A stretch of 63,245 nt of DNA, the filler included, from Asterionella formosa (lineage: Eukaryota): the NCBI GenBank assembly GCA_002256025.1. It is 10 parts of 10 records of this genome, joined end to end, with 100 filler letters (N's around TTAATTAATTAA, not from the genome) between each part and the next. Parts side by side here need not be neighbours in the genome. Positions count along the whole stretch, not along the records: positions 25,387 to 31,621 come from NKIB01012775.1; 9 more parts are not named here. The stretch is one strand, 5' to 3'. A program made the translations under genes and the position numbers. Shown here one piece after another: positions 1 to 63,245 of the stretch. Every line of letters starts with the position of its first letter. The stretch's first letter is position 1. The notes beneath the pieces were generated by a model. That model was not told the DNA's origin and did no database searches. It worked only from the letters and a program-made list of their open reading frames with translations.

Positions 1-34
1 AGTTCCTTTCAACAGTTCCTTTCAACAGTTCCTT
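1..34 (+). repeat. 13-bp tandem repeat (AGTTCCTTTCAAC) x2.6 at contig start
   Basis: Units read directly at 1-13, 14-26 and a partial unit at 27-34. Confidence 0.8.
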
Positions 35-2893
35 GCCAGATCCTATATCCTGAAAATACACATAGCCCTAAAATGAAACACTCTTAAACTGACAAAAGGA
101 GGTTCACAGTACCGTCTTCCTGCACTGGGAATTTGAAATGACATCATTTCAAATAACTTTCCAGGTTCTTATATCTACTGCATACTCCTAATACTCTGGA
201 CTTGTGTTGCCCTCACCATGCCATTTTGGTGACAATTTTCGCCACCACTATCATGCATTCAGCTACCTGTCTCTGCTTACCAGCATCTTCCTCGATCTCT
301 CCAATTTTTAGCCAAACCAGGTGTGAATGGCCAACCAGTTCTCAACATCGCTGTTTGGCATTCCCATTTGCGTTTTCAACACCCATGTCCTTTACTGCGC
401 GCGACTCCTTCAGCAGCTTAACCTTGCGGATTTTATACATGCCCATTTTTTTGTAGGTACGAGAACAAACAGTGTACTAGCTCTCAATTTCTGTTTTTGC
501 TTGTCCAAATAAGCCTTCCATCCATCCTGCTTGCTTTCGTCTATATTTGCTGCTGCTGCTCCTCCTCAACCGCTAGCACTGCAGCATTTTCGAACTTTCT
601 CACCTGCCTCCACCACTCCCATCTGCCTCAGCAACCTCTACAATATACTAGCCTCTCCTTGTGCACATCAAATGGTGCAAACGCTCTCGATTTCTGATAT
701 TTCTTGCCCCAACGCCCCGCATCTGCGTATGATTCACTGATCTCTTGTAAGTGCTACATATGCCACAACCAAAAGCCCTGATATTTCCTCTAGTGATCTA
801 TCCTATAAAACTATGGGCAAATTTCTCCTCCATTAATATCATATAAGAGGCTAATGGGGACTGTTTCACTGCCGTAATAACTTCTGCCTTCAGTCAGATA
901 AGTCAACGAAGCACTGTAAAGGGAACAGTGCTTCAATGCAACCCGGCAACATACCCCTCCTCCAAAGAGTGCTCCAGTGCCAACCAACACACCATTATGT
1001 AATTGAGGCTAAAAAAATCTGTCAAATGGGATGAGATTCATGCGAAATTCAATTAAAAGCAAAAAGAATCACAAAAGAGGATATGGTACTTCAATGAAAT
1101 AGCATGTTTTAAGAAATTGAAATCTCACTGTAGTATGTACATTATTACCGAAGATGGTTAGTTATAGACATTAAGACTACTAACATGCATCATCTTTCTC
1201 GTAAAGATATAGAAAGAAATTTGTATTGATGAATCAACTGATGAATAAATGAAAATAACACAGATGATCGACAACCTTGCTTCATGTTCTCTGAAAATTT
1301 CAACAAAGATTTTCAATCGCATTTTGATGTATATATCTCTGAGCTTTGCATTTTGATGCCACAAGTATTTTCATATATTAAGATTTTAGCTTTAATTTAT
1401 AGAATTGCATTTTGATGTATTTTTCTATGAACGTTGCATTTTATATTGAAAATTGTGCTGTTTATGCCATAAGTGTTTTTGTATATTTAGATTTTAGCTT
1501 TAATTTATAGAAGGGATAACAATTCAAAGTCAGAAAGAGGGCTCCAGCGAAGTGGATGAGAGTGCATTGAAAAAAGTTTTAAAATGATTTCTGCCTGCTC
1601 TCCTATGACAGTAAATTGATTATGTGATGGCAAAGAAGGGGAAGGATTCGTTGAAGTAAATTTGCAGATAGGTTTGCCTAATGTGGAATCGGCCTTGAGA
1701 AAATTTTCTACTGAGTAAAATTGCAGCGAGTTCATTGCCAAAATATTTGTCAATAGGACCAATAGCTTAGTCGGTGTGATAGAGTTAAGGCAAGTTATTG
1801 GAGGGCTCTTTTCTGCTACTATAAATTGGAGAAGGAGGGAACGAATGAAATTAAATTTAAGGTAATTCTTAAAGATGAAAGCATAAGGTTGAATCAATTG
1901 ATAAACAGTTACCTATCGAACCACATAACGTCATGAGATGTGATTTTCAAATGTTATTGTATCTTTGTTGCGACCTGCGAAATTGAAACTTGACGAGGGG
2001 ATTGGGGATCTTTAGGACAAAATTATTTTAGCACATGACCATTATAATAAATTCTTATTGTAGGAGGAACGATATTACCGGAGATGAAAAATTAAAATAT
2101 ATTTCATCATTTCATAATGTGCCATCATCGGACGAATGTTGGTCATCTTCATTGTCATTTGTGGAAATATCTAGCACATTCAGGTTGAACTTGGAATAAA
2201 GTTTGATAGTTTTAGGGAAATACCGATGAACAGTCTTTTCCTGGCAGTTGTTTTCTCGTGACAACGATTGTACACAGGTAGTCTTAGTTCTTTTGGAATC
2301 TTTATTTGTGCTTTTGATGCAAAAAACAATAGTGTGACGTGTGTATGGGCAATTTCAGCGAGGCGCAGAATCAAGCAAAAGACACAATAACATACCACAA
2401 CATCATAATCATCTTTCAGTTAAACCCGAATTAAATAGCCGCTACAGCATATCCTCCCGGTATTCGCTATTTTTAGTGAGCATCAAAAGCGAAGCATCTA
2501 TATACTCCTCTTCGTTTCAATCCCCCAAACAGCATCACTAACCCAAGAACCATTCATGATTCCAAATGTATCGTTCCCAACGTGCAAGGACAAGATAGGA
2601 CACGGGATTCAATCCACTTCTCTTTTTGTCACAACCACAATGTCGAATCATTCATGTTATCATATATTATAATCACAAAGAGGATTCCAAGACCATAAAC
2701 AGCGTCGATTACTGTGCTCAGCACCACTGCTATCGTTGGCAGCACCAGCCACTGTTGGACCTCATCGAATGACTTGTGTTGGTGAATGGATCAATGGTCG
2801 AAAAAATGGACACAGTTGAAATTCTGGCCCAAATTCATGTCACCTGACTAGTCTTCATCCTTTGATTTCAGAAGTGATAAGGCTATTCTTGAC

Positions 2894-3259
2894 ATGAGTC
2901 CACACTATTTTCTTTCACCCTTGTGTTGAGCAGCATTATTGCCTGAAAGCACTTATCGGGCAGAAAGGATTCAGATGTGGGACACTTTCATAATATTTTG
3001 GCCTTCAGACTTGAGAATTGTATACCTCAAAAAAATTCTGTTGCCCTTTCCCAACCTGCATTAACCTAGTCACTTTGCACCATTTTTTCGCCTTTGGGAA
3101 ACCCCAATTGATCCATCATTGATCCCCCCATTAATTGAGATCCATCATTCATCCCATCAATAGAGAATGCTGCCCCCAAGCAATTGGTGACTCACAAGCT
3201 TACACAGCCACATGAGCTTGGGACTTCATCAACTGCTCATCATTGTAGAAGTGCAATCA
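2894..3259 (+). repeat. Interspersed repeat; second copy is split into 3794-3937 and 5886-6126
   Basis: ATGAGTCCACACTATT...CAGACTTGAGA recurs at 3794. TACCTCAAAAAAAT...AGAAGTGCAATCA recurs at 5886. Confidence 0.85.
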
Positions 3260-4879
3260 TATGCAAAACAATGCTTTGATGGAATCTTCACCTGGATGAT
3301 CATAGTGGACAACAGATTGGCATTAGATTCAACAATTGGCAAATCAAATGACAATGAACCAAACAAACTCTCTGGAATGACGAGCAAGGTTTTCATATTT
3401 GTGTTACTTAAAAGGATTCACCAATAGCCCTTCACGGGTTTTTTCCTACACAACCCGTGGTAACAGAGTAGAAGTCATGCTTTTACAACACTGGTCACAA
3501 TCATAATGGGTCGGGAGGAGAACGGAAAGCAACAAGGCGATCACAAAAGAAGACCCAGTCAATTTTAATTAAATGTTGTGGTTTGCATTGCCTGATCCAT
3601 TGCATGCTGCCACCAAATGTGGCCAAATGTGGCAGGTGAAGGTGATCTGTTCTCCTTGCGACCAAGACCGCTCCGAGATTTATTCGTGCCTGCAGAAGTG
3701 TTATTAAAAACGAGAACATCTGCTCGCCGTAATCAGTGGAACAAAAGAAATCTAAGAGTGGCACTATAGGTTACTGTTCTACATGAGAAAGTGATGAGTC
3801 CACACTATTTCCTTTCACCCTTGTCTTGAGCAGCATTATTTAGCCTGAAAGCACTTCTTGTCATGTGTAGATAGGATTCAGATGTGGGACACTTACATCA
3901 TATTTTGGCCTTCAGACTTGAGATTTGTATGCATACCCTAAATCCTATCCCAATTTTGAGAAAACGAGAAATTGGGGGTCTTTGTTCAGGTACCGTGTTT
4001 ACAAGTAATTCCCCAGAGTCTTTCTAGTTGAAATCTGTCTTTGTAGCTTGGGGTTCGAGTCTTCCTCATTCCTCTTATGTTTATCCATCACTAACAAGTA
4101 AGCATTCTGTGATGTTCTTGATGATGTGGCATCAATTTTGAGAGTTGAGCTTCCATTTGATCCAGTCATGGCAGTTTATTTGGACTTTGCTCAGTATTTT
4201 GTGATCATGACACCATCATGACATGGTCAAATTGTTCAGAATTATTTCTGGGATTTACCAAATTATGGCTGACGCAGAAGAAATTGATGATGTCTGAGCG
4301 GAAGTGGCCAACAAAGCGGAAGTGCCAGTGAGGATATTCTTTTTGAGCCTCTCTCTGTAAGGTTTTGGTTAGTTTCATCTGTGACGCATAAATTAAGGGA
4401 GGCTTCTTTGTCACACACCAATGAAGCATGAATGCCATGACTTTTGGATGAGAGTTTATGAGATAATTTGGAATAAATAGTCAAGGTGGGTGATCCATCA
4501 ATTTACAAGGCATGCACAATTAGTGGTTACCTCGAAAATTTCCACATGGCCATTTTCTTTGTTGAAGCTACATTGTGGAGATAAAAGGTGTTGTTTGCAT
4601 TGAGGCACATAGTACTATGCTGTAAGATGAAGAGTCAAGAGGCAACCAGAGTCAGAAAGGAAAGTCCATTGTACAGTGCCAATCCCAGCAACTCACAGTG
4701 AGACCAGAAGCAATGCCACCAAGGTGAGGGGAATGAAGGGTTGAAGAATGGGACTGAAAAAATTGGTGGAATAGGCAGAAACAGGACGTGAGACACCAGT
4801 GTCCCAAATGATGGTGAAGTGTTGTTCAAGGCCACCAAATAAGGAGATAGGGGGTTCCATTGCCATTTTTGTGGTACTA

Positions 4880-5487
4880 CATGAGGGTATCATTTTCACA
4901 CCTACATCGGAGTTTAAAATTGACTGTTTTGTCAATAGTGACTTTGCCAGTCTTAGGGCTAGGGTTATGATACCAAAAACTCGAATGACCCCATTTGCAC
5001 CAAATACCGCACTAGCTATCTCATCACCTTGTTGGCTATGCCCTTTTATGGGTTTCTAAACTACAAACCACTATTGTCCTTTCAACCATGCAGGCTGAAT
5101 TGTGTGCTCCCCACCAGCTGCCGTGACCTCATTCCTCTTTGCCACATCATTACTGAGGCTTCCACTGCTCGTCATGTGGCTGGTCCCCTTGCTGTTACTT
5201 CTTAATCTACCATTTATAAAGACAACAGTGTGTGCCTTTCCCAAGCCAATCTTCCAAAAATGAGTCCCCATACCAAGCACATTGCTGTTGCTTACTACCA
5301 TTGGTTGCTCCCCATCCATGAATATGTCCTATCTGGCATGCTACACATCCTAAGAATTGACACTGCAGTCAAACCCTGCTGACATTTTTAACAAAGGTCT
5401 AGTGGTTGCTGGGAAATTCACAGCTATTCGCAAATTTGTCTGCCGTCGATGACATTTTTTCTCCCTTGCTTAGCTGAGTGGGAGAGT
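4880..5487 (+). mobile_element. Degenerate Ty1/copia RT-RNase H C-terminal remnant with polypurine tract
   Basis: Frameshifted motifs EGIIFTPTSEFKIDCFVNSDFASL, WVSKLQTTIVLSTMQAE, IYKDNS, KMSPHTKHIAVAYYHW and NPADIF-KGL. PPT-like GAGTGGGAGAG at about 5476. Confidence 0.85.
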
Positions 5488-6252
5488 TCTCTCCAGAATT
5501 TTGGTTACCACATGATTTTTTTAGTCACTTGTCAACCAGCCCATTGTGGCTACTCCACTATTACTAACTTCTTGTCTCTCAACAGTCCTACTAATTTCCT
5601 GTCCCACAACAGTCCTGTCTATCGTGGTTGCTTACTCCACAATTAATCAGTTCCTGTCTCTCCAAATTGGCTGTTGTCAACTGGTGACTAGTACTCCTAG
5701 CTTCTACTTCATCCCTTAATAGTTAGCTCACTTTATTCCGAAATATAGAGGGATGAAAGTATGAATAAAATTTTGATTTCATGAATGCACTTGGCACTAG
5801 CCTATGGAAGTAGAGTACAAATTCCCTCATCCCTTGAATGCTGTAAGCCTCCAAAAATGAGTCTCACTTTCTTGTTTTCCCAAATTACCTCAAAAAAATC
5901 CTGTTGCCCTTTCCCAACCTGCATCAACCTAGTCACTTTGCACCATTTTCTTTCGCCTATGGGAAACCCATTGATCCATCATTGATCCCCCCCCAATTAA
6001 TTGAGATCCATCATTCATTCCATCAATAGAGAATGCTGGCCCCCAAACAATTGGTGACTCACAAGCTTACACAGCCACATGAGCTTGGGACTTCATCAAC
6101 TGCTCATCATTGTAGAAGTGCAATCAATCATAAGCGAAATTCGGAAATGTATTGAGCAACCTTTCTTGCAACCACACCATCCAGCATAGCCTTAATCTCC
6201 ATCTTTCTTGATTTCCATGATTTGCTAGAAAAGTAGCAATGAAGGAACAGTA

Positions 6253-6352
6253 NNNNNNNNNNNNNNNNNNNNNNNNNNNNNNNNNNNNNNNNNNNNTTAA
6301 TTAATTAANNNNNNNNNNNNNNNNNNNNNNNNNNNNNNNNNNNNNNNNNNNN
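6253..6352. other. Artificial contig linker N44-TTAATTAATTAA-N44
   Basis: Identical 100-nt six-frame-stop spacer, present nine times in the window. Confidence 0.98.
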
Positions 6353-6749
6353 CCCCACTCCTATGATCACTTATAATGAAGTGATTGGCATCCACAACAA
6401 CAACAGGAACAATGATGAATCTATTATTGAAGATGAAGAAAAGAGTTGTGGCAATGTTGATATGGACTCTGATTGTTCACAGAAAGGGAAGCCAGATGAA
6501 GCAGACAAAGACCCTGACTATGTTCTTAATTCGCAAAATAGCAGTGATGACGATGACAAGTCATTGCCTCTTCCTCCTCCTGTTGCAAAGAAGGAAACAA
6601 AAAAGAAAAAGGCTACAGTAGCAAAATCAACTCCTCCAAGCAGTGTTACATGTGCTCACTGTCATCAATGTGTACATGTGTGAGCAACACAGAAGTGATG
6701 TGTTGATGCTTGGTCAGCCTCCAACTATGGCTGAACTGGATACAAGGAA

Positions 6750-6878
6750 ATAATTCCCTGCAATCTGAATTTCCAGCATGGAGGTGAGTTTTTTGAATGC
6801 TCTGTGTGACATTCTGTATGTCTTCTCGAAAGCAATCTCGTGATTGAGTTTCTTGACATGTGATTGCCAGGAGATTCT
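6750..6878 (-). mobile_element. PIF/Harbinger-like transposase N-terminal remnant
   Basis: Minus strand reads RISWQSHVKKLNHEIAFEKTYRMSHRAFKKLTSML. This resembles the W..HV..L..E..F...YRMS..AF.KL..LL motif that precedes the Harbinger DDE domain. The catalytic part is absent. Confidence 0.6.
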
Positions 6879-7518
6879 TTTGTGGTGCCAGCCACTTGTG
6901 CCTTTGTTGTCGTCGTCGTTCAGATGACTGAAGCTGCCGTTTACAGCGTCGCCTTTGTCATTTGGATGAGTGTTCTTTTTCCTCTGCTTCCTTAGCTAAA
7001 AGACAGAGGAAGAAGAAATCAAGATCACTACTGTCATCATCATTATCATCAAGTAAATCAAATGGTGACGGCATGATTCATGCAATGATGTGACCGGTAA
7101 TTATATTTTATGTTGCTGCTTGATATCAAGACCATCATTATACTCTGGAGGGGTATACACATGATCGTCGCCAGCCAGTTGCCATTGAAGATCCATGTTA
7201 CTCCATGGTACAATGTGATCACAAATTTGTGATACAGTGACACTTTTGGAATGAATGAAATTCAGTTCAAATTGAGTTACCATTGCTGATACATTTTCAA
7301 AAAAATTCAAATTGCGTGATACACAAAAAAAATGATAAGAATGGCCCTTAGACCAATATCTAAACAAGATGACACAAATGTTTATATTCCACTTAGAAAT
7401 CATTCTCTCTTAAAGTTTAGCCTCGCAGCTGGGGTCACAAGCTAGTGAAAAAACACTCACATCAGAATGAACACAAAATACACTGTCACCAGATAATCTG
7501 GGTAACGAATAAACCTTA

Positions 7519-8903
7519 CTACTCCAAGTTCAATTCATGGGTCAGCTCTTCAATATCATTAAACTCGTCGGGATGAGGGATACCAGCTACCGGACAGCAC
7601 GCCACACCTATAGTACGACGAGTCACCATCTCGGCCATCTTTTGGGCCTCGAGTGGCGCCGTGACCCACTTATTGTAGAATTCGAAGGGACACTCGGCGA
7701 TTCCTTTGTCACCATCCCCGTTAGCGAAAACTCCAGTGTACCCACTATTTCAAGAATAGGGTAAGATCAAGCTGGAAAGCCAGGTTCTACTTAAGTGCAT
7801 ACTTCATCTGATTGACGTACCGATGGGTCAACTTGAACAACTGGTTTTGACTTTGATCGTTGGCACTGTGAAAAACATTTCAAGCAAATATTGAGTAGGG
7901 TATATATTTTGGACCCACATATTTATTCCTCTACACAAGCATTGTTCCATACACAATTGACTCACCGAGCATCACGGATTCCAGAGATACTCAATTGAGC
8001 ATATTGTATCCCATTTATCTCGGTTCCACATTCGCCTAGAGTTCTCCCGTCTGCCCCGATTATGGCCGAATGACCAAAGTAGGTGTAGACCCCATCAAAG
8101 CCGGCAGCATTCGCAACAGCCACATAGACTTGATTGCACCATGCCATTGTCTTTGAGACCAATACTTGCTGTTCTTTAGCGGGATACATGTATCCTTGAG
8201 GACGAATGACAAGTTCCGCTCCACGCATGGCACAGTCTCTCCAAATTTCCGGATAGTTTCCATCGTCGCAAATAATCATGGATACTTTCATGCCCTTTGG
8301 ACCTTCTGTCACAAACGTACCCAAATTACCAGGGGTCCATCCCTCAATGGGCGTCCAAGGCAAGAGTTTGCGGTACTTTTGCACAATATCTCCCTGGTCA
8401 TTGATCAAAACCAATGTGTTGTAAGGGTTTTTCCTTGGGTGCTCTTCATGCTGTTCACCAGTCAAACTAAAGACGCCCCAAGTTTTGGCTTCCTTGCAGG
8501 CTTCGCCAAACATATCTGTCAATGGACCAGGAATAGTACATGCCGTATCAAACATTTCCTGGCGATCGTACATGATCCCCATGGTGGAGTACTCGGGAAA
8601 GACAATGAGATCCATACCTGGGAGGCCCGTCTTGACACCCTTAACAATCTCACAAATCTTTTTGGCGTTATCCATCACTTCCTCATTAGTATGGAGACGG
8701 GGCATGGGATACTGAAAGACACATACTCCGACAGTATCTGTTTTGTACAAGTGATATCATCAGGTAGCGAGCAAGGGCGAGAGAGCGACGGCAAACGACC
8801 AAGTTAGAAGGAAGGAAGAAAGCAAGCTGCTAGGACAATAATCATTCAACACAGCACGGAACAGCTCACCTGGTGTGCTCGAGATATCACCATGGCGTGA
8901 CAT
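7519..8903 (-). CDS. amiE: Aliphatic amidase (nitrilase superfamily, AmiE-like), 358 aa; exons 8903-8870, 8737-7966, 7865-7821, 7744-7519
   Basis: The spliced product [16 protein letters not shown]...PEYS...YRKLLPW...[16 protein letters not shown]...[23 protein letters not shown]...ECPFEFY is collinear with bacterial AmiE. The Glu-Lys-Cys triad is intact. Three GT-AG introns (132, 100, 76 bp) restore the frame. Confidence 0.95.
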
Positions 8904-9169
8904 GATTAATTGAATTCTCTTGATTGCTTGATCAATTTCTTGATATTCACAAGGAACATGGAAGTTGTGAAATATAGCTACTCTGCGCCAAAGTACTGCG
9001 GATCTCTAATTTTTCTTGATTGACGAACGTTTTCATGAATTGTATGTGAGCAATGTACCGGTAGGCGCGTTGAATGGATTCAGAGGAAACTTCGATTCAG
9101 AGGAAACTTCCCTCCAGAGGATGGGAAGGACGATGACAGTCTTCATTGCGATCTATCATTTTTTACTAT

Positions 9170-9530
9170 GAAGTACCGGTACCGGTATTCCGAAATCTAA
9201 CAAGAAGCAACAAAGAAAACAGGAATTGAGCAATTTACCAGCTATTTTGTTCGTAGTAGCAAACCGTCTTTTACCGCACCTGGCTTCCCCAGTACCAGGT
9301 CGTACCTGGTACCAGTACCATGCGCCCGTATCAGTCTCCTTCAAACCACGGTGCCCGTCATTGCAGCACCAGGTACTGTACCTGGTACGATCGTCCCAAC
9401 GAATCCTGATGTCGGCTGGCAGCTACTCCGAGTACCAGGTAACTGTATTGCGGATCAGTACCTGGTACCAGGTACCCGGGACTATTATGGTACCAGGTGC
9501 CCGACCAGCGGTGTACATGCCGGCATCCTA
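9170..9530. repeat. Cluster of TA-CCWGG-TA / TA-CCGG-TA units between the divergent amidase and thioesterase genes
   Basis: GTACCGGTACCGGTA, GTACCAGGT, GTACCTGGTACCAGTACC and GTACCTGGTACCAGGTACCCGGG are read directly. Confidence 0.85.
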
Positions 9531-9722
9531 CTATCTTGAGGTAGACACTTGATGTTCGCTCATCGTCACTCGATCCTTTGACGAACAAGCTGTAGATGAG
9601 CGAGTCCATGCAAAGTCGAGATTATGACAAGGGAACGCCGACTTGTCATTATTCTCAATTTTGTTTCCATCGGACTCTAATTTTCTTGTTGTGGCTTTGA
9701 AAAACTGAACGATGATAACAAA

Positions 9723-10622
9723 ATGAAGTCCATGATTCGAGTCACTATACCAGTAGTCTTTTATATCAACATGATAGCCATTCGAATCCGAGCGTTTCAG
9801 GTGAATCCTTTGACCAAGCCTAAAAACACGCCACGTCCAATGTGGGCAGAAGTGCCCAGCATTGTGATTTCTCCACCATTCCAAGTGTATATTGAGGACA
9901 CGGACGCGTATGGGGTCATGTACAATGCAAACTATCTCAGAGCGTATGAACGTGCACTTCAACAAACAAACGGCACAGTGAAAGCAAACGATTGGGCAGT
10001 GATTAGGGTGGAAAAGCATAAATTCAGGTCTTCTCCATGCCTCGGTGGAAGATACGAGGTGGTATGTGAATTGAAAGATAAAAATGACGACGTGGAACAA
10101 TGGAACTTGATAATGCGTGATGTTCAGTGTACGTCCATAGTATATAACTCAGCATTGGTGACCATTGGATCCATGGAACGCCACCTGCCTCCTTGTTTCC
10201 CTTCCCATGATGGTTTGTCAATTGAAAATACATTTACTCCCTTTCGAGATGAGTTTGAGGGATGCATAATACCAATTCGAAATCAATTGAATTTCTTTGA
10301 ACGAGCGAGAAGTAACTTTCTAGGTGGACCTGCTACTCTTCGTAAACTACACGAGGACGGACTTGTGTTTGTGGTGACATCGATTGATCAAGGCTCTCTT
10401 ATCGATGCTCCACCATATCGTCATAGTCATCCTAAATCCGTTGATGTTCTTGTGGAAACAAAATTTGTCACAAAACGAAAAGGAATGATTTTGGAATGTC
10501 AGCATACATTGTTCTCAGTGGACAAGGCAAAGGGTGAAAGACATCGGATTGGTCAGGCCATTGTTACAATCATGACATTGAATGCAACAACTCGTCGACC
10601 AACATCCGATCTCCCTAAATGA
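9723..10622 (+). CDS. Tandem hotdog-fold acyl-CoA/ACP thioesterase (YbgC/4HBT-like), possibly plastid-targeted
   Basis: FQVYIEDTDAYGVMYNANYLRAYERA is a 4HBT-type active-site motif. A second repeat reads LNFFERARSNFLGG. The hydrophobic N-terminus ends in RA-F. Confidence 0.8.
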   Translation: MKSMIRVTIPVVFYINMIAIRIRAFQVNPLTKPKNTPRPMWAEVPSIVISPPFQVYIEDTDAYGVMYNANYLRAYERALQQTNGTVKANDWAVIRVEKHKFRSSPCLGGRYEVVCELKDKNDDVEQWNLIMRDVQCTSIVYNSALVTIGSMERHLPPCFPSHDGLSIENTFTPFRDEFEGCIIPIRNQLNFFERARSNFLGGPATLRKLHEDGLVFVVTSIDQGSLIDAPPYRHSHPKSVDVLVETKFVTKRKGMILECQHTLFSVDKAKGERHRIGQAIVTIMTLNATTRRPTSDLPK

Positions 10623-11954
10623 TTACAAGACATGATGGCTTTGGAATAATTTGTATTTTGGCTTTATTTCAACACATGGTCATCAAAATCAGTCCAGTCA
10701 CTGCTAGATTCACGTTGGCCAACAATGCACTCTGATAGGAAGTACAGCACCTATATACTTTCTTGGCAATCCCCACCCTAGCTATCGTCTTGCTTTTCAA
10801 TGAGAACTGTGAGTGTTTACGTAACTTTTGGTATCTAAGTAATTTTTATTTTGGGGCAATATGGGGCACATTGGATTTTTTGGCAGTCAATTTTAGGTTT
10901 GAGCAGCAGGGACCATCAAGCAATGTCAGGAGTAGAATTTTCATGCAAAAGCAGCCACATCAAAAATGGAAGGAGCCCCAAATATGCATGAAAAATTGTC
11001 ACAAAAGAATGATTGTAACAAGCATCGAAAAATTCAAGATGATGTTTTTAAGCAACCAAAGCATGAAACGGAAATCAAAAGGTAAGAAGCAACAATGACA
11101 ATCAGGGAGTAGAATAAATAGTGAAAAGAAATTGAGTTAGTGGAAAATTCATTTGAAAAATTGTCAATTCATGTTCATCAACAAACGCCAACTTACACTT
11201 CTTTCATGTTGTTGAAGCAAATAAATGAAATGTTCAATCAGGTCTGGAGAAGCCGGAACTAATAGTTAAAGCGGCTTGGGAGCCAATGTTTCTGAAATAA
11301 CTGTGACTTGTGGTGGCTGGTTGTGGAGGAAGCAAGCAGCACCAGTGTGAATGTAAACTTTGGTGGCATCGGTTTGGTGTCGTGATGTTACTATATTGTA
11401 GGAGAAGGAGAAAGATGACCCGCCCAAATGGCTGGATTTTTCAAGGAATGGGATCAAGATCAACATCATGGTGGAAAATGGAATTGTGCGCAGTGATGAG
11501 GGCGGGTTCACTCAGAAGAAATTAAAGTATGGCCAACGACAACAATCAACCTGCCTTGTCAATTGCGTTAGGTGTGGTGTGGCATTGGAGCATGGTAGTA
11601 CATTGAATGTCATGTTGTTGTCGTGAATGATTTAGCTCATAATGATTTCTTTTTTTTGGAAATCATTTCAGTTGCTGCTTTGGCTGGTGGAAATAACAAA
11701 TCCGACTGGCGAATCTTGTTCGACAATGTGAAAAGGAGTTAATTACAAAAGGTATTGAGTTTCAGAGAAGAATGAATGGAAGCAAGCATACTCAACAATC
11801 TACATAATGCACCAATGCTTGTGACTTGTTTTGGGACATTAGGAACATTGCAGCTACTATAGCTGGAAGGATCAAATGTGATGCTGGCTCCTTGGATATT
11901 TGGATTGTGAGTAAGATATACATCGTCGAGATGTTCTGTGTGGAAAACAATATA

Positions 11955-12602
11955 CCGTATACTTCATTGTCCTGGACCCCCCCTATGGTTGCTGGACCCC
12001 CCTGTACATTTTTCTCGAGGTGGAACCAAACACCCAATAATTTTCTTGTCATAGACAAAGTAACGTGCCATAATTCTTTTTGTCCTCGTAGGCACTAGTA
12101 TGTAATAATTTAGCTACCATTTTGCGATTCTTTTGTACATACAAAACACAAGAGACGACAGGTACTGGCTGTGAGCAGCTGGAGAATCCTTCATGATGTT
12201 GTCGCAACCTTGACCATGACGAAAATACCAATTATCTCCACGAAAATAGAGAACGACGCTTTGCTACTTGCTACCTGTATTAAGAATGACATCGAAAATA
12301 CAATCGTAAAAGAAGTAAAGTAATAACACTAATAATGACAACGAAAATTGAGATCGCCGATAACAACATGAAGTCGCGTTTTTCTTGCGAGGTGAAGAAC
12401 TCTCTCATTTTTCACGAGACGGAAATAATTGTCATATTAATACATCTTAGAAAAATGTGCGCTATCCTGTAGAACTAAAGAAATTTACTTAGGTCCATTA
12501 TAAGGGAAATCTCTTCATTGTCCTGGGCCCCCCTTAAGTAAAATCAGTCAAATTCAGTCACGGCAGTGTACATTGGGGGGTCCAGGACAATGAAGTATAC
12601 GG
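11955..12602. mobile_element. 648-bp MITE with perfect 28-bp TIRs and TA target-site duplication (Tc1/mariner-pogo type)
   Basis: TA|CCGTATACTTCATTGTCCTGGACCCCCC (11955-11982) and its exact reverse complement at 12575-12602|TA. Internal subterminal copies of the TIR motif are present. No transposase. Confidence 0.92.
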
Positions 12603-12604
12603 TA

Positions 12605-12704
12605 NNNNNNNNNNNNNNNNNNNNNNNNNNNNNNNNNNNNNNNNNNNNTTAATTAATTAANNNNNNNNNNNNNNNNNNNNNNNNNNNNNNNNNNNNNNNN
12701 NNNN
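12605..12704. other. Artificial contig linker
   Basis: N44-TTAATTAATTAA-N44. Confidence 0.98.
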
Positions 12705-13170
12705 AGGAAAACGCACGCGACATTTCAACATCAAATATTTTTATATTACTGATCTTATTGAAAGAAAGGAAGTACAAATCAAGTACTGTCCATCGGATGC
12801 AATGTTAGCAGACTACATGACGAAACCACTGATTGGAACGAAATTTATTCATTTTCGTCAGGAAATTATGAATTCAAAGTGAGCATCCGTGTCCAGCAGG
12901 AGTGTGTTGGAGAAAATATTTTAGGAAAGAAAATCCCGGTATAAATTACCTACTACATATTGAATCGAATGAATCAAGAAAGAATATGGTCCCAGAGAAT
13001 TCGAAAACAATCTACGCCAACAGTAAAAACCCATAATTCTATTAAAACTCTTAGGAACGATTACAATCGATCACGGAGACATCGTTGTTATATCTACAGC
13101 CTATTTGGTCCCTGACGTGTCCTTACAGGATACAAGAAAGCATATAGTGCTTCGGGACGCAATTTCAACA
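12705..13170 (+). mobile_element. 3' end of a Ty1/copia element: RNase H C-terminus (to 12882), PPT and 266-bp LTR (12905-13170)
   Basis: GKRTRHFNIKYFYITDLIERKEVQIKYCPSDAMLADYMTKPL*, then CAGCAGGAGTG, then TGTTG...CAACA. A close copy lies at 43611-44275 (minus strand). Confidence 0.93.
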
Positions 13171-14551
13171 ATAGCCATTCCCGCTCCACCTATCGTCTTG
13201 CCATTCGAGTACCAGTAGACTACCAGTGCCAGGTACTTCTTATTCATACCCTTGAATTTTAGGTCAAACTGACACCTAAAAAATGGTCGATACAAAATGT
13301 GCATACGAGAATGACTTCTACCTTGGGCGGGCCACACCCATCCATACCTAATACAGAAAGTACTGATAATACGTGCAGGGGATAAAAATTATTGTCAACA
13401 TGTATGAAATATGTTGCACACAATCAATTACATCTCACCATAACTTCATTTCAACCTCAACCAAATGATAGAATTTAGATGAAATGATTCATGAATATTT
13501 AATAGCTAGCTATTAGAAGTGTCAGTACTACTTGTTCTGTTGAATATTGTTGACGACATTCAAAAATGGCATGATTCTTTAGTTGGCTGCTTGAACCAAA
13601 TTGTCTCCCTTGTTCATTTCAATAACTACTAGTAGCAATTTATTAGCATCAAAATTTCAAAATCAGAGTTTCGATGTTAACATTGTAGTATTTAGTAGTA
13701 GATTTATCCATACTGCCAGCTAGTTTGAAAAAGCTTACACATTGTGAGTTTAGCTTCATGCACTCCTTGCATCGCTCATGAAGCCTCAATGATAGGCTTT
13801 TGGAGCGAATTCAATCATCTCTTAAAATTATCAAAGAATCATATTCTTTGTGTGAATTTTTTAACTAACTGATCAGCCTTATCAGCTGGCAACAAATGGT
13901 GGACCCTCAGTGACAAAATTCGCATGACATGGTGATAGAGAATCCAGAAGGCTTGATTCCATTCAACAATCAGAAAAGGCCTGAGTTTAAAACTTGAAGT
14001 CGGCAATTAATAGACGAACACATTCGAAGGGTTTTTCTAGCAATAAGAACAGGATGGTTTATCGATGATAGCTGGCAATCAATTGGGCTTGAATTGGCGA
14101 CGAAAACGACGAAGTATGGCTCTATACTAGGCATGGACAGTAAACAGAACAAATCAGACGACTACATAATCAAACGAACATTTTCATGGCTGTTATGATA
14201 TGATCTAGTCATCAAAATTCTATTTTAAAATCACATTCACTCATGCAACGAGCTGTTAGAATGGTGGTCGCATTACTAACATGCAACTGTCACAACATAT
14301 TACAACCCAACGTTCACTTACAATTTTGCTGCATACTACAAGTAGCTACTTTAGCAAAAATATTTTCCTGGTGTCCCAGACACTGCTAATTACCAAAGTG
14401 GTGCGTACCTGTAGCGAATGTACTTATATCCTCCTACTAAATTGTGTAGTCGACAGTCGGTTTTAAAATTGGTGCTTTGGTTGCACCGAGGTTCTAACTT
14501 CAATGTCTACTATAAGAGCTACTTCTTTGCAGAATGATTCATGTGTGGTTG

Positions 14552-15958
14552 TTAGTCGATCTTTTTCAACTCACTGGGTGACGCTATAACTCGCGGACCC
14601 CACCAACACCCCCGTAAGCGCTCCTTCATCAACTTAACACGTTCCTCGTGCGTTAGAGGACTACCATCCCGTTCGCCACGCAAATCAACAAACTTCCTGG
14701 CAAGAGCATCATAATCGCGGGCAACTGACATGCCAAAAACTTCAAAGGCGTGCGTTTTACGAAAGCAAGAAGCCCGGTTTTCGATATAGCTTTCCCATCG
14801 CTTCTCAACGTGACCAGGATGTTCCGTCCAATGAGCTCCAGGATATTGGTGATGAACCACGTGAGAATCTTCATTAAGTACATTAATAGTTCCATCCAAA
14901 ATCGTAATACTTTGAACATATTCATTTTCTGGATCATTGGGATCCACGAACGCATGCCAGCTCCAATTGACGGCTGCCAAGAGAATACCCGCTTCAAAAA
15001 AAGGAAAGGCAACATAGGCCAAGGAAAACGCAGGACTAACAACGAATCCACAAAGAACAATCCATCCAAGAAACCATGCACTTCCCACAATGACTTTGAA
15101 CACTACCTTCCAGTTTGCCTCTCGAGAAAACTGAGCCACAGTTGAGATGTTGGTGGCGTACAGAAAGTACCGTGGTAAGTATGCAACCCAATTGGCAAAG
15201 TTATCCCGAGGTTTGTCACTGGTTGTTATGACATCAAACTTGTTATTGTTGTATCGATGGTGATTTATGGAGTGGCCATATGCAAAGGTTGCAGGTAAGA
15301 CTCCAAAAAACATGCCGATCCACCAATTAAAGACATTTCGCAGAAAAAAGGACTGATTGTATTTCTTTGCATAGAGGCCAGCTCTGGAATGCCCTTCCTT
15401 GTGGCACAATGTGTATACATATGCAAAGTTCATAAAAAATGGACCAATGCGAAGGAGGTGGTAGGCGAAGACTAGCCAGAGGCACAAGCCATTTTGGTGC
15501 ACATGATAAGCACATGCGAAGAACAAGATTGGCACCAAGCCTCCATAGGCAAATATCGCATTCATCATGTAGGCGTCGTCGGGACGTTTAACAAATTGAG
15601 CATTGAAAGTTTGTGTAGTTCTTGTCAACCAGGGGATGAAAGAGGCAAATAGGAACCCGGAAAGTTCTTTGCCACTATCAACAAAACCTCCTTCAAACTT
15701 GCGATCGATTCCCTCCCAAATCATGCTTGCAAAGACGACAATACCAACAGGAGGACCAACAAAAAGGAGGAGAATGCAACCGCAAAAGAAGCTGACCCAT
15801 TCAGTAGCATTGCGGAAGTCGAGCATGGGGGTTTCATCTCCAACATGTGCTTCAGTAAAGGTAGTACCAGTAGCAGACTTGGCTGGCCCTGACTCAGCAC
15901 TCACGGCGTTTTCATCAGTTACAGCGGACTCCTGCTTCGCTGTAGTTGCGTTGCACAT
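14552..15958 (-). CDS. Membrane fatty-acid desaturase-superfamily protein, 468 aa, substrate unknown
   Basis: Three His boxes (HKEGH, HSINHH, HVVHH) and several hydrophobic segments. No cytochrome b5 HPGG domain. Confidence 0.85.
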   Translation of the reverse strand: MCNATTAKQESAVTDENAVSAESGPAKSATGTTFTEAHVGDETPMLDFRNATEWVSFFCGCILLLFVGPPVGIVVFASMIWEGIDRKFEGGFVDSGKELSGFLFASFIPWLTRTTQTFNAQFVKRPDDAYMMNAIFAYGGLVPILFFACAYHVHQNGLCLWLVFAYHLLRIGPFFMNFAYVYTLCHKEGHSRAGLYAKKYNQSFFLRNVFNWWIGMFFGVLPATFAYGHSINHHRYNNNKFDVITTSDKPRDNFANWVAYLPRYFLYATNISTVAQFSREANWKVVFKVIVGSAWFLGWIVLCGFVVSPAFSLAYVAFPFFEAGILLAAVNWSWHAFVDPNDPENEYVQSITILDGTINVLNEDSHVVHHQYPGAHWTEHPGHVEKRWESYIENRASCFRKTHAFEVFGMSVARDYDALARKFVDLRGERDGSPLTHEERVKLMKERLRGCWWGPRVIASPSELKKID

Positions 15959-16085
15959 GGCTCCCGTTTAGTAGTAGCTTGTATTGCAGCAGTTGCAGAA
16001 TCTAGGAAATGGCAACACAAGACGGGCTACTTTCCGATCTTGCTTGTTCGCTCAATTGTCTTGCGTTAAAAATAAGTTTAAATAT

Positions 16086-17260
16086 AGTACCTGGTACCTG
16101 GTACCGGTATGCATATATTCTTATGTGTGTACTGTACGAGATGAGAACAACATATGTAGCAAGAAATATGGCTGCATTCATACAAGAAACAAGACTATCG
16201 GTACCTGGTAATAGTATGAGCTCTAAGTACCAGACAGACTACGGGTATACGAGCCGTGACGTTCCGCCACGACCCAAACTTGAATCGTTACTTACACACC
16301 TGTACACTTTGCGGGCATTTTCAGAGTCGACATTTTGAGATACACATATATACCGGTATGAATACACAAAAGTACACCGGTAATTGAGCTTGCTCGCAGG
16401 CGCCAACAGTAAATGTGTGATATACATACTACCGGTATACTATGTAGCGGTATGGTACCTGGTACCAGGTGTACCGGGTACAGCACCTGGTATCCTGATA
16501 CCGGTTTATTGATACCGGTAGGTATAAGCTGGTTCTGGTATATATATACAGGTAGAGTACCTCGTACCTTGTACCTGGCACCTGGACCTGTTACAAGGTG
16601 AGGGAGTACCTGATACCCTGCTACTGTTACCTACCAGGTACCAGGAACCTCTCATCCTCGATCGTAGAAAAAAAGCAACATTTCAAGACCATGTAGGAGT
16701 ACCATGTACCGGTATATGTGTGTGCAAAGTATACCAAGTACAATACCCGGTACCTGGTACCTGGTACTCTACCATTATATATATACAAAGACACATCACA
16801 GAATGTCAGGAACCTTTAATGGGATCCCTAGCAAATCGACTATTTCGTAAATGATGGGGTAAATCCCCGATTCTATATAGCTCCTCATGCTCATGAAACA
16901 TGGTCAACGAACACAAGAATCCGAGCAAAGCATTCAATTCTACCTTGTATGTACTGTATGGGATGCCATGAAGTATTTTCCCTTCCAAGCAGCCATTCAT
17001 ATTTACTCCTACATGTCTAGTGTATACATGTATGTATAAACACCTATGTAGGCATTCATGTATTTTTACATGGGCTGAAAGGCAATGGATGACATGATCA
17101 TGACGGCATCATCATATAACTAGTGCTAATAATACCAGGGTGGGATAACCTTACAGTACTACCTGGCACCATGGTACTGGGGTATACTCCTAGCACATAT
17201 CTGGTACTGGTTCCAGCTATCAGGGGTATCAGGTACCATCAGGTAAAGCCCACCTGCTAC
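16086..17260. repeat. Dense TA-CCWGG-TA / TA-CCGG-TA cluster upstream of the desaturase-like gene
   Basis: For example GTACCTGGTACCTGGTACCGGTA at about 16087 and GGTACCTGGTACCAGGTGTACCGGGTA at about 16454. Confidence 0.85.
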
Positions 17261-18955
17261 CAGTAAAAAACTGCCATGACCCATTGAGTTAGGGTGTTTG
17301 TTTGACTTCTCCGAGCGACTAGGGGTAAATTCTATCGAATTTCGGACCCATCTGTTCGATAGTGTGAGAACAGCATTGATCAATCAAGCTGTTGTGTTGA
17401 AATTCTAATCGAACGATTACATCAGAAGATACAATGATGCATAATAAAACAGCTAAGAAGTGATTTCAATGGGTCATGGTAGTATATACTTTTTCTCGAT
17501 AAATGTATATAAATTTATTTACATTTTCGAGGACGGATTAGGTCAGCCATGTGTTAGCACACCTATATTTCATTATACCTTTTCACTAAAACATACATTT
17601 ATGATGCCGCACCTTCCACCACCATCATGATGTTCCTCCGACTTTCAAGTCCAATGGTCAGATCATTGCGATCCCATTGGCCACAGCATCACCTGCATCT
17701 TCAGCAGCATGATGCTGAGGATCAGGAAGCTGTGCTGCAGCAAGTGCATTTCGTGGAATCTGCTCCCCGCAATGATGGCAAGTGATGATGTACCTTTGAA
17801 GCAGCTGTTGCCTTGTATTTGGTACTGGTGCATCACCCTCACGTTTATACCAAATTACAAGAGTTCTGAGGTCAGTCACATTGTAAGAAGATTCAATCAG
17901 CTTTCCAGTTGCTCTCCCAGCATCAAACTTGTCCACTATTTTTTGAAATCGATTATTTGCTTTCTTTTCCTTTTCGTCTTGTGCAAGCTGTTGTATTTTC
18001 ATACTTGTTTTGCATGATCCCAAAGTTCTGGACCAAGTCGACAGTTACCAGCAGCAAAGTGTAGTCCAGCAGTAATCCTTTTGTGTTGATCTATTGCAGC
18101 CTGCGCTGTTTCCTTCCGTTTGCTTCCTTGCATGATCATCAGCATCTATTCCATTCCTTGCATCTTCACTCTTGAGAAAGGCAACAATTTTTTCTGTCAA
18201 TGACCCAGAATATCCGTCTGTCTGATTCAGCATTTCAGGAGTTACATTCGACTTGGTTGTGGTTCCAGCAAGTGAAGAATTGAGTTGAGTGCTTGTATTC
18301 TGTGTTTCCGCAGTGAGCAGAAGGTTATAGTTTAGAGGCCCCCATCCTCGTTCTGAGACTGCTTTTCTGTTTGTTCTTTTATTTGCAAAGCTTTTTCCCC
18401 AGGCAGTTGAAACAAGGGCTCAAGCAAGGGCAACAATGTCAGATTTCTCAATAGCAAAAGGCAAATCATGTTCAGTCTTTTCGGTAAGTAGGTCTCACTT
18501 TGCAATTGTCAGTTCCATTTTGAAACTTCCATTCTACTCCGACAAATCTCCGACTTGCCAGTAGGAGGTTCCGTAAGGGACACCTATACACACACTCCAT
18601 GGGGTCAAAGGGCTGTTGATATATTTGAGAAAGGAGCAATCGAATCTGGAGCCATGTCCATCTAGGATGAGGAAAGGGTTTATTCCATCACTGTGGTCAA
18701 ACAATTCCAAAAAATCCATTTGGGCCAACATTCTCACCAACATTTCTGCAGTAATGCTTCCTGATTCCGAACAACAACACAAAGTGGGCGCATGCTTCCC
18801 ATTTAACACACACACAGAGGTCCCTGGGCTGGGGATATCGCTTTCCTTTGCCAGTGTTTAGGTTGAAGTTGTCCTCATTGCCATGCCATTCCACAAACGG
18901 GTTAATCCCCTGTACCCAACAAAGTTCAAGCTCTTTGCCTTGGCAGCGAATATTA
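17260..18955 (-). mobile_element. DDE_1 (pogo/Fot1-like) DNA transposon, 3' half with terminal repeat; transposase pseudogene
   Basis: ESGSITAEML...PFLILDGHGSRF...VCIGVPYGTSYWQVGD, and C-terminal KRITAGLHFAAG and LRTLVIWYKREGD, with stops and frameshifts. The terminus TA|CCAGTAAAAAACTGCCATGACCCA matches 30558 at 21/24 positions. Confidence 0.85.
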
Positions 18956-19055
18956 NNNNNNNNNNNNNNNNNNNNNNNNNNNNNNNNNNNNNNNNNNNNT
19001 TAATTAATTAANNNNNNNNNNNNNNNNNNNNNNNNNNNNNNNNNNNNNNNNNNNN
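18956..19055. other. Artificial contig linker
   Basis: N44-TTAATTAATTAA-N44. Confidence 0.98.
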
Positions 19056-19519
19056 TTCCATTTTTGATCTTGGCATGTACACCTTGATGTCGGATGAACC
19101 GTGCCTAATCCCTGGCCAGTGTATTCAACCAAACCTGGAAGTGGTCCAGACGTAGGCTCACAAGTCTGAGTGCCAAACATACTCATGAAAGAGTCATGAT
19201 TGCCTCTCGAAGTACAAAAGCTGCCCTCTACGGGGAGTTCACCATTGGGAAAGACACGTTTTTTCAAATAGAGCTTCGAAAAAGTCTGTTTATACTGGCG
19301 CCACCATGGTGGTTCCACCCAGCCGCCATTTTCGATAGGAGCAAGGATACGCTCAGGAGCATCAATAGTGTGTAGTTCATTTATTTCAGCCCTGGAATCG
19401 TCTACTGTTGCCGCAGCAGTAATGTTGCGAAGACCATGGGAGTACTCTTCGGCGACGCAGACCGCAACATGGCTTATGAGCAGAGCCGAAGTAGCAATCA
19501 GAATAGAAAAGGGACGCAT
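19056..19519 (-). CDS. Secreted Cys-containing hypothetical protein, 3'-truncated by contig end
   Basis: Signal-peptide-like MRPFSILIATSALLISHVAVCVA, followed by a C...FGTQTC...CTC...W motif. Confidence 0.65.
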
Positions 19520-19918
19520 ATTGTTTTTCTTGCCTACTTAGTTCACATTTTTGGCGTCAAGGAGCTCAATCCGAGCAAGCATGCCTTTTAACAGCACCTT
19601 GACTCTGTCCTTTTTGTCAAAGTTTTGCCGCCAAAGTACCGGTACCGTATGCAAGTACCAATACATCATCACGCAAGCAAAAATGGGAAGATTTCTAAGG
19701 GGGCGGACGAGGCAATTGTCATCATGATTTGCGTTGTTATAGGTATCTATCTGAATCAAGTTTTGCAACGGACACCATTGATATACTTTTTCATCCCCGC
19801 TATCTGAAATTCAAGTTATCCTTAAATGGTATATTAAAAGCGAGCGAGCACATTCGGTATCAAAATTTTGGAATTCGTATAATGTTGAAATATATAGCGC
19901 CTCCTCTAGCGCGCTCCA

Positions 19919-19992
19919 GTACTGCCCTGGAATGACAGGTCAAGATCTTTCTCGCGCCATTCGTTTTGCATATTATTCTGCTATATAAATTC
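19919..19992. repeat. Short dispersed repeat (probable TE end); inverted copy at 30481-30551
   Basis: GTACTGCCCTGGAATGACAGGTCAAGATCTTTCTCGCGC matches the reverse complement of 30513-30551 at 38/39 positions. Similarity continues through ATTATTCTGCTA. Confidence 0.8.
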
Positions 19993-19994
19993 TA

Positions 19995-21758
19995 AAGTGG
20001 AATCTCCCTATAAGATACACTCCCTATGGGATACACCCTCTATATAAGATACACTTTTCTCAATGAAGCAACCCCAAATTTGGAAATCCTTGTAAGGGAC
20101 CCTCTCTATACGATACACCCTCCTCCGTTAGATACACTTCTTCTAAAAAAATGGTTATTCTGACCTCCTTATAACATAAAAATGAGCACCGCACAGTCTG
20201 CACTCAGTTTGAGCCAGTAGTTTTTACCAGGTACATGGGACCTGGTACCGGGACCAGGTACCAGGTACCTATTTTGCATGCTTTGATCATCTCAATCACT
20301 GCTGAGGACTGACAATCTTCAGTACTACTACGTGCGTAGGCAGGTGATTGAAGCATAGTATGTAGTGATGTACCACATTGTCGATGATCTGGTGGTACCA
20401 TGGTACTATCACTTGTGACATTACTTGTTTATGACACCATTTATAATAATTTTTAGTTTTATACTTATCTGAAATGAACTTTGATCATTTCTTGTCCATT
20501 TGCTTCCATTCTTTCACTCATTTCAATCTCCAAGATTCAGACATCATCGCCATTGGGAACTGAAGGAACTAATGTGAAGGTCATGTTGGAAATGAAGTTA
20601 AAGCATAAAAGTGTTTCCATTGATACAAAAATAGCAGCAATAAAGCTGCTTGGTGAAGGGAATAGTGTTAGAGAAGTTGCTTTTAAACTTGCCGTAAGCA
20701 TTGGAACTGTTCAAAAAGCAAAGAAAAGGAAGGAGGACTTCCTGATGGAAGGTGAATTGATGTGATCAATGAAAATGGCTTGCCTTAATAGCGGTACGGA
20801 AATCAACACAGTATCATGGAGATGGTTTTGTAGTGCTTGCGCAAATGGATATCCAATTAGTGGACCCATCCTATGAAGCAAAGCTTTATTGATTGCCAAA
20901 GCATTCAAAGCAGAAAATAATTTTAAGGCATCTATTGGCTGGCTTGAAAAATGGAAGAAAAGACACAATGTCAAATCCTATGCTATTTGCGGAGAGTCTG
21001 GGAATGTAGACATGATTGATAAGGCTGAAAAATGGAAAGCTTTCTTGGCTAGTTTGTGTTATGAATATATCCCAGCCGACATTTTCAACATGGATGAGAC
21101 TGGATACTTTGATCATGCTCTCCCCAATTCAACACTCAATCAAGTATCAAAATCACGCAAAGGATGAAAATTAGCAAAGGATCGAGTTACAGTTGCTTTG
21201 GCATGCAGTACAGCTACGGAAAAGCTGCAGCCGCTGATAATTGGGAAATCCAAGAAGCCTCATTGTTTTCGAGAGATTGAATTGAGCCGCCTTGGAGTTC
21301 TTTGCAAGTCAAATAGCGAAAAATGGATGACAAATCATATTTTCAATGAGTATCTATTGGATTTGAATGTATAAATTGCTTCTCAGAAAAGGAAGATTCT
21401 TTTATTCTTAGATAACGCCCCTGTCCACATTGTTGATGAGGAAACAAGCTCAAGGCTAACACATGTTAAGGTTTAATTCTTCCCTCCAATTTTGACAAGT
21501 TTGTTGCAATGGTTGCCTGGGGAAGTGTTATGACTAAAACAATTCAAAAATGATTTAAAGCATGTGGGTTTGATAAAGTATGTGATGAAGAAAATGTATC
21601 AGTACCAGAGGAAACTGAAAATGGCTGATGGAAAGGCTTGAGGAAGTTGATGTTCTTTATGTAGTACAAGATTGTATTGGCGAATATGCAATCCCATGTG
21701 CCGAGACTTTAATTGCAAATTTGGTTGCTGAATATATTGATGAAGGGGATGAGGAGGA
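19995..21758 (+). mobile_element. pogo/Tigger (CENP-B-like) DNA transposon; transposase pseudogene at about 20583-21560
   Basis: Left end TA|AAGTGGAATCTCCCTATAAGATACAC with five GATACAC subterminal repeats. Protein motifs: HTH region, FKASIGWLEKWKKRH, IFNMDETG, KDRVTV, LIIGKSKKP, ILLFLDNAPVH. In-frame stops and an internal deletion. Confidence 0.9.
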
Positions 21759-24700
21759 TGACAGCCCTTATTATGCCAATAGAAGAATCGCTACACCGCA
21801 GCATGACTCGCCATCAATCAACTGCCAAAAGAGACCCAACCACATCCGCTTGGACCCAATCCGGCAGCAAGTTACAAATCGAATCGTCAATACAAAAATG
21901 AAAAAGGGGGGACCCGGAAACCCATCAGATGCTTTAATACCACAGCCTTACCATCACACGTACGTCAAACATTTAAATACCCAATGATAATGCACCCCTG
22001 GCACCAGGGAGCAAGGGCACATGAGAAATGCATAGTTCTCACACTCCCTTATTCGAGCAGGCAACTTGCGCCAAATCAAGAACACTACCAACGTTGCAAA
22101 GCTTTGCGATGACGCAGAAAAGCCGCCAACGGGAGCGGCTTGGTGAACATGTCAGCCACTTGATGCTGCGTATCGACATGCTCTATAAATATGAGCTTTC
22201 TTCGAACATAATCACGGAAATGATGGTACTTAATGTTGATGTGCTTGGTGCGGGGACGCATCTTGGGAGTGCGAGCTAATTCCAACGCACCGGAATTATC
22301 CTCAAATAGTGTGCAACGAACGGCAGGCACCGAAATCACATCGTGATCAAGTTTTCGCTTGACTTCTTCCAGCAATTGCATCAACGGAATGGTATCTTGC
22401 AATGACTGACTTAGACACACATACTCTGCCTCAGTGGTGGATAGAGCCACCTCTGTCTGCAATTTGGAAGCCCACAGCACCGGGCAGGAAGCGTACGTAA
22501 TTGCATACCCTGAGCGGGATTTGGCCGTCATTGTGTCACTAATGCTTGTCTCTTTGTTCCAATTTCCACAGAAATCCAAGTGATCATCGGGATGCAGGAG
22601 AATACCTTGGTGGGATGTGCCAATGAGGTAACGCACAATATTTCGGACTGCCACCGCGTGGGAGGCCTTCGGATTGGCAGAGAAGCGGGCGTACTGATGT
22701 AACGCATACGCAATATCCAGGCGAGTCGATTTCTCAAGGAAGTTCAGTTTTCCAATAACCGAGTGATAGGACCAATATTCCGAAAAATCATCTCCATCAA
22801 GATCCCTCTGCAATATCACAGTGGACGATGCTGGAACGCCCTTGGACTTGGTCTTGTTGGTAAAACCAATGTTGTCGGCAATGGAGGCAATCAGGTGTGG
22901 CTGTGTTAACGATATGATGGAGTCAACAGGAGAGGAAGTCACCTTAATACCCAGATAATCCGAGATGTCTCCTTTGTCGGTCAAGTTAAAAATCGACCGT
23001 ATGAGCTCGATGCATTCATCAATCAACTTTGACTCTGGGCTTATGAAAATTCCATCATCTACATAGACCATAAATATAGTCCTTCCTCTATAGTAGATAC
23101 ACTTGTCAGCATCACTCTGTACGAAACCAATACCCAGTAGCCCCTTAGTCAAATGCAAGGACCAAGTACGACCTGCCTGTCTCTGACCATAAATGTTCTT
23201 CAGAATCTTGAGACAATGACCATTCCGACCTCCTTCCGGTAGCTCAAACCCATGCGGTATTTCCATATATAAGTCGCACTCCACATTGGCCTGCGGGTAT
23301 GCAAGTGTAAAATCTATCTGCCTGGTACTCCATCCATGCATTAAGGACAGGACCAACATAAAGCGGATGGGTGGCCATGACAGGGTAGCCGCATAGGTCT
23401 CCCAGTAGTTCACCCCATGTTCCTGTTTCCCGCCATGTAGATTTGGCCTGGCCTTCCACTTGTACACCTCCCTTGAGGCTATCCGGCGTTTCCTCTTCAT
23501 AGCCCACACACATGGCAGAATTTCGGTTCTGAGTGGCATGGCTGACTTCGGAATCACCTTCCAATGTTGATTATTGTGATGCGCCATGACCTCGGCTTCC
23601 ATGGCGGCTATAAATTGCTTTCTGTCTGGCTCCCTTAGAGCCTGGTCGGCGCGTAATGTATAAGGATCGGATGATCTCGCTGCAAATGCAATTGGGTCTT
23701 CCATCATAACCTGCTGCAGGTGATACTCTTCATCCCCATCCACATTCTCGAGCACCGATGCCTTGCACAGCAGGCCCTGTTCAAAACTCTCTTGTAGCCG
23801 GTGTGACGGCTTGTGTCGTTGTGACCAACGCACTCCTGAAGAGGCGGACTCCCGTGACGCAAGGAGTGGGAGTCCCGCCCCGGTTTCCTCCAGCATCACC
23901 TCAGAAGTATCCAGGAGAGCCTCATGTGGGACCCCATCCTCATTCACGACTGGAACAACCAGGGGTGGCGGTCCCTGTGGGGAGAGGAGGAGAGGGAGCG
24001 GGAAAATCTCTTGACTTAAACTGTCCGCGACGACCGGCTTGGCGCGCCCTCGTGATCCTTTGGCTCCGGACGACTTCTCGGAGAAATGCGTGGCGGAGAG
24101 CCAGCCAATCTCATATACGTCCTCCTTGGTTCCCACGGTTTCGAAGAGGTCGTCGAACGCAACATGAAATTGCGGTGACACCAGCCCCGTCGATATGTTT
24201 AACACTAGAGCAACGGACGGTGCATGCTGTGGGGACTGCCCTAGATACAAGCCTACCCTTGCTCTCTTAAACCACTTAGGTATGTGTTTCCCGGCAGCCA
24301 GCTCGTTAGACAGAACGTACGTAGGGCACCCAAAAGGGCGAAATGACCCCAACTTAGGGGACACGTCAGTCCGGGAAAACACGCTTGCGGCGGACCTTCC
24401 GTCCACACGACGCGGAGCGCTAATAAGTGCATCATTAGCCGTACGCAGTGCATATGGCCACAAGCAATTCGACATGACTCGTGGCCATCGGGCAGTGGCG
24501 TGCAATAACGCAGTACGCGCCAAGTCCTGTACCGGTAAGTCCCTACCGGTAATTCGTTTCTCTGCCACACCATTTTGAAAATGTGCGTTGACACCTCAAT
24601 ACGAAATTCTCTGGCGCTGCTCGGCAATGTCCTGCAAGAACAGCGTGTCCGCAAATCGACCGTTGTCAGCATGGTAGTGAATCACCTTCACGCCGTGTGA

Positions 24701-25286
24701 CTCGAAGTATCGCTCGAAGGCCCTTTTTGCCTTCACGGTGTCATCCGAGGTCAGCGATCGCTGCAAGTGGACAAATGAAAGGCGGCTGAAATGGTCGACA
24801 AAGATTGTTGCGGCCATATATCGCTGAGTGGTGGGAACTCCTTTGAGTTGCCCAATCAGCCCTGGTGTAGGGGACTGCATCTGGTCCACTGAGACGCACT
24901 GTCCAGGGAAAGTCGCCGTTCCGCCTCCCACCTTGCTTGGTGGTGCTTTTGACCTCCACGCCCTTCGAGTCGCCTTTCCATAGTACATGCAGGCAGCGCA
25001 TTTGGGAATGCGGGCCTGCAAGAGTTTCTTGGGAATAAATCCTGTAGCAGCCATGCTCCGCAGTTGGCTGAAAGGCAGATGGCCAAGCCGGTAGTGGAGA
25101 CGAAGCAATTCCGTGGTAGGCGTCAGGGTATCCTGATCTTCAGTCTCAGTTGGCTTGGCGGATGCGTCATGAAACACTGTTTCAAGGTGAGACTCTGGAA
25201 TGTTTGTTCCACTGGCATCTCCCTTAACGGACGGATCATGTGAATTCTCACTCCTACCACCCTTCTCTGCCGGGCGCGGCGGGGGG
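21759..25286 (-). mobile_element. Ty1/copia (CoDi-like) retrotransposon: integrase-RT-RNase H (25177-22085), PPT and putative 3' LTR (22041-21759); defective, 5' end off-contig
   Basis: LHYRLGH...CAAC zinc motif, VSVDQ, HADNGRF, QNGVAEKR, RQIDFTLAYPQ, IYGQRQAGR, VYVDDG, SKLQTEVALSTTEAEY, RTKHI, ADMFTKPL. In-frame TGA at 24596 and loss of the YVDAD motif. PPT AAGGGAGTG is followed by TGAGA...TGTCA. The LTR outer end is less certain. Confidence 0.93.
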
Positions 25287-25386
25287 NNNNNNNNNNNNNN
25301 NNNNNNNNNNNNNNNNNNNNNNNNNNNNNNTTAATTAATTAANNNNNNNNNNNNNNNNNNNNNNNNNNNNNNNNNNNNNNNNNNNN
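25287..25386. other. Artificial contig linker
   Basis: N44-TTAATTAATTAA-N44. Confidence 0.98.
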
Positions 25387-25897
25387 CAGAAATCATGTAC
25401 TGAACCACCAAATCATGCGTGTCCAAAGGGGAATGATGGGACACTTGAGACTTGGCAGCCATGGGAGTGTGGGGGGTCTGTTTCCGTTGTGCAGAAGCCG
25501 TCTGTGTGACGAAGCTTTGGCCTTGACCTCCATTGAGTGCATCGAAGCATTCCGAGTTCCCATTGCTTGTCGATGGAACTGCTGCAGCTGACGGTTCGGA
25601 GCACTGTTCGAAATTGGCAAAGTTAGCGGTATTCGGCTTGACAGTTTTCTTTTTCTTCTTGACTGGATTCCCAAATTCATCCACCTTGACCTTCTTCTCC
25701 CTTATGAGATTTCCCTCGTTGTCGTACTGCTTGATTCGTGTGCTCGCCTTTTTGGACTTGAGCTTTTTGGCTTTCTTCGTCACTGGTGCAAGCAATGGCT
25801 CCAGTGAATTGGCGTCAGCAGAACCCATCACTTGACCTGTTGCAGTGTTCATTGTTGCAGTACCAGTTGTCGGCCACTGAGATGGCTCAAACGACAT
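25387..25897 (-). CDS. Hypothetical protein, Lys-rich low-complexity N-terminal part, truncated by contig end
   Basis: ATG-initiated frame open to the contig edge, with gene-like GC/CpG content. No recognisable domain. Confidence 0.55.
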
Positions 25898-27361
25898 TCT
25901 TCCCTATGAGTAAATGAAGAGCGGCAGATGAGCAGTCAACAGACCCAGGAATCCCAAGCAAAGGAATGGCGTCAGTACGTATTAGGATATATTTAGTGTC
26001 TGTATTGTACGTGTAGAGCAAAAAATATGTCGCTTTACAATCGTTGTTTTGTCATTCTTCGTATTTTATACATATTTCATAGGTGATATAATTGATTTCT
26101 ATTTTTCTTAAATACATTCCTCGATGGCTCAGGCTTCTCATTCAAATGTCTGATTCGACATATTTACGGTTCTTGTATAAATCTAAATATTTATACCGGT
26201 ACTGTTACATGCACGCCTCCTTTAATTACGTAGTCTGTTAGTAATTACAACACAAGTGCCTGAACTTATGATCATCCTAAGCAAACATGGGTAATGATTG
26301 AAAATAGTGACCCCGGAACAGTGCCTACAATAGTAATACATAGGGATCCGAAGCATTTTGAAAGTTCTGCCCTCAATATGTTCTACATGTAGGTCGGATA
26401 GTAACGATGACGATTCCGACGAAGCTAGTGCCAGGAGAACTGGGACGACGATGATATTGAAGATGGCTGTATCTATATATTTACACAAGGGAATGAATGT
26501 CATTATTGGCGACTCAAGCCGAGTATTTCATATTCACATATGGGGGTGGCTGGCTGAAGGAAACATTTCCTTGCAATGATTTAGGTTTGTTGACTTCTTG
26601 GTGTTTGTACTTTGGTTTTAAAATCGTTTTTTAATGGTGTTACCGGTATCCTTTTTACAAAATTTATGTTTTTCCGAATTTCTGAAATTCCATACCGGTA
26701 GGTAATGCACCATATTCCCATGAAGAGACCAGTTACTGCTTACCAACCAAGGTACTTTTTGTAAGAGGGATGTCCCTACCGGTAGTAGTTATCGTGATGT
26801 CCACCTGGTACTCAATGACTCCATGTTGCATTTATGTCATAATCTATACCGGTACCGGTAGACTCGTATTCTGAGGAATACATACACAAGAAGTCTTTTA
26901 TCATTCTTTGGATGCGACATCCATGACTTTACAGAAGTGACAAAAAGTGTATTGTTCTGTTTTATGTGTCTATATAAATGGAGACTGGTTCGCTCACAGG
27001 TGCAGATACATATTTAATTAGGCCATTCTTTTTTATGATGATTCCGAATTTGTGGTATCATTTCCGGGTTGTGTAAAAATGACAATTGTTTGGTATCAAA
27101 ACACGGTATCAGCAACTGTAACGTGATGGTATTAATTCAGTATCATTGATTTAAAAATGATACGCAAATTATTGGTGTGATGCAAACGAACGGAAAGAGG
27201 CACGACCTGCACAAAGAAATTTTACTGTGGTTTGGCTCGCCATAAAAGGAGGACTGATATTAATTTCAAATATTTGATACTTATCCCATTACCGGTCATC
27301 AAAGCCGACATACAAATCCCTAAAGGTCATCAAAATACGCCAAGTTGTTTTCGACTATTAC

Positions 27362-29650
27362 CTAATTCGATTTAAGTTTTTCAGCCGGTACGTTTTCCAA
27401 GTTCTTGGCTTCTCCGCTCCAATACCTATCGACAATAAAGTAAGTTCCAAAGAGTATCAAAAAGATAGGAATGAGTCCAAAGTACCACTTATCCCAGCTT
27501 TCCCGTCCGGCAATCATGGGGGCAATCATCAATGAGATGATGCTCATCAGCTTGATTAGAATGTTCAAAGCAGGACCAGAGGTATCCTTGAAAGGATCGC
27601 CAACGGTGTCTCCCACAACGCATGCTTTGTGGATATCGGTTCCTTTTCCGCCTTTGGCACCTTCAATTTCAATGTACTTCTTAGCATTGTCCCAAGCACC
27701 GCCGGCATTTGCCATCATGATGGCTAACATCATTCCAGAGGTAATGGCGCCACCCAACATTCCAGTCAGACAACGTGGTCCAACCAAGAATCCAACAGCA
27801 AGTGGGGACAGAATGGCATACAATCCGGGAAGAATCATCTCCTCCACGGAGGAATGAGTTGAAATTGCAATGCACTTATCTGAATCTGCTTCTGCTGTTC
27901 CTTCTCGGAGTCCAGGAATCTCGGCAAACTGACGACGTACTTCAACAATAATGGCACCTGCTGCCTTCTGCACAGAAAGCATAGTCAAGGCTGAAAACAA
28001 AAACGGAAGCATGGCTCCAATTAATGCTCCACTCAAGACTACAGGATCTCCAATATCTACCACATCGATATTCGCCTTGGCCTTAAAGGCTGCCAAGAGT
28101 GACAGAGCTGTCAAGACAGCCGAAGCAATGGCAAATCCCTTTCCAGTTGCGGCAGTTGTGTTTCCAAGAGCATCGAGAGCATCCATAGTGTCACGAACAC
28201 GTCCTTCCATTTTGGCCATTTCAGCAATGCCACCCGCATTGTCTGCAATGGGCCCATATGCGTCTGTTGCCAGAGTCACGCCCAATGTTGACAACATGCC
28301 CACGGCTGACATGGCAATGCCATATTCTCCAGCGAGAGCGTTGCATGCAAGAATGGTGGCGACAATAATCAATACTGGAAAAACACAAGAGATCATTCCA
28401 ATTCCAAGGCCTTGAATGATGACAGTGGCAGGTCCAGTGACAGCGGCGTCGGTAATTGACTGTACTGGATAGAAGGAGTAGGAAGTGAAGTATTCTGTGA
28501 CTTGCCCAATGAGAACACCAGCCAATAGTCCCAAGAGGATACATCCAAAGATATTCCACCCTTCTTGTTCTCTTCCAGGGAAAAGTTGAGAACATAATAC
28601 TTTTGAAACAAGAACCACCACGAAGGACGCAATCAAAATTCCCTTGTTGAGTGCTGCCAATAGGTCTTTTTGCGACGCTCCATCCTTTGTTCCCACAGCA
28701 AAGAATCCAATGACACTGGCCAGAATTCCTCCTCCACTAATCCATATTGGTAGCATTATCAATGCAACATCTCCATTGGCCAATGCCATGGCAGCAATGA
28801 TGCTTCCAACGTATGATTCAAACAAATCGGCCCCCATCCCAGCCACATCTCCAACATTGTCACCGACCAAATCAGCAATGACAGCAGGATTTCTGACATC
28901 ATCTTCTGGAATGTCCATTTCCACTTTTCCAACCAAATCAGCTCCCACATCCGCCGCCTTGGTAAAGATACCCCCCGCAACACGTGCAAAGAGGGCAATG
29001 GACGATGCTCCAAACCCAAATCCTGCCAAGGCATCGGTGGCCAGCAGCAGTTTGTTTACGTTATCATGATGATCGTCATTGCCATATCCCTGCACCAAAA
29101 TCGCAAACACAATGGAAAGTCCCGTCAATCCAATTCCTACTACTGTAAATCCCATGACAGCACCTCCAGTAAATGCCACCCGCAAGGCGGATGCCAACCC
29201 ATGTTGATCTGCAGCTTGTGTTGTCTTGACATTGGTGTCTGTAGCGACTTGCATCCCTCCCCAGCCAGCTCCAGCAGATAGAACGGCTCCTACCAAGAAG
29301 CTGCCCCCATATCGAATCCCATCCTTCCATGTTGCGCTTGTGCCGCCGTACAAGAGTGCCAGACTTGGGACCACCATGGCCACAAAGTATGCCAAGTAGG
29401 TGTATTCAGTAACTAGGAATGCTCGACTTCCTGATTGAATACGTTGGGAGATGTCATTCATGACCTCGTTGCCTTTTGGGACAGATGATAGTCGAAACTT
29501 CAAGAAGAAAACCATGAGGATCCCAACAAGTCCAGCGCCCACTCCAAAGGAAACATTTGCCATGGGATCCTCCACATTGCAGGGGAAGCCAGAGAAGCCA
29601 GAGGCAAGGAAACAGGGAGCATTGACGGCCAAGGTTGCTGTTGTTGCCAT
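27362..29650 (-). CDS. Membrane-integral cation-translocating pyrophosphatase (mPPase), K+-dependent type, 762 aa
   Basis: GGIFTKAADVGADLVGKVE, VGDNVGD, EYFTS, DAYGPIADNAGGIAEM, GNTTAA, GGAWDNAKKYIE and GDTVGDPFKDTSGP. The first ATG is at 29650; the ORF track start is a GTG. Confidence 0.97.
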   Translation of the reverse strand: MATTATLAVNAPCFLASGFSGFPCNVEDPMANVSFGVGAGLVGILMVFFLKFRLSSVPKGNEVMNDISQRIQSGSRAFLVTEYTYLAYFVAMVVPSLALLYGGTSATWKDGIRYGGSFLVGAVLSAGAGWGGMQVATDTNVKTTQAADQHGLASALRVAFTGGAVMGFTVVGIGLTGLSIVFAILVQGYGNDDHHDNVNKLLLATDALAGFGFGASSIALFARVAGGIFTKAADVGADLVGKVEMDIPEDDVRNPAVIADLVGDNVGDVAGMGADLFESYVGSIIAAMALANGDVALIMLPIWISGGGILASVIGFFAVGTKDGASQKDLLAALNKGILIASFVVVLVSKVLCSQLFPGREQEGWNIFGCILLGLLAGVLIGQVTEYFTSYSFYPVQSITDAAVTGPATVIIQGLGIGMISCVFPVLIIVATILACNALAGEYGIAMSAVGMLSTLGVTLATDAYGPIADNAGGIAEMAKMEGRVRDTMDALDALGNTTAATGKGFAIASAVLTALSLLAAFKAKANIDVVDIGDPVVLSGALIGAMLPFLFSALTMLSVQKAAGAIIVEVRRQFAEIPGLREGTAEADSDKCIAISTHSSVEEMILPGLYAILSPLAVGFLVGPRCLTGMLGGAITSGMMLAIMMANAGGAWDNAKKYIEIEGAKGGKGTDIHKACVVGDTVGDPFKDTSGPALNILIKLMSIISLMIAPMIAGRESWDKWYFGLIPIFLILFGTYFIVDRYWSGEAKNLENVPAEKLKSN

Positions 29651-29869
29651 GATGATGGATGCAGCTAGTGTCACGGCACGCTGTGATTATAATGGTTCAA
29701 GGCCAAGGCGAACAGTAATGATGTGTTTACTTTTTTGTGACTACCGGCATGAATCTCCTTTTGAATATCATCACAAAATGATCATCGTGGACGACGACGA
29801 AGAAACGCTGGATGTAACATGTATATTCATATATGAATAAAGTATTGCATAAAATTGTACAGTCATGAT

Positions 29870-30557
29870 ATACCGGCATATTGTAGACCAGTCCCTGGTC
29901 CCTGGTACCAGTTACCAGTACAGCGAGCAGACGTACAGCCATACCTATGACGTATGTACTTGCTTTCCATATATTGTGTGCAGACCCATCTGTGATGGTA
30001 CCAGGTACCTGGTACCTGGTACCAGGTACCAGGTACAGTCATCATCTCTACAGATTTCTTCTTGCCTGTGGAAGGTCCGGCAATCGAGAGATTTAGCTTA
30101 ATATTTTCCCAAGGACTAAACGTGTTTTACCTGACCTTCTTCCCTTCTTCTGAATACCGGTACGAGGTACCGGTATACCGGAAGTATCACCGCTACTTAA
30201 CCACACAGGCAGGAGGGCACTCCGGAGGGTAACAGGGTACTTGGTACCAGGTACCAGACCTGGTTACCGGGACCTGATTCCGCACCACTACAGATGTAGG
30301 AGTAGCCGGTAGGCAGAAGAATACCGGTATTGCAGTGATCGGAAGTACGACCCCCATATGTACGTACCGGTATGGTTAATGCAGACTGTGTCTGTTAGGC
30401 TGTTGATGTCGATGAGTGTCCGAAGGCTAGATGTAGTCTGAGGAATGTCTCCGGGTACAAGATATACCGGTAGAGCGACAGGATTTATTTACCGGTAGCA
30501 GAATAATGAGCAGCGCGAGAAAGATCTTGACCGGTCATTCCAGGGCAGTACCTGGTA
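29870..30557. repeat. TA-CCWGG-TA array cluster upstream of the mPPase; pure (TACCWGG)5-TA run at 29999-30035
   Basis: TA CCAGG TA CCTGG TA CCTGG TA CCAGG TA CCAGG TA, plus many TACCGGTA units. Confidence 0.9.
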
Positions 30558-31621
30558 CCAGTAAAAAGCTGCTGTGACCCACTAAAAAAATTTGGAACCG
30601 CTGTGACCCACTGAACAGGAGAAAAACACGGTTTGACCCTCCCAAATGCAGATTTGTTAATTTTAAAACTTCGATCCCAATCTTGAGCATATACACTTTA
30701 AGGCTATGTCATTAGATATAAGTTTATAGCAATTGGTTTCTCCTAAAATATTGGTTGAAAAGTGCAATCGACGAAAATATTGCCAGAACACGGATTACCC
30801 CATGTTTTGAGGATTCATTATTATATGATATTTGCAGCTGTATACAAAAATGTCGCCTTCGATTTATTTGTTGTCTGATTCCTGTCATATCTTTATCCCT
30901 GTCACTTGATAGTGCCTAAGTAACTTGATCACTATATACTGGTGCGCCAGCCAAGTAGACCCAAATACCATCATCACCCATACACTGGAAAGGAAATGTG
31001 TACCTGGTACATACCAGTATACAGTTTTTAGCTCATAATATGCATCCAAACTATGGCAAAAAATCTACTGTGCCTTTGGGCAAGGCAGCTCAGTCTATTA
31101 GCAGCACAAACAAAGCCAGAATGATTGAACATTGCCTATTGAACATTTCTACAAATATGGAAGTGTTGAAAGCGAACAATAATGGAAAACTACCATATGG
31201 CTCAATTTCTCGTGCTGTGCACGATGTACAAGAACTTGTCCCATGGGTGACTACACAGAAAGTGAAATACTTTCTAAGGAAAATGAGATCATCTGGTGGC
31301 ACCAGTACCAGCATGGACAAACAGCCTGAGGAGGATGTGCATGAAGAATCACAAGAAAGCGAAATATCTATGCTGACAATGGAAGGTGTAGAAAATTACA
31401 GCTATAGCAGAAAAAATCATCATCATTCTTCCATTACTACTATGATTATGTCGGCAAGTTCTAGTTTGCCTCCTGCCAGGCAGCACTACTACTGCATCAA
31501 CTGAAAGCAGCAGCATCATTTCTGCCACTATAACCCTGCCCTATGGTGGTCGTCCAAAGGGAACAACTGCAGTAGCCAGCTCCATCATGGCAGAAAAAGT
31601 GAAAGAATGTATTTCCAATTC
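30558..31621 (+). mobile_element. 5' end of a DDE_1-type transposon (same family as 17260-18955): terminal repeat plus transposase N-terminus
   Basis: Terminus TA|CCAGTAAAAAGCTGCTGTGACCCA with an internal GCTGTGACCCACT repeat. ORF LKANNNGKLPYGSISRAV...VPWVT is followed by GGRPKGTT. A homologous fragment lies at 61490-61713. Confidence 0.7.
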
Positions 31622-31721
31622 NNNNNNNNNNNNNNNNNNNNNNNNNNNNNNNNNNNNNNNNNNNNTTAATTAATTAANNNNNNNNNNNNNNNNNNNNNNN
31701 NNNNNNNNNNNNNNNNNNNNN
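31622..31721. other. Artificial contig linker
   Basis: N44-TTAATTAATTAA-N44. Confidence 0.98.
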
Positions 31722-31844
31722 ATTCAGATAATATATAGATATATTCAAGTAAGCATTTTGATGTATTCAACTAATTCATGTGATCCATTCAAAATCAACT
31801 AGGCTTATTTACGTGATGGTCACTTCACGTAATACGCGGCTTAG

Positions 31845-32820
31845 ATGTGGGATGCAATTTGCACAGAGATGAAAAACGTGAGGCCAGCCTTTGAGATGTG
31901 GGAACAGGATGAAAAGGAACTGCCTACAGGGTACCAGAGAATCAAGTGCCATTTTATATTTGACATTAAGATGGGCGAGAATTTCAGATGAAAGGCAAGA
32001 TTAGTTGCCAATGGGAATGAAACAGAGGCCCCAGCAGCACTGACATAGCTACTCCCGGTAGTATTGAGGGATTCTGTGAGGATCGCCCTCTTAATTGCAT
32101 CTCTCAATGACCTTGAATTTACTGGCATGTGACATCCAAAATGCATACTTGACTGCTGACTGCCGTGAGAAAATATATACTATTGCAGGATCAGAATTCG
32201 GATCAGAAGCTGGAGGTGTGATGGTCATTCGAAAAGCATTGTACGGATTAAAGTCTAGTGGTGCGGCCTTCCGAGCACATTTGGCTGAGGCCCTGTGTGA
32301 TTTTAGCTATATGCCAACAAAAGCGGATCCAGATGTATGGATTCGATCAGCAACCAAACCCAATGGGTTTGAGTACTATGAAATGATGCTTATTTATGTT
32401 GACGATATCTTATGCATATCCCATGATCCACATGCAACTATGAAGGGTATCCAAGCAACATTTAAATTGAAAGACGACAAGATTGAAAAACCAGAAAATT
32501 ATCTTGGGGCAGCCCACAGCTTACACAAAAGATCATTAATGGAACGGAATGCTGGACAATGTCATCAGAGCAATACGTCAAAGCATCCATAGCCAATGTC
32601 GAAGCAGTGTTGGAGTCAAGCGGTCAGAGATTACCATACCGATGCACCACACCAATTCAAGCCAATTATCGACCGGAGCTGGACACAACGGCGGAGTTAA
32701 AATTAGAAGGCATCCGCTATTATCAAGAGATGATTGGAGTCTTGCGATGGGCGATAGAACTCGGTAGGATTGATATTGTAATGGAAGTGTCAATGCTGTC
32801 TTCTCACCTTGCGTAACCTA
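31845..32820 (+). mobile_element. Ty1/copia reverse transcriptase remnant (frameshifted)
   Basis: WDAI.TEMKNV, GYQRIKCHFIFDIKM, KARLVA, ACDIQNAYL, KALYGLKSSGAAF, IYVDDIL and YQEMIGVLRWAIELGRIDI. Confidence 0.93.
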
Positions 32821-34801
32821 AAGTTGAACACAGCCTAGGTTCATCAAGCGTCATAAGATGCTTGGTTACCTCCTGGACATGCAAGACATGTGGCTTTGAA
32901 AACCAGGTCATAGATTTGTGGCAAGCAACATCTCGGTCACCTCCATATTGCTCGAGCGGACTGAACAATTAAGGTTGGCGCTTAGTACGTAGCAATACGT
33001 AGGAGTACGGTACAGCAGTGACTAGTCGTTATATCACGCAGACATTGGCGATAGAGTGGAAGTGTCTGTTAGTTAGCGATAGCGAAAGCAAGAAGTGAGT
33101 GCTCGATCTTGCTCACTCTTTTTACAAATAATTCTTTTCATACATCTTTACCTAAGTTAGTCACTATGTCGGATTCCACGTAGCGATTATGATTTAGTAT
33201 ACCTGGTACCGGTAGAGTAGTGTACTGGAGTACGAGGGTTTCCCGCATGCGGTTACCGTTAAGTACATTTTTTATCTGGGTGTAGCCAGAGCTGGTTATT
33301 ATTTTATCTGGGTTCCCTGATGGGGAAGACATTTGAGAAACTGAACAAAATTGGTATTTTTGAGGTATGAAGCAATGATAAATAGATGAATACAGATGAT
33401 TGTATTTATATACAAATATATTAACATATAATTGTACTCATTAAGGCCATAAACACATGTGTAGTATATATTATCTTGTAGACTATTATTGTGGTTTCTC
33501 CATGCACATCTAAGCCACAAAATAGGCCACTTTTCTTTTCGAAACTTCATCTACTCCAGTACATAGGAGTTTTGATTAAATGTGGTACTTCACATGAATT
33601 AATGCCACTCTTCCCATAAATAAGCAGGTTACTTTTAACGATTTCATGTGAAGTTTTACCGCGTTCATCATGTAAGGTTTCTTTCACAATGAACTTAGAA
33701 CTCAAGACTGCATCAGTTGCTTGATGTTTCAAATAATTCATTTCAAAATCATGGATGATTTGTCACTTACGACATGCATCTTCATTTATGAAATAGTAAG
33801 GATATTTGTAGTGTCTTATTTCAGGCATGCTGGAAAATCAACAGTTTCTGGTTGCTGTGCTCTTCACGTATCATGTCATGTGCACTTATTGTAGTGAACA
33901 ATATTAATCTTCCTGTTTTCATGTGATTTTTCACAATCATATAGTGATTTCCAAGACGGAACTACCGGTAGTTGATATTATAACTAATTACTCTAAAAGT
34001 TCAAGATACACTTTTTAGAGGGTAAGCAATTCATTGCGAAAGACAACTTCAATTTAGGAAAAGTACAAATATTTATGGTGTGTGTCGATGTCCCAACAAG
34101 CCTCCTCTATTGGTTTATTGATGGGTTAACACAGGGACCAATTTTTACCTTATTGGAATTTTTTGACCCCCTATTGGAGGATCATTTTGACAACATTTTC
34201 GAAGATTGATGTTTACCAATCATGTCATTTCAGCTTATTGGCCATTGACGTTTTCGATTTCTTGGATTAGGGTTGCGATAAATTTAGCTGATTTTTACCT
34301 CCAATAGCTAAGGTCCGATTTTCCCCTTCTTAGGCCTAAAAGCCTTCTCGGAGTTCAAAAAACGGTTATCATAGGGGATAGCAATAACTATTCTTGGGTT
34401 TAAGTGTTCCATATTAGAATCGAACTTCCAATGATTTGGCTAATTGACTTTTTTTACATAGTATGAAAATACTGTGCCACTTAGTGTAAAATACCCTTGA
34501 TCCTATATGCATGATACTTTTTATTTGCAGAAGATACTGATGTAGCTGATTGGTCCTCTTTATCGCCATTTGTTGAAAAAACCATTTCTTGCTCTTGCCT
34601 TGTGGGTCATTAAGTGTGCAAGAGTCTGGTGGGGATGGGGAGGGATTATCATCAGTGGTAAGGGGAGTGGGCTTAGAAAATGCACTGGATGATGGTTGAA
34701 TATTATTTTTCGACTGTTTAAGTGCTCTTTTCGATGAATTAGCAAGTTCTTGTTTTTGATTCAGTGCTATAGAAAGGAAGGCGAAAACTGAAATAAGTAT
34801 C

Positions 34802-35672
34802 GGCAGGCGATGAGAGGAGCTGCTGGCGACAAGAGAGTTTGTGTTAAAAACAGACATGGCAGTGAGAGTCTTTGTCAAGAGTATGTAAAGTGGCGTGAGT
34901 AGACAGAGTAGTAGCTAAAAATTGGTGGCATCAGAATAATAATCTCTTGAGGTTCATTTCATTAGGGCTGATTAAAATAAAAAACTTTTCTCTAAAAAAA
35001 GGTTTACTATGTATATATAGATATAGATAACAACTGTCAAAAATGGAGCTACCAGCAGATCAAAAGGAAATGTTAAGCATCATCCTTGCAGCCGGCCGGA
35101 TACCATATCGCTGTGATTAGGTATGAATGATGGAGAATATGTCATGTATACAGAAAAATGATACATATATCCATTTTGTTACCTTCCAGAAACAGAATTG
35201 AATGCTGCCTAATTCATAGCTAGAAAAAGGGGGACGACAACTGCAATATGTATTGGCGGGCGATGAGCAGAGCTGCTGGCGACAAGAGAGTTTGCGTGAA
35301 AAAAGACATGGCAGCGAGAGTCGTTGTCATCAGCACCATGTAAAGTGGCGTATGCAGTAGACAGAGTAGAAGCTAAAAATAGTTGGCATCAGAATAATAA
35401 TATCTTGAGGTTTATTTTTTAGGGGTGATAAAATAAAATAAAATTCTTAAAAAAGAGATGTACTTTGTATAAAACAACTGTCGAAAATGGAGCAACTAGC
35501 AGAACAAAAGGAAATGTTAAGCATCATCCTTGCAGCTGGCCAGATATAATATCGCTGTGATTAATCGTGGCAAAAATCGTGGTATGAATGATGGAGAATT
35601 TCTCATGTAGACAGAGAAATGATACATGTATCCATTTTGTTACCTTCCAGAAACAGAGTTGAATGCTATCTA
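34802..35672 (+). repeat. Diverged tandem duplication of about 410 bp (34802-35212 and 35255-35672)
   Basis: Both copies share GAGCTGCTGGCGACAAGAGAGTTTG, GGCATCAGAATAATAAT, AAAAGGAAATGTTAAGCATCATCCTTGCAG and TCCATTTTGTTACCTTCCAGAAACAGA. Confidence 0.9.
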
Positions 35673-36109
35673 CTCTGCAATAGTATTCTAATCAAGAAGG
35701 TGGGAAACCAGCATGACACATGCTTGTGAAAAGGGCCTGTGAAAAGGTCCTGTGCTAGCTACTCATAATCCATCAATTGAGGAATACCAGTTGGACAGAA
35801 TCTGTGTGGAACTAACCAAAAATGGATCAGGACAAAGTGATGATGAAGTACAAACTTACTGCTTTAAGCACATGGAATCGGCCTACAAGATGCATTTACC
35901 TAATAAGTGGCTGACCTCAAAAGGTATGGAAGGTATTCACAAGGAATATTTGAATACAGATTTATTCGAGTTATGGCCATTGTAAACTAGTGAGACAGGG
36001 TATGCTGCTTTTGCATAGTGCAACAACTGTGATTGGCCCCTGTGTTTGAGGAACATTGCTTTTAACAGAATCAGCAATGCTTTGTTCCAGCCGTTGCACG
36101 CATTTCTAT

Positions 36110-37587
36110 GAACTCTTTTCCAACACATTGTGATGATCGGAAGTATGTACCAGGACACCATACACCTTTTTTCCAGACTTCCAGATCAGATCAATTGCAG
36201 CAAAATTGCAGTTTTTGGGGTACATACATTCCATCCTTATCCATGACTTTTGGCAACTCATTTGAAGGGAAAGGTCCCCTCGGAGGGAAAGGTTTCAATG
36301 AGATTGCATTTTTTCAAAGAAAGAAATCCCTCCAAAGTAACATTTGCATTGAGTGAACAGCGATTAATCACAATGAGTTAGAATATCCGATCACGAGCAT
36401 CATTTGTCAGACTAGGGTTGGCACAGACACACAAAAGTAATTGCTCGTGTTCATGGGCAAAAGCCATGATAGCCTTCCAAAAGTAACGTCGATAGGCTAC
36501 TATCACCATAGGAAACAAAGGCTCATAGTGATCAGCATGTTCCACCTTACCAGGAATTGAATACTTCCTGTCATATTCTTTTTCATCTACTATGGTTAAC
36601 AAAACACAATAAACCGCAGATAAGGTGATACGATCAAATTTCGTTTACGATTTCGTTTCCTTCAAATTGTCAAGAAGATCTCAGAATTGTGCACAATTCA
36701 GCCTCTTCATAATCATCGATAGAAAGGGTAAAGGAAATCAATTTCTTCACCTGCCAGGGTACCTAACCAGTCACCTTCAAAACTTTTTCGCAGTCATTCA
36801 GTGTAGATACTTCTTCAAAGGCGAGTTTTATTTCGTCCAAATCCATTTTGCAAGGGTGATTGTATTCCTCAAAGCCTGAATGCCTTTCTATGTAGGCAAC
36901 CTCGTTGTTTGCTGAAGCTGAAATGATGGAGACAATGTGGCCTCCCTGCATTATATCAATGATGATCTTAAAAGGAAAGGGAAGCGAACCCAGATCTTTG
37001 ACATCCATTGTAGTGAATCGAGTAAACAATCTTTTGATCTGATCGAAAAGCAGAACCCATTTCTACTTCATACGTCGAAGAATCAAGTCCATGGCATTGA
37101 CAAAAGTTATGAGATGTTTCGATTGCGAATCCAAAGTTGAGCTGCTCGACCACGAGAGAGCAGATAATGAAGTACCAAATGAACTGCAGATCGCAGTATA
37201 CAAATCGTGAACGTCGCCCCATCGTTGACAGTCTGAAATCATAGTTACGAGGTACTTGCAGCTGCTGTCATATTGCAGCGTACGAACCAAGTTGACAAGT
37301 GAGTGCGACTTGCCAATTCCATGCGGTCCCTTAATCATCATTCCAGCCGGACCACCTTTTTTGAAGGCATCTTCAACCGCTTTTAACATTGCCTTCACAA
37401 TTTCAGGGCGATATAAGATTCCCCGACTCTTGCAATCATCAAACCGCACTTTTTGGAGCCCATTTATCCAATAAGAATCGTCAGGGTAAAGGACGGGCCC
37501 AATAGGATCAGAAGGAGATAAAGGATCATCAGACGGAGGTAAAGTAGGTTCAAAAGGAAGCTCTCTTTGATAATACACTGTGATCAC
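36110..37587 (-). pseudogene. Crinkler/RHS-like P-loop NTPase + restriction-endonuclease-fold pseudogene
   Basis: Walker A GPHGIGKS, Walker B-like WVLLFDQ, SIISASANN, and C-terminal YVP..NCNFAAIDLIW....VYGVLVH (PD-(D/E)xK-like). In-frame stops at 37063 and 36763, plus frameshifts. Confidence 0.7.
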
Positions 37588-37950
37588 AAATAGTGATACA
37601 GTCTCATGTTTGGAATGGATGAACTTTGGTTCAAATCGAGTTATCGTTGATGATACATTTTCAAAATCAAATTAAGTGATGCACAATGAAAATTGATAAT
37701 AATAGCCCTTGGGTTAGTTGTATCATGTGCTCATGTAACACCCATCTCCCTAGAAGTGCTGGGTGCTCCATAGCGATGACACCTACATGGCAGAATCCCT
37801 TGACCCTAACCCAATCCTAATAGTATAGTGGTCTAAGCAGTTTATAATGGTCTCTAAACTCTAGAATAGATCCTTAGCACTATGTGTACATGATCCTTAG
37901 AAGGCGTGCTCCCCTTACCCTCCTAGCACCCCAAATTCTGAAACAATATC

Positions 37951-38050
37951 NNNNNNNNNNNNNNNNNNNNNNNNNNNNNNNNNNNNNNNNNNNNTTAATT
38001 AATTAANNNNNNNNNNNNNNNNNNNNNNNNNNNNNNNNNNNNNNNNNNNN
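37951..38050. other. Artificial contig linker
   Basis: N44-TTAATTAATTAA-N44. Confidence 0.98.
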
Positions 38051-38177
38051 CCACCTTGGATCCCTACAAGATCCACCACCTTGGATCCCTACAAGATCCA
38101 CCACCTTGGATCCCTACAAGATCCACCACCTTGGATCCCTACAAGATCCACCACCTTGGATCCCTACAAGATCCACC
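38051..38177 (+). repeat. 25-bp minisatellite (CCACCTTGGATCCCTACAAGATCCA) x5, running off the contig end
   Basis: Five perfect head-to-tail units with no spacers. A degenerate unit lies at about 38220. Confidence 0.95.
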
Positions 38178-38404
38178 CTTCTTGACCTTTCACACAGTTT
38201 GTCACTTGAGTTCTACACAACCTTGGATCCTTCTACAATCTGTAAAATTCTGGAAATTTCTAGTTTTCATTACCTTCCATTTAAGACTCAATCTCTTATA
38301 TATATCACTACATCATCAAGTGATATACTGACTGGAATCAATCGATTTTTTTAACTTCCATGTCATGACAATGATATACCCGGTATAACAACAACCTCTG
38401 CTGA

Positions 38405-38790
38405 CGACCTGGTGGTACCTGGTACCTGGTACCAGTACCAGGTCGTACCTTGGCTATACTCCGAGAACAGGGCACTTACCGGTACCTGGTACCTGGTACA
38501 GTACTTAATAACAACTGGTGCCAGGAACACGACTCAGACGCACCTCCGACGAAAAAATGGTTAGTCATCAGATCAGTTCTACCGGACAAAGTACCAAATT
38601 CTATGTAGCTCCACCGGACGATCGTCGGATAGCTTTTCTTTGAGACATGAACAAAATGCCTATTGCTTACCGGTGTACCAGGTACCTGGTACCATCAAGA
38701 CCAACACGGTGAAGCTATCTTTGTGATTTTCGGTTCAATTTATGCTGAAGATCACCTTTGGACGATTGTCTGGTACCCGTACCTGTAGCT
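38405..38790. repeat. TA-CCWGG-TA cluster with no obvious adjacent intact gene
   Basis: GGTACCTGGTACCTGGTACCAGTACCAGGT, TTACCGGTACCTGGTACCTGGTACAGTA and GTACCAGGTACCTGGTACC. Confidence 0.8.
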
Positions 38791-39839
38791 GCCTGTCCTA
38801 GATCGTAGTAGCATTCTACCAAAGGCTAAATTAATTTATGGAATCCTGTGTTGTGTACACACGGTTAAGTTTTTCGTGAGTTCAAGTGTGTGTGTTTGAA
38901 AGAATTTTGATACCTCATGTACTTGCGTCCTCACGAACACGCTTACACACCATGGCGTTTTCATTGCTGCAAGACTTGATGGCTGCTCACATTAATTATC
39001 CTCTTGGAAATCGATTTTTGCTTTCCATATGAATTATTACTAGTCTTCATCATATAATGATAGATTGTCCTGTACAACAAACAGTATGTGTGCACTTTTC
39101 GAATGATTCAACACAAACCTGACCAAACTGTGGTTTGTTTTTGATTGAATGCTCACTGTATCCAAATTGAATTTCTCTTTCCATTTGAATTATTCCACTT
39201 CTTTGTCATGATGAAAATGTGTTGAACAAAACTCAACTTGCTCAAGTAGAATTGATTGTTTACATAATCTGTCAGCTAATGACCCAAAATTATGTTTTGC
39301 TTTGCTTCCTGACTGCTTGCATTCTTCTCCTTCATTTTGACCATAAATTTTAACCGAAAAATCAAAAAATAATGCTGGTTCTTATTCATAAAAGTTGTTC
39401 TTCATGATGATCTAATTACATAAGCAAAATGCTGCTAGTCATTGATGGATTGGAATAACTGCTTAAATACTACCCATGCCACAGCCTGGTAAATTCTATA
39501 ATTTACTTATGTAGTTTTGGCAACTCAGGCTAATCTGAAGGAAAAATCCATCCAGATATCAAATCATAGTCACCAAAGTCCAAGGAAGCTGGTGCAGAAG
39601 AAAAGATGCAAACATCCAAAACTCAAGTGAGAAAAAATATTGCACAGCCATTCATCATAAAAATCACAATCTGCACTTACAAAGATTTGTCGAATTGCCA
39701 AGGTTGTTGGATGATGTTAGTTGTACAATAATATTATTTGAGCAATTTAAGTACTCTATTAAGGAACACTGAGGAAACAGAGTATTTACTTGAAAAAAAT
39801 CTAAATTGTTGTCATCGTCACTGCTGCCACATTCTCTGA

Positions 39840-40096
39840 TATCGGCGCCTTCAATTTTCGTTGTCAATATTAGTATTATTACAAATTTTCATAATTGTAT
39901 TATTTTTGTTGTGATAGATATATTTACCGAATAGCATAGCGTCATTTTCATTTTCCATGGAGAAATTCATTATTTCGACATGGTCAAGGCAGAAACAGCA
40001 TGATGCAGGATTCTCCAGCTGCGCACAAGAACAACACTGTAGCATTTAAAATACAGAAATAAATCGCAACATTTAAGATAAATAATTATATACTAG
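39840..40096 (-). mobile_element. Diverged internal fragment of the 11955-12602 MITE family
   Basis: The reverse complement aligns to about 12095-12362 (GCAGCTGGAGAATCCT, CCTTGACCATG, GACAACGAAAATTGA, CGCCGATA). Confidence 0.75.
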
Positions 40097-40400
40097 CTTC
40101 TATAAGGGCTAACTTCTTGGGTACCAGGTACCCTCAAAATATAAATCCTATGCAGCAATAGTAAAAATGTGATCAGTGATATGTATGATATTGCAAAAAC
40201 AGTAGATTATATATATTGGTACCCTGGTAGATTGTTGTTGCATCTGGAATGATAATGACTGTGACCAATAAATATGATGTTTCAAATGCTGCTTGTATGT
40301 AATATTGGCAAGGCTATCAGGGGGTAGTGGTTGTGCTCATCCACATAATTACTTCATAGGAGGAAAAAGCTTCATTCAGATAATCTATTCTTTTTTGCAC

Positions 40401-40526
40401 GTTCTAGTCGTTGTCAGCAAATTCTAGTCGTAGTCAGCAGTTTCTAGTCATAATCAGCAGTTTCTAGTCCTAGTCAGCAGTTTCTAGATGTAGTCAGCAC
40501 ATTCTGGTCATTGTCATCAAGTTCTG
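40401..40526 (+). repeat. 20-bp degenerate tandem repeat (approx. TTTCTAGTCGTAGTCAGCAG) x6
   Basis: Six phased units read directly. Confidence 0.9.
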
Positions 40527-40959
40527 AAAGTAGAATGGTAGGATTCCTATGTGGATTCCGAAGCTAGAAGACGGTTTGCTGAAACCATTCATGCATCAGC
40601 CAGTAAATCAGAGTCAAATGATTCTGCAAATCCTCATCGGTCAATAAGAGTAACCGAAGCTGCCTCGAATCAATTACCAACTTGTTCGAATGCCTTTCCT
40701 GCAAATATTTCCTTGCTTTGTGAAGATAGTTTATAATCTGCACCAACTAATCTTTAGGCTCATAGTTGGTTTTTCGATTTCGGTTCCATGTAGCTTGGGT
40801 GATTTCCTCGCTCAGGGTCTCCTTAGCTGCAGTAGAGTTTGCACTTTCGCCGGCCATTTTCCGTTTATGGCGAATCTCCTTGTGGAATGTGTGTCATGGA
40901 TTTTGCTTCTCGTCATGCCATTCTCGATTGAGAAGTTAATGCAAGGACGTTGGTCTCTT

Positions 40960-41170
40960 TGTATTCTGGTGGGTGAAACAATGTGGGTATGGTGATCATT
41001 TTTTGGCTTATGGACTTGGCGAATTCCGCCACCTGTTTGTGAACGTAATTGAGAAATGCGTCAGATTTCCACTGGAAGATGAACATCACCATATAGTTTG
41101 GCATGCCTGACATGATCATGGTGGCCATTGCTGCTGCGCTGTGCATGGAGTGGAGTCGGATGTCTGCAGG
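40960..41170 (-). mobile_element. Tyrosine-recombinase retrotransposon (DIRS/Ngaro-like) YR C-terminal remnant
   Basis: DIRLHSMHSAAAMA...FQWKSDAFLNYVHKQVAEF resembles the consensus HS.RSGAAMA...GRW.SDAFL.YIRKQV. Confidence 0.8.
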
Positions 41171-41964
41171 GTTGTGGCCGAGTGTTTTGGCACCTAACTA
41201 CTATACATATGAATATTTGATTAGCATCTTTATGCTTATAATGTTTGATCATATTGTTCTAATATTGATCAATAGTGACTCATAACGGTAACCACAAGTA
41301 ATCATACAAATACAGTAATTGAGTAACAACAACTCAAGTCAAAATCATTACTTCTCTTTGAATTTCAAACACTCTTCTCATGACCATGAATTACTAATTG
41401 TATTTACAAGACCATCATCGATTTACCTCAGCTACATCCTATAATGTGTATTTGTTCATCTTATAGCCACATTAATAACATCGTATTCCTATGAAAGTAT
41501 CTGTCCAAAATATGTGGAAACGGATTGTAATTGAACTACTAAATTTAGAATTGTTTCTATCTATCTATATAAAGAGTTGTCTCACACCGTCTCACTCCTG
41601 TTCACTCTCTTGTCTGCTGCTTCCCTGCCACCCCATTTCTGACACAATTGTAACTGCCCACTGCGGCCTTTCCCTTTTACTTCTCTGATTCTGAAGAATA
41701 AAATGATGTTGCTGATAGTGGCGGGTTGTTGCCTCTCCCCATTCCCTTGTACTCTGTATCAGAGCTTTCCTTCATTATTAGTATTCATGCTTATGTTGTA
41801 TCAGCTACAAAGCAAATACTTGTTAGTCATATTATTTTTATGCAACAACATGCAGTTCCATTCTGTTTTCATTTACCATGAATAGATGTTTTCTGTCACA
41901 CAGGTTTTCTCAACACAATGTAAACTCTACTAGGACAGAAAAATAGTACCAAGGGCAATTTGGA

Positions 41965-42250
41965 CAACAAGGATTTCTCTGAGGTCACTTGCTATCAGTG
42001 TGGCAAAAGGGGTATGTAAAGCCCAATTGCCCTGAAAGACCTACTACTAGGCCTACTGATCCAAGAAAATTGCTGAAAAGGTTGATACCAAGCGTTTTTG
42101 GAAAGAGATACCGCCCAAGTTTGGGGATCCTTAAAATATGCACAAGGATGGTAAGACCAGGTACCAGGTACCTGGCACTGGTGCTCCAAGTGTCGTGGTG
42201 GTGAAGGTTGCTGGACTACTACACATAACACTGTCACACAAACTGGCCAT
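41965..42250 (+). mobile_element. Copia gag remnant: CCHC zinc knuckle plus WHWC..C...W.TTH motif
   Basis: CYQCGKRG(H)VKPNC with a 1-nt deletion, WKEIPPK, and DGKT[14-nt insertion]WHWCSKC...WTTTHNT. Confidence 0.75.
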
Positions 42251-43610
42251 ACCACTAGGACTCCTCAAGTTACTGCAGCTGTGGCTACTCTAGCCCATAC
42301 TCTGCCACTAGCTACGAAGGAAGGAGCAACTGACAATACTCTTGTCTTTTCTCCTTTTGGCTATGTAGCTGCTTGTAGTGAAGAAAACGTGTAATGGACA
42401 AATTTTGTTGATGCCCTTAATCAAGAACAAAGCATGGCAAAGCAATCCAGGACATCATGTGTCTCACCTCAAACTGTCCAAAATCGTTCCCAGCCACTAC
42501 TCAACATTAGTGATGATACTACAGATGATGAGGACTTCGATTTGTTTGCTAGTGAAGCAGACGATGTTCTCGAAGATTATTATTTAATGCTTTGGAAGAA
42601 GATGCCATGATGGGTATGATCAAATTGTTATCACCAGATTGGTAGCAAAAGCGCTCTATATATTGTTTTTTAATAATAATATTCGTCATGTAATTGCTAG
42701 TGCAGCACATTGTGAGTATACAATGAAAAGTCCATATCAGCAAAAACTAAACAAGCAGGTCAGCAGCCCACGACGACTCCATGGCCTACATAAAAACCAA
42801 TACGATTGTGTAGTGGAAACAGAATTTACTATCTTCGTCACGTATTTTTCATTTATTATGGTGTGACAGTATGTCATATTCGCTAGTAAAGCTGCACTAT
42901 TTTTGATCGAAAATCAATCAAACAATCAAATCGCCATTGTAGATACAATGTAAAGCAGTAGTATTAAGAAGCTAAAAATGTATTTCTTTATGAACTTGTA
43001 GATGTGATTATCATTATGCCTTGTTGTGTTGTGTTGATTCCTGGCAGAATAGTGAGATCTTCTGGTACCATTGTGCTTGTTGGTTGTTGTTTGTTGTGGG
43101 CATTGTATGTTGTGGAAGCAGTCTTGTTCTTGATTTCGTAGATTTCATTACTGTTGCTGTGGCGCTCATTATACCTTGTGTTGGTTCTTGGCAGTGAGAT
43201 CTTCCGGTATCATTTTCACCTCGTTGCTTGAGTGCTTATTGTCACTTGTCTGTGCTGAAGACAGTCCTCTTATTCTTGATTTTGCAGATGTCGTTCGTTC
43301 CAGTTGTGGCGCTCGTGATAGCATTTGATGCTTCGGAGTGTGACATTTCCATTGCGGCACTTGTTTTGGTTGTTGGATCAAGTGAGTGCTGAGGTGCTTG
43401 TTTCAACCTGTTGATTGTCGTTTCCACTAGCGGCATTCAAATACAGACAAATCTTGGATCTATTTCTGAAAATGGTAGCACGTATGGCACAATGTTAGCG
43501 TACTTCGAGGTCAACAGCACTGTGGAAAAGCGGAGCAAAACATCCCAGTTAGCAGTAGAGTAATTGTCGCTTGAATCAAGCTCATCGTTGTGACAATCCT
43601 TTGTATATAT

Positions 43611-44275
43611 TGTTGAAATTGCGTCCCGAAGCACTCTATGCTTTCTAGTATCCTGTAAGGACACGTCAGGGACCAACTAGGCTGTAGATATGAACAACGA
43701 TGTCTCCGTGATCGATTGTAATCGTTCCTAAGAATTTTAATAGAATTGTGGGTTTATACTGTTGGTGTAGATTGTTTTCGAATTCTCTGGTACCATATTC
43801 TTTCTTGATTCATTCGATTCAATATGTAGTAGGTAATTTATACCGGGATTTTCTTTCCTAAAATATTTTCTCCAACACACTCCTGCTGGACACGGATGCT
43901 CACTTTGAATTCATAATTTGCTGACGAAAATGAATAAATTTCGTTCCAACCAGTGGTTTCGTCATGTAGTCTGCTAACATTGCATCCGATGGACAGTACT
44001 TGATTTGTACTTCCTTTCTTTCAATAAGATCAGTAATATAAAAATATTTGATGTTGAAATGTCGTGTGCGTTTTCCTGAACTTGCTTTTCCATTTGCTTC
44101 TAGCTTCATTGCGCTAGTGTTGTCACGGTAAATGACATTCGTAGTCACCTTGTGTCCTTGTGCTTCAATAAATAATTTCGTCCACAACACCTTTGATATG
44201 ATGTCATCGACACCAACCAATTCTGCTTCAGTCGAACTTCTAGTGTTCACTTTCTGTTTCGTGGACATAGAACAA
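43611..44275 (-). mobile_element. 3' end of a Ty1/copia element: RNase H (44275-43900), PPT and 267-bp LTR (43877-43611)
   Basis: STKQKVNTRSSTEAELVG, IYRDNTS, SGKRTRHFNIKYF and ADYMTKPL. LTR is TGTTG...CAACA. Same family as 12705-13170 with a different flank. Confidence 0.93.
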
Positions 44276-44375
44276 NNNNNNNNNNNNNNNNNNNNNNNNN
44301 NNNNNNNNNNNNNNNNNNNTTAATTAATTAANNNNNNNNNNNNNNNNNNNNNNNNNNNNNNNNNNNNNNNNNNNN
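44276..44375. other. Artificial contig linker
   Basis: N44-TTAATTAATTAA-N44. Confidence 0.98.
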
Positions 44376-45107
44376 ATGGTGTCTTTTGGAGTCTTGTCTC
44401 AGCAAGAAGCTCGAGATGCAATCAAGTGGGACATCTTCGTCACGATTGGTGCTGCATTTGGAATCTCTGCAGCACTTACCAACTCCGGCGTAGCTGGAGG
44501 CTTGGCAACATTCCTAGTTGATATCGGTATTGGAATTGGGATTGGAGGTGAGTCATGAGTACTGAAGATCATTTGCTGTGCATTCAAACTCTTTACTAAC
44601 AATCATTGCTTTTCCTCATCGATGACAGACGCTGGCTTGTATGGGGCCATGTATCTCGCAACCTCTCTTACCAGTAGCGTGATCACCAATAATGCGGCAG
44701 CTGCCCTTACTTTTCCTATTGCAATGGCTGCTGTTGATCAGACCGGTGTCAGCCGACTTCTTATGTCCTACATCTTGATGTTGGGAGCCAGTGACTTCAT
44801 GACTCCATTTGGCTACACTACCAACTTGATGGTTTACGGTCCTGGCGGTTACACTGCGAAGGACTTTTTATACATGGGAGGACCCCTTCAATTTCTTCTT
44901 TTCCTCTCGTCAACTGCGATCGTTGCTACGGCGTTGCCTTGGTGGCTCGCATGGTTTGTGACGTCGGCGATGTTTATTGTTGTCTGCATTGTTCGGCTTT
45001 CAAATGGCGCCGTCATTGCTACTTTTTTCAAGGGTAATGATAAGACTGGTACTGGTCGTGATTCACCTTCCACTGACGTAGGCATTGATGAACACACTGA
45101 CAAGTAA
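44376..45107 (+). CDS. SLC13/DASS-family (SLT-like Na+/sulfate or carboxylate) transporter, C-terminal part; intron 44548-44628
   Basis: AIKWDIFVTIGAAFGISAAL, VITNNAAAAL, and GASDFMTPFGYTTNLMVYGPGGY. GTGAG...TACTAAC...CAG intron restores the frame. The 5' part is off-contig. Confidence 0.9.
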
Positions 45108-45318
45108 AGATTATTGGACTTGACCAGGAATGATCATTATATAGTAATTTCATAGGTTCCTTAATATTATTCTTTGAATAAACATTACAGTGTGAATCAA
45201 TTTCATTCCAAAGCTACCGTATTCAAACTATTTCCAATAGATTTGCAATGATACAATGCTAATCTAGTTCATTAATTCGCTCGCTCGCATGTCTTTTGTA
45301 GATCTCGGTAGTTATTGC

Positions 45319-46469
45319 TCATTCCAAACTGTCTTCAGCAATCTTCATAATTGGCACGCCGTATCCGGGCAATTCATCGTCTTGATCCCAGGTGTAACCA
45401 TTTCCTTTCTCCCATGCTTCTTGAAACAGCTTCAAAACTTCACTTTTGGCATCCTCCACTGAAATAACCGGAATCCGAAAGCCCAGCCGGAACTCGTCCG
45501 TAATCAACTTATTTCGACGGGCTCCTTTTTGTGTTGTCACACGGATATCCATACCAAGACGATCTACGTTGGTCACTCGAATGGTTTCAATAGCATTCTC
45601 AACATCCAGTAGGTGCATGGCTGTCATTCTCAAGTCATCCGCATGCTCCCGGTTCAGACGGCTTACTATCTCGGCAGCTTCCTTGGCCAAAATATCAGCT
45701 TTGGCATGTTTGTATTCTTGAATGTCGACCCATTTGGCCAATACACCGAATCCACCTACAAAGTAAATTTTGGAAGGTGTCAATCTGTAAAAAGCAAATT
45801 TGGGCGAGTCCATGACTTGGTCAGCATAACTATGCGTGATACTGTATCGCATCCGAATGGCGTCCATGTCATCGTCTTTGGGATCGATCTTTGCAATGGT
45901 CCCTGTCACAGAGCATCGCGAAATGTCTTGACCAGCGCCGGCCCCGGTCTTGGACTGAAGCTGTGTAAACAGAGTGACCATCGCATCCTTATTTTCATAA
46001 ATATTCACCGTGTGCATGGACATTTCGTTCATGAGCAACACTGGATTCCCCTGGTCGTCTAAGACATAGTCCACGTATGATCCAAACGGAGATCCCTCAA
46101 TGCCTGCTGATGACGAAACTGTACATAAGGTGCCCGATGTGCAAACAGCTGTAACTGTTCGTGCCTTTTCATTGACATTCAGTCTAATATTGACCGATGG
46201 GTCGTCTACTTTCGTGGCAGAAGATCCATTGACTTGAGCCGCTACAGCTGCCAGTCTATTTATTGTCAATGACTTCTTTACTGGAAGGTACCGATGGAAC
46301 GCATGAGTGAAGGAATCGATGTGAGCACAATTTGTTAATTCAATTGCTCCATTTTGACCCATTCGTCGAACTTACATGATACCAGTGCACTAGAGACAAA
46401 CCCCGATGCGCTTGAAGCACTCAATAGTAGGAGAGAAATAGCTACTGTCCATCGCATCTTGAACGACAT
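45319..46469 (-). CDS. Plastid-targeted HugZ/PNPOx-like split-barrel + DUF2470 protein (heme/GluTR-binding-like), 351 aa; exons 46469-46376, 46280-45319
   Basis: Signal peptide ends in ASG-F. Motifs GTLCT...PFGSYVDY..D..GNPVLL...HT.N, IYFVGGFG and LNREHADDL...VDRLGMD. The 95-bp GTAAG...CAG intron is in frame. Confidence 0.85.
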
Positions 46470-46712
46470 GGTGAGCTTCGGACGTTGGTGAAAATGTCAT
46501 AAACAAACAGTACATTCCTCCAAGCGGAGGCAAGAAATCGTTCCCTTGCCTAACTTCAACAAAGCTAACCTAGTACCGCTACTCAATTCATTTACCCCTG
46601 CATACCGCTACCGGTATTCGAATATAGTCTTAGTCTATAGTACCAGTACCTAGTACCAGGTAGACAACGAGGTACCATGTGCCTGTTTGGAACTTGGTGG
46701 TATGTGTAAGTA

Positions 46713-47105
46713 CCGTATAATTCAGTATCCGCACGTGATAACTACATTATAAGCAGGATGGAAACACTGGAAACTACCCGGGGAGCTCGAAGACAAGGCT
46801 ACCTGTGCAGGACACCAACGGAGGTAATGCAGACTCTGCAGATGGTGAGAACACATCAAAATTCTTTGTTTTTATGAAGAGCGGTTTGGACAGGTGTTGT
46901 TGACTGTTGATCCTCTTCTGGAGCTGTAGTCTGAACAGCACCTGATCAGGCTGGTTGCCAACTGTTAGCAACAGAGAAGAAGGGACCCCCTGCAGAGGTT
47001 GCTGGCCCCTCCTGTACAACCATATTCCTGTACCCCTTGAAGTAAAATCAGTCAAATTCAGTCACAGCAGAGTACATTGCAGGGTCCAAGACACTGAATT
47101 TTATG
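46713..47105. mobile_element. Internally deleted and interrupted derivative of the 11955-12602 MITE
   Basis: TA|CCGTATAATTCAGTATCC at 46713, GGACCCCC...GGTTGCTGG...CCTGTACA at about 46983, and AAGTAAAATCAGTCAAATTCAGTCAC...GGGTCCAAGACACTGAA at the right end. Confidence 0.75.
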
Positions 47106-48302
47106 TTATACTATAGAATGATTCCTGATGGAATAAATAATGGTAGTCGACCGCACAGACAATTCAAACTATCATTTTGCTGGCATGATATGTATCATAT
47201 GACTGATCCCAGTATGCGCTGGCTGTGTTGTCTTTGTTCTCCCTTTGAATGTAATACAGTTGTATCATATGCCGGTCATAGAACCATAACAGCCAAGGTG
47301 ATCATAGCAAGCCTCGACTCTTGCATTCCTTGACATAACAGTATGATGTGGGAAAAAAGTGATAATCCTACTAGTACATTTTGACAGACCGTCAGTCAAT
47401 ACAGTACCAGGTAACAGATCTCACACAAACATATCACCAGCAGTGCACATCATTCATATTATTAAAAGTACCTGGTACTAGCTAATACCAGGAACCAGGA
47501 ACTGCCAGCTTCAGCTACAATTATATGTACTACCTTTCGACTAAAAATCTTTAAAAGTAATAAAACAATCAAAACTTGATGTGAGTACAAAATGCTCATT
47601 TGTTAGGCAATTCATTTTACTCAACTAATAAGTAATTAGTTTTGATCGAATGTATCAAGCCATGAAAATCTATTTTTCCAAAGGAATTTTTTTATCCTAG
47701 CACTCAACAGCCATCAGGAATATCAGAGACAAGCTACAATTGTAGTTATGCCTTTGAGGCTTTAAAACTCAGACTTGTAAGGGTGGGATAGATAAAAAGA
47801 GTTTAAGGAACAAAAAAGAAATGTCAAAACCACAACATAATCATTGCAACCTGATAACATAAATTTTCAAACATGAGACAAGAAAGTGGGCACTGATGGA
47901 TATGCTTGGTTTCGGCTGGCGTCTTCCACCTATTTATGGAGTTAGCAGCCACCTAATGAGTTACTATGACCATAACTATTCCTACCTGTGAGGACTAAAG
48001 GATGTTAGGACACCAATCAGTCACCTTTCAGGAGTATGTCAGTACGACACACCTGTACCTGGTACTACGGTCCGGTAGACCAGTTGGTTCGAATTGGTCG
48101 TTTTGCAATGGACGGGAAGCTCGCTCTATAGTAGCAACTTGTGGTCGTGTCATATATAAAACTTTCCGGTACTATTCTGTGTGTGCCATACTGTAGAACG
48201 AATGGATCGAATTTGGTTATCTTGAACAAGAGCAAACTGCACTTGAACGAGAAGCCCCCCATCATTAGCACCCTAAGCGTTCGCTCGTTCAAACATTTTG
48301 CC

Positions 48303-48644
48303 ATGCGTGCTTCTACCATCCTAGTGCTTCTGTTGTACTTAGCATCGGCTCAGTCATTTACAGTCAAACCCAAGGCATTCGTTCGATCCACTCGCCTATT
48401 TTCATCCGACGATCAAAAAGATCGCTTGACACATTTGGGATTTACGGAAGATGAATTGGAGCGCAGCAAACGGGGGGAACAAGTTCAAAAAGTTAGGGTT
48501 GATCTTGTCCCGAACGTAGATGCGGCCACCTTGACTGCGGTGGGTTTTGCTGCTATTGCTTTTAACTTTTTCGTTCTGGCAAACATGGGCGACGGGGGAA
48601 TTGGAGGATTCGTTGCCAGAATTATAAACACATGGGACAACTAG
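48303..48644 (+). CDS. Small plastid-targeted membrane protein of unknown function, 113 aa
   Basis: MRASTILVLLLYLASAQS-F bipartite presequence, RLFSS transit-like segment and a C-terminal hydrophobic helix. Confidence 0.75.
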   Translation: MRASTILVLLLYLASAQSFTVKPKAFVRSTRLFSSDDQKDRLTHLGFTEDELERSKRGEQVQKVRVDLVPNVDAATLTAVGFAAIAFNFFVLANMGDGGIGGFVARIINTWDN

Positions 48645-49145
48645 CTAGGAGGCTTGAAAATCGGAAAGTATCGGGTACCAGGTACCCGTCGAGAGGTACT
48701 ACTACCATGCTATTTGTGTCGTCGAAACAAAGACCGAACATCATTCCCCAAGACAAGTTGTGCGATGGGAAACATATGAAGATTGCTCCCTCCTTATTAC
48801 ATCGTTACATGTAACAAACTTATGCCATAATAATTCCTTCTAGAGGCATTGTGGGCCTCTCACATGCGAATAGGTGCATATTATAACAGATACATGGATA
48901 TTAAACTTGCACTATTTCTGAATCTATTTGAATGCCTTCGTATTGTTCACTTACTACGGGTAGGGTACCAACTACACTTTCCCATTCCCTTCAAACCCCA
49001 GAAAGTGAATCAAAGCTTTGTTGACCACAGTACTCCTATTCATGGCTTACTTGTTGAATCAATAATTTGCAAAGAATTTTATCAAGGAATTAAGGCGCTC
49101 CATGGATGTTATGGCAATGCCATTCCTAGCATTTGGACGATGGCA

Positions 49146-50600
49146 CTAAGGCCTAATCACTTCTTTTCCGCCCATATAGGATCGCAAAACCTCAGGAATC
49201 ATGATGCTTCCATCAGGCATTTGGTAATTTTCCAACACTGCAACCAAGGTTCGTCCCACAGCCAATCCACTTCCATTAATCGTATGACAAAACTGCAGCT
49301 TACCTTTCTTCGATTTCTTCTTGCCATCTCCTACTTCAGTATTAGCAGGCCGGTATCGTAGTCCCATACGACGAGCTTGGAAGTCACCAGTATTCGAACA
49401 TGACGAAATTTCTCTGAATTCTGCAGCACCAGGCAACCAAACTTCCAAATCATAACAATGACGTGCGCTAAAGCCGATATCTCCAGAGCACAACCGAACC
49501 TTCCGATATGGCAACTTCAAGGCCTGCAAACAAGCTTCGGCATCCTTGGTCAATGCTTCATGCTCGTCGTTGGACGTATCTGCCGACGTAATCTTGACTA
49601 ACTCCACTTTTCCAAATTGATGCGTTCGAATAAGACCCTTGGTATCTCGTCCATATGATCCTGCCTCGGCGCGAAAGCACGGTGTCCATGCCACATACTT
49701 CTTGGGTAGGTCAGATTCTTCCAACACTTGATCTCGGTGCATATTTGTCACTGGCACTTCGGCGGTTGGGATCAAGTACGCCTCCTCCCCATTACACGTG
49801 TGCGATTTGGGTGAAATGGCAAACAAGTCTTCTTCGAACTTTGGCAGCTGTGACGTGCCTTCTAGTGCCGATCTGCCGACTACAAGTGGTACTGAAACTT
49901 CAGTATAGCCAGCGTCCGCATGAAGGTCCATAAAGAAGCTTCCGATTGCGCGTTCCAACCTGGCAATATCTCCTGAAAGGGCAACGAAACGAGCACCCGA
50001 CATTTTGACGGCGGCTTCTGCTTGGTAGCCACCGACAGCTAAAGCAACGTCGTCGTGCCATCTGGGTTTAAAATCTGAAGTCCAACCAAGTTCCTTGGGC
50101 AAATCGTCAATATTCCCCCAATGAAACACTTGTACGTTATCCTTATCATCTCTTCCATCAGGAACGATATCATCCAAAAGATTCGGAATGCCTGAAAGTA
50201 GAGACTGACACGTTTCTTCAATTTCTTGCAGTGCTTGTTCTGCCGTATCAGCCAAATTTCCCGCTTGATTGGCCGCGTCCTTTGCCGCATCAACTTCCGC
50301 CGGGTCCTTGTTCTCTTTTAGTAATGACCCAACCAAAGCACTTAAATCCTTCCGCTTATTTAAATGTCCATCCTTTTCTCGAATGAGTGCAACCCTTTGT
50401 TCTTGAAGACTGGCAATTGTTCTTGCCGCCTCCAGCGTCTCTGCCGATGCTCGCCGGGCAGTCAAGTGGGAGAGCACTAGGTCGAGATTGGCACCAATCA
50501 CGCGTTGGTCCAGGGATAGGTCCTCCCGAGGCATACGGTCGATGGATGTTGTGGAGGCTTGTAGGCTGCGAGTCAAGGTCCCACGTGCTTTGGTGCACGA
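49146..50600 (-). CDS. serS: Seryl-tRNA synthetase (bacterial/organellar type), 5'-truncated
   Basis: N-terminal coiled coil, YLIPTAEVP, CFRAEAGSYGRDTKGLIRTHQF, EISSCSN.GDFQARR and HTINGSGLAVGR. Confidence 0.97.
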   Translation of the reverse strand, partial: SCTKARGTLTRSLQASTTSIDRMPREDLSLDQRVIGANLDLVLSHLTARRASAETLEAARTIASLQEQRVALIREKDGHLNKRKDLSALVGSLLKENKDPAEVDAAKDAANQAGNLADTAEQALQEIEETCQSLLSGIPNLLDDIVPDGRDDKDNVQVFHWGNIDDLPKELGWTSDFKPRWHDDVALAVGGYQAEAAVKMSGARFVALSGDIARLERAIGSFFMDLHADAGYTEVSVPLVVGRSALEGTSQLPKFEEDLFAISPKSHTCNGEEAYLIPTAEVPVTNMHRDQVLEESDLPKKYVAWTPCFRAEAGSYGRDTKGLIRTHQFGKVELVKITSADTSNDEHEALTKDAEACLQALKLPYRKVRLCSGDIGFSARHCYDLEVWLPGAAEFREISSCSNTGDFQARRMGLRYRPANTEVGDGKKKSKKGKLQFCHTINGSGLAVGRTLVAVLENYQMPDGSIMIPEVLRSYMGGKEVIRP

Positions 50601-50700
50601 NNNNNNNNNNNNNNNNNNNNNNNNNNNNNNNNNNNNNNNNNNNNTTAATTAATTAANNNNNNNNNNNNNNNNNNNNNNNNNNNNNNNNNNNNNNNNNNNN
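50601..50700. other. Artificial contig linker
   Basis: N44-TTAATTAATTAA-N44. Confidence 0.98.
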
Positions 50701-50984
50701 GGTTGCGGGTTTATTGCTATAGCAATTCTTATCAGTATCGGTACATAGTACCTGGTACGCTGATGCCAGGTACCGGGTACCAACTCCTACCACCATTGGG
50801 CATCCCCTTCATTCTACCACTTCAACCAGGTACCGGTACCAGGTACCGTATACGACCTCATTTGTGTCTGCACATCTGCATCTGCTCTCCTTCTCTGAAT
50901 GCATTTTCACGAATTCGAGCGAACGTAAGCCGACGAAGCACAACGAGCACGACTTGAGTGTCAATTGCTGCGTGGTCACTTATT

Positions 50985-53033
50985 ATGGAAAGCCATAAAG
51001 CAGCAATCTCACCAGCTGCAACAGGCTTCTCGACCGTCATGGATACATCGCCAACCCCCACTCAGAGCACTGTTAATGAACAGTTTGACGAAGACGGTAA
51101 CGTCTTGGCAGTCGGAAATCTTACATTTGTGGGAGGGATTCTTGGCTCTGGCTCCTATGCTACTGTCAGATTGGCGAAGCGGAAACTCAATAAGTTCAGA
51201 TCTGTCCCTTCCATACCAGTCGCGACGCCAGATGATTCCAAGCATGGAGGATCCACCGATTCGCTCAAAAGAAGGGATCGACACGGTGACACGGGGATGG
51301 CGAGAGAGAAACACTTTAGCCGATCCTCATCAGCGCCGGAGGGATCCAAATTTTTCACTGACAGAAAGCCGCCAGCCGCGTGCCTCTCATTTTCTCAGGC
51401 CGATTCAAACAATACCTTTGGATCGACTGGCCTAGTTGAAGCTGTTACGAAAACAGTAAAGCATATTCATTCGGCAACAAGCCGCATTGGCTCTTTTATT
51501 TTCGACACCGACGCGGATTCAGACTCGACAAACGACCAAAATACAGAGCTTGTAGCTGTCAAAATATATGAAAAGTCGTTGCTCAAGCAAATGCGAACCA
51601 TGGAACGAGACAAGAAAACGCGAAAGCTACATGTTCATACAGCGCTCGACAAAGTAGAGACTGAAATTGCTTTGATGAAGAAAATGTGCCATCCCAATTT
51701 GGTGCAACTGTATGAAGTCATTGATTCACCTGAATCAAACATGCTTTACATGGTCTTGGAGTATATGCCACTCGGAGAAATCATAAGTTACAACAATGAT
51801 GGTACATTTTCAAGGAAACCTGCTAGGGATGGTGAACAACCAATTGATGGCTTGGTGAGAGGGCATTTTGATGAAGAGCACTCTGCCCTTTTCTTCATCG
51901 ACATACTACATGGACTTGCCTACTTGCATCAGCATCATATTTGTCATCGTGATTTGAAGCCCGAGAATATTCTTATTGATTCTCGTGGCATTGTCAAAAT
52001 TTCCGACTTTGGCGTGTCGCACTTCTTCAGAGAAGAAGACGAGGCCCTCCGAGACGATAGTTTCACAAATTCAGAGACAAGTTCCCCACGTCATTTGGGA
52101 CGTCGGGACACGGAATCGGCCATTAACATGCCTACAATGGCGAATTCAGGCATGCTAACCAAGACAGAAGGCACGTGGTGCTTTTGGTCACCAGAAATGT
52201 GCGGCGCTTCATCAGCTGCGTTCAGCGGGTACGCAGCCGACATGTGGGCTGCCGGTATTTGTTTGTATATATTTGTAACAGGAAAATTGCCCTTTTACTC
52301 CGAAACCCCCACAGAACTCTTTGATGCAATTACTGGTGCTGAAGTCAATTATAAAGGACTTGGATTGAGCAATGCCCTTGTGGACTTGTTACGGAGCTGT
52401 CTGGAAAAGGATCCCCAGAAACGAGCTGGCGTTGGCAGTTGCCTCCAGCATCCATTTTTGAATGTTGCCCGTGAGAAGAGAACACGGCAACTGAGTGCTG
52501 AATTGGAAAAGTCACTCAAGCGCAAGCTATTTGTCAGCGACGAAGATATACGTCGTGCTTTTCGTATCGTTACGATTGTCAATCCTGTTGTCTTTCTTCG
52601 GACTGCTCAAACGAGACTCAAGGAAGGCTTTTCGGCTGCCCGTGAGCGTTTATCGATGGGGTCACGGACTTCATCGAAGGAGGACTTACACGGAATGCTC
52701 GTTGATTCAGGTTTGAAACCAACCTTGTCCACAAAGAACAGTGCGTTATCACAAGCAACAAGCAATATTTCAGATGACACCTCGGAAGATTTTAGAAAGG
52801 CTTTGTTTACGATTCCACAAGACCAGTCTATATCGGAGCAGAAACTCAGTGATGTAGCCGACAAGCTCGCGGATCTCAAGGAGTCTAATATGACTTCTAT
52901 CTATCACTCCTCAAGTAGTCCAGTTTCAAGTACCACCAAACCTGATGTCGCCATCGGAGGCAAGAGAAAGAAAGATAATCCGAGGAGGAGGTCATTGCGA
53001 TTTCGTCGTCCGATAAATTGTGTAATTTCGTAA
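50985..53033 (+). CDS. Ser/Thr protein kinase, CAMKK/GRIK-like, 682 aa, with a long insert between subdomains I and II
   Basis: [51 protein letters not shown] and DMWAAG. The first ATG is at 50985. Confidence 0.93.
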
Positions 53034-53517
53034 TTGTATTTTTATTTAAATGACGACTCGTTGATGCAGTTATCTTTTACAAATGTATCCAAGTGCAGAC
53101 CCATTGTGATTTGTTGTCTTCGGCTTTTTGTTGATTGTGAGCTTGATTTCAATGGCTTGTTTAGACGAACAGACTGAAACTAGAAAACTACAAGGTATTA
53201 TGGATCCGATCGTATCTCTCGATCTCAGTAATTGGCCTGCATTTTGACAGAAAATGGCTCAACTTCACAACAAATGTCAGCGGACAGCGAGGAACGAAGG
53301 ATGGAGACAAAATAATTTCTGGTTCCACAGCAAAATGGACCATCGGAACGAGCCGAGAGGTTCAATGGGATGATTGTTGTGATGATCATTTTCCACCAGG
53401 CGCTATTGAGACCCAGCCACAACTCGGTCTCCAAAATTAAGCTTCGTTTAGAGTAGATGTGGGAAAAAAATACGCCCTCTATTAGAATTGGTTACCATAT
53501 TTAGAACGACCGATATC

Positions 53518-55221
53518 TTATTTCCAACTTGGATCAAACTGGTCGAGAGAGCCTGGATCCAACAAACTGCCGGTACCCTTGGTATTCAAAGTGCTTATCT
53601 CCCAATTTTGCTGCTTTTGTCGGTATTGTTGCATCTCCTCGTCAGTGCACAAGCAAGCATCCAAAGATTCGCGAATATCCTTTTCGTCGATGCCAGTTCC
53701 AATAAAAACCAATTCTTGTCGTCGGTCTCCAAATTCCTCGCTAACAAAGTCTTCCGCAATGATACGATCGTATTCTTTTTGGTCAGTAAAGTACTTCTTC
53801 ATTTGCTCTCTAGTAAGGGTACCCCACCATTTGCCTGCTGTTGTAATTCCAAAGTGCTTGCCAGCATGTGACCAGTACATCGCGGTGTCGTGTCTCCAGA
53901 CATCACTCTTCGAGCCGCTCCACTTTTGAGGAGCCAACCAACAGAATCCCTTGCTTCTCAAAACGCCAACAAATGGAGAGCGCTCTCGTTTGCCTTTTAC
54001 AGTATACCCGGTATCAGCGGCTTCCAATAATAACTCAATATCAAGCTCATTTTTGATAGGAACAGGCCATTGATTGAGCAGGGACAAGAGACGTTTCGTG
54101 TCAAAAGGGCGTTCACGTTTGTACACAAAATTGGTAATACCAAGTTGGTCTACCGATGTCGAGTGAGAATGGGAGTGGCTATGAGATGTATCAGTACAAG
54201 ATGCATCGGCACAAGCTGCCTCTTCATGATTGTGAGCGTGGCTATGCGAGGTATCGGCACATGTTGTGTCTTCACACGAAACTGCTTCGTGATTGTGAGA
54301 GTGGCTATGTGATGTATCTGCACACTCTGGTTCTGTACAAGCAGCAACGGCGTGATCGTGGGAATGACTGTGCGAGGTATCAGCACAGTCTGGTTTGGCG
54401 CAGTCTTCCTGTGTGGCTTGTACTATTTCAACGCCGGCAGCATCTCCCAAAATTTTCCAAGGAGAGATCTTTCCAAATTGAACTACTTGGATCATAGCAT
54501 TCTTGTTGAGGCCACGAGCCACAGAGGATGCAATCTTGACCTGTTCGCCGCCAGCCAAATCGAGCTTGTTTATCAAAATAATATCCGCAGCTTCGACTTG
54601 CTCGACCATCAACTCGGTGACCTTGCGGTTTCCAACGCAGTCGTCACCATTTTCTGTCCATCCCTTGCGTTGACCTGCAACATCATAGGTCATAAAATCA
54701 TTGCCAAAGGTACACGCATCCACAAGAGTGACGACCTTAGACACATCTGTAAGCCTTGTTGCTAGGTGTTTCTCAAGCTTCGCTCTTTCCCAGTTGGATT
54801 TTATGGCAACAGGATCCGCCACGCCACTAAGTTCCACCACCAAGGCATCCAAATTTCCTTTTTGGCTTACTAAAAGGCTATCAACTGACGTCAGGAGCTC
54901 GTCCGATAAGGAACAACAGACGCACCCATTCTGGAGCTCGATCACTCCATTGGTTCGTTGACTAATTAATTTTGCATCGATGTTGACAGAAGCCATGTCG
55001 TTGACAATGACACCAATCCTTACACCTTCAGTATTCTCCAGCAAGTACTGGAGAGTCGATGTCTTGCCAGAGCCCAAGAAGCCGCTGAGAAGGACCATCG
55101 GAATTTTCGGCTTTGCAAACAGGTTGGAATTGATACGCCTTGATGATTGCGTTATAAATGCGCTTACCGCTGGCAGCGTGAAGGCCAACATGGTCAACAA
55201 AGAACGGACGAATGATCTCAT
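53518..55221 (-). CDS. COG0523/CobW-family (ZNG1-like) G3E GTPase metallochaperone, plastid-targeted, 567 aa
   Basis: Signal peptide ends in VSA-F. Motifs GFLGSGKT, GCVCC, VELSG, NKLD, a His-rich linker, and C-terminal LRSKGFCW...GDRRQELVFIG. Confidence 0.95.
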   Translation of the reverse strand: MRSFVRSLLTMLAFTLPAVSAFITQSSRRINSNLFAKPKIPMVLLSGFLGSGKTSTLQYLLENTEGVRIGVIVNDMASVNIDAKLISQRTNGVIELQNGCVCCSLSDELLTSVDSLLVSQKGNLDALVVELSGVADPVAIKSNWERAKLEKHLATRLTDVSKVVTLVDACTFGNDFMTYDVAGQRKGWTENGDDCVGNRKVTELMVEQVEAADIILINKLDLAGGEQVKIASSVARGLNKNAMIQVVQFGKISPWKILGDAAGVEIVQATQEDCAKPDCADTSHSHSHDHAVAACTEPECADTSHSHSHNHEAVSCEDTTCADTSHSHAHNHEEAACADASCTDTSHSHSHSHSTSVDQLGITNFVYKRERPFDTKRLLSLLNQWPVPIKNELDIELLLEAADTGYTVKGKRERSPFVGVLRSKGFCWLAPQKWSGSKSDVWRHDTAMYWSHAGKHFGITTAGKWWGTLTREQMKKYFTDQKEYDRIIAEDFVSEEFGDRRQELVFIGTGIDEKDIRESLDACLCTDEEMQQYRQKQQNWEISTLNTKGTGSLLDPGSLDQFDPSWK

Positions 55222-55989
55222 TGAACGAATCGTAACGGAGGAGGGAGATATGTAAGGCAGCGGGCGATGTCAAAAGAATAATGATCTTGTGTCTAAAACC
55301 CCTGTATACTATGTACCAGATGGCACGAGGTACCAGGTACCTGCGCAAGTTGCGGTAATTTTGCTGACACTAAAGATTTGGCTATCTTTATCCCAGATTA
55401 AAATGTTAGTTTCAGCAAAATGTGGTCAAAGAAGTGTTTTATATATTATGAGGAAAACAAAGTTATAAATTTCTCATTTACCGTGAATTGCTTAGGTACT
55501 CGGAGTACCAGTTATAAATGGCTTTGAGCCACGTTATTATATCGTTTTCCGACTAATTCTAGAATTATGCTAAAATCGATCCCCTCTTCGCCCTTAGGCA
55601 CGACATAGGTGAGTTCATTACGCTACATGAGAATTAGGAAGATATTTTTTTACTTGAACCTATATATTTACTGAGATCTATCCATTTTAAAAGTGACAAA
55701 ACCGGTCGAAGTGACTCCAAGCCATTGATTCAAATTTTACCATACATGAAGTTATTTTTATAGGCAACAGTTGGAAAATATTATATCGCTTGCATTATTT
55801 GCAGTAGTTGCATCTTTCTTATACTGGTGGTGTTCCCATTTTATTTTTCGGTTCCATCAAAGACTACCCGAATTTTTTTCGCAGTAGTCATTGCATTGTT
55901 CTTAGACTGGTGGGCCACCCAGCAATCATATCTTGTCATGTAATAGGAGTGACCATGGGCGAATTGATGCCATTGCAGTTGCAACTGGT

Positions 55990-56335
55990 ACTGCAGCGTT
56001 GCCACACATCACAGTGTCATGGTATCTGGTAAGTAGAAGTTGCTTCATTGTTGGTAATGGAAGATCGCCTGCTTGATTGTACCACGTTGCCATTGTTTTC
56101 GTTGCTTTGCGCCTCTGTCCACGACTTTGTTGGCTGTTTGTTTAGCATTCTGATTGCATAAATCTTGTGTGCAAGCGCCGTGTGTGCACCTATTTTCTTA
56201 TTCCCTCGCTCGTTCTGCACTTCTTCTGCATGCATCTTCCCTTTCAGCTGGTCATTAAACACTTCAGGACCCAACAAGTACCTGTCTGCAGCGACATGAA
56301 GACCGGCTGTGTATCGTTTATTGCTTGCAATCGAC
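55990..56335 (-). mobile_element. C-terminal remnant of the DDE_1 transposase family seen at 17260-18955
   Basis: KRYTAGLHVAADRYLLGPEV and MVTWYNQAGDLPLP align with KRITAGLHFAAGNCRLGPEL and LVIWYKREGDAPVP. Confidence 0.75.
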
Positions 56336-56923
56336 CTTAGTGTTGAAAGTTAAGGTATTACGTTGTACTTTTTGGATTGCTTGCAATTGACCTTAGTGTT
56401 GTTTCTTTCTGTTAAGGTATTACGTTGTATTTTTTTTGGATGGTTGAGGCTGCTTTCTTGCTGTAGGTTTCATCGTTGTTAATGAGATAACTTGCTTCAT
56501 TTTGTGGTGTGTCAGAATCAATTTCTGCTGTGAATTACGGTCTCTGATACATAAATATGGCTCGATTTTTTGGCCTTCAAGAAATATTGCATTCATTTAC
56601 TAAGAGTGACTAATTGATTCATTTATTGCTATACTAGTAAATGGTCCATGGCGGTTAAACGCAACTAAATATATATTAGAAGTTAAGTTTTCTACACAAA
56701 TGTGTATTTGTATTTCCGGGAGATGCCGGCTCAATGGTATACTATTGTGTTAGCCACTTTTGGGCCGATCGCTACTTTCCGACACATTTATCTGATTATC
56801 TAAAACATAAGACCTAATCGACAACTAGATATGTTGTATCTGGCGCAACATCGGAAACAATTTTGTCGTACTAAAAATTGTCATAACTGGAAAATTAGAA
56901 AAAATCTAAGTATACACTGTAAA

Positions 56924-57023
56924 NNNNNNNNNNNNNNNNNNNNNNNNNNNNNNNNNNNNNNNNNNNNTTAATTAATTAANNNNNNNNNNNNNNNNNNNNN
57001 NNNNNNNNNNNNNNNNNNNNNNN
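56924..57023. other. Artificial contig linker
   Basis: N44-TTAATTAATTAA-N44. Confidence 0.98.
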
Positions 57024-57040
57024 GTCAGCTATACACTAAA

Positions 57041-58739
57041 ATGGAACGTTGCAGCAATACCAGGTCCACATCGACCCCCCAAACTGAAAACTCATGCTTC
57101 GAAGAAGCCGCGGTCGATAAGATTTTGCAGAGATCTTGCGTTGAAAGTGATCATCACAATGAGGATATTGCTCCGAAATTCGCACAAGGAGATGCCGAGA
57201 TCCTGTGTCATGCCCCAGAAGGCGCCATGGACGTCGAAGAATGGATCATTAAGCAACACCTTAACGCTGAAAGCCAGTCAATGGCCTCAGACTACTTGTC
57301 CACTACCTACAAAAGGGAAGATATGACCACGCCCATAAGACCTAGTCCTTCCCAACGAGGTGCCCTTCACGATGACTGTGACTCCGGACGTCACAACGAC
57401 GAAGGATATCCATGCTCAATAGGCAGCGAGGCACATGCCGAATTGCATGCTGTGACTGCAGATGTCGAGCTCGCGCCACCAGTTCCAGAAAATGGAAGCG
57501 AAGGCTTTATTGCAGCCTTCGCTGTTGACAATGGCGAAAACCTGATTGTCCTTGCTGGCAAACGCCTGAAAGATCCTCACAATCACAAACTATTGGTAGT
57601 GATATTCGTTGTTGTAGCTTCAAGTATTGGAGGAATCGCAGTTGGTGTGCTCCTTTTCAACCAAAACAACTCGACAACCCCTGCTACAGTTTCGCCGACA
57701 TTTCCAGTTTTATTTGAGCAAAACCTTTCGTCGGTTTTGTACTCTCCGCATGGCCCCTACAACTCAACTATCGGCGATACATATGCCAGCTTTGGAAAGT
57801 CGCTTACCATGATTGCTTTATTGTTTGACAACGGAAAAATATATTTTGATATTCTGAAACGGATTGACGCGAAATTTACTGTCATCTCGTTTGCTATTGA
57901 ACGTCTTTCTCAAGAAATGGACTTGTCATTTATTTCGTTGTATTCAGATGAACGTTGGAATGGTCACACGGTAAGTGGAAATTCAAGCCTATCAATTTTA
58001 GTGCGAAGGTTTCATCGTCGTCACCTTGAGACCTACGTCGTAACCCGTCATTTCATTTTTCAAAACACAGCTAGACGTCTTGCTGAATCGAATTATAGAA
58101 GGTCGTGCGTGGTCATACGCTGATATCACAGAAGGGCTCGTTCTACAATCCATGGCTGGATATCCAGTTGTTTTTCACAAATATCCCAACTTCACGGTCA
58201 ATGGAGGTGAAATTGCGGGGGCAAACATTTTTTACTCAAATGGTGTAGAACACGAATTAACTCATGTCCCTTCGGCGCTCGTTCCATGGATGTACAAGAC
58301 AAATTACCAGATGCTGCTGGAGGTGAACGAACAGAGAAATGGAGACTTGTCAGACTTCGTCGCTTTGGTGAATGTGTCAGACCTCAAGGAAACGCTGATG
58401 CTAGAAGACCATGACAAACCAATCACTGCCTTTGTCCCCACCAACGCGGCTCTGGCTGCTATCAACGTCTCTGCTTCAGCTTCATCCTCTGTTTCACATG
58501 CTTTGCTCTTAAATCACTTAATTGATGGGAATTTAGTATTAAACTCTTGGCAGAAAACCGGAATTGGAACCGTAGTCAGCGATAGTGAGCTAATGGTTAT
58601 CACAAAAGCCGGACATCCACTTACAGTTGAAATCGTCAAAGGGGTGATGACTCTCAATGGTACTGCCCACATTATCCAAGAGGACCTGTTTTCATTCTTT
58701 GGCGTTCTTCACGTCATCGATTTTCCTCTTGCGAACTGA
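57041..58739 (+). CDS. Single-pass membrane protein with fasciclin (FAS1) domains, about 532 aa; exons 57041-57970, 58071-58739
   Basis: TM segment LLVVIFVVVASSIGGIAVGVLLF. FAS1 motifs ITAFVPTNAAL, LLLNHLI and GVLHVID, plus a degenerate first repeat ending NGVEHEL. The 100-bp GTAAG...CAG intron joins the two ORFs in frame. Confidence 0.85.
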
Positions 58740-59062
58740 AGCCCCTGGAGGTGCGAAGCATTTATCTTACAATAAGCTTTGGTTCGTCATAATAAACAAT
58801 TGACAGGAACTATCAAGCTTTGTGTTTGTGCGTACCCGCAGTCCTATTATACTCTGTTATTTCACGGAATTGTATTTATAGAGTTACGACAGAACCTTTT
58901 GTATCGGTGGCAACACAGGCGGAGAAAAATAACCACACTTGGGGAATTAGGATGGTCCTTGTGAACTCACATTCATTATCCATTACACATAATTTTTACT
59001 GCAACTTCGTACAATAAAATCTACACACGTAAAACAAAACCGTGCGATTATAACCCAATCAT

Positions 59063-60786
59063 TTACAGCAAAAGAGTGGTTGGGTTTTCAATATGTGACT
59101 TGAAGGCACTCAACCATTGTGCTCCCACAGCCCCATCCACAACTCGATGATCACAACTCAACGTGGCAGTCATCATGACAGCCTCTTTGTAAAGCTGGTT
59201 TGTATCTTCCGTATTGGGCACAATTCTGTTCTCCATTGTACCTAAGGCCAATGCACATGCCTGCGGCTCTCTAATGATGGGAGCACAAGACTTGACCCCA
59301 TACATACCCAAGTTCATAACAGTAAATGTTCCCATGGCATGAAAGTTATCAGGCAATTCAACACCTCCATCCAACGCGTTGACAGCAGTGGTCAAATCCG
59401 CCGACAAGGCCTTGACACCGCGGCGTCCGATGTCCCGAATGACTGGTGTGTACAAGTCATCTCCATTTCCAACAACGACATTGATATCGACTGAATCATA
59501 TACACGAACAACACTGTCCATCCAACTTGCATTGGCCGAAGGGACAGCCTTCATGGCTGCTGCTGCCGCCTTGAGCACGAGTTCATATACTCCCAATTGC
59601 TGTCCTTCTTTGCCGATACTCTTATTCAAAGTAGATCGTAATTCTAACAATGCATCCATCGTTAAATCGACAGTCAAGTAGTAATGAGGGACATTCCGCT
59701 TTGATTGAGCCAAACGAGCTGCGGTTTCTTGTGCCGAAGCTGAAATGGGATAGTCGATAAACCCGATACCAGCAACTGGAGAAGCTGAAGCAATGACTGT
59801 CTGAGCAGGAGATGCAGCAGTTGCGATGGTAGCGGTAGAAGGAGCAGCCACAGCAGCCGGAGAATCAATAGCTTGTTCCGCGGGAATAAATTCTTGAACG
59901 TCGGCGGCCAGAATACGTCCACCTGGCCCTGTCCCGACAATGGCTGAAATGTCCTTGCCAAGTTGCATTGCGAGCTTGTGTGCCTTCGGAGATGCGATAA
60001 CACGACCCTCATAGGAAACGACTGGGGCAGGAGCAGTATTAGTAGGTGCTGCAGGAGTGGCAGCTGCGACTGGAACAGGAGTTGCAGCAATGGCAGTTGG
60101 CGCCGGCGCGGCAACAACAGCGCCTGGAGTCCAGTCAGCAAAAGCACCGACATTTGCAGCATCTTCTACTGAGATCATAATAGGAGTTCCACACAGAATC
60201 TCAGCAGCGCCAGCATCCATCAAAATCTTGGCAACCACTCCTTCGTCTTGTGCTTCAAAATCCATGGTTGCCTTGTCGGTTTCGATACTACAGATGACAT
60301 CACCAGCACCAAACGAATCTCCAACTTTCACGGCCCAACTCGCGATCGTTCCTGCTTCCATAGTCTAAACAAGTAAACAAGATGAAAAAGGTTAGCAATT
60401 GACAGGAGAATGGATCCTGAAACGGAAGATCCGATGAAGTGAACCTCGGCAGTACAAATCGAATGTCGACAGGATTTCTGCATTTAACTCCCCACGGCAC
60501 TCTCCAAGAATCAAGTTCGGCAAAAATTAACTTCGAAGAGTTCAGCTGTTAACAACGCCGACGCTGAACTAATCCATCATTTGACGAAGCATTCAAATCG
60601 TCGGAATGTGCTCGCAGTTCCGATTGAGATCCGATCACAACTCACTGGCGAGAGGGAAGGCATTCCGTGAACATCATGAGGAGGATAAGATGCTAAGAAT
60701 CGTCGTAGTGGAGACAAGCCTGACAACCTGCTTGTTCGGTCGACGAGTCGTCGTGACAAGCCAAGGGCAAACAGTCGAGTCGCCAT
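59063..60786 (-). CDS. Mitochondrial pyruvate dehydrogenase E2-family protein (dihydrolipoamide acetyltransferase-like), 480 aa; exons 60786-60646, 60364-59063
   Basis: Arg-rich presequence, MPSLSP|TMEAG, lipoyl ETDKA, PSBD ASPKA...GTGPGGRI, and DHRVVDG. A 281-bp GTGAG...TAG intron. Confidence 0.92.
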
Positions 60787-60859
60787 GGTGAAAGTAGGTG
60801 AATTGACGATGTGGGGTAAGTGGATCTGCTGGTATTCGTTTATCTGGATTTTAGTTCTG

Positions 60860-61180
60860 TACACCCGGGTACTACATAGCATAATAACCTACTTAGTATA
60901 TACCGGTAGAGTAACAACGTAAAAACTGGGGGGCATACCCCATGCCCAGCAATGCTACCAGGTACCTGGTACCTGGTACCGGTACCCTGGTAACAGTAGT
61001 TAGAACCAATACCCGCATTTAAATAACGGAACATGTTTGGGCTCACACGTACGTCCCAGGTACCACTGTTGTTTACCGGTAGTACCGGTAAGTGTCGAAC
61101 CGATATCCTAATGTAGGCTCTCTGCTACCGGTACTCTATTATTTTTGGACCAAGGACCTACCGGTATTCTACGACAGGTA
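60860..61180. repeat. TA-CCWGG-TA / TA-CCGG-TA cluster upstream of the E2-like gene
   Basis: TA CCAGG TA CCTGG TA CCTGG TA CCGG TA CCCTGG TA at 60956-60992, plus several TACCGGTA units. Confidence 0.88.
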
Positions 61181-61489
61181 CATTGCAGCAGCCAAGGCTA
61201 AGGTCAAAAGTGGTGAGAAAAAAGTGAACAGCACAGATTTTCCCAAGTTTGGATTTCTCATCATATATTGTGTACAAATGATGGATGAAAATTGCTTGCA
61301 TTTTATGTCATATCCATAACCTTGTCAATAATAATGATGTAAATAGCTAAACATAGATGAAGCAATGCTGTACCCAAATAAGATACATTTGTAAACTGGT
61401 GAGGTAGAATCTATACCAGCCAGTAAAGTGAAAATTACCCTACTAATGGGTATGTATAAAGTATGTATTTACCCCCAAAACATTGAGCA

Positions 61490-61713
61490 ACATGCCAAAG
61501 GCAAGAAAACTCACCAGACACAAGCCTGATTATTTTCAAGAGATGGTAGGCAGATGTTTGCTTGCCATTGCTACTGATATAGAATTGTTGAAAGCTAATA
61601 ACTGCGGTGAAATCACCTATCATGCACTCAAAAAGTCAGTCAATGAAATGAAGGGTATGCTCCCATGGTGGACAGTTAATAAGTTTGCTCAAGTACTACC
61701 TATACAAGATTAA
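61490..61713 (+). mobile_element. N-terminal remnant of a transposase related to about 31120-31290
   Basis: MVGRCLLAIATDIELLKANNCGEITY...MLPWWT versus MIEHCLLNISTNMEVLKANNNGKLPY...LVPWVT. Confidence 0.65.
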
Positions 61714-63008
61714 ATAATAGCTATTTCAAGACCAGATGTGGTTGCATCTGTTCATATCCCAAAAGCCACCAGCATAATGAATCAAAGACAAGTGAAATAT
61801 CTGATTAATTAATGGATTTAATTAAGGCTTCTGCATTTGCTTGAACCCCTAGCCCGAGGTAGGTTTAAATAAATGAAGTCAGAGTTGTCAAACATACACT
61901 TCTTACTAGTAAAATATAAATGCGTATCGCTAAACGGAGCTTTCACCAATTTACACCATTTCCATATGCTTAAATACAGTCATGGATCAAAGTAGGGGTA
62001 TAGGTGAATGCTATATAACGTCAGGATATAGTGCAGAAAGGAACTTTGGATTTTTACTATGCTGAATAAAGTGGATTTTACTGGGCCAAACGGTTTATTC
62101 GGCCAACTAAATAAATAAACCGATGCTCCTTACTACACTTTCTTACCGACACTTACCTTCTGGGACTTAATGAAGAATACCTATGTAATTAATTCTTCTT
62201 CAAACCCTGCCATTGTTAAGCAATTGTCGTCCAAAAAATCGACAAAATCGGCATTTTCAACGGTCTGAACTGATCGCCGCAACGTCATCATCGGAATATG
62301 AGTCTTGTGATTCAATTTTTCGTCCAATAGTCACCTGCACAAAAGTTACATTGTAAGTGCCCGCTTCAATGTAAATATTTTGATTGGTCAAGTTGAATTA
62401 CTTACCGCCATTTATTTGGCCCGGTTTGCACGGTCTTCTTGCTGACCCACGCTGGCCACACTGGATGCACAGATAACATCTTTTTGGGTGTTGGCTGGTA
62501 CAATATCCACAATAGGAGGTAGCTTATCATCAGTGATCGTAGGCATACCAGTACTAGAATTCACCGAGTTGCATGACGCATATGTGTTGATTGTAGTATA
62601 GAGCATATGTACACGGAGAGATGTCGACTGTTTATCTGTATGTTTAGCGGATTCGAAAAGGAATCTATGTAAATACACGTAAATTTCAACTGATTTAAAT
62701 ATTTCAAATGGAATCATGATGTCATTCAAAATTATCTCATAAAAATTCGTAGTTCCAGCCAGGGAATTTCGGCAACCCTAGGCAATTTTTTAATTTTTGC
62801 CTTGGCTGGGTTTCAAATGCAGGAACCTTAATGTGAAACTGTCTAACAGCATATATGAAAGTTCCTCCTACATTGACAATGATGACGCACTCTCTCTGGT
62901 TTAGGGTTGGATAAAATGAAGAAAATAGTACTACAATGGACTTAATGACAGCTCCTCCAACCATTATCATGACTAATACTTCTTTTTGAGGTCGTCCAAA
63001 GGAAACTA

Positions 63009-63245
63009 CTGTATAATTCAGTGTTCTGGATCCCGCAAGAATGTACACTGCCATGACTAAATGTGACTGATTAAAATAAAAGGGGGTTCAAGAATATGGT
63101 GAGATTTCCCTTATAATAGACTTGAGTCAATTTTATCAGTTCTACAGAATGGCGCGCTTTTTTATAATAAATGTCATTATGATCGTTTTTTCCGTAGAGA
63201 GAAAATTGAGAAAGTTCTTCACTTTTCAAGAAAAACCCGACTTCA
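63009..63245 (-). mobile_element. One end of a diverged member of the 11955-12602 MITE family, cut by the window end
   Basis: Terminus TA|CTGTATAATTCAGTGTTCTGGATCCC. The reverse complement aligns to 12370-12602 (TGAAGTCG, GTGAAGAACT, CTGTAGAACT, TTATAAGGGAAATCTC, GGCAGTGTACATT). Confidence 0.8.

Follow-up and report, generated by a model that had tools for sequence, protein, structure and literature searches.

TA-bounded CCGG and CCWGG units in Asterionella formosa: two insertions in a copia integrase and a probable origin as excision footprints of cut-and-paste elements

RESULTS

The window, meaning the whole stretch of Asterionella formosa DNA that we analyzed (63,245 nucleotides), is not one locus but ten contigs of about 6.2 kb each, joined by N44-TTAATTAATTAA-N44 linkers. 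This joining of contigs has no bearing on the proposals made in the original prediction. Contig 4 (19056-25286) contains a copia copy, and contig 5 (25387-31621) was used for comparison with independent sequencing runs. The contigs also contain short palindromic units, which we call G (CCGG), W (CCWGG), and S (CCSGG), each between two TAs. The features of the copia copy are as follows.

21775..25286, minus strand: Ty1/copia-type retrotransposon copy with integrase, RVT_2, and RNase H
24530..24537, no strand: TACCGGTA unit 2, TA-CCGG-TA, which adds P-V to the copia integrase and is not in the L001 DNA
24544..24551, no strand: TACCGGTA unit 1, TA-CCGG-TA, which adds T-G to the copia integrase and is not in the L001 DNA
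24981..24985, minus strand: third small insertion in copia, TA-C-TA, with ATG TAC TAT GGA against ATG TAT GGA in L001

The end of the contig at 25286 truncates the copia copy, whose likeness to our DNA reference, locus L001 (95.8% identical over 3,476 aligned pairs), stops at about 21775. It has Pfam matches to gag_pre-integrs and RVT_2 and the integrase motif QNG.AE.RIRDLQ, in the domain order of Ty1/copia elements. Its 5' part is missing from the window because the contig ends inside the element, and the self-comparison of the window contained no repeat pair that would mark its long terminal repeats. The copy is dead, with a TGA in frame at 24596-24598 where L001 has TGT (Cys), three small insertions, a 21-base gap, and truncation at both visible ends. 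Its relatives from diatom-like sources number in the hundreds, with Fragilaria crotonensis (57% identity) among them. One further small insertion, an extra Y in P0150, was the only one seen among the 30 listed proteins of the two nearest copia clusters.

Between 24530 and 24551 the window reads ...cctgTACCGGTAagtcccTACCGGTAattcg..., with a copy of TACCGGTA at each end. The minus strand gives GAG AAA CGA ATT ACC GGT AGG GAC TTA CCG GTA CAG GAC TTG, or EKRITGRDLPVQDL, and the integrase with both hexamers included reads EKRI-TG-RDL-PV-QDL; the translation thus confirms the RI-TG-RDL-PV-Q reading made in the original prediction. We compared this part of the integrase with 120 homologous copia proteins and found an uninterrupted RIRDLQ-type motif in 119 of them, in 116 by the pattern x-x-I/V-R-D/E-L-Q-D/E and in P0070, P0111, and P0112 by eye, while P0044 has no recognizable motif. 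A TG or PV insert at the corresponding places was present in 0 of the 120; strings reading DLPVQ in P0104 and P0118 are located elsewhere in those proteins and are not the PV insert. The nearest relative, P0003 (96% identity), reads QNGVAEKRIRDLQDLARTALLHATARWPRVMSNCLWPYAL. At the DNA level, L001 reads ...CGAAT TA GGGACT TA CAGGAC..., which is the window sequence minus exactly both hexamers, so that RITGRDLPVQD is encoded neither by L001 nor by any of the 120 proteins. These alignments show that both hexamers were inserted at a TA of DNA already in place, with the TA duplicated, as had been proposed earlier; a polymorphism in an independent run (X2, below) shows the same. The copia comparison is a clean internal control for the writing of units into existing DNA at TA.

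Of the 7 indels between the window copy and L001, 4 belong to the class TA-(C or CCGG)-TA, a spectrum that favors footprints. The members of this class are the two CCGGTA and one CTA in the window copy, the last of which gives MYYG instead of the MYG of L001, and one unit at the copia stop codon, found on the L001 side. The remaining indels comprise a duplicated CAG, a 21-base indel, and a 1-base change in a homopolymer. Both copies of L001 have the stop-codon unit, as does L002, while L016 has a degenerate form and the window has none; the order of events at this site is ambiguous. The few repeat pairs within the window, as found by self-comparison, contained no unit-sized indels.

A unit that differs between strains was found on contig 5.

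30194..30195, no strand: plain TA in the window and X1, TA-CCTGG-TA in X2 (another study)

Here X2 reads CACCGC-TA-CCTGG-TA-CTTAACC, and the window and X1 read CACCGC-TA-CTTAACC. Contigs covering contig 5 are available from X2, X3, and X8, three further runs from three other studies, although X3 and X8 have no cover in parts of it around 30200-30400. From 25387 to 30413, none of the listed differences from these three runs lies inside a unit. These data show that the units on contig 5 are real in independent data and polymorphic between strains. An allele with an element still in place was not seen in this comparison, in which the joints stem from repeats. It is extremely unlikely that the units arose as artefacts when the source library was sequenced or assembled: the source assembly is fragmented, with contigs of about 6 kb, and the second-library comparison covered contig 5, but the agreement of X2, X3, and X8 within units argues against an artefact, as do the presence of a unit in three copia-family copies from other assemblies (L001 twice, L002), the excess of decayed copies, and the avoidance of host open reading frames (ORFs).

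Across the window we found 34 copies of TACCGGTA, compared to 0.28 expected (34 was reached in 0 of 100 shuffles), and 42 of TACCWGGTA, compared to 0.34 expected, for a total of 76 perfect units in 62 kb, all with TA on both sides by definition. When inner strings between two TAs were counted, CCWGG occurred 42 times (0.65 expected), CCGG 34 times (0.61 expected), CCSGG 5 times (0.22 expected), TACCATGGTA once, and TACCGCGGTA not at all; strong enrichment was limited to the first three. Copies with one mismatch numbered 96, with about 19 expected, and this excess, together with the units in the contigs of other studies, means that the units are real and old. The units form 57 chains, 45 of which are single units, and chaining goes through a shared TA. 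Five chains mix 6-base and 7-base units, and the middle letter is unlike in 5 of the 12 neighboring pairs within chains.

The chains are also clustered. Of 48 distances between neighboring chains, 28 are 100 bases or less (null mean, 6.2; maximum, 16 in 2,000 draws), which, with the third insertion (TA-C-TA) in the same copia copy, supports the earlier suggestion of a high or locally clustered rate. In addition, none of the 57 chains lies in Pfam-supported host-gene ORFs, which occupy 17.4% of the sequence (binomial P = 2e-5), an absence that we take as selection and count in favor of the footprint reading. The clusters lie beside genes.

9056..9474, no strand: 8-unit cluster upstream of a thioesterase-like ORF (9681-10619, plus)
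16088..16766, no strand: 12-unit cluster upstream of a fatty-acid desaturase gene (14555-15967, minus)
26194..26860, no strand: cluster of 6 chains with 7 TACCGGTA units in all, on the downstream side of the H+-pyrophosphatase gene and shared by X2 and X3
29999..30557, no strand: cluster of 13 perfect units, including the chain TACCAGGTACCTGGTACCTGGTACCAGGTACCAGGTA, upstream of the H+-pyrophosphatase gene
60901..61166, no strand: 9-unit cluster upstream of a 2-oxoacid dehydrogenase E2 gene (59066-60364, minus)

This arrangement raises the question of whether the palindromes are putative cis-regulatory promoter sites under selection, so that their excess reflects function rather than mutation. 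Most clusters are indeed found upstream of a gene, no farther from it than about 1 kb (desaturase, H+-pyrophosphatase, kinase, cobW-like, CREG-like, and E2), and the units are palindromic, as are sites of dimeric factors. However, this proposal leaves unexplained the clean 6- or 7-base insertions at TA in a dead retrotransposon gene or in a gene's 3' flank (26194-26860). We regard function as the cause of the excess as quite unlikely, and a regulatory role is compatible with a footprint origin because scars could be co-opted.

Another explanation is that the units are a 6/7-base microsatellite spread by replication slippage and gene conversion, with the copia hexamers as chance seeds. Slippage does occur on contig 5, where X2 and X3 are without one copy of a degenerate doublet, TCCCTGG-TCCCTGG, whose two copies bear the same mutation. 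In addition, when a genome contig collection was scanned with a three-unit chain, 84 prokaryote stretches were found, which have the 23-base string TACCWGGTACCWGGTACCWGGTA in common with the diatom chains as part of plain heptamer arrays. We rejected these (TACCWGG)n stretches as relatives and use them for contrast only, as ordinary heptamer microsatellites: they are homogeneous, with the same middle letter in 194 of 214 neighbors, and have few dispersed single units, with TACCGGTA found 4 times in 288 kb. The middle letter is unlike in a far larger share of neighbors in the diatom chains than in these arrays, where 20 of 214 neighbors are unlike (Fisher p = 0.005). Slippage also gives no means of making a first unit within a conserved codon run. 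It fits poorly with the predominance of single units in unrelated sequence, with the mixing of 6-base and 7-base units within chains, with the TA that bounds every unit, and with the one new single unit at 30194 in X2. We therefore consider it very improbable as the source of the units.

Elements and repeats flanked by TA also occur in the contigs, together with a decayed transposase.

3023 and 5886, no strand: starts of repeats beginning TA followed by CCTCAAAAAAA...
11953..12604, no strand: complete 652-base TA-flanked element with a perfect 30-base terminal inverted repeat, TA followed by CCGTATACTTCATTGTCCTGGACCCCCC..., termini CCG...CGG
17258..17481, no strand: short TA-flanked element, left end TA followed by CCAGTAAAAAACTGCCATGACCCATTGA, right end ...TCAATGGGTCATGG followed by TA
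20478..21374, plus strand: decayed pogo/Tigger-type transposase (CENP-B_N, HTH_Tnp_Tc5, and DDE_1, in three frames)
30556..31621, plus strand: high-copy repeat starting TA followed by CCAGTAAAAAGCTGCTGTGACCC, directly after a W unit

The 652-base element was the one clean element in a search for TA-flanked inverted repeats across the window, the remaining matches being scar chains that pair mutually. Both ends of the short element at 17258..17481 begin with CCA, and the outer 14 bases are missing from its right arm. The high-copy repeat has a depth about 500 to 1000 times that of the neighboring gene, and its start resembles that of the short element, with 22 of 26 bases alike in TA followed by CCAGTAAAAA... 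at 17258 and 30556 and the likeness beginning just after the TA. In all, CCA or CCT stands right after TA at the starts of three repeat families. An ORF in the high-copy CCA element (31040-31501) matches no Pfam family; against 1.84 billion representatives it had 51 matches at E <=0.001, mostly short fragments, and of 10 of these that were scanned, 8 matched no Pfam family and 2 had weak, unrelated matches. Scans of a viral contig collection with a chain and both element ends and of the genome contig collection with the CCA element end each gave 0 matches. Pogo/Tigger-type elements target TA, and the W unit at 20259-20267 adjoins a possible left end of the pogo remnant (TA followed by CCTATTTTGC, at 20268); neither an intact transposase nor an autonomous element with CCN tips was found in the 62 kb. 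These observations show that TA-flanked elements with CCN tips live in this genome, and, for the few elements in this 62 kb, the inner letters of the units fit the CCG...CGG termini and the CCA and CCT starts.

These elements bear on the proposal that a dedicated, novel process writes CCGG or CCWGG into TA sites with no full transposon ever present, for example because a domesticated transposase or nuclease makes a cut at TA and puts in an invariant filler, or because the 4- or 5-letter core is itself mobile. In favor of such a process, the scars show extreme uniformity and density, the units gather next to genes, CCGG and CCWGG have CC:GG half-sites in common, and an occupied allele was not seen. 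To our knowledge, no enzyme writes these strings into TA sites. Against direct writing, the same contigs contain TA-flanked elements whose tips predict the scars, the minor classes (CCSGG and single C) fit trimmed element tips, and two elements adjoin the TA of a unit (30549-30557 with 30556, and 20259-20267 with 20268), as expected of re-insertion. On balance, we find direct writing improbable.

DISCUSSION

The two hexamers in the copia integrase and the units throughout the genome are probably excision footprints of TA-targeting cut-and-paste elements. The Tc1/mariner-type origin in the original prediction is probable: the TA-flanked elements with CCG, CCA, and CCT tips and the decayed pogo transposase favor it, but we found no intact transposase and no site seen in all three states (empty, occupied, and scarred), nor one with an element in one strain and a unit in another. 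That the listed TA-flanked elements made the units is our inference, as are the stagger length and joining route proposed below.

In this model, a Tc1/mariner/pogo element or a small non-autonomous derivative would have inserted at a TA of the dead copia copy, duplicating the TA. Later excision by a staggered cut would leave the first two or three letters of the element (CC, CCG, CCA, or CCT) on each flank, and end joining would seal the break. CCG tips could pair via CG to give TA-CCGG-TA, CCA or CCT tips could overlap at one mismatched letter that is resolved to A or T to give TA-CCWGG-TA, and more trimming would give TA-C-TA. The W-type join, a one-letter mismatched overlap without flanking pairs, is less natural than the Sleeping Beauty case. 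The same process would act genome-wide, with scars piling up in gene-flanking DNA at more than 1 per kb and new insertions often hitting the TA of an older scar to produce mixed chains.

Such a mechanism is known, while the density, uniformity, and chaining seen here are unusual. Tc1/mariner excision leaves 3' overhangs of 2 to 4 element letters, with TAC(A/T)GTA as the canonical footprint of Sleeping Beauty (PMC6943129). The diatom units resemble these products in consisting of TA, terminal letters of the element, and TA, in fitting end joining of 3' overhangs, and in being accompanied by shorter scars of 1 or 2 letters (PMC6943129); on this comparison, the meeting of two like overhangs accounts for a middle letter of A or T. 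They differ in their inner letters, which are CCGG or CCWGG and not CAG or CTG, and, compared to the assay products in that account, they are fixed germ-line scars, present at more than 1 per kb of gene-flanking DNA and chained through shared TAs. In a study of rice Mariner/Stowaway elements, which are likewise TA-targeting and cut-and-paste and leave small indels readable by genome comparison, 8 of 94 excisions were "perfect" (a clean duplicated target) and most had deletions or filler, whereas two stereotyped products dominate in the diatom (PMC4423477). Given how untidy most excisions by this superfamily are in rice in that account, a special repair habit is needed for the uniformity seen here. 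The chains and tight clusters, including two scars 14 bases apart, likewise need either a strong regional preference or attraction to old scars.

A literature search for TACCGGTA, TACCWGGTA, and the chain strings returned unrelated primers and barcodes alone, with subscription journals outside its coverage, and a search by topic words returned general footprint papers, none on diatoms and none describing this phenomenon.

If the footprint reading is true, the genome's two commonest odd words are a mutational signature, and the units record thousands of past hit-and-run visits of small DNA transposons, concentrated beside genes, so that normally invisible excisions become countable. It would also account for proteins of this lineage that have gained two residues in frame (T-G, P-V) or an additional Y, and it would caution annotators against treating such indels and 6/7-base arrays as errors of assembly. 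A question then raised is whether palindromic scars alter promoter function or DNA methylation targets.

A more speculative extension of the footprint reading, which we think rather unlikely, is that uniform repair has made the scars a sequence family of their own in this diatom lineage, with old scars or the open chromatin around them as preferred landing pads and arrays that are partly co-opted as regulatory DNA. In this extension the scars would amount to about 2% of the DNA seen and, with decayed copies included, their density in non-ORF DNA would exceed 3 units per kb. We hold with as little confidence its third part, that promoter-proximal palindrome arrays grow by repeated hit-and-run, adding CpG- and CHG-type sites. 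Were the landing-pad reading true, DNA transposons would have left their chief lasting mark on this genome through the writing of scars and not through the elements themselves. G precedes the TA in 54% of unit flanks, compared to 27% in the background, which could be due to either a target preference or decayed neighboring units.

Two hexamers inserted in a copia integrase

As originally predicted from direct reading of the sequence, TACCGGTA lies twice inside the conserved integrase motif of a copia element:

24530-24537, minus-strand ORF, one TACCGGTA in the copia integrase
24544-24551, minus-strand ORF, the other TACCGGTA in the copia integrase

The host ORF encodes a Ty1/copia polyprotein (Pfam gag_pre-integrase and RVT_2), in which GAG AAA CGA ATT ACC GGT AGG GAC TTA CCG GTA CAG GAC TTG reads EKRITGRDLPVQDL. 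We compared this region with the 120 homologues returned by a search with the integrase part. An uninterrupted x-x-I/V-R-D/E-L-Q-D/E was found in 116 by pattern and in 3 more by eye (119 of 120 with an RIRDLQ-type motif); the remaining one had no recognizable motif, and none of the 120 had the extra residues. The nearest relative, protein P0003 (96% identity), has QNGVAEKRIRDLQDLART... at this position.

At the DNA level, we used L001, a locus with two copies of the same copia family that was retrieved by scanning metagenome contigs for matches to a full-length member. Window positions 21775-25268 are 95.8% identical to L001 (3,330 of 3,476 aligned pairs); the alignment contains seven gaps.

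Gaps between the window copia copy and L001
Window +TAC, giving ATG TA-C-TA T GGA
Window +6 at both hexamer sites, where L001 reads ...CGAAT TA GGGACT TA CAGGAC...
Window +GCA, an exact CAG duplication
L001 +21, seven codons in the RNase H region, at 22579 of the minus-strand copia, present in both L001 copies
L001 +6, creating TACCGGTA directly past the stop codon
L001 +1, in a C run

Thus, four of the seven indels are of the class TA-(C or CCGG)-TA. At the hexamer sites, L001 is the window sequence minus both CCGGTA, which bears out the claim that the hexamers were written into existing DNA at TA with TA duplication. Among other family loci, the unit past the stop codon is present in both L001 copies and in L002, decayed in L016 (TACAGGTG), and missing from the window. 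The window copy is dead: its integrase has an in-frame TGA at 24596-24598, a codon that is TGT (Cys) in L001 and encodes C in 116 homologues.

Abundance and placement of units

The window comprises ten contigs of 6,222 to 6,252 bases separated by nine linkers, N44-TTAATTAATTAA-N44 (6253-6352, 12605-12704, 18956-19055, 25287-25386, 31622-31721, 37951-38050, 44276-44375, 50601-50700, and 56924-57023), in which TTAATTAATTAA is a spacer with stop codons in all six frames. It is therefore a fragmented assembly, with the contigs placed in order of length, and not one locus or contiguous region. An ORF that seems to reach a gap (e.g., 25331-25903) is part of a different contig. Gene content is diatom-like: for the H+-pyrophosphatase (27365-29686), the best relatives with a name come from Fragilaria crotonensis (74%), Cylindrotheca, Nitzschia, and Seminavis, and the nearest other sequence is at 85%. 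Contig 5, which carries this gene, was found in 20 public runs from 14 studies, labeled mostly as freshwater metagenome.

Across the window, TACCGGTA occurs 34 times (0.28 expected) and TACCWGGTA (W, A or T) 42 times (0.34 expected), and these are the leading non-N 8-mers and 9-mers. In a census of TA-X-TA strings, the only far outliers were X = CCWGG, CCGG, and, more weakly, CCSGG (5 versus 0.22); TACCATGGTA occurred once and TACCGCGGTA not at all. There are also 96 one-mismatch copies versus approximately 19 expected, and perfect and one-mismatch units together cover 1,373 of 62,345 bases.

The 76 units lie on nine of the ten contigs and group through shared TAs into 57 chains: 45 consist of a single unit, 8 have two units, 2 have three, and there is one chain each of 4 and 5 units. 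None of the 57 lies inside a Pfam-supported host-gene ORF, such ORFs making up 17.4% of bases (P = 2e-5), and the only chains in any Pfam-supported ORF are the two in copia. The predicted high or locally clustered rate is reflected in neighbor distances, 28 of 48 being no more than 100 bases versus a null mean of 6.2. Clusters adjoin genes and are for the most part upstream of them (desaturase, pyrophosphatase, kinase, cobW-like, CREG-like, and E2); open chromatin, local hopping, or an attraction to older scars may account for them. Next to the unit TA, on its outer side, G (C at the opposite end) stands in 54% of the flanks of the 57 chains versus 27% at all TAs, an excess due either to a GTAC target preference or to decayed neighboring units.

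Strain differences and the role of slippage

We compared contig 5 with contigs of four runs: X1, probably its source, and X2, X3, and X8, from other studies. X2 covers 25387-27104, 27125-29977, and 30007-30413, and X3 covers 25387-29977. No differences within a unit were listed between the four runs and contig 5, and its unique part has five strain indels: two single-base changes, an insertion in X2, an 18-base difference, and a 7-base loss. Behind 30193, X2 carries an inserted TACCTGG (CACCGC-TA-CTTAACC becomes CACCGC-TA-CCTGG-TA-CTTAACC), which newly places a W unit on a plain TA and is a copia-type event caught as a polymorphism. In these runs, the units are real and still arising. X3 and X8 lack 18 bases at 26647-26664 (TATCCTTTTTACAAAATT), right behind TACCGG; this segment, TA-bounded on both sides and abutting the unit at 26641, could represent filler or else a larger scar at this TA. 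On contig 5, the four runs showed no site that carries an element in one strain and a scar in a different one.

Slippage does act on such sequences, as X2 and X3 share a 7-base loss within TCCCTGG-TCCCTGG, a decayed doublet that we attribute to slippage because both copies have a common mutation. Units do not, however, arise through slippage alone: most stand singly, neighboring W units in chains have the same middle letter in 7 pairs and different letters in 5, and five chains mix 6-base and 7-base units. In contrast, a three-unit (TACCWGG)n chain was found in 84 prokaryote stretches, all plain heptamer arrays unlike the window chains, in which 194 of 214 neighbors are alike in middle letter (Fisher p = 0.005 versus the window) and only 4 TACCGGTA occur in 288 kb.

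These 84 matches, versus approximately 0.1 by chance on a rough estimate, are in bacterial genomes and MAGs, and some bins of Gemmatimonadaceae, Acidimicrobiia, Chitinophaga, and Deltaproteobacteria have more than a few in a single genome; behind them there are often further arrays, built from a heptamer that differs by one letter.

Candidate source elements and proposed excision scars

The window contains the following candidate source elements and related repeats:

11953-12604, complete TA-flanked element with a perfect 30-base inverted repeat, starting with TA followed by CCGTATAC...
17258, 224-base element opening with a 26-base block, its other end ...GGGTCATGG followed by TA
30556, high-copy stretch opening with the 26-base block, depth approximately 500 to 1000x that of the neighboring gene
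3023 and 5886, third repeat family, starting with TA followed by CCTCAAAAAAA
Contig 4, decayed pogo-type transposase (CENP-B_N, HTH_Tnp_Tc5, and DDE_1)

The 26-base block common to the 17258 and 30556 loci (22 of 26 alike) starts with CCAGTAAAAA right behind a TA, and two element starts, at 30557/30556 and, for a possible left end, at 20267/20268, abut the TA of a unit. No intact transposase was found in the window; a 154-residue ORF in the high-copy repeat (31040-31501) has no Pfam family and matches only short or unannotated proteins among 1.84 billion representatives.

Tc1/mariner transposases cleave the non-transferred strand slightly within the element, by a few letters. Element letters therefore stay on the flanks as 3' overhangs, and end joining leaves TA, tip letters, and TA. 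In the mechanism proposed for the window, overhangs from CCG tips could pair via CG to give TACCGGTA or, with a one-letter overlap, TACC(G/C)GGTA, the observed minor class, while CCA or CCT tips would give TACC(A/T)GGTA through a one-letter mismatched overlap. Deeper trimming would produce TA-C-TA, and chains with random middle letters would build up as elements land again in one or the other TA of an existing scar. The original prediction is supported; its attribution of the scars to Tc1/mariner-type excision is consistent with the TA-flanked elements with CCN starts and the pogo-type remnant in the window, and the mechanism itself is a putative one.

This kind of event is already known. The Sleeping Beauty excision footprint is TAC(A/T)GTA (PMC6943129), and only 8 of 94 rice excisions were clean (PMC4423477), whereas the putative repair products in the window are highly uniform. 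For the uniformity, density, chaining, and gene-side placement of such putative scars in a diatom, we found no description in the literature searched.

Other repeats were also observed. Positions 19919-19983 and 30496-30551 have a common block of approximately 60 bases (GTACTGCCCTGGAATGAC.GGTCAAGATCTTTCTCGCGC), which in the window ends at a TA bearing a W unit; at 30496-30551 it is part of a repeat whose other copies diverge past 30551 (loose ends in the compared runs). A tandem duplication of approximately 450 bases (34759-35206 and 35212-35667) has 80% identity and many indels, none unit-sized, and a 470-base repeat (12705-13173 and 43608-44077; 97.4% identity) lies on two contigs in opposite orientation.

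Follow-up and report, generated by a model that had tools for sequence, protein, structure and literature searches.

Excision by Tc1/mariner transposases involves a cut of the non-transferred strand a few bases within the element, which leaves 3' overhangs; once the ends are joined, both TAs remain, together with 2-4 nt from the start or the end of the element, as in TACAGTA or TACTGTA, the canonical scar of Sleeping Beauty (PMC6943129, accessible text). The scars of mariner and Stowaway elements retain both target copies and end bases (accessible part of PMC4561436). Plant mariner and Stowaway elements have TA as their target and CTCCCTC as the consensus of their terminal inverted repeat (TIR) (PMC4423477, Table 1, in the portion of the article available), and the Stowaway scars reported in the available part of PMC1925063 include TACTCC...AGTA, as well as a new insertion beside an earlier scar. 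As a rule, scars of transposons are regarded as rare and local curiosities.

The units considered here, TACCGGTA (filler CCGG between two TAs) and TACCWGGTA (filler CCWGG), were found in Asterionella formosa in a window of 63,245 nt, which is the whole stretch of DNA that was analysed and consists of ten unrelated pieces of about 6.25 kb each, joined by N44-TTAATTAATTAA-N44 linkers. Like Tc1/mariner footprints they have TA on both sides, a filler that would derive from element ends and a middle base that is either of two letters; unlike those footprints, which in the accessible text of PMC6943129 are single scars at single donor sites, the diatom fillers are CCGG or CCWGG, are enriched more than 100-fold, lie 5' of genes and are chained. 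TACTC(S)GAGTA units are similar to Stowaway and plant mariner scars in that they fit ends starting with CTCC and a TA target, whereas the scars of grasses are rare and described locus by locus and these units are a minor class within dense diatom arrays (PMC1925063, PMC4561436 and PMC4423477, each as far as its text is available). With micro- and minisatellites the diatom units share a head-to-tail arrangement of 6-7 nt units and polymorphism in copy number, but they also occur singly, their middle base is unordered and they arise without an earlier repeat. The Drosophila DRE is a palindromic core-promoter motif bound by dimeric factors, and the diatom units resemble motifs of this type as short palindromes strongly enriched just upstream of many unrelated genes; they differ from them in their irregular number and position, in their high turnover between strains and in their origin by insertion. 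Among the matches listed, the literal motifs occur in the literature as primers and cloning sites only. No prior description of such arrays was found in the literature on diatom promoter motifs and chromatin, on footprint accumulation and on mariner or MITE footprints in diatoms, among the papers listed.

The units are probably excision scars of TA-targeting cut-and-paste elements of the Tc1/mariner type that are concentrated in promoter DNA, with slippage as a secondary source of expansion. If this is true, scars would be the most over-represented words of the genome sample and would account for a visible part of the promoter DNA of two or more lineages of pennate diatoms. This would imply intense cut-and-paste traffic aimed at promoters, with transposons maybe a main builder of promoter DNA, and a mutational process that inserts 6-7 nt palindromes beside genes and is a source of regulatory differences between strains. 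Searches for promoter motifs in diatoms will meet these words first, and they should not be taken for transcription factor sites without a test.

Units of the window and their position relative to genes

TACCGGTA has 34 matches in the window, compared with a mean of 0.28 in 100 dinucleotide-preserving shuffles (largest 3), and TACCWGGTA has 42, compared with a mean of 0.34 in 100 such shuffles (largest 3). GGTACC is present 68 times where base composition predicts 10.5, and at k = 6 to 9 no words of the window are more over-represented than those of this unit family. The only fillers enriched between TAs are CCTGG, CCAGG, CCGG, CCAG and, weakly, CCCGG, CCGGG and CCCTGG. A somewhat wider vocabulary had been read in the first-pass annotation of this DNA, and only part of it stands: CCAGG/CCTGG, CCGG and CCAG are enriched and CCCGG weakly so, whereas CAG and CTG (6 and 7 against about 5.5 expected) and CCG (5 against 4.2) stay at their expected counts. 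The single CCATGG filler that it had placed at 20396 is present. Of all 2-8-nt fillers in the window, 15.4% begin with C and end with G, against 4-7% in a Markov control.

A separate and unexplained asymmetry concerns TACCAGTA, which occurs 12 times on the plus strand and whose reverse complement does not occur at all.

The long intron-free ORFs of the window encode ordinary eukaryotic proteins, among them H+-pyrophosphatase, seryl-tRNA synthetase, fatty-acid desaturase, kinase, cobW, 2-oxoacid dehydrogenase E2 and CREG. Four unnamed ORFs matched no Pfam family, and Rfam reported no family at gathering score anywhere in the window and, within 19780-20220, none even at E <= 1. The pyrophosphatase has its best named relatives, at 72-74% identity, in Fragilaria, Cylindrotheca and other pennate diatoms. 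Sequencing runs that contain the pyrophosphatase contig are mostly labelled as freshwater, lake or algae metagenomes, and some are unlabelled. The window is accordingly assigned to a pennate diatom of fresh water. The genes and clusters are as follows; clusters were located as motif matches and carry no strand.

7965-8756, minus strand: CN-hydrolase ORF (Pfam)
9056-9497: cluster between the divergent CN-hydrolase and thioesterase-like ORFs, including one TACTCCGAGTA at 9424
9681-10619, plus strand: thioesterase-like ORF (Pfam)
14555-15967, minus strand: fatty-acid desaturase ORF (Pfam)
16088-16766: cluster 5' of the fatty-acid desaturase ORF
19637-20402: units at 19637-19649 and 20225-20402, with TACCATGGTA at 20396
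25388-25903, minus strand: open reading frame with an RNA contig on 25387-25903
26194-26860: six scattered TACCGGTA, 3' of the pyrophosphatase gene and 5' of the ORF at 25388-25903
27362-29686, minus strand: H+-translocating pyrophosphatase ORF (Pfam H_PPase, E = 8e-251), the gene downstream of the 29871-30557 cluster
29871-30557: reported cluster, 5' of the H+-pyrophosphatase gene
29999-30035: five-unit chain in the reported cluster
30245 and 30549: single CCWGG units in the reported cluster
30155, 30168, 30322, 30365, 30465 and 30490: TACCGGTA in the reported cluster
38380-38780: cluster with no confident gene call nearby
45322-46371, minus strand: CREG-like ORF (Pfam)
46609-46679: units 5' of the CREG-like ORF; a TA-flanked element has its end 32 nt away
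50749-50850: units 5' of the protein kinase ORF
50958-53030, plus strand: protein kinase ORF (Pfam)
53521-55269, minus strand: cobW-like ORF (Pfam)
55329-55507: units 5' of the cobW-like ORF, including TACTCGGAGTA at 55497
59066-60364, minus strand: 2-oxoacid dehydrogenase E2 ORF (Pfam)
60901-61166: cluster 5' of the 2-oxoacid dehydrogenase E2 ORF

Besides the reported cluster, the first-pass annotation had named nine places with such chains, and all nine contain units. Absent from it were the clusters at 26194-26860, 38380-38780, 40120-40226, 42160-42175, 33200-33214, 47405-47477 and 48674-48689.

The bodies of 11 Pfam-supported genes hold no unit in 15,346 nt, in agreement with the earlier remark that the long host ORFs lack them. 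The 5' flanks of these genes hold 56 units in 7,442 nt, which is 7.5 per kb (8 of the 56 are counted twice, in a divergent promoter common to two genes), and the 3' flanks hold 6 in 10,946 nt, five of which are also 5' of the next gene on the same strand. Three convergent 3' gaps (45104-45322, 53030-53521 and 58736-59066) contain no unit. The enrichment 5' of genes that had been claimed is thus present in the flanks of the window, and it is also present in 37 contigs of other pennate diatoms. Promoters of the window carry 1 to 13 units, at about 60 to 900 nt from the ORF, and follow no rule. An RNA contig of run X9 spans 27140-29686, so the pyrophosphatase message, as assembled, ends about 185 nt short of the first unit of the 29871-30557 cluster; a start site is not provable from assembled RNA contigs. 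The cluster is almost uncovered by RNA contigs of this run, which is not evidence of non-transcription.

Such a distribution would also be expected if the units were sites for a dimeric, lineage-specific transcription factor, with half-sites TACC and GGTA at a spacing of 0 or 1, selected as homotypic promoter clusters and expanded by slippage. The units are palindromic and strictly confined to the 5' side of genes, with none in gene bodies or convergent gaps; they also lie ahead of pogo-like transposase ORFs, and CCWGG sits in a longer palindrome that has a preceding G and a following C. Isolated CCWGG units of the window are preceded by G in 15/16 and followed by C in 12/16, and in those of the other-diatom contigs listed the figures are 63% and 58%; TACCGGTA units show little flank preference. 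The CCWGG flank bias may reflect a preference for GTAC targets, decayed chains or a protein site, and a protein site GTACCWGGTAC would explain these flanks equally well. Both the number of units (1-13, and up to 26 in 3 kb elsewhere, among the matches listed) and their distance from the ORF (about 60-900 nt) are irregular for sites of this kind, and the reading is unlikely also in view of the insertions, strain differences and second palindrome described below. Scars may have come into later use as binding sites. GTAC sites of the SBP type were considered and rejected, as TACCGGTA units are mostly without GTAC.

Folded as a single strand, the chain at 29990-30045 forms a hairpin of -19.1 kcal/mol (z = -5.8 against shuffles). 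This potential follows from the units being palindromic and says nothing yet on function.

Gain and loss of units

The polarity of unit gain can be read from two units inside a copia ORF (24530-24551), which had been overlooked in the first reading of the window.

22088-25285, minus strand: copia-type retrotransposon polyprotein (RVT_2, gag_pre-integrase), with one in-frame stop at 24596-24598
24530-24537 and 24544-24551, no strand: two TACCGGTA units in the copia ORF, each read as a derived 6-nt insertion at TA

Exactly the two residues encoded at each unit are missing in 13/13 homologues aligned by BLASTP (13 aligned of 16 tried, one at 94% and twelve at 57-71% identity), and when 6 nt per unit are deleted, one TA remains at each place, in sequence that is otherwise unrelated. 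Over 445 residues the 94%-identical copies differ by just one further indel, which is of one residue. Because the residues are missing from all aligned homologues, each unit is, judged by the alignment, a new 6-nt insertion at a plain TA without a prior repeat, and the TA was duplicated, as had been supposed of each event. Two TA copies thus flank each unit where the ancestral copia site had one, as they would flank an excision footprint. Polarity is demonstrated for the CCGG unit and not for the CCWGG unit, and the two target TAs do not lie in GTAC. Since the ancestral site was a plain TA, without a repeat and in a non-promoter coding region, slippage and promoter selection are excluded as the origin of both copia units, and their insertion in a coding region speaks against the transcription factor sites discussed above.

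Replication slippage in non-coding DNA, producing ordinary micro- or minisatellites with periods of 6 and 7, is a further explanation. It would account for 7-nt copy differences between strains, including a duplicated degenerate unit, and for neighbours that share W more often than not (108/180 in diatom contigs, among the matches listed). Many units are however single and scattered in unique sequence, 72/180 neighbours differ in W (among the matches listed), convergent 3' gaps are without units and the copia units arose without a prior repeat, so that this explanation is very unlikely and a pure slippage microsatellite was rejected. The irregular A/T alternation described earlier is also seen in the window, where neighbouring units have the same W 7 times (7/12) and a different W 5 times. 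In tandems of high G+C content neighbours share W in 66/73 cases (among the matches listed), and the lower sharing of 108/180 indicates that neighbour copying contributes but is not dominant. Slippage clearly contributes to the arrays, as is evident from the excess of same-W neighbours, the 7-nt copy changes and the one duplicated degenerate unit.

Variation in the presence and number of units was sought by comparing DNA contigs of runs X2, X3 and X7 and RNA contigs of X9 with contig 5 (6.2 kb), which carries the pyrophosphatase gene. Two sites vary.

29885-29898, no strand: tandem pair of a degenerate 7-nt unit, one copy fewer in one contig each of X2, X3 and X7 (a difference of 7 nt at 29891)
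30194-30195, no strand: plain TA in the window and TA-CCTGG-TA in one contig of run X2 (contig comparison, behind 30193)

Among the matches listed, three near-identical contigs of another diatom (L043, L109 and L110) differ by four indels in 1.2 kb, all of them unit-sized. Three are of 7 nt within chains, one of these duplicating a degenerate unit, and in the fourth an isolated TA is opposed to TA-CCGG-TA. Empty-site and unit-number variants, on which the idea of repeated insertion and excision had been made to depend, therefore exist. Other repeat pairs in the window show no unit indels. The presence/absence cases are unpolarised, and the isolated ones could be deletions between the short direct repeats (TAC...TAC, GGTA...GGTA) that a unit forms with its flanks. 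Close strains thus differ by whole units, and the positional constraint and conservation expected of transcription factor sites were not observed.

Candidate donor elements and the formation of chains

Several repeats of the window are candidate donors of the scars, and one region is a transposase remnant.

11955-12602, no strand: TE-C, complete TA-flanked element with perfect inverted terminal repeats, CCG start and CGG end
20478-21164, plus strand: pogo/Tc5-type transposase DNA-binding remnant (CENP-B_N, HTH_Tnp_Tc5)
30558-31621, plus strand: TE-b, high-copy repeat with an end that begins CCAG and follows immediately on the last TA of the chain
46713-47110, no strand: diverged TE-C copy, with a TA at 46711-46712 before its left end; right end approximate
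63009-63245, minus strand: TE-C copy running off the contig, its end starting CTG after the TA at 63007-63008

The TAs flanking TE-C are at 11953-11954 and 12603-12604, and its ends form an inverted match of 30 nt, TAs included, at 100%. The diverged copy that starts after the TA at 46711-46712 lies 32 nt from the chain in the CREG promoter. The TE-b end is found again at 17260, and both copies share about 8 nt of chain-like sequence before CCAG; the exact terminus of TE-b is uncertain, and in run X2 its depth, summed over contigs, is about 50-150 times that of the baseline. A short inverted-repeat element spanning 17260-17490 lacks a clear TA at the opposite end. Another repeat end (30496-30551 and 19919-19983) abuts the same short chain, and the units at 20225-20402 lie between this end at 19919-19983 and the pogo-like HTH ORFs; the repeat at 19890-20000 has no folding advantage over shuffles (z = -1.05). 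The 86 ORFs scanned, out of 121 window ORFs of at least 90 aa, contain no DDE domain, only the pogo/Tc5-type remnant. A comparison of the fillers with TIR ends, suggested when the arrays were first noted, thus yields TA-flanked inverted-repeat elements that start with CCG, CCAG and CTG in the same contigs. The CCG...CGG ends of TE-C suit CCGG, CCCGG and CCGGG, and the CCAG end of TE-b, with its uncertain terminus, suits CCAG and CCWGG; these are matches of ends to fillers, and no donor is proven for any scar.

As high-copy repeats adjoin the chain at 30496-31621, the clusters might all belong, as whole or fragmentary copies, to one dispersed repeat family (MITE or SINE) that carries the chain. 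Alignment beyond the motif would be expected of such copies, but in a self-comparison the clusters of the ten contigs match each other over 21-41 nt of chain only. At the five-unit chain of contig 5 the depth, summed over all organisms, rises from about 163 to about 52,000 in run X2, and 16 to 45 contigs run off each chain edge among those listed, with a flank agreement of 0.35-0.39 (X2, X3 and X7). The rise in depth and the disagreement of the flanks indicate that the chain sits in very many unrelated contexts. A single dispersed family was therefore rejected as extremely improbable, in keeping with the first-pass annotation, whose reading such copies would have refuted.

In the excision-scar reading, a TA-inserting transposon of the Tc1/mariner/pogo type would duplicate its TA target, and on excision it would be cut a few bases inside each inverted end, which would leave short 3' overhangs. 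End joining in which the overhang CC pairs with GG would give TA-CCGG-TA, and TA-CCWGG-TA would arise if one mismatched middle base were repaired either way, which would explain the unordered A/T alternation. Each scar would turn one TA into two, both of them in GTAC, given the initial C and final G of the filler. Further nearby hits would then build chains, and replication slippage would add and remove 7-nt units on top. The accumulation 5' of genes might be due to a preference of the elements for promoter DNA, in which open chromatin may have a role, combined with scars not being tolerated in coding sequence. The fillers agree with the joining of i bases from one inverted end to j bases from the other, a scheme that is flexible and fits many fillers, and homopolymer slips of CCWGG could yield some of the same filler variants. 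The 76 perfect units in the 63 kb need either very high excision rates or much secondary amplification. Hairpin scars of the hAT type were rejected as a source, as those are palindromes of the flanking DNA and not a fixed filler.

The copia units carry the signature, TA duplication plus a fixed filler, that would also be expected of TA-specific break-and-repair without a mobile element, in which a domesticated transposase or another nuclease cuts TA and adds the filler. Very stereotyped fillers and the scale of the arrays would fit a dedicated activity, and contigs of four runs over one 6.2-kb contig contain no element-occupied allele at a scar site, although contigs drop rare variants. Against break-and-repair stand the TA-flanked elements with fitting ends that are present and abut chains, and a second unit that fits a different, known element end. 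We know of no TA-cutting activity that adds a fixed filler without a mobile element, and this explanation is judged improbable.

The excision-scar reading has a wider version, which is put forward tentatively and must be called doubtful. In this version much of the gene-upstream DNA in pennate diatoms would be the work of a TA transposon system that seeks out promoters, or of a transposase that the host has retained, the new GTAC targets of the scars would feed the growth of arrays, and the hairpin-prone CCGG/CCWGG arrays would have been adopted as promoter architecture through nucleosome exclusion, methylation or factor binding. If arrays were adopted in this way, the gain and loss of units would be a fast source of regulatory variation.

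Chains in other pennate diatoms

Metagenome contigs scanned for three consecutive CCWGG units gave at least 124 loci. Among the matches listed, the loci of 58-69% G+C mostly contain little beyond a pure tandem of 3-7 CCWGG units each, and about 40 loci of 38-50% G+C are rich in additional units (as many as 26 in 3 kb), almost all of them CCWGG and few CCGG. The ORFs of the latter group, again among the matches listed, are diatom-like. A subtilase from one such locus has Seminavis and Cylindrotheca proteins as its only named relatives, and the chain-spanning ORFs in two loci (L027 and L047) matched no Pfam family.

From the matches listed 37 loci were kept, after overlapping or identical loci, those shorter than 1,500 nt and those with fewer than 6 units had been dropped; they were selected by their chain and not by the orientation of its neighbours. 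The nearest ORFs of at least 150 aa turn 38 5' ends and 11 3' ends towards the central chain (p = 1.4e-4, 37 loci among the matches listed). Sixteen loci among these matches have ORFs on both sides, and the pairs are divergent in 9, tandem in 7 and convergent in none.

In 128 kb of other-diatom contigs among the matches listed, the fillers are led by CCAGG (268) and CCTGG (248), followed by CCAG (71), CTGG (67), CCGG (45), CCAGGG (20) and CCCTGG (10); CTAG (117), CAG (72) and CTG (80) are also enriched. Controls of reversed order (GGCC, TGGCC, GGCCA and the like) occur 0-3 times in the same 128 kb among the matches listed, or 0-8 times when all the fillers named here are taken with their letters reversed. 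Fillers starting with C and ending with G account for 32.6% of the 2-8-nt fillers in the other-diatom contigs listed, with the Markov control again at 4-7%. A search of the other-diatom loci listed for TA-flanked inverted repeats was swamped by chains or, after filtering, gave none, and a comparison across these loci gave low-complexity matches only and defined no donor element for a second diatom.

A second palindrome is present in the same regions of the other-diatom contigs, as TA-CTCGAG-TA (10 occurrences) and TA-CTCSGAG-TA (13), among the matches listed. It is unrelated in sequence to the first and has the same TA-C...G-TA build with an optional middle base, which is a further point against sites for one transcription factor. 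The second palindrome was found at 20 non-redundant loci among the at least 124, and in the window at 9424 and 55497.

A repeat common to contigs 4 and 5

The cluster of TA-bounded palindromic units that lies 5' of the pyrophosphatase ORF contains one copy of a short repeat:

19890-19983 and 30496-30551: repeat on two contigs (4 and 5), in opposite orientations

In the RNA sequencing run X9, contig depth sums to about 125,000 in the bin that holds the contig 5 copy (30379-30586), as compared with 538 for the pyrophosphatase message, and 16 loose ends run on like the contig 4 copy (agreement 0.8). The repeat matched no Rfam family and its folding was not better than that of shuffles.

Palindromic units and their strand

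Two further palindromic features accompany the main units:

30150-30176: perfect palindrome formed from two TACCGGTA units, with 10-nt arms and GAG in the centre
9424-9434 and 55497-55507: TACTC(S)GAGTA, another kind of palindromic unit, which shares the 5' regions of the main units

The hairpin of the larger palindrome has an energy of -9.3 kcal/mol (z = -3.25). Among the matches listed for the other diatom contigs, TACTC(S)GAGTA is also found in 20 loci, and the unit-bearing regions of the other diatom are likewise abundant in TACTAGTA, TAGTAGTA and TAGCTA runs, with TA-G-TA counted 744 times and TA-C-TA 672 times (among the matches listed) against about 170 expected. On one contig of the same listing (L005, 190-1450) a five-unit chain adjoins runs of a 7-nt, telomere-like repeat of the CCCTAAA type.

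TACCAGTA occurs 12 times on the plus strand of the whole window and its reverse complement TACTGGTA not once, even though the orientation of the ten contigs should be arbitrary. No such bias is seen among the matches listed for the other diatom contigs (71 versus 67).

Copia polyprotein and other repeats

22088-25285, minus strand: copia-type polyprotein, nearly intact, with one in-frame stop (24596-24598)
12705-13173 and 43608-44077: two contig ends alike, in opposite orientation (97% identity, 470 nt)
34759-35667: tandem duplicate, two copies of about 450 nt (80% identity)

A protein cluster with 58 members shares 94% identity with the polyprotein across 666 residues. The matching contig ends could represent either a repeat or two haplotypes, and a copia-like C-terminal match is located there.
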